A stretch of DNA of 63,847 bases from Asterionella formosa (Eukaryota). The notes under the pieces were generated by a model. It was not told the origin of the DNA and searched no databases. It saw nothing but the letters and a program-made list of their open reading frames with translations. Below, one piece after another: positions 1-63,847 of the stretch (positions are counted from its first letter, which is position 1; each line of letters begins with the position of its first letter). A program made the position numbers and the translations under genes. The DNA is taken from contig NKIB01013138.1 of NCBI GenBank assembly GCA_002256025.1, positions 1 through 63,847 of the forward strand, read 5' to 3'.

Positions 1-347
1 TAAATACTCTGCTATCCCGTACATCCCCAACCTTTAACTGGGGTGCATATTTGTCACAAATGTTAGTGTCGACATGATTCCATAGGTAATGGTAGTCGGT
101 CGGAAGACTACTCAACATCCATCACAAGCTACCAGGATTCAAATCTACTGAGGGCAGAGAGCTGCGATGCGGGCAATGCTGTCCGATTTAGGTTCCGGCT
201 TCGTTTTTTGCTTCGGTACAAGACAAATCCAGAGGAGTGAAATGGTCATGTAATTACAAATAATTCATAAAAACGGTAGTCCAAATATAATAAAATCTTT
301 GGTTTGAACTCTACCTATCGACATCTGTCGACTTCACAAACTACCAA

Positions 348-1910
348 TTACATTCCGGCCATGGGGTGGCTGCCAGGCAAAGGATTTCTGTATTGAACCG
401 AAAACATGGAGGAATCCGCATAGGTATTTGTGGGAACAGGTTGGGGAATCGGAGGAAACGATGGGTTGGCCGCAAACTCCTGTTGTTGCTGCTGCGACTG
501 TTGATGTTGCAACAAAGGAACCGGAACAGGGACAGCGTTGCTATTCCTATCAAGCTGAACACGCTCCAATTGAGGAATCAAACTACCCCAAATCTCCTCC
601 ATTTTCTTGTTGTACTCAACTTGCAAATTGATGTAGTCCAAGACAGTTAAACGCATATCTTCCGCTTTTTCTCGCTTGAACCGATCCACTTCGCGAAGGA
701 CACGTTGAGACACAGCCGCAAAGTCTTCCCGGGCCACCTCGCACGCTTCTTGCGCTCTTCGCAGTGACATTTCGGATGCATAAGCCTTGGCTTCTTGACC
801 GGGAGTAGCCCGAAGCTTCATCAGTGTCGTGTTCTTCGATTCCACCTCGGCCATGCATGTTGAATAGGTCAGTCGTTTTTCGTGTCGGCGCTGCAAGGCA
901 AGCTTGACAGCATGAATCATCTTGATGTAATCCTGAAGAGGTTCTTCAAACTGCTGCATTTCCTTCTCGGCGTGTTCACCGCTAAGAACGGAAAGTTGAT
1001 CAGCTGTCTCGCCCATTTTTCCCAGGGCATCGCCCAACGCATCAGCTTCACTCTGACCCAACAAATTGAATGCAAGACCGAATTCAAAGAGTCCATTGGC
1101 GATTTCCTTGCCCTTTCTGACCAGACCAGTTGCCTGTTGCGACACATTTTTCATTTGTATATCTAGACCATGCACATACCGATGAATTTCATCAAACAAG
1201 TCATCGTCTGGGCTCTTGACTAAATCTCCAGCAATAGAAGTTTTGGTCTCGTTGAACCAACGTTTGAGCCCCCCGTCTTGTTTCGGGGGAGCAGCCCTCA
1301 ACATATTGTTCGTCGACGACGCCAAAATGACTTCTCCCTTGGCATTCTTGGCCGCGTGAAATGCGAAATCGTCCGCTCGCAAAAAGGTCTCCAAACAAGC
1401 GGCATCTGCCAACTCAGGATGAACTGCAACTCGACGCAAAAAGCGCTCCAGCTTGGAACGACGGTCCTCAACGAACGAAACGGAAAAGCGTCCGACAGGC
1501 TGCTTCTCTGGCATGGGAGGGATAATGGCACCAGCCTTCTCCATGTGGAGTCGTTCGTAGAGCCAGAAAAAATCCGAGTACCGCCGAAGAACGGCGGAGA
1601 TGGCAGTGTTGGCAAGCATGATATCTTGCTGAACTCCATGAGTGAGAGTTGGTGGTCGGACATCGACACGGTAGGACGTGTACTTGTTCATTCCTTCGGA
1701 GTGCTGCACTGGATCCGAGACCTAACGTCGCAGAAAACAGAAACGAAGCGATCATGGTGAGCTGGCGTTGACTGTAAAGCGGGAATCAGTCACGACACAA
1801 AGCTGGAAATGCTCCTCTATGCTTACCGTGATGTGAGGAGCACCGTCTTCGGGCTTCAGACGACGCTGCAGCGGTGTTGAAGGTGATACTGGTCCTGCCA
1901 TGGTCATCAT
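348..1910 (-). CDS. Sorting nexin, PX + BAR (SNX1/2-Vps5 family); exons 1910-1827 and 1721-348, about 485 aa
   Basis: PX motifs (ITVSDPV..YTSYRV, VLRRYSDFFWL, IIPPMPEK, RRSKLERFL) followed by a Vps5-type BAR coiled coil. A GTAAGC...TTAG intron at 1826-1722 joins the exons in frame. Confidence 0.9.
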
Positions 1911-2020
1911 GATGAGAGGTGGGAAGAATGTGGGCTGGGCTGGGCTGGGCTGTTCCCTGTGCGTTGATTCAAAAGAACAACAGAATAGGATTGTTATTAG
2001 GGAGTCAAGAGGTATGTAGG

Positions 2021-2340
2021 TACCAGTTACCTGGTACCTGGTACCTGGTACCTGGTATGGTACCAGGTACGGTATTCCATGTTGTACCCGGTACCTGGTT
2101 CATGGTAACGGTATTCCTGCTACCAAATTGAGTCACCGGTACAGGTATACATGCTGGCACCTGGTATGCCTGGGTGAGACGAGGAGGAGGGAGTGCTTAC
2201 ACAGTAAGTAATATTCTTACCGGTAATCTACTGCCTATACTTACTACCGGTATGATATTTACAATACTGCAGTACCAGGTACCGGTATCCCACTACAGGT
2301 ACCAGGTACCAGGTACGGAACCCGACGGAGTACCAGTATG
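2021..2340. repeat. TA-CCWGG-type heptamer array in the divergent SNX/EGF intergenic region
   Basis: 2021-2074 reads TA CCAGT TA CCTGG x4 TA TGG TA CCAGG TA CGG TA; further units occur at about 2273-2317. Confidence 0.85.
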
Positions 2341-2671
2341 CATTCTTGGGCTGGCTGATGAGCACATGTGGCTACATTATGTAGCACACAAAGTAGGGTG
2401 CCTGGTACCTATTACCATCAGGCAGCAGCACTTCTACACAGACTCTACGTTGAGCCTGATAAGTGCACTGTACCAGTACACAAGAAATGGAAAATTGCTA
2501 CCAGTAGACGTACATACGCGCCGGGCTGGCATAGTAGCAGCTACTGTACCGCACTGGGGACACCTGTAAAATGGAACATGGAGAAAGGAAGGTTGCAATG
2601 CTACATTCATCACTTCGATAAAAATTCAAACAACCCAAGTTGCTAGGTTTCATTCCATCGTCACCTTCGTC

Positions 2672-4848
2672 ATGCGTCTCCTCCTTCTCCTCCTCGCGAC
2701 TGCTGTCCCGGTCGTCATGGTCGCAGGAACGAATCTTACACGTAATTGTCCTACCTTTGAATGTTTCAACAATTCAACTTGCGCGAACTCCACTGCTAAT
2801 TTCACTCAATTTCTCACACAAGAAGGAGATACATTGGATGTCCACAAAGAGATCCAACGAAATGGGATGCATTGTGCTTGCGAAAAGGGTTGGACAGGTC
2901 TGCGGTGTGCCACGCCATACGAAAGCTGTATTTATTCCGGAAACAACAGTACAGGCCTCAAGTGTTAGTAAGTCATCACTGGTGATCACTTCGTTGCCAT
3001 GTCTTGATTATCGTCCGTTTCTACCAGCGTTGTTTCGAGCTATGCATTCATGCACTCACCCGCGTTATTCAATTCTCTCTCTCTCCTGCAAAATTTTTTT
3101 TAGCAATGGAGGCAAGTGTCTTTCTGGTCTGGCGGATATATATGGCAACGAACAACTCTATTGCGATTGCTCGAATGCCTCACAGACAATCAATGGCACT
3201 GTGACTACGTATGTCGGCAAGTATTGCGATATTCCTAACGCAGCCGACGATTACAATCATACTCACGTCACTGATGCTTGTAATAAAGAAAAGACCCTAT
3301 TTTGCGTCAATGGGGGATCTTGCAAGAATAATTATGAGGCATCGCCCGAAAAACCTTGCAACTGTGGTACCCGATATGATGGGCCGCATTGCGAGTTTGC
3401 CATTGGCACTGTTCCCGTTTGCAATCTGACATGCCAAAATAAAGGAGTATGCCGATTGGGGATTCGTACCTACAGGTTGCATGAAGATGCCTACCTGGCA
3501 GATTTCTTTACCAATAACGTCAACTATCAATACTGCGACTGCCCCTCGCCCTATTACGGCGTTGAATGCGAGTCAAAAACCGAAATGTGCGGCCTATATG
3601 ACTGCTTCAATGGGGGCATGTGCGTGATAAATCGAACCATGGGTAATACCACCGCAAATTGTGATTGCACAACTGCAAATTCACAAGGGAAACAATACGG
3701 TGGCCGGTTTTGTCAATACCCGAGAAGTGAGTTGTGCGACGAAACGTTGACCGAAAACGGTCAACTCTTCTGCGTCAACGATGGAAAATGTCCTGCTGAC
3801 GGGTCACACAATAATTGCACCTGCCCGGATGGATTTCATGGAGCCATCTGCGAATTCAGTGACACAGAAAATAACAACGACAAATACCAAGATTGTCACC
3901 TTAAATGCAACAACGGTGGGCAATGTCGCAACGGCGCCAAGGATACTGACTTCTTGGAAAAGTTTGGCCCTTCACTGGCCCATATCAACGTGTCGTACAA
4001 CGAGAACTTTGAGCATTGCGTTTGTCCAGGTGAGTAAGAGTGGTTGATATATGGACAAAGTAATTCTTGTTTCTTTTTTAACCAGTGGTATTCCCAACGT
4101 AGCTGGCTACATTGGACTAACTTGCGAATATGAAGTGAAGACGTGCAAAGATAAAAATACAGCCTGCTTCCTCGGCTCTCATTGCGTAGATGAAGAAGGT
4201 CTCACCAGTACATGTGACTGTGAAGCTGGTTTCAATTCCATCAACCAGATGGCTGGAAAGTACTGCCAATATCAGGCAACCAGCATATGTACTGAGGATG
4301 GAAGGGTTGATTTATCGCGCAACAACTTTGCTTTCTGTGTCAATCACGGAAAGTGTAAGGGTAATGCCACCATTGAAAATGGAGGACACCCTGGGTGTAT
4401 TTGCGAAGCTGGATGGGCAGGGTAAGAATACTTGATAACCTTTTTTTTAAGTTGATGACTTTTGGCTTTTTCTGACCTGATTCTCGACAACAGGGAGCAT
4501 TGTGAGTTCTTGTTAAGCGAGCTCGTTGCAACTGCAACTCAGGCTCCTCAAGCTGCTCCCAACAAAGGGAGCTCCTCTGGCTCGGGAGCGAGAGGTTTTG
4601 GTATCTTTCTTCTTACCGTTGGCTGTATTTTTGCCGCAGGAGGTATTGTGTACGTTTTGAGAATAAGAAGGAGGCGAGCCGCCGCTATAAAAAATATGCT
4701 TGGTCATCACGATAACATTGCTCCCAATACTGGAATAAGTGTGTATTCATCACCATACTTCAGTAATTCTCCAGGAGACGTTGTCGTTGATCTTGGCCCT
4801 AGCACAGACTTGGACGGAAATGAACTTCATAATGTTGAGATTATTTAA
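2672..4848 (+). CDS. Type I membrane protein with multiple EGF-like repeats; exons 2672-2967, 3104-4029, 4103-4421, 4494-4848, about 631 aa
   Basis: Signal peptide MRLLLLLLATAV, many CxNGGxC...CxCxxG[YF]xGxxC units, TM helix FGIFLLTVGCIFAAGGIVYVL followed by RIRRRR. Three GT-AG introns keep the frame (1896 nt in total). Confidence 0.85.
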
Positions 4849-5589
4849 GAAATTAATATAACGCGATGACGAATGAATTGACATTTTCAATCATAATGGA
4901 GACCTTAAATGAACAAGGTCAACTGAATAAAAGTCTCCACAGTGGTGGATTGACGCTCTAGATTGTTGCTGAATACCGGTGGTTTGATTGATGTTGGTGT
5001 TTTGGAATCATCGAGTTAATGACTGTCTGAAAAGGTAGTTGCCAGAGAGTGTGTGAGGTTTACAGAATGTACGGAAAATGCATTGTTATTTTTTTCTTTG
5101 TCGGTTTTATCAATTTAGATCCATATTTCTTCTTTAACGAAAATAAAAATACAGGTTTTCATGATATCTTCTTATTTGACTGCTCCAAACGGGAGTTTGT
5201 ACTTTCAGAGAACCAAATCTTTTAGTTTTCTCCTTTCAGGGGTCTAGTTAGAATCACAGTTTGACCAATAGAATCAATGCACACATTGGAATGTCCCAGG
5301 AGGCTGGTATACCTAGCATATGACATCCTTTGCTACTAGGGAAGGATTCCAGAATATTTTGAAGTCACTGATGGAAAATCATTCCCTGAATGGATTCAAC
5401 ACTGACAGTTGTCATTGTTTAGGATGCCAAGCACAAATGGTTCAACATGGATGACATGATTGACATCCTCATCATCATGTTCTGTTGCTGTTGAAATTGC
5501 TGTTGTCATGGCTGTATTTGCATTTGCATCCTCAGTTATTATAATTCTTGTCCACTTCTTGAAGCAATTGTGATGAAACTAGAGCCAAT

Positions 5590-6050
5590 ATTTTGTTAAA
5601 AATGGTCAACACAGGTTTGTCCCTGAGCTGACAGGATACAATAGACTAGGACAAGGAAATCTTGCACTAACGTATCTTGCAACAACGACAGTTGCTCAGC
5701 AGGAGTTGCTTCAGTTGAAACAGTAGCGTAAGTTTCTGGCGTTTGAACCGCTTCCGCAATTGTCTTGACTGTCCTCAAGTACCATGAATTCATCATTGAC
5801 ATTGTTGTCATCTTCTATCCCAAGGTCTGTAGAATCAACTTCACCACTAGCATCTGCTCCTTCCTCTATTTTTCGGAATACTTGCTTAGTATATCTGATC
5901 TCAGCAGGAAATGTTGGGTCACCAGCTGTACAAACTTTTGCCGAATTGAAGTTCCAGTTCATTCCTTGTCTGGAAAACTTTCATTTTGTTCTAATGCTAC
6001 ACATTCCCAGCCACTCATGTGATCCAATTGGTATTAAATTATTATGACCA
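5590..6050 (-). pseudogene. Decayed DUF6818-like (Myb-like, transposon-associated) gene
   Basis: Reading across frameshifts gives LIPIGSHEW/ECVALEQNESFPDKE*TGTSIRQKFVQL/GDPTFPAEIRYTKQVFRKIEE, matching the recalled P.G..EW...R...S..KF..L...GDP..P pattern. Contains a stop and indels. Confidence 0.5.
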
Positions 6051-6999
6051 TCATGTGAAGGATTTTTATGATTGATGATTCATTAAAGAACTTCTTGATC
6101 AAAGATTATAAACATTGTAGATTTTATTATCACAATCAAATATTCATGTGTATGACATGTACATATCATACATATAGTGATGCTATCATCAAAAAAATTT
6201 GTGCCAGTATCGTACGCTACCCCCGTGATCTTAAAAATACGATATTTTTTATTTGTATAAGGGAATTGAGCCGGAGAAACTCAAAGGATGCGGAATGGCC
6301 CCAGAGAAATTTTAAGAATCGTTGCAAAAAAATTTCTTCCATAGGGAGTACTACTGTACCAGCCAGGTAGGCAGGTGCCAGGCGGTAGTTAGTTGGAGTG
6401 AGTGAATGCACAATATTTGGGCTTCTCTTTTGCTAGACAAGCAGCCATACTACGGGTACTTTCACTTTTCTGTCATACCTACATAGGTATACCTGCAAAT
6501 TGCGATCATTTTGCTGAAATTGATAACGTGACTCAGGATAGGCGCTTAGTACAAAGAAAACGTCATCAATTCATTCCTTAAAACCGTCTGTAAGATCACC
6601 ACTCCTTCGTGGTAAAATAGGTATTACACTAATTTTATTCTTCTAAATAGGGAAACGTCAAAATGTGGGCAAACCGCTTACAAAAAGCAAATGGCAATGA
6701 CTTGTAAGGGTGTGTAGCCTAAAGCAAAGCTAAGCAAAACTAAACGATAGTAGTAAGCAAGTCTTGCCAATGTTGCTTTATTCCCTCCAAACTCAAAATT
6801 GTTCTAAATTTCCAGCTGAATTGATAAAAAAACCTATCTTAATGAAAAATTTCAAAAAGTTATTGGGATTGAAAATTCGTAACTGCCAGCATCATCATAC
6901 CAGCAACCCAATAAAACTATTATGTACTATGTACGTACAGTAGATACACATGATGTTTTGTATACTATATTTTACTTACTGGTAAACAAACACTTTTGA

Positions 7000-7570
7000 A
7001 ATCTCATCATGCATGCTTCCATCATTCTCATGTCACAATACCTTCTTTTTGTGTCATCAATACAAGCAATCAAATCTGAATTAATAAATAAACTGTTCAC
7101 AACTTTTGCTTTAATTTTTGATGTTGTTGTTTTAGTTGTCTTTCTAGTCGTTGTACCGCTGCTATGAAAAGTTTCAAATCTGTTCATAACATAGCCGTTT
7201 TGAATTGTGAATCTATAAATTACATGAAAAATGAACCATCGGCGGCTTCGATTTTCGTATTCAATATCAGTGTTATTACAATTATGCTTTCACAATTGTA
7301 TTTTCTATTCCGTGCTTAATATATGTACCCAATAGATAGCAAAGCGTCGTTCTCATTTTTCATGGAGATATTTGTTATTTTCGTCATGATCAAGGCTGAG
7401 ACGACATGATGCAGGATTCTCCAGCCACTCACGATGACTACATTGTAATCCAAAGTGTTATACTACTGGTATAAATATGCAAAAGAATCGAATAATTAAA
7501 GCTAAATAATTATGCACAAGTGCTTATGGGGGCTACCTTGGGTACCCTGAGTGTGAGTCCAGCCAGCATG
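7000..7570 (+). repeat. Dispersed repeat A, copy 1 (homologous to about 52200-52718)
   Basis: Colinear shared blocks such as AAAGCG(T/A)CGTTCTCATTTTT..GAGATATT, GGATTCTCCAGCC and GTACCCTG...TCCAGCCA. Confidence 0.7.
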
Positions 7571-7609
7571 CATCATTTGGTGTAATAAAAGTAACAGTGT
7601 ATCAAAACA

Positions 7610-7812
7610 TTTAATAGTATGCTATTATTAAAAAAATTGACCATTTTGGAGGTTGTGAAGTCGCGCTTTGGCCCCATAGGGCCTTAGACCTGCTTGTTGT
7701 CTGCCTCACCACCCAGAAGCCAACATGGGACTACATATACAAAGCAGGTGGAGAATGTGTGGTGAATCAATCCCGCCACCTCGGAATGCGAGCTAACCAA
7801 CTGCGCTTGACC
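7610..7812 (-). mobile_element. tRNA-Ala-derived SINE, copy 1
   Basis: Minus strand AGTTGGTTAGCTCGC..GAGGTGGCGGGATTGATT..CATTCTCCACC resembles the 3' half of tRNA-Ala. The 25-mer GGCAGACAACAAGCAGGTCTAAGGC is identical to the copy at about 52846. Confidence 0.75.
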
Positions 7813-8053
7813 TATGGTAGGCACCATACTAGATATAATATCTAAGATGGTATAAGTCTTACAAAACTTCAACCTTATAGGCTCTTCTATACAGACTATA
7901 TACTTGTTCTTACTCTCAACACTATAGAGACTAACAGCAATATATACAATGTAGCTCATAATACATATTGCATTATGTACCCAAAACTAGATATATGATT
8001 ACGTCATAACTATTGGTACATATGTTCCTATGGAGTTGACTTAGCAATACTAG

Positions 8054-8158
8054 AAGGCCCTTGTGAATCCCCGCCCAGTGATTCCCTTGACTCCTACTAA
8101 TATGTCAGTCATGGACCCTACTCATCAAGGCCCTTGTAAATCCCCAGTGATTCCCTTT
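8054..8158 (+). repeat. Two direct copies of an approximately 33-nt unit (AAGGCCCTTGTRAATCCCC..AGTGATTCCCTT), 73-nt period
   Basis: Copies start at 8054 and 8127. Confidence 0.8.
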
Positions 8159-8962
8159 AACTATTAGCTAGCATAGAAACTCCAATTATTAAGATCACTT
8201 TAATTACCAAGCACCTACTACTTTATTCTTGACATTCGTAGGGCAAAGCTATTCCCCTGTGCATATGGTATAATGTTATATTGGTTATCACTATTAGTTG
8301 CTACATACTATGATGAAGCTGGCATGTGAATTTTCAAATTCTAATTGTTATACCAGGTACGGTAAGTACTGTTCATTATTGGTTGTTGTCATCACTTCGG
8401 CCGGAAAAGGCAAAAGATTTTAGAGTTTGGAGAGAATAAAGCAACGAAAGCAAGACTTGCTTACGTTTGGTTTGGGCCGCCCTTGCTTCTTACGGACTTG
8501 TCATTGTCATTTTTTATCCATTTGCCCTCGTTTTGACGTTTCTGCGTTTGGACGAAATAATTTGCATGAAACCTACGTCACAACGTCGTGATATTGTCGA
8601 TTCAAAGAGAAACAATGGTTACTGGTATGTCATTTATTTACGAAGTGTAAAGGTATTTCACCTGGTAGTAAGTTGCTTTACCAGCAGATGCAATTGATTG
8701 CCTATAACAGGTACAAGGTACCTCGTACCAGGTAGTAAACAAAATAAAATGCACACGTATATATTTTGCTTTATGTATAAATATTGACTTGTACCGTTCG
8801 TCGACCTAAACATTCTCTTTATCATCCATCATCCTCGCTTCCCCTGGAACAGTTAGTAAAAAAGAACAACTTTATTCTTCGTTTGCTGCAGGTTTTGTTT
8901 TTCTGTTCTTGAACGAAATGCCAACCGCGAGATATGCAGTGCACCGAACTAAATGGCAAACA

Positions 8963-10195
8963 ATGAAAGCTCGCATGAATGTTGGAATCCGGGCATGGCC
9001 CCTATTGGTAGCGCTAATCAGTTGGACAGCGCTAATAGCTGATGGGTTCATCACAACTGGCGCCCGCAGAAGGTTTCAGCAGACTATATTTCGAGAGGCC
9101 AAGCGGTCTGAACAGTTTCTAGACACCCTAGAACGAGTGTTTTGCTTGTCGGACTTGCACACGGACCACCTGATTAACCTGGAGTGGCTGGAGGAGAAGT
9201 GTGCATTGGATTCAGCTCCTGGTCCGAATGATCTGTTGGTAGTAGCTGGCGACATTTGTCACCATATGCAACGATTTCGACAAACAATTGAAATTATTCA
9301 ATCAACAGGATGCCAAGTACTGTTTATTCCTGGTAACCACGAGACATGGTTGAGTCACCCAAGTCCTGAAGCATCTTCCTTTGAAAAGCTAACCCTTGTA
9401 TATGAGACATGCCGGGAGCTAGGCGTCCATGTTGACAACATACTGATAGGTTCAGCGGCGTCGTACCCTTTGTGGGTTGTTCCGCTACAGTCATGGTACG
9501 ATGGAAGTTTATCGATTGAAGGATGTGAAAATTTTTGCATCGACTTTAAATACTGGCCTTGGGCCGACTTTCAACGCTGTGAATGGGTAAATTTTGTCCC
9601 TGAACAACTAGATGCTCTGAATGCGAGAATCCCGATTGGCCTTGCCGATCACTTTCACCAAATTAATGAACATAATCTTAAGGAAGTTCGCGTGTCCCTC
9701 GCCGAAGAACCTTCATTGGGACTCATGACCGTTTCGCACTTTCTTCCGAACCAACGTTGCTTGCCAGATTGGAAAGATCCACTTGCTACTTGTTTTCGAA
9801 GCGACGAATGGCTTGATCATGGTGCAACAGGAATGTCGGCTAAATTTGCCAAGGTGGCCGGATCCAATGGACTGGATGCGCAGCTGCGTTCTCTTTCTCC
9901 AGACAGTGGAAGTCATATCCACATCTTTGGTCATTCTCATCGACCAAAAGATTTTTATTTCCAAGGTGTACGCTACATCCACAATCCTCTCGGTAAACAA
10001 AGAGAACGAGACATGTTCATGGTTTCCCCAAATGTTGACTTTCAGCTCGTGTGGGATACAAGATTGGGAGAAGTACGTGGGATACAGACGATGCGCCTTT
10101 GGGAAGAACAAGGCGGTGGCCTTGACGGCCTCAAGCAGCGGCTAGAAATCTTTGGGCGAAAACGACGAACTGTGAGCACAAGTGGACTCCTGTAG
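8963..10195 (+). CDS. Calcineurin-like metallophosphoesterase, probably plastid-targeted (start could be 8918, 8963 or 8975)
   Basis: Motifs SDLH, AGD, PGNHE, SHF and FGHSH. Hydrophobic signal ends in ADG-F, resembling the diatom ASAFAP motif. Confidence 0.85.
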   Translation: MKARMNVGIRAWPLLVALISWTALIADGFITTGARRRFQQTIFREAKRSEQFLDTLERVFCLSDLHTDHLINLEWLEEKCALDSAPGPNDLLVVAGDICHHMQRFRQTIEIIQSTGCQVLFIPGNHETWLSHPSPEASSFEKLTLVYETCRELGVHVDNILIGSAASYPLWVVPLQSWYDGSLSIEGCENFCIDFKYWPWADFQRCEWVNFVPEQLDALNARIPIGLADHFHQINEHNLKEVRVSLAEEPSLGLMTVSHFLPNQRCLPDWKDPLATCFRSDEWLDHGATGMSAKFAKVAGSNGLDAQLRSLSPDSGSHIHIFGHSHRPKDFYFQGVRYIHNPLGKQRERDMFMVSPNVDFQLVWDTRLGEVRGIQTMRLWEEQGGGLDGLKQRLEIFGRKRRTVSTSGLL

Positions 10196-10747
10196 CGTCA
10201 TCGGCATGCATGGTTGAGCCAAGTTATGTCCATTCAGGCACTTGCTTCATCTTTGGCTCGTTTTTCTCCCCTAACGAAGCAGCATACAACTTTCAAGATA
10301 TTAATAGCAACCTCTGGAGCACTGATGCAAATTGCCCTCATTTCATCACCACGTGTTTCCTAGGAAGTGGATTAGCACGCAATTTACCACTGTGAACCAA
10401 CACCAAAGTCTGCAAGGCATCATGCAATAGCATTTTGCATGGGCAATAATGGTAACTGAAAAGTACTGCAATCAGCACTAGTTCCAACCACGGGATGTAT
10501 AGTTTTGAATTCTTTTTCCCTTGCGGAAAAGCGGTAGAACGACTCATCGTAGACGAATCAAGATTACAATATAACAATTTTATGAATTAGAAAAGGAGAA
10601 TGAGAATCATTTGTATAGCTTAGAGGTGGAGATCAACGACACCACAAAAAGACAATTTAGACCTTGCTCACTGAATACACTGGTAGTTCACGCGCGACAT
10701 TAGCCTGAAAAAGAAACCTCAAATCACAAATAGCCATTGAGCCTACT

Positions 10748-11104
10748 TCACGGTAGTGACTGTGTCTTTCTCATGGCGAGTTTGATTGGGTAGCGAAGAT
10801 TAATTGATATGTCACTTTCCGCCTTACCGCTGTCATCGTGGCCGTCGAGAACCAAGAAAAGGTCGTGATGGAAGTGCTCGGGCTCTAAGAGTTCGGGGCT
10901 CCTTCGCAAGGTCAGCATGTTTTCTGTCTGTTCATCGAATTCTGCAGACCTCGGTGATCGAAAGACATCACGGTGGGTCGACACATATGCTCGCATTTTC
11001 TTTCTCGTGTCACAATTTGATGTTGACCTTGTTAATGACGGCGTTGACGGGTGAGGAGTGACCTGTCGGGGTGGTTGAATACTGCGCTTCTCAGTCAGTT
11101 GCAT
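10748..11104 (-). CDS. Small hypothetical protein, 118 aa
   Basis: ATG-initiated ORF in a CpG-retaining, higher-GC patch; no recognisable domain. Confidence 0.35.
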   Translation of the reverse strand: MQLTEKRSIQPPRQVTPHPSTPSLTRSTSNCDTRKKMRAYVSTHRDVFRSPRSAEFDEQTENMLTLRRSPELLEPEHFHHDLFLVLDGHDDSGKAESDISINLRYPIKLAMRKTQSLP

Positions 11105-12030
11105 ATTTTGATGTAATGGTATAACAAAATGTATTTGAAGTCAGCAGTAGTTGTATGATGACAAAAACGAAGTGGTCTTGGATTGTCGGAACGAGGAGTG
11201 ACCTCTACTCTTTGTAAGACTTATGGCTCTTCCAGAAATGAAGGGCGGGAAATGACTTCATTTACTTTTCTTTCGGTACAATGTGTCAAGGGTCCAACAA
11301 TAGAAATTATGTTCCATAATGTGCAACGCGCCCGCCAACAAGTTTCGAATTTGTATAACATTCATAGCGGGAGGTGTATATTCAATTTACTTAGAGAACA
11401 TTCGAATAAATCGGTGTATGTACTGAAATTGGTGCTAAAGACAATTGTTAGAACATAAAATATTCAAATTTGGTTTGATATTTTTTCAGATCTGTTCATA
11501 TCTATATTTACATATCCATGTTGATGTTAACATGATACCTGGTACCATCTTTTCTACGTAGCGAGTACCTGGTACCAGAATGCCACATAAGTCAACGGAC
11601 ATGGTTGACGTTTATACGCACTTTTTTATAGAGTGCGTGCATGAAAGGTGAGGAAGCAAGACGAGGAGTCGTGAAGAAGCAAGAACAAATTTATGCCCTA
11701 CATACCAGCAGGAACTCCAAGGGAGAAAACAAACAACTGGTTCTCCGCCACCCGCCGCACCGAGGTCCATTGTGGTACATTCTCCGCGTATACCGGTAGT
11801 ATATTCCGGTACTTGGTACTGACCATTAGTCCCTGCAATCTGAAAATTCATGTGTATGTGTATGTACATGATGATCCGCGATTGTTTCACTTCGTCAGCC
11901 ATGGTCGAGTTTACAACCAGCCACAGTTTTGACTGAGTATTTTGATAATAACACGCATTGATGGTTTAATACACATGGCGAATTACTGGCATCATCTTCA
12001 CTGCAAAACATGCCTCGTCGATAGTTGCAA

Positions 12031-12876
12031 ATGCAGTATTCTCGAACGTGCTGGAAGTCCAATTTCTTGCTACTGGTCTTGACTTGGGTAGTGCCACAAG
12101 TATGCCATGCCTCGCTGTTAGACGACGGCGTTCGACAACAAATTAAAATCATATTAGACGCAATCGGAAGCTGGAAGACAATTCAGGAGACACAGGAACG
12201 AAAGCAGCCCTTTGTGACCCTAACCTTTGCGCAGAGCCTAGATGGAAAGATTGCCCTTGTCAACGACGGGACTACTCTACCTTCGAGCAATTTTCGCCTT
12301 AGTGGCGACGCGTCGCTGCTAATGACCCATGGGTTACGATCTATTCACGACGCCATCATCGTCGGAGGGCAAACGTTTTCCACGGATAATCCAAGATTGT
12401 CAAATAGATTATGGGGTGATGACCAGCCTAGACCAGTGGTTTTGGATACCAGTTTGAGGCATCTCCGAAGACTTGAAGGTACGATTAGAGCACGAAATTT
12501 TATTGTATGTTGCAGCCAAGAGGCAGCTGATTCATATTCCTCGAATGAGCTTCCTTCGGTACAAATTCTTCCTTGTCGTCTTAATTCTGACAGTTCACTG
12601 GACCTATGCCACGTCCTGGAGCAACTGAAGACCACTTTTGGGATTCGTTCTGTGATGGTCGAGGGAGGAGCTGGAGTGTTGTCCTCGTTTGTATCTGCAA
12701 ATTTAGGAGACTGTATTTGCATCACGATCGCACCAAAGCTCATTGGAAATAAAGATGGTATTGCAGCTTTCGCCAGCATAGCATTCAGGCCATTTCTTGA
12801 TTTTGGGGAATCTGGAAACTTTCTGCCTCTTGGTTCGGATTGTATATACCTGTCTCGGTGGCCACACCGAGAATGA
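12031..12876 (+). CDS. Stand-alone RibD C-terminal / RIB7-like pyrimidine reductase (riboflavin synthesis)
   Basis: PFVTLTFAQSLDGKIA, H.LRSIHDAIIVGGQT..DNPRL, PRPVVLD, SVMVEGGA, ITIAPKLIG; hydrophobic N-terminal leader. Confidence 0.85.
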   Translation: MQYSRTCWKSNFLLLVLTWVVPQVCHASLLDDGVRQQIKIILDAIGSWKTIQETQERKQPFVTLTFAQSLDGKIALVNDGTTLPSSNFRLSGDASLLMTHGLRSIHDAIIVGGQTFSTDNPRLSNRLWGDDQPRPVVLDTSLRHLRRLEGTIRARNFIVCCSQEAADSYSSNELPSVQILPCRLNSDSSLDLCHVLEQLKTTFGIRSVMVEGGAGVLSSFVSANLGDCICITIAPKLIGNKDGIAAFASIAFRPFLDFGESGNFLPLGSDCIYLSRWPHRE

Positions 12877-13182
12877 GGATTAAACTACCGGTAGAGCAGA
12901 ACAAAGAGTCATTCTACAGAAAGGTCGCTGTTGAAGGCCCTTACATTTTCACCTGTGTACGCTATGTAACAAGTATTCTTATTATCTGATAAATTTTAGG
13001 CCCTTCAATTTAATTGACTAAGGTACTGGTAGTGACCACTGGAGTTGCATTAGCATCGCAATTATGCCCCTTCTTTGTCCTCAAAATCCTAGCGTCCAAC
13101 GCACTCACTCTTTTAAGCTCTTTAATAACACATAACTTTTCTAGGCACAACATCACGCCTTGTGTAACCTTGCACCCCCTAC

Positions 13183-15185
13183 TCACTTGATGTCAAGCCT
13201 TTCTTTGGCAGGCAAACTCTTGTTCTTCTTGCGATCCTTCCACTCCGCGAACGAGCTTTGATCTTTCTTTGAAAGAGGGGAGGAACTACTTTCGTCGGCG
13301 TGTTCCCTCTTGGCGATCTTTGGGAGAGGTCGCTTCTTCTTGTTCACGACTACTCCATCCACCATTTTATGTGTGCATATGGAATTATCAGGGACGTTGG
13401 TGCCAGTGACAGATTTGGAAGTCAACCCACCATCTGCAGCAACAGGGTTCTCAGCTTTCGACTCGTCAAGCGGTGTGTCCAGGTCACTGACAGACAAAAC
13501 TTCCATCAACCAAGCGGAGACAGCTTCTCCATCCTTGGTTGGCGGGCGCTTCTCGAGCAATCCGTTCCACCTGTGCTCGCGCTCAGCACTTATCTTGCAG
13601 GCACTCTGTGGCAACTCGATTGGTGGAGTTGGTGGAGGTGGTGTAATAACTGGTTCATCTGCAATACCGTTGCTGTGGGGCTCGATGACCGGAGCTACAA
13701 CAACCTCCTTGGCTTCTTCGGTAGTTGTAGTGGTAGCAGCAGTAGCAGCAGCAACAATTGCAACCACATCAGAAGGCTCTTCCTCCTCTTTCTTTGCTGC
13801 CTGCTGAGCGCGAACGGCAGAGGCGTCCTTAGTGGTGGAAGCGGCAATTGCAGCTTTTTTCGTTGCTTTAGGTGTTTCCGTTTCTTCACCGCCAGATTGG
13901 CTCTCGTCATCGTCATTAGAATTGCTGTTCTTGCCGTGCTTGTGCCCTGATGAATGTAGAAGACAGCTATAATTAGAAAAAGTCCTTTCTTTTCTCCGCA
14001 ATGCAAGCAAGCCTTGATTTACTTACTTTTCCTAAAGTTTCGTTTGGCCACGGGCACCTTGCAGTGTGTACAATAGCGGAATTTAATGCCAGCATTGCGG
14101 CAGGCAAAGTACGAGCAGATGAGTTCTTCGCCATGTTCAACGTTTTCGGGGATGACGAAATAAGCAGTCTACAGGCAGGGAACAATTAGAGAACGAGAAT
14201 AGGTCAGCGGCTTACTATCACAAATACCACAAAGCAATATCCCCTTAACACACACCTTGAAGTTGTGATCCATGGGCATTCCACGAGCTCGACAAGGCAC
14301 GACAACTGACCCAGGGGTCTTTTGGAACGTGTCTTTGGAGATTTCGCTATGACGACGGCCCGAAGCAGCAGAGTCGGCGACCCCGGAGCCACGAAGACCA
14401 GCACGTTGTAGGATTGCCTCGGCACTCTCGCCGCCTTGTTGCAGCTGACGGTTAAGTTGATCTTCTCTAAATTGTGCCTCATGTAGCTGCTCTAGCTGTT
14501 GACGAGCAGCAAGAGCTCCGAGACTTCCAGGGCCGCCAGCAGCAGCAGCCATAAGCTGGCGACGCTCCATTTCCTCGAGTCGCTGCAGTTCGAACTCTTG
14601 CTGAAGGGGGTCCATACCAGGGCCGCCGCCTCCGCCAAGGCCCATTTGCTGTTGCATTGCAGCAGCACGAGCGAGGAGGAAGTCGTGGTTTTGGAACTGG
14701 GTAGCCTGGCGAATCTGAGCAGCAGCAACGGCGGAGCGAATGTCAGAAGCAAGAGCGAGGGCGGCAGCTTGCTGTTGCTGCTGTGCAGCGAGGAGATTGG
14801 CGTTCTGGTTGTAGATATCACCATCACCGCCGCCTCCTCCGCTTCCCCCTCCTCCGAAGCTGCCTCCTCCTCCAAAGCCGCCACCGAGACCTCCTCCGAG
14901 ACCACCACCAAGGCCTCCTCCGAGACCTCCAGCACGAAGATGAGCGAGGATAGCATTGTGCTGCTGAAAGACCCCCTCAGCACGAGCAGATGCAGCTTGA
15001 CGCATGTGTTCTTCGAAGCTTCCTTGGTGGTCGACGGATCCTCCAGAGCCTTCAAGCTTTCGAGAACCGCCGTTCTGTGCTCCTGAAGGGCGTTTATGTT
15101 GCGCATCGGCAGCGTGAACAAGAAGAGATAGAGGAGAGGCTTCAGAGGCCTCGGCGGATGGCTTACCCCCGAGTTGACGGTTCAT
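13183..15185 (-). CDS. Gln/Ala/Gly-rich protein with a CRARGM...Cys/His putative zinc-finger domain; exons 15185-14256, 14168-14027, 13946-13183, about 611 aa
   Basis: Two GT-AG introns join VPCRARGMPMDHNFK|TAYFVIPENVEHGEELICSYFACRNAGIKFRYCTHCKVPVAKRNFRK|RHKHG in frame. Basic NLS-like patches occur at the C-terminus. Confidence 0.75.
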
Positions 15186-15400
15186 CTTCAGAATACGATT
15201 GCGGGTGCAATGAAACCGTTTGAAGCTCTTTTGTGTTTTTTCGAATCAGAAGCTTCTTGGCAAAGCAACGTTTATGTGCGTGTTGCTTTGTTTCCACGGT
15301 TTGTGTGGTACAAGAATTACCGTGGGATGTTTGGGCAATTGGGAGCATCCTACCTTCAGCTCACTACCTCCTCGACCATGACCACAAATCACTCCATGCG

Positions 15401-15487
15401 GCGACAATTATTCATGAACACGCTGCATGCAGGGGTTCACATCCAGCGACAATTATTTATAAACACGTTGCATGCAGGGGTTCACAT
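15401..15487 (+). repeat. Tandem duplication, 45-nt period, upstream of the zinc-finger gene
   Basis: GCGACAATTATTYATRAACACGYTGCATGCAGGGGTTCACAT at 15401 and 15446. Confidence 0.9.
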
Positions 15488-15779
15488 TGCATAGAATGCC
15501 GAGGAGTTCGTCTGCAAAAGTCACAAAGAGGCATTAAGGACAAGGTTCATTTCCAGGATAGTGCCAGCACATCATGTTCCTCAAGACAGTTTGAATCCGT
15601 TCGTTACTTACCACTGTATAGTATTGGGATTACTTAGAGTATTGGGAAATTGTCGCTTCTACAGGAATTTATTCAGAAAATGCAACTGAGCAATGACCGT
15701 TAGCTAGGCGATTCCACATCCCCACTGACCATTATTTACCCGCGACACAAATAAAAGGGTTTGGCTGATCGAAAATATC

Positions 15780-16930
15780 GGTACCTGGTACCGGAACCAG
15801 GTAACAGGTACTCCAACCAGGTAGCTGATACTGTACCATTGGTACCAGGTAGCTTCCGTTATGTGCATGTACTCCCCGCATTCAGCCTCTAGAGTACATA
15901 CTTTACCAGGTACCGGTAGCTCAATTCAAGATGAACATCGGTTCCTCGAGGTACTGCTACCTGGTAGTGGTAGCCAGTAGCAGGACAATACTGTCCATGG
16001 GCTGTGCCGGAGTGTCCTAGTACTGTAGGGTACCAATACTGACTTGGTAGCAAGAAACATGCTATCTCGTTCAAGTCCTCCTTCCAACGTAACGTGACAT
16101 TCAGTTGTAGAACGGATGCCTGGTACGGAACGCTTATCAACGGATTTGCAATACCGGCACGTACCAGAAATATAAATATGCAATTAGTTTATAAAATTTA
16201 TACTCCGAGTACCTGTATGTTGAAATGCATGCATCGCTGTCTAGAAGGCCGCCTGCTGTGGAATGATGTACTCCGAGTAACAACACAAAGTTCGAAATCT
16301 AAAATATCAACGCTTTCCTCCAATCAATCGAAATGCATTTTCTTTCACAACAATGATGTACCACGTTTTACACGTCGACAAAGCCCATGCGTCAAGTGTC
16401 GTCTACGACAAAAATTCGCGTCGTAAAACCATCGTTTGTATCATCATATGTACAAGGTAACGTGTGCATGTACCGGTATCCTGTTTGTGCCAGTACTGTT
16501 AAAACTGGCACCTGGTACCTTGTACCAGGTACCGGTACATACCAGCTGCTTCTTGTGATGAGGACCGCGTATGACACTTTTGCTTACTAGGTAAGCAGTT
16601 GTTCAAGCAGTCACATCCCGGTACATAAATAGGGAGTTGATCTTGTCTTGCGTATTTTTTTCGTGTGTTGTCATCAATCCTCAATGAATTGGACTACCGG
16701 TACTGTTATCTGATATATCGACATTTAATTTACTATGCAGGTTCCTGAATTTGAAGCAATAAAATTTTTTGAGTCAGACTAGTCAAACACGTACTTTTAA
16801 GGTATAAAATAATTATGTATTACACTCACCATTGTCCTGTTACTTACATTATCATATACATATAATATTACTGGTAGACTAGTACCTGGTACCTGGTACC
16901 TGGTACCTGGTACCTGGGTATACAAGGTAT
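15780..16930. repeat. Clusters of TA-CCWGG/CCGG units (about 15780-15970, 16510-16545, and (TACCTGG)5 at 16883-16917)
   Basis: Read directly from the sequence. Confidence 0.8.
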
Positions 16931-17062
16931 GTGTTCCTGCCTTGTAACTACTGTTTATGGCCACATTAAAAATTTTACTATTGTTTTATGTCGCAATTGT
17001 GTAGAATGCAACTGCTTCTTGAATCATGTATACCAGTGTGGCCAGCTGTGCAGAACCGCTGG

Positions 17063-17163
17063 TAATAGTGATGTGGTATTCCATGTTGCTGCTCACCCAC
17101 AGACAACATGATCTAATAGTGATGTGGTATTCCATGTTGCTGCTCACCCACAGACAACATGAT
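17063..17163 (+). repeat. Perfect tandem duplication, 51-nt period
   Basis: TAATAGTGATGTGGTATTCCATGTTGCTGCTCACCCACAGACAACATGAT at 17063 and 17114. Confidence 0.9.
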
Positions 17164-17189
17164 ATTCATACAACATTTTTTACCAAAAA

Positions 17190-18560
17190 CCGACAATGGT
17201 TGTCTCGAAAAGCTTAACTGCCACCTGACTTGGGAAAGACATCCCAATTGTTCCAGTCCCACTTCGTGAAAACACCAATTGTTTTGTCATGAAGTGGAAA
17301 CTTGGAGTGTTGCTAGATAAAAATAAGGAGAACTCGGACCATAAGTTGCTAACTTCGCTTTTTCCTACAAGGTCACCTTGGAGCCAACAAGAATGTGGCG
17401 TTGAATGTGGATAAACTCCTTCCCATCATGTTGGAAAGAGTGGAGAAAATCAGGTCGTTATCAGTTACCAAAAAAAATGGCGGAGAGAAGTGGGATGGCA
17501 TGTTCTTGTCATTACACCTCGTAAACTTGAAGCGGCTTTGAAATTCTTCAAAGATGATTCCTGGCCCTCATTCAAATGTCGCCGCATTGATGATCTCCGC
17601 TTCTTTCTGGAAAAAATTGCTGAAGCCATGAAAGCTGTGTCTTATATCATGGAAGATGATACAATGCTCCAGATTTCTGGTGTTCCACCTGAAAAGGTAT
17701 TTGTGTTAACTTGTCCTTTCTACCAGACAACTTTTTTTCGACCAAAAACTGTCCTTTCCTGGACATCGGCCAACAGCAGATTATGGTTCAAGTCGGTACA
17801 GGTCAGGCGACTTGGTTGCTTATCAGGGCTTCTTTCCGGACAAAGAGGATCCTTGCGGAATGCTTCAGGCAGATGACAGGCAAGGCAATGCCGTTGGTTG
17901 CCTATGGCCCATTCACTGACAAAATGAAGATCTCGGACCCCACATCAAATGACAATGTGAACCACTTTTGGAAAATGTTGTCAATGGTCATTCCCGGTTC
18001 TGTTGCGTAGCCCCCATTTGTAGCAGGTAACGCAACCAATGTCAGGAAAGCTATGCCACATACCTGTACATGATTGCACACTAATGTCAATTTGTCAACA
18101 GTTTGTCAAGAGCCACATTTTGACTACCAGCATACAGAGCTGGTAATCAACGATGTTGACATGTTCCTTTCTTGGGGATTGAATATGTCCCTTGGTTCTG
18201 GTGTGTTCTCCATAAATGTCTGGGATGGAGAGTCATTTGACTGGAACTTGGCCTTTGACTTAGATCGAAAAGGTAAAGCAGCAGAGAATCAACATGCGAT
18301 GTTACTTCACATTCCTTTCAAGTACATATTTTAATGTGGGGTGATACAGTTTATGCAGGTGCTATGGACAATCACCTCACCAATGGAGCTTTGAGACTTC
18401 ATATGTACTTGTCCCCTGGTTCCACTCCCTAGAAAAAACTCAGTTGCGATCAGGAAACAAGCTGGGAATGCCATTAACACAAAGGGGGCCTATGGAAAGA
18501 ATCGTGTCCCTCCATCTCTAGTTTCATTTTTGCTTGATTCTTATGGAAAAGGATGGTAAA
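17190..18560 (+). pseudogene. Decayed gene with a C-terminal PhyH-like 2OG-Fe(II) dioxygenase domain
   Basis: QEPHFDY (HxD), then after a frameshift M[W]GDTV[Y]AGAMDNHLTNGALRLHMYL, which fits RGDxVHAG...R if two C>T changes are reversed. Many frameshifts. Confidence 0.5.
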
Positions 18561-18669
18561 TTTATATTTAATAATCATTAGCTAAAAGTATGTTATTCAA
18601 TTAGTAAATCAATACTAGTTGCACTACAATTGGTATAAAACATTGTCAAGATGTTAAGACAGGCGAGGA

Positions 18670-19125
18670 TTGACCTTCTTGAGAGCATCTCCAATTCAAT
18701 TGGCGTCATCAACACCAATTGAATTGGCATTGACATGAATTTAACTGCCTCAGAAATAAAGCGAAAACAGTCAATCCAGTATTGACCATGAGGAGGTAAT
18801 GGCCTTCACACCATCATCACCAATTGAATTGGTATTGAGATCAAGTGTAGTTATGACAGTATCGGCCTTGAAGGCCTGTGTTGATATTGACCTCAATTGG
18901 GTAATGGCCTTCGCATCATCATCACCAATTGAATTGGCACTGAGATCAAGTGTAGTCACGAAAATATCGACCTTGAAGACCAGTGTTGATGGCCTCTGCG
19001 CCGTCAAGAACAATAGAATTAAAATCGAAACCAACTGTTGTCAATTCAGCATTGACCTTGACAGCCTCTACAATTGCCTTGGCGCTGACAACATCAATTG
19101 AATTCTTTGGTACATCAAGTTTCGC
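18670..19125 (-). pseudogene. Leucine-rich repeat (RNI/NLRC3-like) gene fragment
   Basis: Repeated TTLDLxxNSIGDDxxKAI units, frameshifted. Confidence 0.75.
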
Positions 19126-20799
19126 CGCTATGCCGCCCGCTCAAACTAGTAGCCGAGAATTTGCGCGCATGCCGTTTTTACGCAGTATCGGTGCGTAAAA
19201 ACAATTTAAACAATGACACCGGTCTATGACGTTCGTTTTCGTACAAAGCGACTCCATCAGCCGCCATGACTGTAGTTATGTTCAAACAGCACAAAGGATG
19301 TCCCATTACAGGTTTCGATACCGGTACTCACGTTTCGATTTGATCGTTGTTGTGGGTTAATTACGTGGAAATACTACAGAGCATTTTCTACGCATGCAGC
19401 GGCATAAAAAAATAGCAAAAAAAAGGAAGGCGTGTTACTGTAATAAATTATTTTACTAGCGATGTACCGGTACCCACATTGATATACCGCCAAGCAAGGA
19501 ATTTTCGGGTTGATATAGAGGAGAAAACTATACCAGGTATATTATTTAAATTATAGACGCTCCTCCATGTTGAGACGAAACTTGTTTACATCCCGACCTG
19601 GTGGTTTGAAAACCACTGGGATGGAAGATATCTCAGACGAAAGCGAAGAAGTGGCTGACGAAGATGACAGTCACAATCACAGTCACAGTCATAGCGACAG
19701 TGATAGTACTGACAGTTCCGGTATCGAAAAACAGCCTAAATTTGAAGAGGGTCATATATATTAGTTATCAAAACTAATCTGCTAACCAAATGCTTTGATA
19801 TATTGATACGTTGTTTGATTGATCAATAGCTGTTGCTCATTGATCAATCATTGTTTTGGCAAATGTTATGACTGTACACAGATCACCTTACGTGTATGTA
19901 AACCTTGTACCCAACGATGCTATCAGAATGAACTCTGTGATTCCTATTTGAATGCTCTGCCAGTACATGCTTTGATCCAATTATTGTAAATGTAGTATTC
20001 GTCATTATCTCTCCATTCGCATATCAGTAATCGAATTTCTTACAAGCCATGTGCGTTCGTTGAATCCCTTATGAGCTACCTTCTTGCAGGGACGACGATG
20101 ATCTCAGTCTTATGAAAAATGATATGGTCTCGATTTTGATGGGGAATTATGCTGGCGAAGTTTGATTGTTTGTTTGTGACTCGAAATCAAAAAGCTTTGG
20201 TCAATTTATACGACAGAATTGGAGAACGATGCATTGAAGTCCATACCCGATTCCAATTCCAACCGAAATCAAGAAGATAGTACGTTTTGATCATAATTCG
20301 CCCATTGCGAACATCGATCCCTATTTTGAATCTGTTCTTCAAGATGAGATGTGGATCAAAGTGAAGATGGACCCGATGGCGGCGCAGTTTGTTGCTCATG
20401 GCCTTAATCATGGGTCTTACATTCTCATTGACTAGCTATTGGCGAGCACGTTTGTATGCTGCAGACATAGAGCCGCAACATCACTAATCAGGAAGTAGCT
20501 TCATTTCATTCAGGAAATAGTAGCATCACATGAACCTTGAATAGCAGGGAGTTCGAAAAAACAATTGTAACTTTGCTTAATAACATTGCACTATCCCATT
20601 GTTTTAAGAAATCTCTTTATCGGCAACATCAGAGGCACTATATGATAGGACAGCCTAACCCCATTGCCACACATATACTTTCCACAAAGTGACCGCTATA
20701 TTAATATAGCTTATATAAAAATGGTGTAGCTTGTCCCACACATATGTTCTGGCCACTCCAAAGTGTAAAATATTTATGAAGGTACCAGAACCATTATTC

Positions 20800-23218
20800 A
20801 ATCAATAGCTGATTCCAATGTTGTACAGCAACAATGGTTGTCGAAATGAGCGACCCAATGATGTTGATAAACTTCTCCGTTATGGGGGCGTTTCAAATGA
20901 TCCCTGTATTTTTACTAATATTGTTGTTGCTGGTATTGATACAGAAGAAAAGAGGAATAAGCTTCTGTGCACCATTACGGCCACATTTGAGAAGCATCGC
21001 CAAAATTGGGAACTTTTTTCCTGACAAGCCGATGGAATTTGTCATACCTGTCATTCCAAATAAAGATCACCAACGTCGTGTATTCTCCGTTTATGCATTG
21101 ACACAGGCGAGTGAAAACGAAATAGTTGATGCCAGTTCATCTTATCCCAATACCATTCCAAGAAGTAAAGATTGTGTTGCTTGTATGCCCATGGTAGATC
21201 TTGTTTCTACTTCCTCAGAGCGTTTTATTGAGTCTATCAAATCTGATAGACTTGATATAAAATCTCCCCCTTCCAAAGCAAAGCAAAGCAAAATGTAAAT
21301 TAAAGGCAACTCCAGACATGGTTGCCAATCCGGAAGAAGCAGTCCATGACTTGTCACCAAATAGTTCCGAAATTGTAGAAGTGACTGGGAAAGTAAATTT
21401 AAAAAACAGGTTGAGGAGGAAAGTGATTTGTCCCATTTATCTAGTAGTAAGGAGTTGGAAATATTGAAACAGCACATGATCGCCAGTCTGGATGTAATTC
21501 ATGACTACTTTTAAAAGATTTCCGAAACTGTTGCAAACCCTGAGACAGTAATTGAGCAGGTCAAGGAGATAAGTGATTTATCCTGTAAGGATAAATCATT
21601 ATTGAAATTATTTGATGAAGGAATTCATAAATATTTATGCGAAAGAGCGAGGAGAAGTGAAGAAACACATCAATTACTTGTATCGAAAAAATTGATAAAG
21701 GAAAAGGTAGCAGCTGCTGTTTCGGGATATGGCGACGAATTGGAATGTTTCAACGATCACCTTTATAGTGTTCCACCCTCTTTTTCTTTGTGGAAAGCAT
21801 GTCCTGCCCATTCTGCGTGAATTGCCAAGTATTTGATTCACCTTTCCGGTTCCCACTTCCGTTGGGTCCGGAGTCACATAAGCTTTACTACAATACATAC
21901 TCTCGCTCCCCCTTAGAAGTACGTCAATATTGCAGGAATGAGTATTCCCTTAAATTGTCAGAGAACCAGTACAGGAGCAATCATATAGAACTGGACAATT
22001 GTGCATGTTGTTGGGATATTGAAATTGTGACAGACATTGTGAAGGTCATTGTTCATGAACTGCATCCCTCAAACATTCATGAAATTGTTGAATCTCAAGA
22101 CAGAAATGACTGGAATACTCAACGTCCTTATCCATCTAACAGTTTTTATCTCCAACCCTCCATTGAATTCCTTATTGCGATTTATTTACAAACACGACAT
22201 CAAAAACATCATGTTCTATATTGTTTTGATCAAAATGAAGGCAACGTTGAAGTGCGTGATCCTGAACATGGAGTTAGTTTGAAAAGTCATTTGAAATGCA
22301 TTCACGAGATTGCACGCAAATATCGTATTTGCCCTGGTGTAAATATTAACAAAGAAAAAATTCCCTCCAAAGCTATGGTCAAATTCAAAACCTATTTCGA
22401 AAAATGGAACTCTGGCATGAAGAAGGCTCGATCAGAATTTCGAGAGAGTTTTCTGAAAACATTCAGTGAGATACCAAAAATCCGAGGTTACACCGATGGG
22501 GAACCTTAATTTAAGCTGGGCGGTGCTTTCCGTGGGAAAGACCCTCTGAAATGTTTTATAGCAAAACATTCAGATTCAAAGATTTTTTAACCAACCAAAG
22601 GTGCTGGATGGTCATGTGGTCCCTTTACAATTGTGAAGTTTATGGAATTACTACTGCATCTACGATACAGTGGAAACTAATTTTATGGGGAAACAAAGTG
22701 AGTCACGTTTAACAAAGGATGGTTGGGATGCATTTATGAAAATGAAATTTAAGGGTGAAAATCAAAATAGATTGTCATTTCCTGGTAATCCAAAAAATGA
22801 CGTTGAAGATGCAGTTATGGTATATGTTCTCAACCTCATTGTGGGTTCATGTTGTGACAAAGTTGCAGCAATGGAGTTCAATCCTGAATTCGAGTTATCT
22901 CCGATGTTAACTACAACTGCTCTCCTGAGGTATCTTAGTAAAATGCTTCATCATCCCGTGGAATCTTACCATTGGCATAGTAGTAATAAAGAAACCTTGA
23001 ATTTTGAAAAAGAATACGAACGTTCTTTCGTTGTTGCTGAGGGGATGCAGAAAGTGAGCAGGTATGCTTTTCTCTTGAATGACAGCCAGCATGATATACT
23101 ATACAAAGATTTCAAGAGTTTCTTGAAGGCTTCGGAAGAATCAGGGGATGGTGACAGCTCATTTTCACTGTCAGGTTCTCAAAAAAAGAGAAAAATCATA
23201 AAGATAAGTAAACTATGA
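20800..23218 (+). pseudogene. Decayed transposon-associated gene with a Ulp1/C48-like protease domain
   Basis: HHVLYCFD...EVRDP (His/Asp) and, in the same frame past two TAA stops, IF*PTKGAGWSCGPFTIVKFMEL (Cys motif). Confidence 0.5.
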
Positions 23219-23323
23219 ATTCCGAGGCAGTTATTAAATGTTGAAGTATATCCGTAATAATTTGTATTGTGACGATTAGTGCTGCTTCTCTGTACTTAAA
23301 AGAATATCCCAACCAATCAATTT

Positions 23324-24320
23324 CTATTGATTTCGTGGTGGTAATGCAATATAATAATCTGTATTTTCCATGGCTTCAACGTTTTCTCGTGTACTCATAC
23401 ATTTACTGATTGTAGCTGGTGCTATCAAAGCTGGGACTACAAATGCTGTGGAAAGAATGTTGTAATGCTCAACAACGCTTAATCTAGTCTTCTCATCACA
23501 AATGTAATCACTTGTAGCAAAAAACATGCAAGGAGGAACTGGCATGACAATGGTACTCTTCAAAGAACGTATAGATGCAAGGAGTGTTTCAGTTCCATCT
23601 GAATAAACGACTTTACCCCATAAAAGTAATTTTGCTGGTACACTGTAATTTTTCCCATTTCGACTTTCCCAATTCACTTCAACCCAATCAAACCAAGAAT
23701 TTGATTGATGAATAACACTCTCGTCCTGTTTGCTCAATTTTGGATAGCATCTTAAAATTGTTTTCGTACCGTCATCTTTGGAGATTATAGTAACATGATA
23801 ATAGAAATTGATCCGATCTATCTCTACAGACGTAGTAGTTCCAGTAGAATTTCTGTCCTTGCACCGCTGTACGGCAGAATTTACAAGGTTCTGACTGGCA
23901 GGTTTACCATGTTTGTTGTCTGGGTGAAACAAGCGGTAGTATACTGTCTCATCTGAGCGTTTTCGTTGTGTCCACAGTTGTTTAATAACGCCGGAAATGT
24001 ACCAAACTCCACATTGGACTTTCTCCGCTGAGAAAGATAATTGTTTGGGTTTCAAAACAATGGATGCCTCTGCTTCCTTTCTAGTATTTATCGAATTTGT
24101 ATCTTCAAATTCAGATTCATCTGATTGAACTGTATCAGTACCTCCGTCGCTCACTAACAGTGACATGGTGTAAACACTGGGGAGGAGAACTTTCCTGGCA
24201 AGTGAATATTGTCTTCCTTCATAACTCCTCAATAATATATCATGTTGGAGACAATGTGTATGGCCATTGACTCATTTACTTGGCCGTTTTAATTTCATTT
24301 TCAAGAATGATTCCAGGAAA
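23324..24320 (-). pseudogene. C-terminal fragment of a Plavaka/CMC-like transposase
   Basis: ILRCYP...WFDWVEVNW...VPAKLL and upstream ESFLKMKLKRPSK resemble recalled Plavaka-type C-termini; the N-terminal catalytic region is missing. Confidence 0.45.
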
Positions 24321-27119
24321 CAAATGCTGGTAGGGCAAACCTACAGTTTCACAGTACCAGCGTAGTAATAGGTACAGTTTCACTGTAGCCATGTTATGTA
24401 CGACCGGGTATTGAGACAAAGGGGAAGATGGGAATGTGGAAATTTTATTCATAGATTTTGGTGCCTAATAATCTAACTTAGTATGCTCTTACTGCTTTCC
24501 ACATCTTTTCTAAGAGACTCCGGCCATTCAGACCATCTAAGTTCTTGTTCAGTTTCTGGGTTTTTGGTTGGAGGCACTACTGTGGTCGTAGTCAAAAGGT
24601 TTCGTCGTTCTTAGTGCAACATGATGGAACAGGATGGACTAATTTACTACTTGGCACACATGTTTCAGCAGGATGTTTGTAAGACTGTAAGGACAATGAA
24701 AGTAAAAATAGTTGGTAACGATATCAAAAACAAGGTGATTCGAGGAGATTTAAATGTGTACATGAACTTACCTGGGTGTGACAAAATTTTCTAGTATGAA
24801 ATATTTCACCAACTACTTCGTTTGCATGAGAGGAAGTTATCGATGCAACTATATCCCTTCGTCTTGTATAAACAACAGTGGCAAGGCTGGAATCTTTGTA
24901 TCCACTGATAGAAGAGTTATTCAGGGAAATTTTGCGTTCCAATAGGGCAATCTTATTATGAAGTTGTTTAACACAAAAAACAAAGGATAATGATGCTTCT
25001 GATCAATCACTGTCTCACAATTAAGGCGGAACTGTGATATATATTTGAGATCATCGCCATTATCGAGATGTAAGTCCATAATATTTGTCTTTGGATTATC
25101 AGTGACTGGTGAATTGTCACTCCTTCCTTGAATGGGTGGATAAAAAGGCGGCACCTTCTTGTTACCAGGAGAGGACAGTTCTGACAAAATATCACCATTG
25201 TCAGAATCTGAATCTGAATCTTGATGATGATCTCGCTGCTTTGTTGAAGCAGTGGTATTTGTTACAAACTCTTCGTACTCATGAGACAATTTCGTTACAG
25301 GAGTAACCAAATGCCTGCTATGTTTGACATGAATAGGAAGGCTTTTTTCGAGTCTTTTCATCTTGGTTACTGTTGCGGTACTTCTTCTGAGATCAGTTAT
25401 CAACTCTAGAATTATCGCTTCTTATTATGATTCCTTTACCGGACATGACGATAAAGATGTACAGGATTCAAGGTAAACGGGCCGCTGATGCTTTAAAATC
25501 AAAGAATGAAACAATAATAAAAGAGAAAAGTCTGATATTTGTTTTTGCGCGCCAACATTGAAAAGGGAGTTGGTCTGCCTCTTAGATCATCATACAGAAA
25601 TGTTAATTAATCATTCACTACCTATGTTATAATCTGAGTACTTCGGCATTATATCATAATAATTCACTTCAAGTGTTTTCAATCATGTTCAAATACCTAC
25701 CGGTAGTATTGATCAATACCATAGCCAAACTTGAACGTTAGAACAGTACAGACAGGAACATAGACGAAATATACGGTACCAGGGTAGTTCCCGCTTGGAT
25801 AACGGTGACATACGAGGTCCTGTTACTGTAAGTTCCAGTATTCCTCCATCATGTAAGAACTAGGTACCAGTAAAATCTGACGGTGTATATATGAACCTAG
25901 GATACATGGTGTCCACTGTCCACTATATAGGATATGATAACTGGAACTATATCGGGTACCACCATATTCGAATTCCTGTGAAGTCTTGTATATTTTATCT
26001 AATCGTACATATTGGTAGTAGGGTATTAAATGTTCCTTCGAAAACATTACTAGACATACAGAGATGTAGGTTATACACACTTTTTGAAGAAGAGGAAATG
26101 TTGAGATATTGTTAAAAAATTCATACCGGTAATGCGTTCTATTCCACATAACAAACTAATGAGGGAATGGTAATAGAGAGCCTTCTACCGGTATCAAACC
26201 AACCAGTGAGAAGAGGTAAGTTATATGATTATTTTGCTTCTCAACTGTGGCTACCAAGGGGCTTATGATTGGTACCGTGTGAGACCGGAGGCAAACTATA
26301 AAATTGCATCGCTGTTTGTGTGCGCTGCTACCACTCAAAGTTTCTACACTTCCTCAGGACGAGCGATAAAAATCAACCTAATTACAAGGAAAGAAACCGC
26401 ACTTAATATGTTTGTGCACAATGCTGCAAAGGCTTTGTAGTGTCTGGGTCCATTAATTAGGATTTCGACGTTAATAATATCTTTTCCTTCCATATATGCA
26501 GATGTGAGGGTTAACAACGCAACCTGTCACCCATCAATCAACAGTGAGAGCATACGTAAGTTACTATACTCTCATTTGATGCTCTGTGTTATATAGATTG
26601 TTTATGTCTTCAGTTCGTGGCACATGTGTAGCTGGAGATGCTTTAATCGTTGCAACACTTTTGCTAACATTGATATTATCTCCTCAAAATCATACAGGAA
26701 CCTTGGAGAATGTGGCTTGCTAGTACCATTCTTAATGCAAGCAACAATCAACCATGAGAGCACAGGTAAGTAATATGCACATTGCCTGCTCATACCGAAA
26801 TCGGAGTGATGGATTGTTCATGTGATCGTTTCGTTGCATGTATCTACATTTAGATGGCTGCCTTGCTTACTTGATGCAACAGTTTTGCTAACATTGTTGT
26901 TATTATCTCTTACAGGAAGGTCGTGCAAGAATATTAGAGAATGTGACTTGCTGCCATTCGCAATGGTAGGGGTTCGAATAAAACATCATCAATTTCGTTT
27001 ACTCTCTCATTTCATTTTGAAAAGACAATGATCTAAACATAGCTACCGGAAGTGAAAATTAAGGTATTGAAGACCACTGTGTGCTCATTCTGATAAAGGA
27101 TGCACAGTGGAAAGTATGG

Positions 27120-27680
27120 GTGACCAGAAGTAGAATATTTGAGTATTAAATGGCAATCCATTTAATTCGATTTGTGTTCATCATTGATCGAACATGACAA
27201 TAGGTCTGATCAATGAGAGAAATTAGTTAGATCAGTAGTAATGAACGTTAGATCGAAAGCTAAAAATTCTATTTGATATTACTAGTATTCCAAAGGTTAG
27301 ATCGAATCAATAACTGATTTGATCTCATGATTACTATCTTTAGATCGAACACCAAAATGTTAGTTGATAATAAGAGTGAGAGTGCTGTATTGATCATAAG
27401 CATATTGTATGATCTATTGATTTGAAACTAATTGATATATATATATGATGAGTGTATACTACTAAATGTGATTCGTCATTAATGTTACAAATGCAATCGA
27501 TTACACATTTCATAATATGTATATGATCTATGGTAATTATACACAAGATCAATGCAGCAATATTAATCAATCAATCAGTATTTCTGTATGATCAATCAGT
27601 ATTTTGTATGATCAATCAGTTTTTTGTATGACCAATCAAAAAATGGTACGTAATACTGAGAATTTTTGATGCAGTGGGTC
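27120..27680. repeat. GATC-rich motif array ending in three 20-21-nt tandem units (ATCAATCAGTATTTTGTATG)
   Basis: TTAGATCGA occurs several times; tandem units at about 27570-27640. Confidence 0.7.
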
Positions 27681-28632
27681 TTACAGCAAAACTGTTAGCT
27701 AGGCCTAAGGTTTTTTAATTTACAGACGTACTTTAAGCCATTCAACAATAGCTAGAGAGCTTGTTCTTTATGCGAATAAAAACTTCGCATCGCGGAAATG
27801 ATCACGAACTCCCCTGATGGATGGTTTATGCAATTTCTGTCACTTTCATGCAAAAAATGTATTCTTTCATTACCTGAATTGCCGTGTCAGCCGTGTACAT
27901 GCTAGCAGGTACCTTTAGCCCTACCAGTAGACAGAGAGATACTTAATACATTCTGTACATATAGAGGTTTATATTTTATATGCTTGGCATACATACCACA
28001 CCGGTACAACTAGAATATGTGTGTTAGTACTGCTGTACTAGGGGAACGATGAGACAGCAAATCCATCTTGGCTGGCTGACCATGAGGAAATTATTGGACT
28101 GAATATCTCCGCCAAGCAATATTGACAATGAGCAATTCCAATTACGCACATGTATACAGACTAAAAAAAAAGAGATATTCGTTCAATTATGATTTTTTTG
28201 CTGTAATATTGACAACAAAAAGTTGAAAGAGCCGCTGGTGGAAGTTGTTTTTGGTCATCGTTTGCTCAGTTTTGAGGCTAGGAACAAAAACAAAACATTG
28301 TTGAGTCCATGGCGACTACTAGCTTGATAACTTCTATTAGATAATTATTTCTATCTTCTGTACAAATAGATGAGAAAACTTGAGCAATAGAAATCTCAGA
28401 GAAGGCACAACATGCATCTCAAAATGCAAGAACATACCGGGTACTAAACAATTTTGTGTGTCTATTTCCATGCAGACACTCCTCAGACTGCATCTAGTCG
28501 TCGGACACCTGTCGACATCAACAGCCTAACCGACACATTTTAACATATGTGTGGCGGCCGCAGTCATATATGACTACCGGTTAGCTAGTTCCATCTCCTA
28601 TCATCAGTTTCGACAGCCATTCTAAATTGAGA

Positions 28633-30519
28633 ATGATCAGAGTCGTTCGCTTGCAGAGCAGACAGCTGCAAAGGCAAGTATTACACAAATGCGTTAATGC
28701 AGCTGGAAGCGCCCTCGGAACCGCACGATGTCGATTATACTCGAAAACTCCGCTTCTGTCCGAAGCGGAGGGCCAGGACGATGCTGCTGCTCGCCGAGCG
28801 GAGCACGCAGAGAAGGAAGCTCTTCGTCTGAAGAGAAAGGAGATTGCAAATGACTACAATCGTCGTCGCGACGCTTACAACAAGCAAGTCTCCGGTCTCC
28901 GAAAAGAATATGCTGCCGAAGTGGCGCTTCAGCGTGCTCAAGACCAAGCAGAAGCATCCGCGAAGCGACAACAGGAAGCTCGCAGCAAGCTCGAGCGACA
29001 GCGTCTCAAGAATATCAAGAGTGCAGCGAGTGCTGTCAGACAGAAACAACTCCGCGAAGAGCGCGACGTCGAGTTCCAGGAGGAGCTCAGGATTGCCCAG
29101 ATTGATAGGGATGCGAAAAATGCTAGATATACCTTGGCGCGCCAGATGGTCATTGATGAGTTAGAAAAAGAGGCTCCCTTATGGCTTACCACTCCAGAAG
29201 AGGTTGAGGCGGCTTTCAATGCTGCCACTGAACAAGAATTGTGGGCTCGGCCTAATGGAGTTATCGGAGCTCCATTCCCTACTGAGGATGCTGAGTTCTG
29301 GAAGTACGAAACTCGCACTTGGCAGATGAGAAGGACTTACAAAACGCGCGGAGAGATTATTCTTGAACATCTAGAGGAAGAGGCTTACAAAGATGCGAAT
29401 GTTAACCCTGCCTATTGGACACCGGCACGATTGAAATACCGTGAGGCACTAGAAGAGAAGGCAAAGCTTCGCGCCATGGTCCGAGATGCAGGTAGGCGCG
29501 CCTTGTTGCTCAAGCAACAAGAGATGCTCCAAGAGCGCTTTGGTTCTGATGCAGACAGTATTCCACGTACTATGCCCGTTTCAAATGTGACTGTATTAAA
29601 GGACGTCGATGCCATGGAGAGGGAAGGTGCCAAGTTCTTGCTCAGTGATCCTACCAAATTCTTTGAGTTTTTCAACGATGTTGTCAATGACAACGAAAAT
29701 GCCAACGGAAATGATAAGGGAGGGAACCATAGTGATTATGTAGGACCAAGTCTTGGCGTGCCTGTGGCATTGAAAAACCCTATCGCATTTGGCCCTGGCG
29801 AAGACAGACCTTTCCCGATCACTATTGGAACAATGTTGAAACCGGACCAGCGTACTGAAAAAGAGAAGAAACGCGACGAGAGAACACAGCAAATGCTTGC
29901 CGCCGCAGCTGGCATCGACGATGCTGCAGGTGATGATGTCATTGATATTGACGACGAAGTTCCAGAGCATCTACGCGTAGATTACAATCAGGAAATTAGG
30001 TATGATTCAGACGATGAATGGGAAGCACGTCTTGATCCCGAGATCGACAAGAATCTATACAATGTACCAGCTGGCATGCGCATTAAGGAATCTGACCAGG
30101 AATACGTTGTTCAAAAGCTTGACAAACATATCCATCACTTGGACGAGAAGATACGCCTTGACATTGAGAATGCTCGCCTCCAGCTTGGTGCTGCCAGAGC
30201 TGCTGGTCTTGCTGAAGACGATTTTGAACGCGCACCCGAGGGATCCCATTACTACATCAACACCCCTGATGGACGAAGCTATAACATGGAGGAACTCGGG
30301 ATTGATCATGAGGAGGTTGATGATATCCTAAGCTCCTTGACTGAAGAACAATTAGTGTACATGCACGCCATTGAATCTGAAGCTGGTGACACACCGCTCA
30401 CTTCCGATGAGCTCAGGAAGAAGTTGGGGGTTATTCCAGGTTTAACGGAAGCGCAGATTGACAAAATTATTTCCCTTGAGGAAATTCTGGCAAGCAAGGA
30501 AGAAATTTCTAAATTGTGA
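28633..30519 (+). CDS. Mitochondrion-targeted coiled-coil protein, mitoribosomal mS26-like N-half with a long acidic extension
   Basis: Intact 628-codon ORF with an Arg-rich presequence. YNRRRDAYNKQVSGLRKEYAAEV and LEKEAPLWLTTPEEVEAAF resemble mS26 motifs by eye. The CDS is likely; the family call is tentative. Confidence 0.6.
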   Translation: MIRVVRLQSRQLQRQVLHKCVNAAGSALGTARCRLYSKTPLLSEAEGQDDAAARRAEHAEKEALRLKRKEIANDYNRRRDAYNKQVSGLRKEYAAEVALQRAQDQAEASAKRQQEARSKLERQRLKNIKSAASAVRQKQLREERDVEFQEELRIAQIDRDAKNARYTLARQMVIDELEKEAPLWLTTPEEVEAAFNAATEQELWARPNGVIGAPFPTEDAEFWKYETRTWQMRRTYKTRGEIILEHLEEEAYKDANVNPAYWTPARLKYREALEEKAKLRAMVRDAGRRALLLKQQEMLQERFGSDADSIPRTMPVSNVTVLKDVDAMEREGAKFLLSDPTKFFEFFNDVVNDNENANGNDKGGNHSDYVGPSLGVPVALKNPIAFGPGEDRPFPITIGTMLKPDQRTEKEKKRDERTQQMLAAAAGIDDAAGDDVIDIDDEVPEHLRVDYNQEIRYDSDDEWEARLDPEIDKNLYNVPAGMRIKESDQEYVVQKLDKHIHHLDEKIRLDIENARLQLGAARAAGLAEDDFERAPEGSHYYINTPDGRSYNMEELGIDHEEVDDILSSLTEEQLVYMHAIESEAGDTPLTSDELRKKLGVIPGLTEAQIDKIISLEEILASKEEISKL

Positions 30520-31363
30520 CTTGGTTGTAAATGAGTTAAGCTAAGCAACTAATTGTTATGCAATTTTACAGTATCATTAGGGGGCCATGCTGCACCAGGA
30601 ATTAATAACAGGGGTTTCGGTGACTAGCACAATTGCAGGGCTTGACCAGTCAGCTTGTGATGAAAACTTGGTTGTCATGACAGACATATGGACCTATATG
30701 GCAAATGCTAACATTTTCACTCTACTTCATTGCCCATATCACTTCCAATCTGATTGGCGAATGCCTATTTGTATTAAGATTATTCAAGAGCATGTCGAAA
30801 TTTTAGTAGCTGTAGACAACCTCTGTATATGTACTCTGTTTTTGGCATTAATGATCAGGGTGCACATTCCCTTCCACCATTTTCCTTGCACCAATCATAA
30901 TTCAATCCATCTGAGTAGCTCACCTTGGGTTGCAACTTTGCCCTCTATCCTTTGATTCATGATTAAAAAATGGTCTTGTTCCAGAACTCTGAAGAAAGGA
31001 ATATACAAACAACTGGAAGGCAGTTGACATCCAATGAATTGGAAATGATGAAAGTATTGGATTACTATTTGAACATTTCAACTATCTCCTGTAGCAAATT
31101 CCTCAATGCCCCCAGTACTCCAAACAAATCTTTTCAGGCTCTGGTGCATTTTCAACAGCATCAAAATCAAAAGATGCAGCAGGAACAACAACATCCCCAC
31201 ATCATGAACTGTGCCAAAATACAGACTAAATCCAGTCTATTATACACAGAGTTCAGCCCATACATATGTTTAGCTGGAATGAATCCGAGAAAATGTATAT
31301 ACACCAGCAGGCTATTAACACCATGCATGAAAAGAATTCGTTTGGACTCCTTGACTGCTTCTT

Positions 31364-32179
31364 ATGGGGATAACAATAATTCAAATTCGGCACTGCTCGT
31401 GTATTCCAGCTATTGAAAATCTCGTCCAGAATCAGTTGGTCGTTGGTCCAAAGGAAGATGAAGCGCCAAGAAAGCAAAACGTTGTTGTCGTCTTCTGCCG
31501 CAGCGTTGGGGTCGCATGGAAAGGGCTTTTCCCGCTGCTTTTTGTTGCACCGAAGAAAATGTCAAGAAGGTGCGCCATTGCCGTATTAGCGTTGATCAAC
31601 AGGTCGCAGAATGGTACTTTCGATGGGATTTCACTGGAACCGTCGCGACTAGAGGGGATAGTTGTTCAAAATCATGCAAGAATAATCCAATCGAAGATAC
31701 CAATGGTGCTCATAGTCGCGCCACCCTTGGAAACATCATTAGATACACAGTTCAGCTCTCGGTTGATCCGAGTTGAGCATATATGGATCCAAATGATCAC
31801 ACTGAGTGCATGGATTGCAACGCTAGGTGGTGGCTACTTTCTTTGTCGACACTTGGAGACTGCAATTCACCTTGCCCGTCAGCAACGAGCTATCGCCCTT
31901 TGGATGGGCGATGTGTCCACTGCTGATAAGTGCACCTTGAATGAGGCTTTCAACTACATCCATGCGGGTGGATTCGTTATCGCCATGGAAAAGATCAAAG
32001 CAGTCACTGCCTCATGTAAGGCACGAAATGATGTCTTGACACTGAAAATGTCTGGGAGTGCCAAACTTTTTCTCAAACGCGTACGAAAGGCCTCCAAGCT
32101 CGAGAGCGATAATGAGACAAACGATGATTATCAAAGGATACGAATTTTCAAAGACAGATCAAAGCGAAATACGGTATAA
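31364..32179 (+). CDS. DUF4807-like protein (true start may be ATG 31559)
   Basis: WIATLGGGYFLC...ARQQRAIALWMGD...KCTLNEAFNYIHAG matches the recalled DUF4807 pattern. Confidence 0.6.
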   Translation: MGITIIQIRHCSCIPAIENLVQNQLVVGPKEDEAPRKQNVVVVFCRSVGVAWKGLFPLLFVAPKKMSRRCAIAVLALINRSQNGTFDGISLEPSRLEGIVVQNHARIIQSKIPMVLIVAPPLETSLDTQFSSRLIRVEHIWIQMITLSAWIATLGGGYFLCRHLETAIHLARQQRAIALWMGDVSTADKCTLNEAFNYIHAGGFVIAMEKIKAVTASCKARNDVLTLKMSGSAKLFLKRVRKASKLESDNETNDDYQRIRIFKDRSKRNTV

Positions 32180-32260
32180 CAGCTAACATTGCAATCTTTG
32201 GGTGAAGTGTTGTAAAGAGAGTAAACTCGATAATTTTAAGTGTCGCCAGCAGCCTTCCAC

Positions 32261-34593
32261 TTATTTATTATGTGAAGTCGACTTGCCCGGGCTCTCGGCT
32301 TCTGGCAACGAAGTTGGATTTTTTAGAACAGAGTCCTTGAGTAGAACTGTACAGGAGCCATCTTCCTTTAGCAGGGGGGATTCTTCTCGAGGTTTTTCAA
32401 GGTATTCCAGACCGCCATTCTTGGCGATTTCTTGGAGGAGGAGTTTCGTCTCAGTAAGCAACCGTTGACGATCGCTATTCTTCATCTCCAAGCTAGCAGC
32501 TAGATATGCTTCTTTTGCTGCCAGCTGACGCTCTACCTTAGCAAGATTATCGCGCATTTTGTTCAGATGATCCTTAGCGTTGGCGTTGAATTTGAACATT
32601 CCAAAGAAACGATCGAAAGAGTCCCCATTTGTCATCTCAGCAACATCACAAAGAGCTGCGTACTCCTTCGAGCTAACAGGACTTGCTGGCAAGAGATTGC
32701 TATCCAAAAGTCTTCCCGTTAAATGCGTGACAAATTCAGCATCAGCTGTTGACGCGTCATGCTCTTCTGCCGTCATCTCCACCATTTGGCAGCGAGCTTC
32801 TTCGAATATATGAAGGAACTTATCACATCGTTTCACGTCCGATACTCTAACTTTCTCGTAAACCATTGGGCTACCATCCCACGTGGTCGAAGTATATGGG
32901 TCATCATGAGAACTAGGACCAAACATGGGATTGCTACTGATAATATCAGTCTCGGGGCCAAAGTGACGCAATAGTACTGCCTTGGGGTGAGCATTGAGTG
33001 GACATACTTCCACCACCAACTTTCCACGCAGTAAATCAGAAGGAAGCGAAGAGACTACGTCCTCAAACGCAATCATGGGGACAGCGAGAACAACGACATC
33101 GAGATCATGTAGAAATTTGGATATCTGGAAATGCGGATAATAGTCGACACCAAGCTTTTGGGCCTCTACTGACTGACACAGAGGAGTTGAGAAATCTCTA
33201 AACAATGCGCTGCCGGGATATTAATCATCAAAGAATGAATCTTACCTTGTCAATCAAGTCAATACATGCAACATCATGGTTCATGGACAGTCTACCAGCG
33301 AGAAACTGGCCGAAAGAGCCGAACCCAATGATCCCGATCCGCAATGGCGTCGAGTCTCTGGAGTCGCTTGGTAAGGTCTTTAAACTGATCTCCTTTGGGT
33401 CTAATGCCATATTCTTCAGATCTGCGACGGCCTCTGCAACTGGTCCCACTGTTCGAGATTTTTGAGGATATGATCCCAAGATGCGGAGAAAATCGGCTTG
33501 TTCTCTCAAGTGTGCCAGCTAGAAGTGGGACAATTAGCAACAAATAAAACGCAAGAGTATTTCAAATTGCAACAAATTTACAACTTACAGCATTCTGGGA
33601 ATTCTCGTCTAATTCACCAGCCAAAAAATCTAGATAGAAGCAGTAGCGGAATCGAGGCAAGTCGGCCTTGTTGCGAGACTTTCTGCCCTTTTGTTGGCTT
33701 CTGAATTTCAGAAAGTTGAGCAACGAGGCAGAAGTTGGACGACTTTCAATTTTAGAAAAGTCAATTTCTCTTAAAGAAAAGCATGCCAGAGCCTTGTACA
33801 GTGCCCCTGCAGTATCAGGCAAAGTGAAGACGATAGACGTTTTACTTGGGATTTGCTTGGTCAGGAATTGTGAAACACCTTTTCTCGCCAAGAGCAAGAA
33901 ACGAGTGAAATTGGTGTCGTCATCCTCGATTCCGATTCCTAAGCAATTCAGACCATATGTGAGCCCCGCAAGGTCCGAGGCAATGGCAGCTGTGTTCGCC
34001 GGTGTGCACTTGTCAGGTAAAGCCTTGCCCTCTGAGATCATTTTCGCACTGCCGGCGGTGTCATATGTTGGTATTGGCGTAATACCTAACCCTCTGAGAA
34101 AATTGTCACACTGGGCCAAAGCCTGGGGATGACTAATAGCATATTTTATATCTTCTCTCTTTACACCAGGCATGGCAAGAAGGCAATGATTGACGCGAAA
34201 GTCGTGTTCAGCTACGATAGTCAAATCATACCTCAACATGAGATCATAGTTCTCATGAATGGACCCTCCAAGTGAGTTTTCGATTGGTAAGCATGCATAC
34301 TCGCATTCCATTGAAGCAACAGCTTGAAAGCAAGCTTCGAAGTTTGGTCGTCCAATTGCAATAACGTTTGATCCAAGAAGCTCACGCGTTGATTTCTCGG
34401 AGTATGCGCCAGGTTCGCCCTGATATGCAACTCGAATAGGAGTTCCACCCCCACTGCTTGCCGTGGCAAGGTTAGCTCCACCGCGTTCTAAAAGAGTGGA
34501 AAATGATGTCTTTGGCGAAGCAATCACCACGCTAATGCGCAATAAACTTGCCACTGTCACGAAGTACGTTGGCATCAATTTTGTGGTCCTCAT
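32261..34593 (-). CDS. Prephenate/arogenate dehydratase (PDT+ACT) fused to prephenate/arogenate dehydrogenase (TyrA); exons 34593-33589, 33518-33246, 33172-32261, about 729 aa
   Basis: VAYQGEPGAYSE, PIENSLGGS, SHPQALAQC, NFTRF, SKIESRP, ILGSYP; then IGIIGFGSFGQF, PMFGP, EEHD..TA..EFVTH. Two phase-0 GT-AG introns. Confidence 0.9.
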
Positions 34594-34807
34594 GTTGCCT
34601 TATTCCCTTCTCTGCTTTTCTTAATTTTTCTAGTTTCAATATATTCTATAGACACTCTAAAAGCTAGCGTGGGTGCGAGCAGTTTAGCAGTCAAGGAGGC
34701 AACAGGGAAGTATAATCAACAAATGCAACAATAATATATATATTATGTCATGTCTCAAGCGAATCGCAGCATGCCATTGATGTCGTGGGGAAGGGAGAAG
34801 GTTTAAT

Positions 34808-35270
34808 TACCGGTTCATGGTACCGGTACCCTGGTTCCGGGTGCCAGGTACCCCGAGAACGGTATACTGGTACGAGGTACCTGGTACACTCATACGCAAG
34901 TTGCGGTAATTGTGCTGAAACTAAAGGTTTAGCTGACTTTATCGCAGATTAAAATATTAGTTAAAAGCAAAATGACCGCAACTTGCAGCCACCCTACTAC
35001 CGCCAGGTAACAGGGAGTACCAGCACTTGTCTTCGTCAGCATGGATAATCTTTGCTTCAGTGGTATTGTTTGGTTCGTCGGATCAAGGTACCTGGTACCA
35101 CGTTACCAGGTACACAAAGTACTCCATTCCCTGGCTCAGCACTTGTTCTGTACCAGTTACCAGGTACCCACCTTGTACAAAATACATTACCAGGTACCAG
35201 GTACCCGGTATCCCGTATACCTATTTATGCATTTATACTACCAGGTACCCTGGGTATCAGGTACCCTGGT
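34808..35270. repeat. TA-CCWGG-type arrays in the divergent PDT-TyrA/NOL10 intergenic region
   Basis: Units cluster at about 34808-34890 and 35088-35270. Confidence 0.8.
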
Positions 35271-35604
35271 CACAGTTTACATCTGTACGTGCTGCATGTT
35301 GAGTCAATGAGGTTATGGGGTGTTGCCTTCGAGCCAATCGAGCGACGGTGACAGTTCAGGTCATCATTATCAGGCGAAAACAAAAAAGGGCAATTGAATT
35401 GACGATTGTCCAACCCCCACAAAAGAAAGAATGTGGAACTACCTTGGTACTCCGAGGTACTTTACATGATGTCAGGCAGTATCATAACTTCTTTCATCAA
35501 TGCCGACTGTTACCATCAGAGCTGGTGTATAATAGTGCTCAACTTGTGTGAAACATCTCGGGACTAGGCTACCGGTAGCAACATTGATAGTGTCCCTCGT
35601 CGCC

Positions 35605-37923
35605 ATGAATGTTCAAAAGAGGAATGAAGCCCTAATCTATTGCCTGTCTTCTGGCCCAACAATCCCAGAATGGCTCGGAGAACGTGGTCGAAGAAATTTG
35701 TCTAAGCGAGATGAGTCGATTCGGCGCCGCATCGAGCTTATTCAGGACTTTCAAATGCCTTCATCTTCATCAAAAATTGTTCAATCGGCAGATGGGCGCT
35801 ACTTGATGGTTGCAGGAACCTATCCACCGAGAATCCGATGTTACGACGTTCACGAATTGACGATGAAGTTCGAACGATACCTAGACGCCCATGTTCTTGA
35901 CATGGTAATGTTGGGAGACGATTATGGCAAGATGGCCCTCATGTGTGAGGATAGAACTATTGCGTTTCATGCACCTTATGGAGCACACGAAGCAGTTCGC
36001 ATCCCGACCTTTGGCCGGGGCATTGCGTACGAACAAACAACTTGTGAAATATTGGTTGCTGCAAAAGGAAATCAAGTCTACCGCTTAAATCTCGAGGAGG
36101 GTAGATTTAGCGAGCCTTGGAAATACGAGCCCTCAACATCATCGGGAGCATGCATAAGTGTTAGTCCTACCCATGCTCTGGCTGCAGTTGGTTGCGACGA
36201 CGGTATTGTTCGATTCTGGGACAATCGATCACCTGATGCCCTCCTCAGACCGTTCCTTTCTCTCGATGTACAAACTGCAACTGCAGGATACGGCTATGCG
36301 GAACAGAACTCATACAACAACCTACATGAAATTTCATCTTTAGCGCATGATCCAAGCGGTCTGTATGTGGCAGCAGGAACTGCTGGTGGTCTCGTTGCAC
36401 TTTATGACGTGCGTTCCAGTCGCCCATTGCATGTCACGGAACACAAACACGGCATGCCTGTACATACCGTTAAATTCCATCCCGGTAGCGGTTGCATACT
36501 GAGCTCCGATGAAAAACTAGTCAAAATCTGGAGGTACAAGACCTCTGGTGATGTCGTCGGAACAAGCGATGATGAGAAAGGTGGAGCACTCGGTTCCGTC
36601 GTTGCCAACGTCGAGGGCAGCGGCAAGTTTTCTCACTTTGTCATGGCCGGGGACGAGTCTGATCCATTTGGGAATCGAAGCGGTCTTCTGTTGTGTGCAA
36701 CTGACCAGCCAAAAATGGAGAGTTACTACGTTCCTTCTATCGGCTTGGCTCCCAAGTGGTGCTCGTTCCTTGAAAACATCACGGAAGAGCTTGAAGAGAG
36801 AGATCTCACACGAGGAGAAGCGACCACAGGCAACGACCTGGTGCAAGATGGGAAAGAAAGCATCTATGAAAATTATAAGTTCGTTAGTCGTGACGAAGTT
36901 GAAAAGCTCGGAATTTCCAACCTTGTTGGAACACCACTACTTCGTGGATACATGCATGGCTTCTTCATGGATATAAATTTGTATAATCGTGTACGTGCTG
37001 TTGCTAATCCTTTCGAGTATGATGAGTACAGAAAGAAGAAACTCAAGGAAAGGCTCGATGCCAAGCGCGAAAGCAGGATTGCTCCCAAGGACTCGAAGGG
37101 CATCAAGCGCGCCGTCAATTCTGAACTGGCGGAACGTCTCATGAACAAGAAAGACAGTATCAAATCAGGCAAAGATTTATCGGAATTGCTTGATGATGAT
37201 CGTTTTGGAAGCATCTTTACGAATCCTGACTTTCAGATAAACGAAAACGATGAGATTTTCAAACTCCGCCACCCCAGTGGACTTGCGGCATCTAAGAAGC
37301 GTAGGAATGACATTGACAGCGACGAAGATGATGATGACACAGATAACGATGCCTCCAATACAACAGGTTTCAATAGAATCGATGAAGAAGTGATACCACA
37401 TGTGGACGAGGAATCTGAAGTGGATACTGACAGCGACGAGGATGGTTTTGCTGGTGCAAAAATTCGTGGCGAAATGTATGACGAGATGAAGTCGATGCAG
37501 CGTTCGAAGAATGGAAGCAAGAAAACCCAGAAGACCGACAATCTGAGCGTAATTAAAAAGGTCAAGACTGTCTTGTATGAAGCTGATGATGTCGATACGA
37601 AGGACGCTGTTGATCTTGGCTTAGGTGACAGTTCTGCTGCATCTCGAATTCGACAACGAAGCAAAGAAATGCATATGTCATTAGGCGATAGGCTAAAACA
37701 GAAGGGAACAGAAGGCAAAGCAACCAGTGAAGCGACATCAGTTTTTGTCAAGGGAGAAGGGGCTTCGCGAGAGATAAAATACCTTCCACTTGATGTCCGA
37801 AAGAAGCTCATGAAAAACAAGAAGAAATTAGAAAACGAGAGTACATCCAGCTTGAAAGCGACGCGAGACCGCCGGGGGATTAAGGATCTTGGCTTCAAGA
37901 AGCCGTTCAATTTTAAGAAGTAA
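35605..37923 (+). CDS. NOL10: Nucleolar protein 10 / Enp2 (WD40 + NUC153)
   Basis: RRIELIQDF, GTYPPRIRCYD, LGLAPKWCSFLENITEELEE-type motif (IGLAPKWCSFLENITEELEE), LRGYMHGFF, DDRFGSIFTNPDFQI. Confidence 0.92.
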   Translation: MNVQKRNEALIYCLSSGPTIPEWLGERGRRNLSKRDESIRRRIELIQDFQMPSSSSKIVQSADGRYLMVAGTYPPRIRCYDVHELTMKFERYLDAHVLDMVMLGDDYGKMALMCEDRTIAFHAPYGAHEAVRIPTFGRGIAYEQTTCEILVAAKGNQVYRLNLEEGRFSEPWKYEPSTSSGACISVSPTHALAAVGCDDGIVRFWDNRSPDALLRPFLSLDVQTATAGYGYAEQNSYNNLHEISSLAHDPSGLYVAAGTAGGLVALYDVRSSRPLHVTEHKHGMPVHTVKFHPGSGCILSSDEKLVKIWRYKTSGDVVGTSDDEKGGALGSVVANVEGSGKFSHFVMAGDESDPFGNRSGLLLCATDQPKMESYYVPSIGLAPKWCSFLENITEELEERDLTRGEATTGNDLVQDGKESIYENYKFVSRDEVEKLGISNLVGTPLLRGYMHGFFMDINLYNRVRAVANPFEYDEYRKKKLKERLDAKRESRIAPKDSKGIKRAVNSELAERLMNKKDSIKSGKDLSELLDDDRFGSIFTNPDFQINENDEIFKLRHPSGLAASKKRRNDIDSDEDDDDTDNDASNTTGFNRIDEEVIPHVDEESEVDTDSDEDGFAGAKIRGEMYDEMKSMQRSKNGSKKTQKTDNLSVIKKVKTVLYEADDVDTKDAVDLGLGDSSAASRIRQRSKEMHMSLGDRLKQKGTEGKATSEATSVFVKGEGASREIKYLPLDVRKKLMKNKKKLENESTSSLKATRDRRGIKDLGFKKPFNFKK

Positions 37924-40900
37924 GGAACTACCACATAGTATGTGCCCTCAAGTTTATTGTGTTTCCAAAGCAGATTAGAACCTGTAATATTGTTAAAGTA
38001 TTACCTTTTTGATAGATCTATATCGTTAAAAAAAGAAGACTATAGATGGAGATGTTCGTTTCTCTTTCCGTTTTTATATTCATAATTTTGTGAGTTTACT
38101 AATCTAGTTTAGGTTGTTCTGTTTGAACAAACAAACGAACCATTCTCCAAATGCTTTTTGCATTTCTAGAAGACAGACCCATGCCTATCTCACACTTACT
38201 TATCATAGGTTTTTAACCATGATCATTATTTTCAAACTATCGGTCTTCCGAAATAGCTTGCATCGTCCGGCTCATTATAGGCTGAGTAACTACGTAAAAT
38301 GTGTGGTTGATGAGAGCTTGGTACATCAAAGTTGACTCATTCGAATCATTTGACTCGGAGTCATAACTACGTAGATGAGCTCACTTTAACATAATATTGC
38401 ACGCCGGAGAACTATTACTTGACATGAGCGAGATTCTACCTGCCAGGCCCACTTGTCAATATCCTAAAAGTACCAGGAACGATAGAAAATGAAAACAGAA
38501 CATATAGCACCCTAATAATTCCACTTCGCGTTTTGGCTTGTTACAACCCATTCAATATTATTCCACTGCTCTATACCTATTCTTTGCTCCGAATTCGTAA
38601 CTGGTACCCCATACCACGACACAGATAATACCAGGTACCCGGCTGGGTCTACACTGTACAAGGGGACTAGTACCTGATACGGTTAGTCTACCAGGGTAAT
38701 CTACACACAATGATCCATACCTTTTTGTTCCTAACAGGTCACCCTGGGATTTTTGAAGCGTTAACTCTTTGGGAACAGTATATTTGTACCCTTGTACAAC
38801 GATTGTATTAAAGATACCTTTCTGTATTCACTTATTAGTGCCTGGAAGTCTACTCTGTTACCAGTGGTAGTCACCCCCCAGGTAGTACTCCTATAGTGTG
38901 ATGCCTGCAAAATCTTTGCCATTCGTTTCCCTTTCTAGGTTTCACAGTGGATATTCAATGATCAAATGATGATTTTTTATCAATAAATGTGATTTCTTCC
39001 TAGTCTCACAGGCGGGGAAGAGGAGGCAAGGTCACCTATGATTCTTATCTGTCTACGTAATTGCATGAGACCATATTAATAACCATCTCTGCCTCAATCT
39101 CATTTCTCTGGAGCAACCAAAGCTCTAAACACATTGACATATACTGGTATTCTGTACATACATCGTCATAACAGTCTAAAATCTAGACTATATATGTATA
39201 TTGATATTCTGGTGGCATTAGGCTATGATAGTCTAAGTAAATACCAGGTTCTCTAACTTTCCCAGGCTATCTCGACCTATGCACAAGGTAGGAAGGAGGC
39301 AAAAGTTGCCATTACCCATGAGTACCTAGTCGCTCCAGGACTGAACATGGATTGATCATGCTGGATTTTAGACCCACCTGATAATGGGGCAAGCCCATGT
39401 TGAATTCTCATAATATATTTCTTGCATTTGAGATCATTAGACATTTATTTTGGAAAGTAGTAGTGAGTTGAACGAAATTTTGGCAAAGCTAATCATTATT
39501 CAATTGAGCTGGCATCTTCTCCTCCATTCAGCTTCATTTATGTCTTCAATCAAGAGTTAATACGTACCTATCCCTATACTATTTAGTTCAGCACGATGTG
39601 AAAGTACTATAGACATTGAAACAGTCAATGCATTCACTCTAAAAAGACGATTCAAATTTATTTCTTCTTTCTTCAGCACAATTGTCTTCCCATGATTTCA
39701 TCGTATGACTAGGAAAAATATTCCATCCCAGTCTAGATCAGTCTACCATTTGACCAATAGATATTTTGCATTATTGGGATGGAATGAAAATGAATTGTGT
39801 CATTGAGACCAACGATACAGTGCAGGCAAATATTTTGTATCATTTGATTAATTATTTATGATTCCTGCATTCGCAATACCATAGTAAGGTATGCCAAAAT
39901 TTAAATGAATGACTTTGCGCCATGTTGTTCAATCAAATTACCAATCAATAGCTAGCTAGTTTAAGATCTCAACATTCGTATATTCAACAAGACAAGTGCT
40001 GTCAATGTGGTGTATGTGAATGCAGTAACCAGTATGGTTGTCAAAAAGGGTTAGTGACTAATTTGTTTGAAAGGGGTTTGCCTCAAACCCATTTTTACTC
40101 GTTGCAATACCAGGTAAGGAGGGAAGACTAGTATCAAGCACTTATATTATTTCGACCTGGTAGTCTCAGCCTTGTGAAACATTGTTGTCTACTAGCTGCT
40201 GTCTAGCCATCATCTGCCAGTACCGGCTAGCAGACTAACCTACTATGCTATCAGCTACTGGAACTTGTGGATTTGAGAATGATGCATTGTTGATAGATAA
40301 AGTAGTTTGATATTTAGGGGCGTTCTTATCATTCAGCATTTTTCGCGCAATGTTTTATCATTTCCGGGTTTTGAGCAAAAAAGAGAGTTGGTATCAACTT
40401 AGTGTATCAGCAACGCCTACCCTAGTGGTATCAATGCAGTATCACTGACAACAAATTGATACCTTTTTTCACCCCCTCCAAAAAGGTATCAGTGATACTG
40501 GCACATTCAGATGAGTACCATTTCCGTTGTCACTGCTAAAATAACCGAAAATATGCCTACTATGTACAGCCATGTCACTAATTTAATGACATACGCTTAC
40601 GCAAACTCTCTTCCAGTGCGCGCATCAGAGCAACAAATATCCCGCTTGATTCTTGACAACCTGCCAATGCTTTTCATTGGCCTTCATTTATCTTCAACAA
40701 GAAGGTACTGTTGAAAGAGATCAACCGGCATAGCAGGCAGGTATATGGAAGAAATACAAGCAAGGCAATTGGAACCAATCACAGAAACATCAATTATTGA
40801 TGCTGTGACCACCAGCCATCTCGAGAAACCTACCTCTCCCAACAAAACGATTCCGCTTGTTACAGATGATGAAGTCGATCGATTTGATGAGTCCCTCCAA

Positions 40901-42379
40901 ATTCCTGGTAATGACTTTGAGCTTGATATTTATTAGAATCACCTGATCAACATCAAGGGCATTGCGATGAAGCAGATCTCTTTCATCACGATTTTGCGGA
41001 AAATTCGAGTCAGACAAAGTTTCTGGATACAAAAATAAGAATAAAAAATTCACTGTTGGTTTGATTGTTCAACTTTTAGGAGAGAAAGCTTGTCACAGAA
41101 ACTGTGCCCAAGGACTTTCAATGTCAATGAGAGAGATAACTAGTAGTGTGAATGTGATCATGACAGCAAATGCGATGCTTCCATGAATGACGAGGAAAAC
41201 GAAAACAAAAGCAAAAAAGATGATAATATTAATTAAAAAGAACAAAATTCAACAGCAGCAGAGGAACAACCGTTGGTCATTGGATGCAATGACGATGATG
41301 ACGATGATCAATATGCGCGAAGATGAAGACAAAGAAATGTCCCCTCCAGTTAAAAACTGAAACAAAAGAAGACACAAAGCTAAATCAACACCCCCAGATA
41401 CTGTGACTTGAACCAACACATACTTCCGTATTATCAATCTTTACATGTGTGAGAAACATCGCAGTGATGTTTCTAAGCTAGGTCAGCCACCCAGCACCAT
41501 GGATGAACTTGATGCAAGGAGATTTCGACACAATTATATTTTCGGCAGACTTGTAGTTACATATCTTGATGATGATGATGATGACTGCAACCTCCTAGCA
41601 TTTTTCTGAAAATGAATAATGGGACAAAGTTGGAATTGCTGCTGATTATGCAAAGACATTTGATGTCTTGTCATCCAAAGAGTTTTTCATGGTCATGGCG
41701 TACATCAGCCATCGCTCAGTATCAACTGGCTTATTGTTGAAACAACAAGAAATCAGGAAGCCATGATGATTTTGTTAACTTTGTTACTTGGGTCCCATCC
41801 CTTCATATATTACTACCATCTTGGTTGTGCCAGGCCCCTCACTTGCTAAACTTTGCTGTACCATTGTTGCCTTCATATGCCTTTCATGAGAGCACTGAAA
41901 CTGATTTCCATGAGATTATTGTTAGCTAGTACTGCCCCAACATTATCATCAAAATCTTCAAGCAAGAACTTAAGTTTTAAGAAAAGGAAGTCATGCAATA
42001 TTGAAACCAAATCGGTCATCCTCTGTTGAAAAATTGTGAATGTATTGGATTCATTTGAAAGAAATGCTGCTAAACTACAAATGTTACAGTCTACATGTGT
42101 ACCAGCAACGATGTTTATCTCGATGTTCTAGAAAAGTATATGGTTCGACTTAAAAACTTGCACTGGAAGAATTGGAAGAACTGGAAAATAAGGATTGTGA
42201 TTCTTCAAGTTCTGACATTGTCCTTGTTTGGAAATTGCGCTGTGTAAGATAAAACGTGATCAGGTCTTTGCTCCATCATCCCAAGGCGAAACATTGAAAT
42301 TGTGAAGAAGCCAATTCATCGATCTATTCTTTAATCTATAAAAATTTACCAAATGCTACATTAAGCTTATCTCGTGCTG

Positions 42380-43900
42380 TTCCATTCTTCTCATCTCAAC
42401 ATTAGCTGGTGGTCGTTGCTAACACCTCTTACAAATCCGTTCAACAATAACATTTTGAATCACAGAGCTGCCAGGCATTTTATCCAATTTCTCCACAGTT
42501 ATTGGTAAACATAACCAACTAAGAGGAGAATTTGGTGCTGGGATGATTTCTGTTAAGATCTGCTGAATGTCATCTGTCGGACCAGTTTCAGTTGACCATG
42601 ACATATCTTAATCAAATATCTTTTCATCGATGACATCGGGCTCATTCTTCTAGAGTTTTTGCTGTTGTTTCCAAGCCAGTTGCTTGTTAATATCTTTTCA
42701 GAATAACCCATTTCTTCTGTAACAAGAAACCAAATGCCATTTCTATCCTGATCCTTTGCTGTGAAAGTAAGAAATTGTAGACATCCTATGAACAGTCATC
42801 GCTCTGGGAACCAAAAAATGGAACTAACATGACATCCAAAGAAGTTATTTAAATTTTTAAGTACATTAAAGCTATGCAATACTCGCACTAGCTGGTGCCC
42901 ACTTGAATGGAAACAATTGCTTAGTACCAGTTTTATTTTTCCAAACAGTACAATAGGATCTGTCTCTTCATCAGCCTCAACCCCCCCAGAACCCTAGGGA
43001 CTACATAAAAGAAATACAGGTGAAGAATACAGTAATCGAACACCCCATGAGGTGTGCTAACCAATTAAGGAGCCATTCCCCTGGAACTAACATTATTTCT
43101 GACAATGTGTTTGCAGCATTAACAACAAGATAGAAAGCTGTATCAAACGATGAAATTCGGTTGGGTAGGGAAGTTCTCTCGAATGCAACTTGGTTGCTGC
43201 ATTTTCCAGGAACAATTACACCAAAGAGAATAAATCTACTCTCGACATCATATCCTGCCTGAACATTGATCCCACAAGTCATGTAATGGCCTGAATAAAA
43301 AGCCCCAGGATTTTTTCCACTGTCACATACTGCTAGCACGCGGTGGCTTATTGTTGTGGCTGGCTAGAAAACCATCAATGGCACTGACACACCATCTGAT
43401 CAACAATTATGTTTTATTTTCTTCAAAGGCTGTAGCCAATTTGATCAATTCACTCCTTGTTTTGTCAGGGAAAACAATCTTGACATCTTCACAGTGGTGA
43501 AGCATAGCATCAAATAATAGATCTTGGCATCTATATATTGAACCAATGCTTCATCCATAGGCATGTCAAATATCGATGTAGCTGCCTCCAGCCAGCCAAC
43601 CATCAAATGCTAATGGCCAACACATTTTTTGGATAGATTGGCTCAGCTGAGCCACAGCACATGGAATAATTTCCTGTAGCCTCACACTCTCTAGTAAGGA
43701 AACAAATTTGTTGAAAGCTCGAAGGGGCATTCTATATGTCTTCTCAAAAGCGTCCTCATGATCGAGCTTCTTGAGATGAGAGTACCATGAGATTCTATCA
43801 TGCTGTCATGTGGCTTTCGTTTTGTCAGTCTCTTCCGTTTTCCAAAGATCCAGCTATGGCAAAGGAGGAAGAGTTTGTTGCTCCTTTTGTCATCATTGTT
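42380..43900 (-). pseudogene. Harbinger (DDE_Tnp_4) transposase pseudogene interrupted by a SINE
   Basis: FEKTYRMPLRAFNKF, WLAGGSYIDI, CVSAIDG, FYSGHY..GINVQA, MLVP, YNFLLSQQRIRIEMAFG..KW.IL. Confidence 0.85.
42831..43081 (-). mobile_element. tRNA-Ala-derived SINE, copy 3, 251 bp with a 12-bp TSD
   Basis: TGGAACTAACAT is duplicated at 42819-42830 and 43082-43093. The insert starts GGGGAAT, has an A-box-like TTGGTTAGC, a B-box-like GTTCGATT and the acceptor complement ATTCTTCACC. Confidence 0.85.
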
Positions 43901-44269
43901 ATCAATGAAATTGGAATCATCATCTTTCACTCAGATAATGATGGTCCTCTTCATCATTGAGCAGTGACGACATGATTGATTGATTTATATTTAAAATTTA
44001 TGTTGCAGACCAGCCAAACTACCAGTACATATCCCGGCAATCTATACACTATATCGAATACATGTGATAGTTTTCCTACAAGTTTTCAGTACTACCGGTA
44101 GTTACCTATCAAAAGAGTCTGGAGGAAAAAACACATGATTGCAGCCAGAAAATTTGTGATTTTTGGCTGATACAAAATGGTTTTTTCTCATGTGGAGAAT
44201 GAATATCTTCAGTTTAAATTGAGTAGCTTTTGTATGATACTTTTTCAAATATTATGATACCAAATCATG

Positions 44270-46280
44270 CTGCATGCATTTTTTCGCTTCGTTTCCTCTT
44301 TCATTTGAATTGTGCTTTATAGGCTCCATGGTCACTTCGTCGCTTTTCTTTTTGTCTCCAGAAGGATTCTTGCAGTGCTGACATCTGAAATCCACATTGC
44401 TTGTACACATTCCTTGTGTATTGTGTTGCTCCTTGTGTATGTTGCCCAGCAACCGAAGCCACTCGATATTGAAGGCCTCCAGATCCCGCAAACACCTTGT
44501 TTTTTGGACATCGTCGTGACACTGCATTGTTCATTGCCTCATTAATCTGCGTGTCAAAGGGATGATGCAATGATAGTAGCTTTTCGCCTTCGACTTTCGT
44601 TGCAACATGCAGCATTAACCATTCGTATAAATCTTTTTCCTTTTCCAGCTTGTCATGATATTTTCCGTTACTAGTAACCAGTTTTCCTGCTTTTTCAGGG
44701 CACCATGTCTCAGAGCAGTAATCATGGCAGCCAAATAAATAAATGATTGGTGCCTTGGAGGAAATACTGAATTCGACCAGAGAGATGTTCCGGTTTTTTT
44801 AATCCAAGCGCCATAGTAAAATTTCAACCGACGCTCGAGGGAGACTGGGCCATCGGATTTCATAAAAGCTGGGTGGAGAAGGACCCGTACTCTGTGGGAT
44901 GGGTCAGACAGAAATGTAGTTTTGGTTACAGTCAGTGGAAGGCATCCTTTGTCCGATTTTTTTAATCCTTTCAATGTTCTTGGCCGTTGGAAGGATGGCT
45001 GTATTTTCATTAACTCCTTATAGGACCACTTAGAGACAGCTCGAATAGTAGAATCATCATCACAGATGATTGTAGAATAGATAACATTGTTTTTCATTAC
45101 TGCAAAAATCATCATTTCCACACCAGCATCTGGTTCCATTGCTTTCGAACTACCAGTTACATGATTCTTGGGACAAACATGTTCCTTGATTGGTTTCTTG
45201 TACCGTATAGCCCTGTTGCACACATTACAGACCTTAGATTTCACTCTGTAGTCTAGTATCTTTTTCGTGAAGCCGCCAATACAAAAAGCATGTCCACTTA
45301 CAGAGTTGTACTTATTCCTGCTCGACCGCTGCTGCCAGCCCATATCGAAACTAACAGTGAGTCAAGGCATATTCAGTACAGACAAGCGATCCGTACCAGT
45401 CAGACTGTTCCACCACTGAAAATCACGTCCTTTGTCAGCCCAGTCTCCTCGTTCATGCACATTGAGTGTCAGATATATTTCCTCCTGACATGCCTCTTTC
45501 ATTGCAAGAGCGGTTGCAGTAACTTCAGCGTTTCCTACCAGTTCCTCTACTGCACCAAAGTTACCTTGCTTGCGTAGACCAAAATCCAAAGGTACTAGTA
45601 CATGGAAGATTCATTGCGGAGCAGATGATATCTGCATCTGCTGGTCCCATTTCGGCTTTGTGACAACCCAAAATAAACTGTTTGTTGATAGAAAAGTGTT
45701 TTGCTTCTATTGCGTTATTTCTTATCTCATCATTTCTGTCTCCATTGCTGTTGCTTCTTGCAGGTTCGAGTTTAGAAATCAGTTTCTGACAGGCCAAACA
45801 AGAGACTTTGAATTCGCTTGCCAAGCCGTAATTTTTGGTAGAGACAACAATCAACGGGTGTTTCATTGTTGAAATCGGAAAGTCAAGCACATCCTGCTCC
45901 AGAAATAATTCACATTGCTGTTCAATGGATAGCTTTTGTTGTCTATTTGATGTACAGTAAGTTACAAAGTCACGAAGTGATTGTTTGCAATATTCTTTTA
46001 CAAATTTATTAACACAACTTTTGCAATACATATCTTCCTGCAGAAATTTCGACAATGTATTATAGTCGATTATATGATTCATGTTCATTTGAGAGCAGTC
46101 TGTTTTAATTGGTGACGATGAGATTGCTAGTTCAATTGGTGAAGTGGTTGTTGTAGGGGGACAAAAAGGCATCTTAGAGGTCCACCAATTTTGATTTTCA
46201 TCGGACACTATATTTCGTCCTCCTTGACCAGCACCAACAGCAATTTCGGAAATGAGACGGCTACCACTGGAACATGGCAT
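44270..46280 (-). pseudogene. Kolobok-type ('Mutator-like' domain) DDE transposase, frameshifted
   Basis: VSFDMGWQQR..NSVSG, CNVC..HVCPKNH..GSSKAME, ICDDDS, DPSHRV, TQINEAMN..CPK. Confidence 0.8.
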
Positions 46281-46485
46281 GATTTTGTCTTATAATAGTT
46301 GGTGTTGCTTTTTTATGGCTGGTTGATTCGTTAGATTGTGTAAAAATAAAAATATATTTGTCATTCATGCCACCTCACTTCTAGAAGGTTTTGAAACATT
46401 GTATGTAGGTGGATTGAAGTTCTTGATTTCCTAATGAAATAAATAAAAATCATAAAAGCGCTAATCACTAATAGATTTAGAACAT

Positions 46486-46905
46486 TTAGAATGTTTGGAA
46501 GTTGGTTTGAAACCAGTGTACCCTTGCTTCGTTTGGGTCCTTGTTCTTCAAAAGAGATCGAACCCCCTTCAAACAACAGCCAGGAAGTTGCATCCAAACA
46601 CCTTTTCCCAATGGACCACTGAAAACTCTGATTAGAAACTTGTACAGAAGATTGCGGGCTCTTGATGCCGTATCATCTTCATCCTTCAACCTGGTAAGAA
46701 TGGATTCACCTTCCAGAAACTTCTCCACCAACTCTTCGACTTTATCCCATCGGCACTGACATTCAGGGCAGCAAAAATCGCAGCATTCGCAGAAGATGTG
46801 ATCCTCACATCCCTCCACATACAACTCTACAATCAACTGGTCTTGGCAGGTAGGATGCACAACTTTCATGACTGTAGTTAAATTCGTCATTCCCATTGTC
46901 ATCAT
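46486..46905 (-). CDS. KolX-like protein (P2X7 ballast / Cys-rich zinc-binding domain-like) of the Kolobok element; probably decayed
   Basis: Cys cluster plus RNLLYKFLIRVFSGPLGKGVWMQLPGCCLKGVRSL; directly upstream of the transposase on the same strand. Confidence 0.65.
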   Translation of the reverse strand: MMTMGMTNLTTVMKVVHPTCQDQLIVELYVEGCEDHIFCECCDFCCPECQCRWDKVEELVEKFLEGESILTRLKDEDDTASRARNLLYKFLIRVFSGPLGKGVWMQLPGCCLKGVRSLLKNKDPNEARVHWFQTNFQTF

Positions 46906-47713
46906 TTTGATGTGTAATTTCGCTCATGGTTGATTGTTGCTTTTTTGTTTCTTACCGGTAGTCATCAACAATATTTGCCATGCTGCCAGCTTGTCTGACA
47001 CATATATTTTGACTTATGATAGGGTATATAAACATTGATCGATGGAGAATGTTTATGTAAATATTTATTGAATTTGAAAAGGAATCTATGTTTGTATGCT
47101 CAAATTTCCAGTGATTCAAATATTTCAAATGGAATCATGTCATTCAAAATTAACTCATAAAAATTCTTAGTTCCATGGAATTTCGGCAACCCTAAGCAAT
47201 ATATTTTTTTTTAATTTTTGCCTAGGGGATCAAATGCAGGAACCATAAACAACATTGATGAACAAAGTGAGGAAAGTCCATATCACTTGCATGTATCTCT
47301 CATTTGTAAAACACCATATGTTGACTTGATGTAGCCAGTAGAACAACAGCATGAAAAGCTCAAAATATCGTTGACGTTTTGCGTATAATTACCAGTACAT
47401 GTACCCATGTAAACATCCAACATGCATGCACGTATATAAAGTAATGATCAAATGAAGTTAAAATATGTCTACCTACAGCGTTGAATATGAAAAATATAAT
47501 TGATCACCCTCGGTCTGTTTCTTTTTCACCGTAGACCCTCCTTGTCTCCCAACGCTTGACCGTGGACTAACGAGGTCGGCGTGCGTAAAATCCTGCGAAA
47601 GACAACTTTGGCCCCTCGCCTCCAAAATAAAAAAACCGCAGAAGACTTCACTCCCTCGCTTGCCGTCTCGTGACTCGTCGATTGCTGTTGTTGGTGTTGG
47701 ACACTCTGCAACC

Positions 47714-50700
47714 ATGGCTTCGCAAGCAAGGGGACTACAGAACTTTATCTCTGACCTGAGAAATGCAAAAAGCAAGGTGAGCTAGAAAATCGATGGTTGA
47801 AATAAGCAGATGATGATCATCATTGTGAACACCGAGGGGCTTGTTGGCCTGGCAGTCTTGGGATCCATTGTCGGAGTATTTTTTGGGAATGTGTCTAAGT
47901 AGGAATCGCGGACACATCATTACTCCATCAGATTTCTCTAAATAATTGTATGTCTGCGAGATTTCTGGTTTTTCGATGAGCAAGCCTCTGCAGCGGATTA
48001 ATTGTGTTACTGGCCCGAACAGCGCTCTGTTGTTTGCCAATGTTGCCTTAATATGACGCTTACTAGACAGATTGCTAATTCGTTCTGCTCTACATGCGTC
48101 TGTTCTTGACAGGAAGAAGAAACTCGTCGTGTTGACAGAGAGCTTGCCAATATCCGAAAAAAGTTTACTCCAACCACGACAAAACTCGGCGAAGATGGCG
48201 AGAACCCTGCTCTTTCTTCTTATCAAAGGAAGAAGTACGTTTGGAAACTAGTCTACATTCATGTGCTTGGCTACGATGTCGATTTTGGGCATCCTGAGGT
48301 CCTTTCTTTGGTTCGGTCACCCAAATATACCGAGAAACATGTTGGATATACGGCACTAAGTCTTTTGCTTCGAGGCGATGATCCTCTGACCAACAACATT
48401 GTGAGCACCCTTCGTAAAGATTTGACTACCCCAGGAAATACAGGAAGAGGGAATCCAAATGTAACAGCAGATGCAGCGCAATCACTTGCCTTATGCTCGA
48501 TTGCCAACATGTCTGGCCTTGAGCTGATCCAGGCACTGCACCCCGAAGTTCAGCATATCCTTGTTTCGAAAACGTCTACTCCTAACGTGAAGAAGAAGGC
48601 TGCTCTTTGTCTTCTTCGCCTTGTGAGAACTAGCCCCAACCTTGTTGCTGGTCGAGAGTTTGCGCCTCATGTTGCTCAACTCTTGCAGGACCGACACCTC
48701 GGAGTTTTGACTAGTGCCATGAGTTTATTGAACGGATTGGCCTCTCAGCATACATCAGAATACGAAAGTCTGATCCCATACGTTGTCCATATTTTGGGAA
48801 TGCTTGTACTGAAGAAGGCTTGTGCTAGAGAATATCTGTATTACCGTACCCCTAGTCCTTGGCTTCAAATCAAGTTGCTGAAGTTTTTGCAACTATATCC
48901 TCATGCCATTTCACCGTCGACCGAGAATGGTCACGGAAATAATGCTGCTTCCGTGAAAGCCTACGTGTCTCAACTGACAAGTGTAGTTTCGAAGATTTTG
49001 ACGGAAACAGATGTTTCTGACTCAATTAACAAGTCCAACGCCGACCACGCGGTTCTGTTTGAATCCGTTAATCTCATTGTCGTTTGGGGTTCTGTGGGGC
49101 CGGCACAACTGCGTGATGGAGCAATGAAGCTTTTAGGAAAATTCATCTCTGTGCGCGAACCAAATATTCGTTACCTTGGATTGATGACTATGGCCAAATT
49201 AGCTCAGTTGGATGGTAGTGCCGAGAGCATTAAGAAACATCAGGCTACTGTTCTGGTTTCCCTTAAAGACGCCGATATCAGCGTCAGACGTCGTGCTCTT
49301 GATCTTCTATTTGTCATGTGTGATACTGACAATGCCGAGCGAATTGTCGACGAACTTGTCGCTCACCTTGTTTTGGCCGATGCTGCTATCCGCGAGGAAA
49401 TGGTTCTTAAGATTGCTATCCTCGCTGAAAAGTACGCCACCGATCTTCGTTGGTATGTAGATACAATCTTGAAGCTCATCTCGATAAGTGGGGACCACGT
49501 AAGTGATGCAATCTGGCATCGTGTTGTTCAGATTGTTACCAATCACCCTCAAGGAGACTTGCAGGCATATGCCGCAGCCACACTCCTTGTTGCCGCCAGT
49601 CCGCGTCGTTGTCATGAGACTGCTGTCCGTGTTGCTGCCTATGTTCTTGGAGAATTTGGTTTTTTAATTGCAGAAAGGCCCGGCATGAGCGGAGAGGAGC
49701 AGTTCCGAATTTTACACCAGCATTGGGCTACTTCCGATACTCAAACTCGAGCCATTCTTACCAGTACATACGCCAAGCTCGCCAACCTTTACGAAGAATG
49801 CCGGCCACTTGTTGCACCCGTCTTTGCTCGCTGCAAGAACAGTGTAGATGTCGAGGTACAGCAACGTGCAGCCGAGTATGCATCAATGCGTGAAGCCTTC
49901 AGCCCCGAAGCCGTGGAAGATCTACTTCGCGAGATGCCACCTTTCGAAGACAGAAAACAATCTGCGCTTGAGCAACGTTTGAAGGAGAAAGAGGGCGACG
50001 ATAGCGCTGCTGTCATTAAAGCAACTAGACCCAGTCCTGCACAGAGACAACGAGCAGCTCAGAGTGCTGCCGCTGCCAGAGCCGCGGAAGAAGCTGCGAT
50101 GGCTGCTCAACAAAATAGCACTGCCCCTGAGGCTGACATTGCCGTTCCAGACGAACCCGAGCTCGGTAAGTTATCGAACCCGGAGAGATGCTGAATGTAA
50201 TCCCCGAATAATTTCGTCCTAACTCTTTTGCTTGCGTTTCAGAATCTGCAGTCGAACCGTCCCCATCCAAGGGCAAGAGCTCCACAGGTGGTCCAAAAGT
50301 TGCAATTCCCAAGGAGGTTATCCCAGCTATGAGAAAGGCCTTTTCCAACCTTTGCACCTCACCTTCTGGTGTTTTGTTTGAGAATGCTTTGCTTCAGGTA
50401 GGAGTGAAACATGAATATGTTGGTGCGCAGGGACGAATCTCTGTTTTTTTTGGAAACGTTAGCGAGAGAAATGCAAACACTCCACTACATCATTTCAGAG
50501 TTGCTGTTGACGAGGTTGACCACTTGCGGATCCAAAAACAAGGCACACAAGGACTTCTTGACGATGATGAAGATGGTGGATGTACTGTAGCTGTTAGGAC
50601 TCAAGCAAAGCTACTATTGCTTGTTGAGGTAACAGCTCCTTTCGACGATGCGCCTGCTATGCGAGTTATGTTCGAAACTGAGGATGGCTCGAGACACGAG

Positions 50701-51129
50701 TATCCTCTTCGACTTCCCGTCGTTGCTACTTGCTTTATGGAACCAGTTACCCTTGAACCAGCTGCCTTTATGCAACGGTGGAAAAGTCTAGAAGGTCAAG
50801 ATCGCGAGTGCCAAGAAGTGGTGAAGGCACCAGCTGGTGCACCACCGCTTGATGAGGAATACATGAATCGTATTGCGCATATCATCACGGACGGACTGAA
50901 GTTTGGGCGTTGCTCAGGTTGTGATCCAACGCCATGGACTGTGTCCGGAGCAGCAACTTTTCGCACCGGAGCAAAGGATTTGAATGGTAACAATATCAAT
51001 GTTGGATGTCTCGTGAGAGTAGAAGCCAATCCACAAGCAGGAGCTTTCAGGGTCACGACAAGAACTCTTCATCCATTGTGCTCAAAAGCTGTCAAGAATG
51101 TGGCGCTTGTGAGTATTAAATTGGCCTGA
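47714..51129 (+). CDS. AP2A: AP-2 complex alpha adaptin; exons 47714-47776, 48113-50165, 50243-51129, about 1000 aa
   Basis: RGLQNFISDLRN, ELANIRKKF, YVWKLVYIHVLGYDVDFGH, PWLQIKLL, EPNIRYLGL, EVQQRAAEY, plus an appendage domain. GT-AG introns keep the frame. Confidence 0.93.
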
Positions 51130-52199
51130 GAGTTTTTTCTTATCATTTTCGTCAACAGCTATGTCGTTTGTAAGTATGAATATTCTCCGCTGTAAATGGG
51201 ACAATCGATGACAGAAGAACCTATGTGGAACCCCTTGGTTTTCTATGATAATCTTACTAAATTTAGAGAACTTTCTTGAGACTTAACAGACATTAGTTTG
51301 CATTAATTTATGAAAGGCGATCTTGTCAACCTCGGGAGCACAACTGATACTCAGTAATGTTCATGTGGGGTCTACTCACACCTGCATTCAGAGAGAGGAC
51401 CCTATTTAAGATGATTAAGAAAATCATGAGGGAAGGTATTGATGCATTCAAGATGAACTTATGCATTCTGGCCACTATAATCATTCATATCCACCATACA
51501 AAGCATGAAGTCTATTACAGCCCAACTTTTTGTTTATAAAACTTTTGTACCCTTGCAAGATGGCTATACTCAAGGGTAAACAGCATGAGTAGGCTTAATG
51601 CTAGGCAGGAGTGAACTTTTCTAAATTGCCTTGAAAAAGGGAATTATGAATGGGCTATAAAACAGATTATCATTATTCAATGGTAAACAGTTTTAAAAAA
51701 TTACTTTCTTTTGTTGACTGATATAGCAAGATTGTGTCAACACATAATCACTCAACCATAACCACAGTTACATCCTCCTGGGATTCAGACAAATTCGCTA
51801 ACTCTGAGTTTGGCGGACTGTTAAATTCAGATAACAAGGAAAAACAGATTCTGACAAATTGTAATTTCGCGTTAAAATACTCAGGGACTATTTTAGTTTA
51901 AGCAAATGAAGTCTAGCACTTTAAACAAAATTTTGCTTAACTAGAGAAATAAATTCCTTAATTCATTTGTACATCCTGCCTACGGTATGTTACTATAGCA
52001 GGAAATTGAGTTTCTGATAGTACCAGTACACTCCTGTCGGCACATAGCTTGCCAAGTATAGACCAGGTTTCATGTGTAGCGGTACATAGGAATGGGCTGC
52101 TGCACATTACTAAAACTATAGGGCAATACCGGTAGTTCTGACAGAATACCGGAGTGCATTACATTTGTCAGCTTCCATGAGGACTGCATACAAATTGCC

Positions 52200-52718
52200 A
52201 ATTTGCAATCAATCAAGTAGGTAATAACCTTTTTTCACATCCTTTGTTTCGGTTATTCATGTTACTGGCTGCTGTGGTCGTAGTCTTAGTTGTTGTGTAG
52301 TTAAAATAAAAGTGTTGTATCTGGTTGTAGCATCATCATTTAAAAATTGCGCATCTCTGAATTACAGGAAAAAATATGCCAATGGCGACTTCAAATTTCG
52401 TTGTCAATATTGATGTTATAAGGATTATTCTTTTACAATTGTACTTACTTTATTATGTTTGATATATTCATCAAATAGGAAAGCGACGTTCTCATTTTTT
52501 ATCGAGATATTCGCTATTTTCATCAATGTCAACGCTGCAATCACATGATGATGATGGATTCTCCAGCCGATTGCAACTGCGACTACTGCTGCACTATATT
52601 TTATTCTATATTGGAAAGAATAGCATTATTTCAGCCAAATATCTATATTCCAGAGCAAATGCGTGCTATCTCAGGTACTAGCTACTTAGTACCCTGCGCA
52701 AGAATCCAGCCATACATG
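52200..52718 (+). repeat. Dispersed repeat A, copy 2
   Basis: Homologous to about 7000-7570. Confidence 0.7.
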
Positions 52719-52739
52719 TAATATATATACCATAAACTT

Positions 52740-52945
52740 ATGTAGCTTAGTTGGTTAGCTTACCTTCCAAGGTGGCAGGTTCGATTCCCGCATTATCCAC
52801 TACCTGCTTTGTTTATGTAGCAGTCCCTAGGGTTTTGGGGTGTGTGGCAGACAACAAGCAGGTCTAAGGCTCTCTGGCGGGCCAAGTGCGACTTCACAAC
52901 CTCCACAATGTCGAGTTCTTTAACAATAGCTTACTATAAAATTTA
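52740..52945 (+). mobile_element. tRNA-Ala-derived SINE, copy 2
   Basis: A box TAGCTTAGTTGG at 52743, B box GGTTCGATTCCC at 52778; body aligns with copies 1 and 3. Confidence 0.8.
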
Positions 52946-52963
52946 CTTAACATTTATTCATGG

Positions 52964-53653
52964 CACTGTAAACCTTTTAATATCTCCACGTGATTTTCGG
53001 GATTTGTGGAGCACGCTTATTTATGTAAAAAATGGTTGTGGAGTTCTTGTGAAACTCTAACCCTACTCCGCCCAAATCTAGGGGTAAGGGCTAGGTTTCG
53101 CAATATCAGCGGACACCAAAATAAATATCAAAAGACACTACCCAAATAATTATTTAGCATGTATACAAATTTAGCTGCCTTTTATATCAACAGACATGTT
53201 ATACAAGGGCTAAACCAAGCAGAACAAAATTTTGATGGTGTATGTCCACAATACATATGATACTATGATAAAAATATTGCAGTTAATAAACTCTATAATT
53301 TGTATTTGTACCAGTATTACCCCCAGTGCATCAAATTACATTACCGTTATACTAGCTAAGTTGGTAAAGTTTCTAATATGTATGGCCTACTATGTTGTAA
53401 TATGAAACAGATACATGAATCATTACAGGATCATGGTGAGACAAAAACATGCAATGGATACTGTACTAGTTCCTTTGCATATATCATGTGATGTCACCAT
53501 GTAAACCTACAGCATCATCACACATGTAAAAAACTCACTTCATGTGGAGATATTAAGATTGGCTGGACCCCCAATGTGGAGTGACTAATGATGTGGAGGA
53601 AGGTTCATGTGGAGTTATTATACTATCTGTGGAGATATTAAGAGGTTACAGTA
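52964..53653. mobile_element. 690-bp non-autonomous TIR element with a CACTG terminus (CACTA/CMC-like)
   Basis: Left CACTGTAAACCTTTTAATATCTCCAC versus right reverse complement TACTGTAACCTCTTAATATCTCCAC; subterminal TGTGGAG repeats; flanks TGG/TGC. Confidence 0.7.
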
Positions 53654-53850
53654 TGCATGCAATATGCATTGTTCACTTCATCTTACATATGTTTACAGGC
53701 CGGTATTCAGTATAATTAGCTATTACTGTATTACATAGGTCGTAGGTGGGTGTGATGGTAGGTAGCTTCATTGAAATTATGACGTCACAATAAGCAAAAT
53801 TGCTTTTTTAAAGCAAATGCACTTCAAGCAAAACAGTCCTACATTACTAA

Positions 53851-55676
53851 GAGCATCGCCACCGCATCGACCAAATACCAAAGCCAATTGCAGTTGAAAG
53901 TATCAAAACACGTCACTTGGTCAAGGATATTTTTATCAATAGTCGAATTTTTCATATTTTCCCCCACCCATCGACCAAATCCTAAAATAGTCAAGTCTCG
54001 CGCCCAAATTTTTGGCGAATAGGAATAGCACTAGTGTAGTTACATGTGTATCGTAAAATGGTTTCTTACCAGTATAATTGACATGTTTTGGGTATACTAC
54101 TTCACATTTTTACATGATGATAAAGGAAAGGGCAGCAACAGCGAGCCGTTGAATGATGACCACTTTTACCGCTTTGGTAAAATATGACAAGAAAACGAGA
54201 AAGCAAAGCAGTTGAGACAAAGGGGAAAAGCATCAAGGTGGGAAAGTCGGCTAATGTAGTTTTTAAAATAATAGCATCACCTTTCCTGTAAATTCCTTTT
54301 TCTTGCGTTGCTAGAACTACGCCTATCTAGTGCTAGCTACCCATCAAAAACTACCATTACTGTGCATTTGTAAATTAGTATTCTAGAATTGGAGAAACTC
54401 TCTTCCGTTTTCCTAATTTGGTTTAAGCTAGGGGGATAGCTTAATAATTGCTCATAATAGCATTGCCATGTTGATTTTATTATTTGCCTGCTTTTCAGAA
54501 TCATATACTACATCAAAATAATCAGTGCTTGTTGATGACAGATCCTGCATCAATCGAGTACTCCACTGTGGCATTATGTCCATGAGTGGCATCAGCAATA
54601 ATGAACGCATTGAAGCCGAAGCCAGTCTTGGAGAATGCATTGGCGTAGTACTTATTTGTGCGTTGCTTTTTCTATTTGAACGGTTTGGCTTCCTTGCTGC
54701 AACTTTTGTAAGTCCCATGATGCCAGCTTCCATCAATGCAGCTATACCATCCTTATCAGCTGTGTTCTTGAAATTTGCCCTCTACTTTTGCAAAAGCTTG
54801 ACAATTTCAATCCGGAAGAGGCAGATGGAGCGAAGGCATTCAGTTTGTCCCAGTCTCTAATAATGACAAATATTCCTTCTTTGAGAATAGCTTGAATCGA
54901 TTTCTTGCCTCGTCCATCACTTGCAGTTCCAATAAATCTGGTAGCGGGCGAGGACATGGCAGTAATGATATTGTAAGCCGATGCATACTGACCTTTCGTC
55001 ACTGTCACATGGTGCCGACTTGACTTGTTCTTGGCCTACTTGGATCAAACAAGTATGACAATCAGCTGCAGTCAAGATATAACCATGTTTGCTAACAACC
55101 AAAATATTCCAGTCCTTGGCGACACATTGTAAGAACTTGGGAATGACAGTTGGCAAAGTCTCGTCCTTGTTGCAATCCTTGCGTGACTTCTTAGCCAAGA
55201 AGCCACCTAAAGACCATTTCTGTCAAGAGAAGGTCAACCGTCAAGGACCTGAAGGACTGCACTACACACATGGATTACTAGGCAAGAAATCTTATTTGAT
55301 GTGATGATTATATATTATGAAGCTGCCGGCACCATTCAAAGTTAGTTTATTAATTGTCTAAATTAATGAGGAGTATGGTTTATGTATTGAAATTATGTAT
55401 GCACTAATTAAACCATAAACGTTATGTTGCCGGCGCAAGCCACAATCTAAACCAATAGAAATGATCCTTTTATTTGGCTGTCGGAGTCTAATTGACCAAA
55501 TACCTGATATTTGGTCAATAAGGGGGTCATCCTTTACCAAGAACAAAGCATATTTGGTCTTGGTAGATGCGGTGTCTAAAATGTTTTTGCTTTTTCGACC
55601 AACACAACTCATCATGACATGTAATGACCCACAACTTCAATTGGCTTGGCATTTGGTCAATGCGGTGGCGATGCTC
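53851..55676. mobile_element. 1.8-kb non-autonomous PIF/Harbinger (Tourist-like) element
   Basis: About 45-bp TIRs GAGCATCGCCACCGCATYGACCAAATRCCAA..; flanks TAA/TAG; internal GACCAA repeats; decayed minus-strand ORF inside. Confidence 0.85.
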
Positions 55677-55919
55677 TAGTAAGCAAAACCAATCATGGCA
55701 GCAAATGGCAGAATAAGCAAAGCAGATTGGTCTCAAATATTGTATGCTGAATCAGATGAAAGCTAAAATATATTGGAACAACAAGCCGGCTGGGTTGGTT
55801 TATTAAACTGATATCAAGAAGAGACACTCAAACCAATTTGGAATTGGAATTGGAATTAGCATTGCCAGTACGAAGTCGTACGTGGAACTAGATTTAGCAA
55901 AATTGTTAGTGCAACTTGC

Positions 55920-56105
55920 AGGTACCAGGTACCAGGTACCCCGGAGTGCGGAAAACCATGCTACCTACTACCGGTAGGTAGGTATCTGAGGTGTTGCTCC
56001 AACCGGTACCTGGTACCCGATCCACCAAGTAGACTAGACGAGCGCGTCCAGGTTCGGAGTATCTGGTATGTTTACCAGGTTCTCCCCCTGGTACCTGGTA
56101 CCACC
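55920..56105. repeat. TA-CCWGG-type array upstream of Lhcf
   Basis: GGTACCAGGTACCAGGTACC, TACCGGTA and CCGGTACCTGGTACC units. Confidence 0.8.
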
Positions 56106-56416
56106 GCTGACCGATGGCAAGGGAGGCATCACAGAGTGCGAGCTGTGTCATTTTCATTTGTTTACTTTTTTCGCGACCATCTGCCGATGCTCTTGCTTTA
56201 TCATTGATGTTGAGGCATATCATTTTATTTCATGTTCCATTTTCTGTACCGGTAGTATCATTTGTGCGAACAGTGGAAAAACAGTATGCTTTGTATGCTG
56301 CCCCAGCTGGTTGAAAATCCTTCTCGCAAGAAGGAACAATTTTTGCCTCGTCAGTTTCTGTTGTATATCCATAAAAGTTTTTGATCATAATTTCCCTTAT
56401 CATCAGTTAATTCAAC

Positions 56417-57007
56417 ATGAAGTCTGTTCTCATCGCCTCCCTCGTCGCCTCCGCTGCGGCCTTTGCCCCTGCCAAGCAGGCAGCGACGACATCAGCCATG
56501 AGTATGTCCTTCGAGAGCGAGCTTGGTGCACAAGCCCCGCTTGGATTCTTCGACCCTCTCGGCATGGTTACTGACGGTGACCAGGACAAGTTCGACCGCC
56601 TCCGTTACGTCGAGATCAAGCACGGACGTATCTCCATGCTCGCCGTTGTTGGTTATCTTGTTACTGAGGCCGGAATTCGTCTTCCTGGTGACATTGACTA
56701 TTCTGGTACTACCTTCGCTTCTATCCCTGGAGGTTTCGGTGCCATCGATACCATCTCTTCAGGTGGAATCGCCCAGATTGTTGCCTTCATTGGATTCCTT
56801 GAGCTTGCGGTCATGAAAGACATCACTGGAGGAGAGTTTGTCGGTGATTTCCGTAACGGCGCTATTGACTTTGGCTGGGACACTTTTGACGCTGAGACAC
56901 AACTTTCAAAGCGTGCCATCGAACTTAACCAAGGTCGTGCTGCTCAAATGGGAATCCTTGCTCTCATGGTCCACGAGAAGCTCGGAGTCTCACTCATCCC
57001 CAACTAA
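56417..57007 (+). CDS. Lhcf: Fucoxanthin-chlorophyll a/c binding protein (Lhcf family), plastid precursor
   Basis: ASAAAFAP presequence, FESELGAQAPLGFFDPLG, EIKHGRISMLA, ELNQGRAAQMG. Confidence 0.97.
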   Translation: MKSVLIASLVASAAAFAPAKQAATTSAMSMSFESELGAQAPLGFFDPLGMVTDGDQDKFDRLRYVEIKHGRISMLAVVGYLVTEAGIRLPGDIDYSGTTFASIPGGFGAIDTISSGGIAQIVAFIGFLELAVMKDITGGEFVGDFRNGAIDFGWDTFDAETQLSKRAIELNQGRAAQMGILALMVHEKLGVSLIPN

Positions 57008-58030
57008 ATTTCTTCCTTACCGAATCTGAAATGGTGGTTGCTACCATGTAGAAATAATTTAGACGATTTCTCATTGCGTACCCTGAACGACCTAGTGAAT
57101 GTTCAATTCATTAGTTACTTCCGTTGTCCCAAGACTAAATCCCTAAAGCAACCGAAAATTAATATCATGATTGTATGACATAAAGAGTCGCCGCCGTTCC
57201 AGCTTGCCATCATTTTTATGAAACAGAGTTTTACTAGGCGAGGAAGTGAGAAAATCCATTTGCGACTAGCATGATGCCTAACGGTATACTATAAATACAT
57301 ACCTGGTATTCATGCATTCTTACAACTATTGACCAATAGTGCTGCTCATCGCAGTTATGTTGAAAAGTCAAGCAGCATGGGAGGTTCTACAATGGCTGAG
57401 TAAACCAGCAGAATAATACTGACATGGTCAAAGTGATGTTAAGAAGGGTTTAAAGCGCAAAATATTATATGCAGTAGTGTCAGAGTTTTTGCTAATACTA
57501 GCTACTTGGCCTACAGGGTCAGCCTCGTCACCCCAGGAATTGCACCCAGCCATAGGTATTTGTTCCCTAGCTATACTGCTCTAATTTTTTTTGGAACAAA
57601 ACACTTTCATGTGCAGAGTCAATTAATCTTTAAACACTTGGTAAAGTGTGATGTTGAAAGGTGATATCCATGATGAAGGCGGAATGAGAGTTTACTGAGA
57701 GTAACTCTCAGGCAGTGAAAAGTTTGACCTTGCTTAGTTCACCTAACAAGTTCGAAGTTTTACATGTTCTTAGTGGTTTAGCATGTTGCCTTTGATCTGA
57801 GATCTGAGATGGGGATGTTCAATTCCTGCAATTTATTGAGAAGTGATTGTTGGCCTCAACTCCCACACTCCTTACCATCCTGCATGGTCTTGCCTGGTGT
57901 GCAAGAAATAGTGGGTTGCCCTGCCCCCTACAAGCAGCTTGTGCTGAAGGCAATACACGCCCGAGGTGGTCTCTTTCCTGCGAGTACACATACAAGAAGG
58001 TAAGTAGCCGCCAAGAAGGATATTGTTGAG

Positions 58031-59921
58031 GCAATTCACGCTCTAGCTATCGTCGCGTCATTCGCTTACCTTTTGCCCACAAATTTAGGATAAATGTCAA
58101 TTTTAGCCTACTATTGACCATCAAATAAAATAGATTTTGAATATTTCCTATCTTCACCTCGAAAATTGCCCAAGGTCCGATATTGCCCATCATTAAAATA
58201 TATTTTGGATATTTCATATGTTCGCATTTTGGCAAGATAACAGATGCCAATTGCCCCTCGGTTTTCCTGCCCTGGGATTGCCGAAATCGGCAAGGGGTCT
58301 ACTTAAGGAAACCATTTTATATACTAAACAGATTTTTATAATTTATGTCTAGAATTCACCTTGTTTTCGTTCGTCTCCTGAAAAGTGGACTCCGGCAATT
58401 CACCTTTCACCGTGCCAATCGTCGTCCATCATGACCGGTTTGAAGCGAAATCAGATCCGTGATGACACCAATAGCGATTCTTTGTCTAACGGATGCGGTT
58501 GGTTGTTGGATTGCTTGTCTTCTCGAGGCATTCATGTAGTTGCATCGTCCATTTTTCGTCGGACGAACGATGATATTAATACATCTGATGTTGGTGGCAA
58601 GTTTTTGCTCTGGTGATGCATCTGATGATGCTGCCTGAACGGGTACTCTACCGGTAGTCATCATTTCTACATATGTACGTGGTACTACAAACAACCATGC
58701 ATGATTAAGCTATGCTTTAACGCTTACTTTGAAGACTTTATAATATTATCTCTGTAGACTCGGTATTATTTTTACGAGACCTGAAATGTTGAATTTTATC
58801 ATTCACATATTCATTGATTTTATGTACAGGATGCCCGATTTCGTCCTCACAAATATAGTTCTCACTCTATCTTGCCTGCATTTGCTCTATTCGGGCTTGC
58901 AATAGGCAACGTTCGTCTTTCTTCGATCCCATCGTCTGCTGCTTGTTATGCTAGTTGAAGAGGATCGGTGAGTACAACCGTGAAACACTGAATGTGGATT
59001 GTAGATCGTATTAATCGACTTTCCGATTTGATTGCTTCCGTGGTTTGTTTTGATCGCTTCCATTGTTGTTTGTCATTACACACTGTCGTTTTGTTTCGAT
59101 TGTACATATCTCCATAAACAATTTATCAATGACATAAATGACTACTCATTGAAGACGTGGCATTGTGTCGTTGTTGATCGTATTTTTTTGATTTGTATAG
59201 TCATTGACAATGATGTCAATATTGCCGCCAAGCAATGCTTTTCTTGTACTAACGCGCTTTGCTACATTTCTACTGCGAGTTCGTATCAGAAGCTACATGA
59301 ATACTCAGCTATAGAGAGTCAATAGTGCTGGAGCAGCATGGCGATCACACTTGCTCAGAATGGAATGATCAGGGTTGCCTGTTAAGTGGGCGGAGAGGAA
59401 TGACTGTGGCGGAAATTCTGCTACTGGTGTCAGACTACTAAAGCGTTGCGCATGGTTGCTTACATTGGGTTGAGCTCTTTTCTTCTTCTTTCGGTCTTCG
59501 ATTGTATGGTGCTGATGGAAAGTCAATGTTCCCTGTGTAAGTACTACAATGATTCACAATGCATATGTCTCCATTGGAACTGTTATTTTTTATTTCATTT
59601 CTAACCCAAATTTTTTTTTCTATTTCTCATTTGATGCTACTTATTACATCGCATTTCATACTTTGGTTGCTCCAAATATCATGTTCAATTTTCATTGATG
59701 TTGCATGTTACAATCATTCTCGTGTGTTTTACGCTTGTTGTACCATCTCTATGCATATTACCATTGTTCTGGTTGTCATGCTAAAATCGGCAATTTTAAT
59801 ACCGAAAAATTCGATGTGCCCCATATTGCCCTTAAATAAAAATTACTTAAGAAATTACTTACAGCCTAAAAATTACTTAGAAGTACCCGAATGGGACGAC
59901 GATAGCTGGAGCGGGAATTGC
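58031..59921. mobile_element. 1.9-kb non-autonomous TIR element, superfamily unassigned
   Basis: Left GCAATTCACGCTCTAGCTATCGTCGCGTCATTCG versus right reverse complement GCAATTCCCGCTCCAGCTATCGTCGTCCCATTCG; subterminal ATTGCCC and AAATTACTTA repeats; no TSD seen. Confidence 0.75.
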
Positions 59922-60164
59922 TGCCTTTCTAGGCGCTCAGAGTTTCCAAAATGCTGCAGCTAACTATGGAGAAGACAATGGGGATGACGTTTTGATCAAC
60001 GGAAGTGGGCAATGCCATAATCGCCATCATCCTGTCACCACAACGAAGTAAATCTAGGAGTGGGTGTGTAAAATTTGGGGAGACAGGAACACGGGATTTC
60101 CCGAAGTAAGCTTAGTGCCTCCTCAGAAAAAATACAACAATCGACACTGACGTGACAAACCAGA

Positions 60165-60944
60165 ATGCTTTCCGTCACTCGAACTTCCTTGAACGCTGCG
60201 CTCAGAAAGTCACGCTCAATTGCAATGATGTCAACATCATGCGTCCCGATCGTCGAGCTACGAGAATATGCTGTCAAACCTGAATTTGCTGTCCCCTACA
60301 TACTTGCAACAGAGAGAGCAATTGAACTCCGCAAATCATTGGTACCACTTCGTATTTTCAGCCTCCCTGATACTGGTGGTCAGTTGCACACTGCAACTCA
60401 TGCATACTACTATCGCGGAGGCCATGCCGAGCGTGACGCCAAGCGAAAGGACATGACCAACAATGACGAATGGAAGAATTACCTTGTAACATGTCGGCCA
60501 TTTATGCAGACACAGCAATCGAACATTTATGTGGAGGCTCCTCTCGTCAATGAATTCGACGAAATCACTGGACTAGCGGAGATAGACAAATCATTAGGGG
60601 GAAGCGATTGCATCCTTGAATTTCGCCGCTACAAACTTATTTTGGGATATGATACTGTCCCGAAGTTCATGACTTTGTATTCGAAAGGATTACCCTCTAA
60701 ATTGCACGCTGAAGGGACAGATCCAACCACATCTCTGATAACACTTCTTTATTGTGAAGTTGGTCGCCTAAACGAGGTGATTGAAATTTGGCGTCACGGC
60801 GACGGCCTAAAGGCAATGGAACGCTCGCGAAATGCTGCTCGTGGTGCTCTCGAGTGGCGGCAAGCGATCGGTGAAATTGCGCCGCTGGCGATTGAATTTT
60901 CCTCAACTATTCACCGCCCCACTGGCTTCTCTCCTTTGAAGTAA
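60165..60944 (+). CDS. NIPSNAP family protein, mitochondrial
   Basis: Presequence; IVELREY and ILEFRRY repeats, EVGRLNEVIEIW, PTGFSPLK C-terminus. Confidence 0.85.
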   Translation: MLSVTRTSLNAALRKSRSIAMMSTSCVPIVELREYAVKPEFAVPYILATERAIELRKSLVPLRIFSLPDTGGQLHTATHAYYYRGGHAERDAKRKDMTNNDEWKNYLVTCRPFMQTQQSNIYVEAPLVNEFDEITGLAEIDKSLGGSDCILEFRRYKLILGYDTVPKFMTLYSKGLPSKLHAEGTDPTTSLITLLYCEVGRLNEVIEIWRHGDGLKAMERSRNAARGALEWRQAIGEIAPLAIEFSSTIHRPTGFSPLK

Positions 60945-61133
60945 GCCTTTTCTCTCTTTCTGTCATCGCCCGAATGTTTTTGGTCTAGAGCACCGCTTTC
61001 ATAATCTGCAGTGCTTATATCGAGCAATTCCCTAGTAAGAAATTATTTTACATTTGCTATCCACATCCCTTTTCCCGAAACCTGTGTGTCTCAACAAGTA
61101 GATGAAGCTGTTCCATCCATCATTTTCTTTCAT

Positions 61134-63391
61134 TTAGATAATCTCAACAATGTGAAGCTCGTGACCATCCTCGTCTTTTGGAGGTCCAATGTTGACCTCT
61201 GGTTCGTCGCGGTACGGAGGATAGACGCTTGCCAGATTGATGCTCATGGCATCTTCATCAGGATCACGGAATGGATGGCGATTGACAACGCTTACGGTGA
61301 TGCTGGAATCGTCGACAGCAGGTTCAAAACTCTTCTGACATCCACGCCGATGGAATGTGATTGCCGCCATGACCACAGAAAGGGACACAATGATAGCAAC
61401 AATGCTAACGATTAGAACAGAGGTCTGACCAATGCTTCCCTCATCTATGCTGGAAGACGAAGATATGGATGCAATAGTAGCAGGAACATGATTTCCAGAA
61501 ATCATGTCAGCAGCCGTCGATATCCTGAGCTCACAATGGGGACCAGTCCAATCACCTTTGCAATCGCACCCAGGTTCGTTGTAGTTGTCGTCGTCAGTGG
61601 CGGTTACTTTCTTCATACAAACTCCATAGTTGACACAGAAGAATCGGGGCTGGCCTTCAGTAACAGTTCCAATTGAACACATATCCGTTGCTTCGTGCTC
61701 GCAGCTAACTCCCGCGAAATTGGCGGAGAAGGATGTCTCTGCACTAGTGCAATTACAAGAAATCTCGTTCCCGACAGTGACGCACTGCCCACCATGCAAG
61801 CACAAGTGCGAGCCAGCCTTACAAATCTCGACGTGATATTCGCAACGATTACCGATAAAACCGTCAGGGCAAACTGAAAACAACAAAGTTAGCACGAAAA
61901 CAATAATACTGGTATACTTGATAACATGTACGAATATGGACGTACCACAATATTCAAAGTTTAAGTCCGACGTAACGTTGAGGTATGAAACTTCAGCTGC
62001 GATATCAGTGAGGAGCCCCAAGTCCTTCTCGCCTTTGCGGCAAGTGCCATTATATTCGCAGACGAGGCTGCACTCAGCATAGTCAGCAATTCCATCCTTA
62101 TCTGCGTCGGGGTCTGCCACAAATACTGCAATAGCATCATCGTCGTCGTTCTCTTTAAACTGGTCGTCATTGCTGTCGATTACTAAGACTGTCGCGTTTA
62201 CTTGCTGGAATTCACAGCTTGGTCCATAATATCCAACAGGACAGTCACATCCTTGGTACACCTCTGAACTGTCGGTCTTGCAAGTTCCGCCGTTGACACA
62301 AAAGAGTACGCCATTTTGGGTGTCGACCTTATTGCAAAAGGTGTCGGCCTCGAATTGACAAAATCTGCCAGCATAACTCGATGTTCCATCGCCAGCAGTC
62401 AAACAGTCGCAATAGGAAAATGGTTCCCCATCGAGCTCCTTGGCGACACATTGAGCTCCATAGTAGCAATGGTTGTCACCGCACTTGTTAAGGTCAATGT
62501 CACAGGCTGGACCACCGAAGTCAGGTGGGCAAACACATCGCTTAAAATTTTCAGATGAAAACAAGTGGGCAAGGTCATGAATCTGATTGGGGTACATGAT
62601 ACCTAGAGCACATTTTCCGGCATTGCATTCAAGGTCGCAAGGAGGAACAGTACCAGCCAAAAACTCGCAGTGTGGACCCTCGTAGCCACTTTGACAAGTG
62701 CATTGGTTACCGTCGAGACTTCAAACAGAAAGAAAGCGACGATGAGTAAATATTACCAAAATCAGGAGATCCGATCAACGCTATTATTTTTCATCCGCTG
62801 GTTCCTTCGACTTACGGATAGGCGTCATTGCAAACTCCACCATTGACGCAAAAGATTCCTTCTATGTCACATCGTTCCATTCCTTGGTGTTCGCAATACT
62901 TTCCAACATAGTTGTATCCATGTTCATCTCGAGCATGAGAGCAGTCACAAAAGAGCTGATCATTTCCGTACGAGTCTTTAAGACCAGGGATACATTCTCC
63001 TCCGTTCTGTTGAATTTGTAGGAGCGACCACGTAGAAAAGCAACAAGGTCAGAACGAGGCCAAGAACGAGGCGAGGTCAATGAGCATATTCAAAACGTTT
63101 GTTGAAACTTACATAGCAATTGTGGTCGCCATCGCAGCTCTCGAACTTGCGGTTGCATGTCAATCCAGTCCAAGTTTGAGGGCAAACGCAATGCATGTTG
63201 CTTGCCGACCCTTGATCAAGAAACGTGAGCGTTGTTCCTTCGGCAGTTTGATGGTCGGTGAAATTAGCTTTTCCAATGTTACAAGGAGCATTCTGCTGGC
63301 ATACAAGGGTGCATTTATCCTGTGCACCCACTAAAGGAAGACAGGTGAGAAGAAAGGCTAGTATGGCGAAAGAAATGGAAGGATTCATCAT
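61134..63391 (-). CDS. Type I membrane protein with EGF-like repeats, paralog of 2672-4848; exons 63391-63113, 63006-62816, 62718-61946, 61873-61134, about 660 aa
   Basis: Signal peptide, colinear EGF units (MHCVC..WTGL.C, YGNDQLFCDCS, YVGKYC, GPHCEF.AGTVP.C), TM helix; three GT-AG introns keep the frame. Confidence 0.85.
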
Positions 63392-63751
63392 GTGGGCGGA
63401 TCGGGAAAAAGTGGTTCTTTTTAAGTATCAACGAGTTCTTGAGTCAGCTGATGCATGTAGATTTGCGATAAGCGGTGCACACAGCATTCAGAACTTTTTG
63501 GAATTGTGAGACAGTGAGTAAATCACAAATATAGTACCAGGTACCTAGTACTGTATCACATATAAACATATTGGCTTCTTATTTTTCACATTTCATACTA
63601 CAAAACATCAAGTAAAGAAATAAAAGATATAGAAAGTATGGAGAGTAATTAATGAGCAATGCAGGCCCTACCAATATGTATACATCTATGCCACCACGCA
63701 CACGATGGATTAACTACCGGTAGTAGACTATTATACAAACTGGTAACAAAG

Positions 63752-63847
63752 CAAGTTGTGGTCATTTTGCTGAAATTGATAACCTGACGCAGGCCAGGCG
63801 TTTACGGTATTTACATAGAAAACATCATCAACTAACTCTTTTTTAAA
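63752..63847 (+). repeat. Start of another copy of the element end seen at about 6497
   Basis: TCATTTTGCTGAAATTGATAAC.TGAC.CAGG..AGGCG is shared. Confidence 0.75.

Follow-up and report, generated by a model that had tools for sequence, protein, structure and literature searches.

The window, a 63,847-nucleotide contig stretch of Asterionella formosa, contained arrays of short spacers set between TA dinucleotides (TA-X-TA). These arrays are very probably excision footprints of cut-and-paste transposons that duplicate TA, stacked in phase. This origin had been proposed by the first-pass annotation, and it is supported by before-and-after alleles in repeat copies, by element termini and their flank statistics, by a bias of the units towards the 5' side of genes, and by contigs from other sequencing runs. 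The proposal is refined in that CCGG and CCWGG units most likely come from different families. Slippage, also invoked there, does contribute, to a minority of the units.

TA-X-TA arrays in the window

In total, 84 strong TA-X-TA units were counted in the window, whereas 30 order-2 Markov simulations averaged 3.7 and never exceeded 8. The main array (2028-2074, strandless) parsed, as described before, into TA-separated spacers, namely CCTGG (four times), TGG, CCAGG and CGG. It lay in the spacer between two divergent genes and on the 5' side of both: a sorting-nexin ORF (SNX; 348-1721, minus strand; PX and Vps5/BAR by Pfam) and an EGF-repeat-like gene of several open frames (2622-4848, plus strand), with presumed exon joining and an EGF_TEN Pfam match below the cut-off. 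The same parsing applied to the further units at 2085-2338: CCCGG (2085), CCGG (2218), C-CCGG (2242), CCAGG-CCGG (2273), CAGG-CCAGG-CCAGG (2294) and CCAG (2331).

Clusters with at least three strong units were located at 2028-2506, 15782-15966, 16471-16537, 16869-16912, 19319-19539, 25698-25872, 34821-34886, 35089-35247 and 55923-56257. The three clusters within 15782-16912 were 5' of a minus-strand gene (13183-15245). Those within 34821-35247 occupied the divergent spacer between PDT (33562-34599, minus strand) and NOL10 (35536-37923, plus strand), and the one at 55923-56257 was upstream of a chlorophyll a/b-binding (Lhcf-type) ORF (56411-57007, plus strand). Two CCTGG units and CCGG-G (11536-11801) were found upstream of a RibD_C ORF (12025-12876, plus strand). 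The reported position 5' of genes was therefore recovered at SNX/EGF, RibD, 15782-16912, PDT/NOL10 and Lhcf. Near 8710 and 63535, however, there were single units rather than arrays: CCAGG-CGG (8351), CTGG (8620) and CCAGG-G (8726), within 8351-8737 upstream of a metallophosphoesterase ORF (8810-10195, plus strand), and G-CCAGG (63532) and CCGG-G (63715), within 63532-63725 on the 5' side of a second EGF-like gene. Nor were clusters restricted to 5' sides, since 19319-19539 and 25698-25872 were in multi-copy DNA away from called genes. Pfam confirmed the names of SNX, metallophosphoesterase, RibD_C, PDT, NOL10 and the chlorophyll a/b-binding ORF; both EGF genes were recognized only below the cut-off, and the gene called a zinc finger had no Pfam match. 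Prephenate dehydrogenase-like and prephenate dehydratase frames stood in tandem at 32261-34599 (minus strand).

Isolated palindromes were scattered as reported. CTACCGGTAG occurred seven times (12885, 25697, 35569, 44092, 55968, 58648 and 63714), at or near each palindrome named previously. The window had 23 TACCGGTA sites, among them the isolated TA-CCGG-TA at 12886-12893 and those at 25698, 44093, 46953, 52127 and 58649.

Window DNA was also present in freshwater DNA runs, which, with the chlorophyll a/b-binding gene and with Fragilaria relatives of one transposase, suggests a freshwater diatom. Contigs from two runs of other freshwater DNA contained the array region: one from X3 spanned 2041-2772 (3 other letters, 7 gap letters), and one from X7 spanned 2036-2758 (3 other letters, 16 gap letters). 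This support came from contigs, not raw reads. Because the contigs span 2036-2772 with few substitutions, the main array is no assembly error, and the TA-X-TA arrays are real. The 7 or 16 gap letters indicate that the region varies in length. Searching the metagenome collection for alleles of the 2021-2340 array gave 0 matches.

Spacer spectrum and clustering

The heptamer pair TACCWGGTACCWGGTA occurred 5,576 times in the organism's own genome, and its reversed control twice. Both heptamers had the same orientation in 3,074 pairs (55%) and were mixed in 1,500 and 1,002 (45%), a same-orientation excess with a p value of 2e-14. CCWGG runs were mostly short, with 205 singles, 40 pairs, 5 triples and 2 of four.

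Spacers between TAs were tabulated, as had been suggested, in 278,764 non-ORF bases of a 463,847-base sample made of the window and nine contig stretches, which were picked for their repeat hits, making the sample repeat-rich. Far above expectation were CCGG (156 vs 3.3 expected), CCWGG (151 vs 3.6) and CCAG/CTGG (114 vs 15), followed by CCAGGG/CCCTGG (23 vs 0.7), GC (158 vs 57) and CCG/CGG (46 vs 26). CCTG/CAGG reached just 29 vs 15, CCATGG was absent (0) and CCA/TGG was not enriched in the same bases. The high CCAG/CTGG and CCAGGG, the low CCTG/CAGG and the absent CCATGG fit CCAG ends better than CCT or three-base CCA ends. A three-base CCA overhang was thus disfavoured, despite one CCATGG allele (L019). 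The enrichment of CCWGG and CCGG was confined to TA..TA and absent between other dinucleotides.

Of the CCWGG units, 70% were within 100 bases of another (7% expected), as were 34% of the CCGG units. For CCWGG, 8 of 157 sites were isolated; for CCGG, 122 of 332 strand counts were. The flanks of isolated units were varied; G_C flanks were observed for 65% of units.

Before-and-after alleles in repeat copies

Repeat copies were aligned all against all, and an indel was taken as derived if at least four copies covered it and 70% were without it; 16 redundant loci were excluded. This gave 305 derived insertions and 96 derived deletions. TA-X-TA accounted for 19 of the 39 insertions of at least 5 bases (one entered twice), but for 1 of the 20 deletions of that size. 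In the 13 distinct derived insertions with a footprint-like X, X was CCGG (7), CCWGG (2), CCG/CGG (2), CCATGG (1) or a triple (1).

Among the 38 unpolarised TA-C..G-TA rows, an empty site with one TA was paired with a filled TA-X-TA site for 24 single CCGG and 5 single CCWGG alleles; some of the 24 CCGG rows may reflect a single event shared by diverged copies, and three of the five CCWGG alleles stem from comparisons of few copies. Four of these five had no duplication of neighbouring sequence, and the fifth was a tandem duplication. The TA to TA-X-TA polymorphism anticipated by the first-pass annotation therefore exists and is not just whole-heptamer slippage.

Single loci illustrated these gains. 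One copy (L126) gained TACCAGG at a plain TA, an ATAC site, which, with the varied flanks of isolated units, led us to reject a four-base GTAC duplication with a CAG/CTG scar. Two copies (L112 and L128) shared a 22-base gain of CCAGGG, CCTGG and CCAGG in phase at one GG-TA-CC, absent from four other copies. In L019, a whole array was present that two related copies did not have. At one repeat site, F1, a family described below, was inserted forward (L152), reversed (L194) or not at all (L048). The unit sets of the three copies differed, which indicates repeated use of one site. Among the repeat copies, no pair had F1 at a bare TA in one copy and exactly one CCWGG in another.

CCG-ended pogo-type elements

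TA-flanked elements with ends matching the spacers had been called for, and both CCG-ended and CCAG-ended families were found. In the organism's own genome there were 93 matches to DDE_1 (Pfam PF03184), while Tc1/IS630 DDE_3 had 0 matches among 16 candidates. Three families (A, B and C) had a DDE_1 domain over the cut-off and terminal inverted repeats (TIRs). Families A and B ended in TA|CCGT and family C in TA|CAGT. For family A, TA duplication was confirmed by an empty paralogue (L021 vs L139), and many copies were 99-100% alike. Family A had 105 ends; among the 100 listed, 83 followed TA, 10 followed GG-TA and 3 touched a full unit (hand tally), with a background of GGTA at 6.9% of TA. The CCG...CGG ends agree with the spacers CCGG, CCG and CGG. 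Judging from these flanks, pogo-type CCG-ended elements appear to accept nearly any TA as an insertion site, in agreement with the scattered CCGG scars.

CCAG-ended family F1

Family F1 ended in TA|CCAGTAAAAAA on both sides. Its CCAG...CTGG ends agree with the spacers CCAG, CTGG, CCAGG, CCTGG and CCAGGG. There were 150 exact ends; among the 100 listed, 85 followed TA, 62 followed GG-TA and 19 touched a full CCWGG unit (hand tally). The preference for GG-TA was much stronger than in family A (Fisher p 2e-16), with ends carrying C at the first pattern position left out for both families, and part of it may stem from scars that formed next to F1 ends once the element had inserted. In ten F1 elements with both ends, TA was present on both sides in seven and changed on one side in three, and nine had GG and CC outside. 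TA duplication by F1 is thus suggested by flank data, not by a clean empty paralogue. A preference of F1 for TGG over AGG was rejected as the cause of the 1,500 vs 1,002 asymmetry, the counts being background-like (36 vs 15, p 0.20). The first CCA-ended candidate, an inverted pair in L042, was also discarded, as the repeat continued past TA and was no element end.

Complete F1 elements were 0.7-1.1 kb or 3.1-3.5 kb long. Copies were ~90-96% alike, against 99-100% in family A, so F1 is older than many A copies. Long copies were located at L152:3854-7384, L194:343-3882, L195:313-3693 and L196:322-3373, and reading frames were broken in all four long copies read. The F1 protein had 213 relatives. 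The motifs LLLDGHGSRF and YWQVGDS were conserved, and 37 residues separated the two aspartates.

The F1 protein had no match in Pfam, scored no better than shuffles against a local DDE_1 profile, gave nothing significant in a PDB sequence search with the F1 alignment and, as a model, had no Foldseek match at E 0.001. Language-model features, on the other hand, gave an atlas score of 0.95 with DDE_1 in all 30 hits. The two aspartate motifs were in register over 125 columns, but with a probability of 2%. For the predicted fold (pLDDT 77), the top 11 matches were integrase/transposase cores, including mariner-type ones (Z 4.3-6.6, rmsd 3.1-5.0, 101-131 aligned). From atlas features, motif register and fold, F1 is a candidate DDE transposase, and possibly an uncatalogued pogo-related clade of diatoms.

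CWG-duplicating MITEs

Two sister MITE families, F2 and F3, were associated with the arrays. One F3 copy of roughly 90 bases (34897-34985, strandless) was inside an array region of the window, its left flank degenerate. F3 had 977 ends, 561 of them after TAC and 43% without TAC. Among the 100 TAC-flanked ends listed, 22 touched a full unit (hand tally). One end reads CCAG and the opposite end CCTG. In 11 of 12 facing F3 pairs, and in 7 of 7 of a second set (two shared), CWG was directly repeated, and an empty paralogue with one CAG confirmed CWG duplication for an F2-type copy. The two families hence land on TAC-CWG-GTA without duplicating TA, and the flanks indicate that they use arrays as a target rather than make them. 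No CWG-CWG double scars were present in TAC..GTA context. The seven paired F3 copies read had no frame over 82 codons, and none of the 150 DDE_Tnp_4 matches in the organism's own genome was linked to F2 or F3 ends. The window also contained, at 6496-8464, a nested inverted-repeat element related to the F3 ends, with dozens of diverged genome copies.

Position relative to genes

Distances were measured from the called coding starts, not from TSS, of 56 genes predicted with an approximate codon model and of three more that were annotated manually. On the 5' side, CCWGG density was 0.44 per kb at 0-250 bases, 2.39 at 250-500, 1.95 at 500-1000, 0.59 at 1000-2000 and 0.14 over 2000 bases. On the 3' side, the respective densities were 0, 0.47, 0.12, 0.38 and 0.19. 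Units were therefore denser 5' of genes than 3' or distal, as expected by the first-pass annotation. At least one unit was found in 20 of 54 5' flanks but in 5 of 49 3' flanks (p 0.002), with three 3' flanks that adjoined a 5' end set apart. Inside genes there were 0 units in 86 kb. Convergent spacers (n = 9) had 0 units and divergent spacers (n = 4) had 15. The bias persisted when the window was excluded. Repeat-masked DNA held 17% of the non-genic CCWGG units, compared with 41% of TA.

Formation of the arrays

An element would insert at TA and duplicate it; on excision, a few terminal bases would remain on each flank, and end-joining would seal them into TA-X-TA. The spacers CCG, CGG, CCAG and CTGG equal the first or last bases of the elements, and CCGG and CCWGG would require bases from both ends, a plausible join. 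Families A and B, with CCG...CGG ends, would leave CCGG, CCG or CGG, the ends being joined through CG, and with little flank preference their scars would be scattered. F1, with CCAG...CTGG ends, would leave CCAGG, CCTGG, CCAG, CTGG or CCAGGG, in either orientation. CCAGG or CCTGG would arise from a three-base overlap with a central mismatch, and CCAG or CTGG from a four-base overlap. The cut would be staggered either by four bases, the overlap being mismatched, or by three, followed by trimming.

We infer that F1 made the CCWGG units and that its scars feed back on its targets. Each scar would place GG ahead of one of its TAs and CC behind the second, giving a better F1 target, and arrays would grow in phase. 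In a toy model of 25 events, with four runs per setting and a preference weight of 36 (measured odds about 36), 52-80% of units were within 100 bases of another (observed 70%), and 72-84% had G_C flanks (observed 65%). When the preference was removed, there was no clustering. Clustering can thus be explained, in this model, by sequence preference for GG-TA-CC. Sequence does not explain the 5' bias, for which the candidate causes are open, accessible chromatin, tolerance, and purifying selection elsewhere. Random element orientation would give half same and half mixed pairs. The observed 55% and 45% leave room for some slippage, which would supply a minority of units.

Alternative explanations

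The position of the units could also mean that the arrays are a host promoter signal, a protein-binding or nucleosome-positioning motif under selection, with footprints at most as seeds. We consider this unlikely. It would account for the strong 5' bias (CCWGG densities of 2.4 per kb at 250-500 bases and 2.0 at 500-1000, compared with 0.47 and 0.12 at these distances on the 3' side and 0.14-0.19 farther than 2 kb away), for the contrast between 0 units in nine convergent spacers and 15 in four divergent ones, which stays without the window, and for the low repeat-masked share (17% of non-genic CCWGG vs 41% of TA). It does not account for identical units arising de novo, with TA duplication, within transposon copies. 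Nor does selection agree with the decay of the units, which at ~5% per base is like that of F1 copies, with ~64 one-change variants beside 220 perfect GGTA..TACC units (among 25 words listed, summed by hand). In addition, 34 of 54 5' flanks had no unit, and array regions differed in length in other runs. Promoter function and footprint origin would not be mutually exclusive, and function is a candidate only. CWG methylation, a further signal considered, was set aside on a weak indication: CAG and CTG were not depleted in repeats (1.17 and 1.20), with CG at 0.71.

It is very unlikely that the arrays are a heptamer microsatellite produced by slippage, with hairpin-driven A/T switching as the origin of mixed orientation. 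The quasi-palindromic arrays, the 55% same-orientation pairs, pure runs such as 16883-16912 and the tandem duplication in one of the five single CCWGG alleles would fit, and the same-orientation excess together with the four-unit pure runs shows that slippage contributes. Gains that copy their neighbour and homogeneous runs were nevertheless not the rule, as 4 of 5 CCWGG gains were non-duplicated and 45% of pairs were mixed, so that palindromic pairs were not in excess. Most runs were short, the CCGG alleles had no template alongside, one insertion carried three different units, and unit lengths ranged from 1 to 6 between fixed TAs. Slippage as the sole cause thus appears largely refuted by the sequences. 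Hardly credible is the abundant 90-base F3 as the source of CCWGG units. Its CCAG and CCTG ends would anneal into CCWGG, 561 of 977 ends follow TAC, and a full unit adjoins 22 of the 100 TAC-flanked ends listed; yet 43% of ends are without TAC, and what stays constant in the flank is CWG, directly repeated in 11 of the 12 facing pairs. For its sister family, an empty paralogue confirms CWG duplication, and such a duplication is described for NuwaI elements (PMC4482050).

Comparison with known systems

Excision footprints of TA-duplicating transposons offer several parallels. Tc1/mariner transposases make their cuts within the element, so that 2-4 of its terminal bases stay behind between TAs, and Sleeping Beauty footprints read TACAGTA/TACTGTA (PMC6943129). 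The units resemble these in TA duplication, in terminal bases between TAs and in orientations that differ at the central A/T. With five bases, CCWGG is above the 2-4 given in the accessible part of that source. In contrast to the single engineered excisions described there, the footprints here comprise CCWGG (five bases) or CCGG (four), number in the thousands across a natural genome and are chained in phase. A Stowaway MITE in Triticeae underwent repeated insertion and excision at one site (PMC1925063), a likeness in independent insertions at one site with several distinct footprints. That case, however, concerns one locus over the history of the tribe, and chained arrays, a genome-wide repeat or a target-improving scar are not reported in the accessible part of the paper.

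Families A, B and C are like pogo/Tigger/Fot and Lemi1/Emigrant in DDE_1, short TIRs, TA flanks and deletion derivatives, and Emigrant empty sites carry extra TIR bases (PMC1636448). F1 differs from pogo-type elements in that it misses Pfam, is DDE_1-like only by language-model features, motif register and fold, and has a strong GG-TA-CC preference. CWG target duplication defines NuwaI elements of the PHIS superfamily and is common to F2 and F3. Unlike NuwaI, as far as the accessible text describes it, F2 and F3 have no transposase tied to them, and their wider site TAC-CWG-GTA is the scar of another superfamily; that text does not mention diatoms (PMC4482050).

Genome-wide arrays of stacked footprints were not found described in the titles and abstract openings of open-access literature. 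Excision footprints usually pass for infrequent by-products of transposition. In this genome they appear to be the most frequent words in non-coding sequence, building tandem arrays without slippage via a target-improving loop. This would give simple repeats and lineage-specific promoter motifs a different origin, and it cautions that what motif discovery finds in genomes of this kind can be transposon scars. From the arrays, the past jumps at each locus would be countable. A more far-reaching version, which we regard as doubtful, is that they are a self-writing transposition record turned promoter architecture. One family would write and re-target the heptamer, and CWG-duplicating MITEs of an unrelated superfamily would land there. 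The scars would be the genome's main source of small insertions, and the host would read the arrays as a promoter signal or keep them as an insertion sink sparing coding DNA.

Other scars and elements

The derived insertions (L001-L201; window 20642, 21442, 26015 and 26721) were mostly three or four bases long. Of 137 derived 3-base insertions, 118 consisted of a dinucleotide duplicated around a C or G, as did 65 of 81 after removal of tandem duplications (random insertions 8%, tandem duplications 71%). In 47 of 63 derived 4-base insertions, GC, and never CG, was between the duplicated dinucleotide. Any dinucleotide was used, TA most often. The single C/G spacers noted earlier in the arrays, and the GC spacers, belong to this general scar and not to TA alone. 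A hairpin check against the complement of the flank fitted one flank in 42 of 65 scars and failed in 23. In the contigs examined, no convincing G...C-ended family with a 2-base duplication was found from which the NN-C/G-NN and NN-GC-NN scars could derive. Scars of three bases preserve the reading frame and could introduce extra residues into proteins; an indel spectrum so rich in insertions, and in three-base ones, would bear on sequence alignment, on dating and on how proteins evolve in the lineage.

A young DDE_Tnp_4 (Harbinger/PHIS) family starting with AGGG or GGG could not be tied to the dinucleotide scars. Its left end is AGGGTCGTTC, and dozens of near-identical copies break contigs (e.g. 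C584:31422-31826, C2310:23674-24078 and C13060:64377-64781); from these sequences, it looks recently active. A 1.9-kb stretch between inverted repeats starting with GCAATT was found in the window at 58031-59921. A related end delimits 8.8 kb of C11255, where GT is present on either side. These stretches are possible members of a G...C-ended family with a 2-base duplication.

Further repeats were observed in the window. An element at 53850-55677 has terminal inverted repeats starting with AGAGCATCGCC and TAA/TAG-like flanks, and its ends presumably resemble Tourist/Harbinger. A broken Mutator-like transposase (PF20700) in two frames was at 44615-46289, and a DDE_Tnp_4 fragment at 43001-43363. 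At 19750-25400, a multi-copy repeat, its copies ~90% identical, contained several open frames and matched nothing in Pfam. The L112-L140 family is a 1.24-kb TTAA-flanked element with ends TTAAGGTTGCTGC and hundreds of candidates; its copies occur nested and mirrored, and CCGG scars accumulate in them.

What the first reader, a model, noticed from the sequence alone, without database searches (positions are those of the whole stretch)
42819..43093. tRNA-Ala-derived SINE family in a diatom; a 12-bp TSD marks one copy as an insertion (three copies in the window)
Seen: a 251-bp insert splits the Harbinger transposase at MLVP and duplicates TGGAACTAACAT perfectly. It begins GGGGAAT and has A/B-box-like motifs and the acceptor complement ATTCTTCACC. 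Homologs lie at 7610-7812 (-) and 52740-52945 (+); copy 1 keeps GAGGTGGCGGGAT..CATTCTCCA. Known: a tRNA head, a long TSD and no ORF are SINE hallmarks, and GGGGAAT/ATTCTCCA is the eukaryotic tRNA-Ala acceptor stem. Inference: this is a Pol III SINE family with a truncated anticodon arm. To my knowledge diatom SINEs are barely characterised, so it may be undescribed. Copy 3 has a different 3' half from copies 1 and 2, suggesting subfamilies with swapped tails.
Basis: partly seen in the sequence, partly recalled or inferred. Interest (0 to 1): 0.8.

Follow-up and report, generated by a model that had tools for sequence, protein, structure and literature searches.

The report
tRNA-like SINE family in a diatom
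A 251-base mobile element with a decayed alanine-tRNA-like front end has pasted itself into a dead transposase gene of a freshwater diatom; it is an ordinary kind of retroposon (a SINE), of a sort barely described in diatoms.

Summary
A 251-bp insert (42831-43081, element on the - strand) sits between two perfect copies of TGGAACTAACAT. It cuts a decayed PIF/Harbinger (DDE_Tnp_4) transposase frame exactly at MLVP. Without the insert and one repeat copy, the frame is collinear with an intact homologue, P0121.

Two related copies exist (about 7602-7825 -, 52728-52954 +). The front 60-70 bases are tRNA-related and closest to tRNA-Ala, with gaps in the D and anticodon arms. ARAGORN and the Rfam searches (E up to 10) report no tRNA at any copy.

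The insert has no terminal inverted repeats and no LTR-type ends. Contigs of three DNA runs from different studies show both tail types repeated many times. The host is a diatom.

Best reading: a tRNA-derived SINE family with two tail types (confidence about 0.7). One detail needs correcting: the odd tail belongs to the insert with the duplication, not to 52740-52945.

Not shown: Pol III transcription, a LINE partner, or duplications at other copies. No genome is held for this window. This is a new member of a known kind, of moderate interest.

The parts
42819..42830 (.). Target-site duplication, copy at the element's 3' side (TGGAACTAACAT; encodes MLVP on the - strand)
   Evidence: 12 nt, 100%; MLVP frame
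43082..43093 (.). Target-site duplication, copy at the element's 5' side
   Evidence: the last four codons of the upstream transposase piece align to P0121 residues 136-139
42831..43081 (-). Copy 2: complete 251-bp SINE-like insert
   Evidence: Bounded by the duplication. None of the 4 inverted pairs listed joins its two ends. Related to copies 1 and 3 over its first ~114 bases.
43021..43081 (-). Copy 2 tRNA-like head (element bases 1-61): GGGGAAT pairs with ATTCTTC, including a G3-T70 wobble, followed by A. The B-box-like GTTCGATTAC lies at 43032-43041 and a degenerate A-box region at 43061-43075.
   Evidence: letters; an 8-9 bp terminal stem in the fold, no cloverleaf; alignment to two phage tRNA-Ala genes; Ala is the best of 33 tRNAs, narrowly: 14 vs 13
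42968..43020 (-). Copy 2 middle part shared with copies 1 and 3 (TATGTAG..TCCCTAGGGTTCTGGGG..GAGGC); it can form a hairpin
   Evidence: shared up to 42968; a hairpin appears in all three folds, but the energy is not better than shuffles
42831..42967 (-). Copy 2 tail (137 bases), unrelated to the tail of copies 1 and 3; not poly(A); ends GGATGTC
   Evidence: It is itself repeated: 13 contigs of run X1, 2 of X2 and 1 of X3 cover 42917 with the same 4-base gap (table 4).
7602..7825 (-). Copy 1: older copy of the other-tail subfamily. Keeps GAGGTGGCGGGATTGATTCACC and ATTCTCCA. No duplication found.
   Evidence: nhmmer 7825-7602; no flanking repeat of 7 bases or more; Ala best, 21 vs 12
52728..52954 (+). 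Copy 3: best-preserved head. Exact A-box TAGCTTAGTTGG at 52743-52754 and exact B-box GGTTCGATTCC at 52778-52788. Same tail as copy 1. The family's 3' end lies at about 52950.
   Evidence: (hits annotated phage tRNA-Ala genes, E 4e-3). table 7 (22 contigs of X1 run on unlike after 52950).
42690..43805 (-). Host of copy 2: decayed PIF/Harbinger-type transposase frame (DDE_Tnp_4) with in-frame stops
   Evidence: PF13359, E 4.9e-4, 20.2 bits, below the 24.8 cut-off, profile 12-92 of 158. (252 homologues at E<=1e-3). (4 of 4 homologues tested carry DDE_Tnp_4 above the cut-off). (11 stops in 137 codons after the insert).

Best explanation
The insert is one copy of a family of short, non-coding retroposons (SINEs) of a freshwater pennate-type diatom.

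**Anatomy**
- The 5' end is a decayed copy of a tRNA, most like tRNA-Ala, that has lost about 9 bases of the D and anticodon arms.
- Next comes a shared ~50-base middle part that can form a hairpin.
- Last comes one of at least two unrelated tails: the tail of copy 2, or the tail of copies 1 and 3.

**Proposed mechanism**
- The RNA is copied into DNA at a staggered chromosomal break by the reverse transcriptase and endonuclease of a non-LTR (LINE-type) element that recognises the tail. Two tails would mean two partners or two epochs.
- Repair of the 12-base stagger gives the duplication.

**Shown:** the precise insertion with a 12-bp duplication, the element starting exactly at tRNA position 1, the tRNA-Ala likeness, the absence of inverted or LTR-type ends, and the multi-copy state of both tails.

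**Inferred:** Pol III transcription, the RNA intermediate and the LINE partner.
For: 1. **Precise insertion.** A perfect 12-bp duplication and collinearity of the split transposase with P0121: residues ..139 | 11 codons | 151...
2. **Boundary.** The element begins exactly with the acceptor-like GGGGAAT. Its partner ATTCTTC lies 46 bases on, gives 7 of 7 pairs including G3-T70, and is followed by A.
3. **Promoter-like boxes.** Copy 3 has exact A- and B-box consensus words 35 bases apart. It holds the only exact B-box match in the window; at up to 1 mismatch there were 12 matches against 7.1 expected. The consensus words were recalled.
4. **Direct tRNA hits.** The copy 3 head hits annotated phage tRNA genes in 2.3 Gb. 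The best are tRNA-Ala: 90.6% over 32 bases (E 4e-3) and 72% over bases 8-66 (E 0.6).
5. **Isotype test.** Against 33 of the 36 annotated tRNAs of one phage, tRNA-Ala is best for all three heads (21 vs 12; 28 vs 17; 14 vs 13). The three-head profile gives Ala 25.4 bits (E 1.4e-8) against 7.1 bits for the next.
6. **Truncated arms.** Alignment A2 places 3- and 6-base gaps in the D and anticodon arms.
7. **Ends.** No terminal inverted repeat, and no match to the Mutator or Harbinger DNA of the window.
8. **Family.**
   - Three copies lie in three contexts in 64 kb.
   - In laid contigs, 86, 32 and 44 contigs of X1, X2 and X3 carry the same variant at 52878. 13, 2 and 1 contigs carry a 4-base gap at 42917.
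   - 22 X1 contigs diverge with unlike flanks after 52950.
   - Summed depth in the element bins of X1 is 63,696-98,125, against 594-1,372 over the adaptin gene. The tool warns that depth is not copy number.
Against: - ARAGORN finds no tRNA in the window.
- The Rfam searches report no tRNA match at E up to 10 at any of the three copies. The only related hit is a T-arm-like match at E 1.9.
- None of the heads folds as a cloverleaf or better than shuffles.
- Only 1 of 3 heads hits tRNA genes directly. For copy 2 the Ala preference is marginal (14 vs 13). The phage was chosen because its tRNA-Ala hit copy 3, and it is a bacterial-type tRNA set without Thr.
- Only 1 of 3 copies has a duplication.
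- No poly(A) or simple-repeat tail.
- Copy 2 has a TTTT run at element bases 74-77, which could stop Pol III.
- No reverse transcriptase or LINE was found in 58 of the 99 ORFs of 100 aa or more that were scanned. The other 41 were not scanned.
- Copies 1 and 3 both abut the same second repeat. Their independence as insertions is therefore not shown.
Confidence: 0.7

Rival explanations
1. It is a retroposed element, but not a classical LINE-dependent Pol III SINE. It could be a chimeric or read-through retrocopy of a tRNA-like RNA. Alternatively, it could be a non-autonomous element copied by another reverse transcriptase, such as a Penelope-like or other non-LINE element; I recall that such elements also leave duplications of variable length.
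For: The 12-bp duplication and the absence of inverted ends fit any target-primed reverse transcription. There is no poly(A) tail and no LINE in the window. Copy 2 has an internal TTTT. Its A box is degenerate.
Against: The tail of copy 2 is itself multi-copy (13, 2 and 1 contigs with the same 4-base gap). The head plus middle part recurs with another tail. This points to a family rather than a one-off chimera. No ribozyme or other known RNA motif was hit.
Confidence: 0.14
2. It is a non-autonomous DNA transposon, for example a Mutator-type element without long inverted ends. Its long duplication would come from a staggered transposase cut, and its tRNA-like stretch would be captured or coincidental.
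For: Mutator-like and Harbinger transposases are present, and the Mutator-like repeat is extremely abundant here. From recall, Mutator elements make the longest duplications among DNA transposons (9-11 bp).
Against: None of the 4 inverted pairs listed joins the two ends of the insert. There is no similarity to the Mutator or Harbinger DNA in the window. Twelve bases is longer than the usual Mutator duplication, and Harbinger makes 3 (recalled values). The element starts exactly at tRNA position 1.
Confidence: 0.07
3. It is not a mobile element. The 12-base repeat would be a chance or slippage product, and the three look-alikes would be relics of tRNA genes or pseudogenes.
For: 12-mers repeated at a spacing of 100-600 are expected about 2.8 times per window by chance. 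The heads are not recognised as tRNAs.
Against: Removal of the insert restores an exact, in-frame, residue-by-residue collinear transposase. The shared part extends ~50 bases beyond the tRNA-like part. Dozens of contigs carry the family in three DNA runs.
Confidence: 0.03

Closest known systems
tRNA-derived SINEs in general (class described in Kramerov and Vassetzky 2011, seen here only as a citation)
   Same: Short and non-coding. A 5' head related to a tRNA with A- and B-box words, a body, a family-specific tail, a flanking duplication of more than 10 bases, and many dispersed copies.
   Different: The head lacks about 9 bases of the D and anticodon arms and is missed by tRNA finders. There is no A-rich or simple-repeat tail. 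The partner LINE is unknown.
infSINE families of the oomycete Phytophthora infestans (passages read in PMC3429519; Whisson et al. 2005 seen only as a reference)
   Same: SINEs in another stramenopile. They are low-copy (32 copies of infSINEm) and are thought to use an internal Pol III promoter.
   Different: The lineage differs (diatom against oomycete). Expression is not shown for the present family.
'Putative SINE' calls in diatom genome annotations: Phaeodactylum tricornutum Phatr3 (13 elements, 1,454 bp; passages) and Cyclotella cryptica (passages)
   Same: The same host group and the same claimed class.
   Different: Those are outputs of automatic repeat classifiers, with no head, tail or duplication described in the passages read. 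Their supplements were not opened. Here one insertion is resolved to the base.
AfuSINE2 tRNA-related SINEs of Aspergillus fumigatus (abstract start in the listing, PMC5063351)
   Same: tRNA-related SINE families in a microbial eukaryote, with duplications of 4-14 bp. The 12 bp seen here falls in that range.
   Different: An unrelated host. No sequence comparison was made.

Membership tests
tRNA-derived SINE | Short (under ~600 bp) and without coding capacity | tested here: met
   251 bp (copy 2) and ~225 bp (copies 1, 3). Only stop-to-stop frames cross it, and none has a family match.
tRNA-derived SINE | 5' head related in sequence to a tRNA, with A and B promoter boxes in the right order | tested here: met
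   The copy 3 head hits annotated tRNA-Ala genes (E 4e-3). The head profile matches tRNA-Ala at 25.4 bits against 7.1 for the next of 33 tRNAs. Copy 3 has exact A and B words 35 bases apart. The boxes are degenerate in copies 1 and 2.
tRNA-derived SINE | Head still recognisable to tRNA models (not defining, but usual for young families) | tested here: not met
   ARAGORN found 0 genes. The Rfam searches report no tRNA match at E up to 10 at the three copies. No cloverleaf in the folds.
tRNA-derived SINE | Flanking target-site duplications that differ in length and sequence between copies | tested here: inconclusive
   1 of 3 window copies has a duplication (12 bp). None of 7 bases or more was found at copies 1 and 3. 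No genome is held for a census.
tRNA-derived SINE | Many dispersed copies | tested here: met
   3 copies in 3 contexts. 86, 32 and 44 contigs carry one variant at 52878, and 13, 2 and 1 contigs cover the copy 2 tail, in three DNA runs of different studies. 22 X1 contigs have unlike flanks after 52950.
tRNA-derived SINE | 3' tail that is A-rich, a simple repeat, or shared with a partner LINE | tested here: inconclusive
   No poly(A) or simple repeat. Neither tail recurs elsewhere in the window. No reverse transcriptase among the 58 of 99 ORFs scanned. A LINE elsewhere in the genome could not be searched.
tRNA-derived SINE | Transcription by RNA polymerase III | not testable with these tools
   Only contigs of one RNA run were laid. 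Depth over the family is 28-228, and the tool warns that this does not show transcription.
MITE / non-autonomous DNA transposon (Mutator, Harbinger) | Terminal inverted repeats and a duplication of the superfamily's fixed length | tested here: not met
   No inverted pair joins the two ends. The 12-bp duplication compares with 3 for Harbinger and 9-11 for Mutator (recalled values). No similarity to either transposon in the window.
Solo LTR / TRIM | TG..CA ends and a 4-6 bp duplication (recalled definition) | tested here: not met
   On the - strand it runs GGGG...GTC. On the + strand it runs GACA...CCCC. The duplication is 12 bp.
Functional tRNA-Ala gene | Complete cloverleaf with anticodon, detected by tRNA models | tested here: not met
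   The alignment shows the anticodon loop and part of the D stem missing.

The most novel reading that the evidence does not exclude
A modular diatom SINE superfamily. One tRNA-Ala-derived head and a conserved hairpin core are joined to at least two interchangeable tails, which would recruit different reverse-transcriptase partners. The family would have been active recently, given the perfect 12-bp duplication inside a dead transposon. It would also prefer to insert at the AT-rich end of a second repeat: copies 1 and 3 both lie ~55 bp from the same end of repeat B, in opposite orientations.
Probability: 0.3. Interest if true: 0.55.

Novelty: new member of a known kind. Interest (0 to 1): 0.42.

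Why it matters
SINEs were long thought to be missing from most unicellular eukaryotes. In the diatom papers I read, they appear only as 'putative SINE' lines in automatic repeat tables (passages). A base-resolved insertion with a tRNA-Ala-like head would give diatom genome annotators a real seed sequence. It would also give a marker system for strain and population studies of a common freshwater diatom; the window was found in runs of 13 studies. And it would point to an as yet unidentified reverse-transcriptase partner. It does not change what is known about how SINEs work.

Tried and rejected
- **Whole genome.** None is held, so no copy census, no tally of duplications and no comparison with the organism's own tRNA-Ala.
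- **Earlier notes of this scan.** Nothing by place, sequence or words.
- **Public collections.**
  - Two pattern scans of metagenome contigs gave 0 matches.
  - Two scans of prokaryote genome contigs gave 0 and 15 matches.
  - Two scans of viral contigs gave 0 and 5 matches.
  - By my own rough estimate, the 15 prokaryote matches are about what an 18-mer gives by chance in 596 Gb. With nhmmer, the 20 matching loci match the family profile over at most about 40 positions around the 18-mer, at E 0.004 or worse. I rejected them as chance.
- **tRNA finders.** ARAGORN at default found 0. At 90% thresholds it made 2 calls, neither at a copy. At 70% it made 236 calls, which is noise. No Rfam match reached a gathering score in the window.
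- **Other Rfam matches.** A weak SNORD14 match to the copy 2 tail (16.3 bits against a gathering score of 64, E 1.5) lacks C and D boxes by my reading. I treat it as chance.
- **Folding.** No fold is better than shuffles (z from +0.2 to +1.2 for head plus middle, -1.3 to +0.7 for heads). I make no structural claim.
- **Duplications at copies 1 and 3.** Nothing of 7 bases or more at the boundaries.
- **Empty site.** None of the 15 joints listed spans 42830 to 43082, and 243 further joints were not shown. Presence/absence polymorphism therefore cannot be judged.
- **RNA.** The contigs of run X13 touch the family, but Harbinger bins read 0 and the tool warns of DNA carry-over. This is no evidence of expression either way.
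- **The short piece after the insert.** The 32 residues alone gave no Pfam hit. Homology was shown by BLASTP to P0121 instead.
- **Mutator ends.** No convincing terminal inverted repeats of the neighbouring Mutator-like repeat.
- **Known SINE core domains (CORE, V, Deu, Meta and the like).** Not compared, because no reference sequences are available in the tools.
Full report
**What is there**

Window bases 42819-42830 and 43082-43093 are the same 12 letters, TGGAACTAACAT. The 251 bases between them, read on the - strand, begin GGGGAATGGCTCC and end TTTGGATGTC.

The - strand frame 43363->43082 ends ...SEIMLVP. The letters after the second repeat copy continue MLVPFFGSQSDDCS*DVYNFLLSQQRIRIEMAFG....

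A 12-base direct repeat is not rare by itself. The window has about 10 loci (20 groups) with repeats of 12 or more bases at a spacing of 100-600. First-order Markov simulations gave 2.8 pairs on average (30 simulations, maximum 6). The argument therefore rests on what the insert interrupts.

**The interrupted gene**

- The upstream piece (94 aa) matches Pfam DDE_Tnp_4 only weakly: E 4.9e-4, 20.2 bits, below the 24.8 cut-off. The match stops at profile position 92 of 158, at the insert.
- A search of 1.84 billion representative proteins found 252 relatives at E<=1e-3 and 16 at E<=1e-10. The best was P0121 (E 2.6e-25, 63% identity).
- Four of four relatives tested carry DDE_Tnp_4 above the cut-off. 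This is the PIF/Harbinger-type transposase domain.
- P0121 aligns to the upstream piece up to its residue 139, the P of MLVP. It aligns to the piece after the first in-frame stop from its residue 151.
- The window has 11 codons (FFGSQSDDCS*) where P0121 has 11 residues (FTGAQRANKTK).

Removing the insert and one repeat copy thus restores a collinear, in-frame gene. The 12 bases are a true target-site duplication. The transposase itself is dead, with 11 stops in the 137 codons after the insert.

**The family in the window**

- BLASTN finds two relatives. 7609-7802 (-) and 52749-52942 (+) are 79.4% identical over 199 bases (E 1e-40). The insert matches 52746-52840 at 71% over 97 bases (E 2e-5).
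- A profile of the two outer copies finds the insert at E 1.4e-7 over 43069-42968 only, and nothing else in the window below E 1.
- The three copies share a head and a ~50-base middle part. The two outer copies share a ~100-base tail, and the insert has a different 137-base tail. The deviant tail belongs to the insert, not to 52740-52945.
- No flanking repeat of 7 bases or more was found at the boundaries of copies 1 and 3.

**Is the head a tRNA?**

Evidence against:
- ARAGORN finds no tRNA in the window. Relaxed thresholds give only noise.
- No Rfam match reaches a gathering score.
- With E up to 10 on each copy, the Rfam searches report no tRNA match. There is only a T-arm-like hit in copy 3 at E 1.9.
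- No head folds as a cloverleaf or better than shuffles.

Evidence for:
- Copy 3 has exact matches to the recalled A-box and B-box words, 35 bases apart. It holds the only exact B-box match in the window.
- Its head hits annotated tRNA genes among 50,697 phage genomes. The best are tRNA-Ala: 90.6% over 32 bases (E 4e-3), and 72% over bases 8-66 of 71 (E 0.6). tRNA-Met and tRNA-Cys follow.
- The heads of copies 1 and 2 gave no tRNA hits on their own, so 1 of 3 heads hits directly.
- In an alignment with two phage tRNA-Ala genes, the heads lack 3 bases of the D stem and 6 bases of the anticodon loop and stem.
- Against 33 of the 36 annotated tRNAs of one phage (19 isotypes, no Thr), tRNA-Ala scores best for each head: 21 vs 12, 28 vs 17 and 14 vs 13. 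A profile of the three heads gives Ala 25.4 bits (E 1.4e-8) against 7.1 bits for the next.
- In copy 2, GGGGAAT pairs with ATTCTTC at all 7 positions, including G3-T70. Copy 1 keeps ATTCTCCA. From recall, G3-U70 is the alanine identity pair.

Caveats: the phage was picked because its tRNA-Ala hit copy 3. Its tRNAs are of bacterial type. For copy 2 the margin is one point.

My reading is that this is a decayed tRNA-Ala-like head with shortened D and anticodon arms.

**What it is not**

- None of the four inverted pairs listed in 42780-43130 joins the two ends of the insert.
- The ends are not TG..CA.
- The insert has no similarity to the Harbinger or Mutator-like DNA beside it.
- From recall, 12 bases is longer than the duplications of either superfamily.
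- No reverse transcriptase or endonuclease domain was found in the 58 of 99 ORFs of 100 aa or more that I scanned. The 41 left out mostly overlap longer ORFs. A partner is therefore not in view.

**Copies elsewhere**

- No genome is held, and scans of public contig collections gave nothing usable.
- The stretch 42301-52300 is held by runs of 13 studies, labelled algae, freshwater or lake-water metagenomes.
- I laid the contigs of three DNA runs from different studies (X1, possibly the source sample; X2; X3) and one RNA run (X13) on 42300-53200 at 80% likeness.
- Over the single-copy adaptin gene, X1 reads 594-1,372. Over the bin holding most of copy 2 it reads 63,696. That bin also holds Harbinger DNA. 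Over copy 3 it reads 65,498-98,125. The tool warns that summed depth is not copy number.
- More telling is the number of distinct contigs.
  - At 52878 the same variant is carried by 86, 32 and 44 contigs of X1, X2 and X3.
  - At 52836 the counts are 33, 13 and 14.
  - At 42917, in the copy 2 tail, 13, 2 and 1 contigs share a 4-base gap.
- After 52950, 22 contigs of X1 run on with unlike letters (agreement 0.54). This marks the 3' end of that subfamily.
- Two X1 contigs skip 52794-52856 or 52801-52854, so some members lack the middle part.
- No joint across the copy 2 insert is among the 15 listed, and 243 were not shown. An empty site can be neither claimed nor denied.
- RNA contigs touch the family (bins 28-228). 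Under the tool's own warning this does not show transcription.

**Host**

- The window's NOL10/ENP2-like protein has, among named relatives, only diatoms. These are Cylindrotheca, Fistulifera, Nitzschia, Pseudo-nitzschia, Mayamaea, Epithemia and a truncated 'Staur...' MMETSP label, at 56-60% identity. Closer hits, at 81%, are unnamed.
- A chlorophyll a/b-binding-family gene (PF00504) lies at 56411-57004.

**Mechanism**

The best-supported reading is a tRNA-derived SINE family.
- Shown: the insertion, its 12-bp duplication, the start at tRNA position 1, the tRNA-Ala likeness, the absence of inverted or LTR ends, and the multi-copy state of two tail types.
- Inferred from what is known of SINEs: transcription by Pol III from the internal boxes, and target-primed reverse transcription by a LINE-type partner that recognises the tail.
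- If that is right, the first nick fell between ...AACAT and TATTTC on the window's + strand, and the second fell 12 bases away, next to a T6 run. This too is inference.
- Weak points: one duplication only, no A-rich tail, a TTTT at element bases 74-77 of copy 2, and no partner found.

**Unexplained**

Copies 1 and 3 each lie about 55 bases beyond the same end of a second non-coding repeat. That repeat spans 7203-7545 and 52345-52678, at 73% identity over 228 bases plus 69% over 64 bases. The two copies are in opposite orientations relative to it, and the flanks beyond them are not alike (score 22 against a shuffle mean of 20.6). A fixed composite element does not fit. A shared AT-rich target, or insertion into the other repeat's tail, might.

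**Comparison and novelty**

- The element works like any tRNA-derived SINE.
- In stramenopiles, SINE families are described in Phytophthora infestans (passages).
- In diatoms I found only 'putative SINE' lines: 13 elements totalling 1,454 bp in P. tricornutum, and classifier output in C. cryptica (passages; supplements not opened).
- Four full-text searches found no paper in the top listings that describes a diatom SINE's structure. Searches held 383, 6, 143 and 95 papers respectively. I read the top 20, 5, 12 and 15 listings only.
- Dfam, Repbase and SINEBase could not be consulted.
- I rate it a new member of a known kind, of moderate interest.

Noticed in passing
window 7203-7545 and 52345-52678 (+): A second non-coding repeat (73% identity over 228 bases plus 69% over 64 bases) ends ~55 bases from copies 1 and 3 of the tRNA-like element. 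The element is inverted at one locus. This suggests a shared target or an insertion hotspot rather than one composite unit.
   Followed up: partly
window 44120-47395: Mutator-like transposase remnants (PF20700; E 2.6e-31 and 9.4e-7) lie in a repeat whose laid contig depth is 4e5-8e5 in run X1, against ~600-1,400 for the neighbouring single-copy gene. One RNA contig ends in a run of A at 45038.
   Followed up: partly
window 42826-42932 (-): The tail of the insert gives a weak end-to-end Rfam match to snoRNA SNORD14/U14 (16.3 bits, gathering score 64, E 1.5). It shares CUUCUUUGGAUGUC but has no C or D box. Probably chance.
   Followed up: no
window 53353-53364 (+): A third exact A-box-like word (TAGCTAAGTTGG) lies 400 bases after copy 3, with no B box after it. 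It could be a head fragment or chance.
   Followed up: no
window 51626: A sharp repeat boundary: 85, 41 and 45 contigs of three DNA runs match from 51626 onward but differ before it. The whole stretch 51400-53200 is repetitive.
   Followed up: no
window 43018-43020, 7746-7748, 52798-52805: In all three copies the acceptor-like 3' strand and discriminator A are followed by CC, with two extra bases in copy 3. It looks as if part of a CCA end had been copied, which would point to a processed tRNA or a CCA-encoding gene as parent.
   Followed up: no
window 2019-2074, 16882-16917, 34812-34853: Short GGTACCT / GTACCTG 7-base microsatellites recur at three places.
   Followed up: no
window 53000-53640: Short motifs containing TGTGGAG (for example ATGTGGAGATATTAAGA twice) recur in the repetitive DNA after copy 3.
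   Followed up: no
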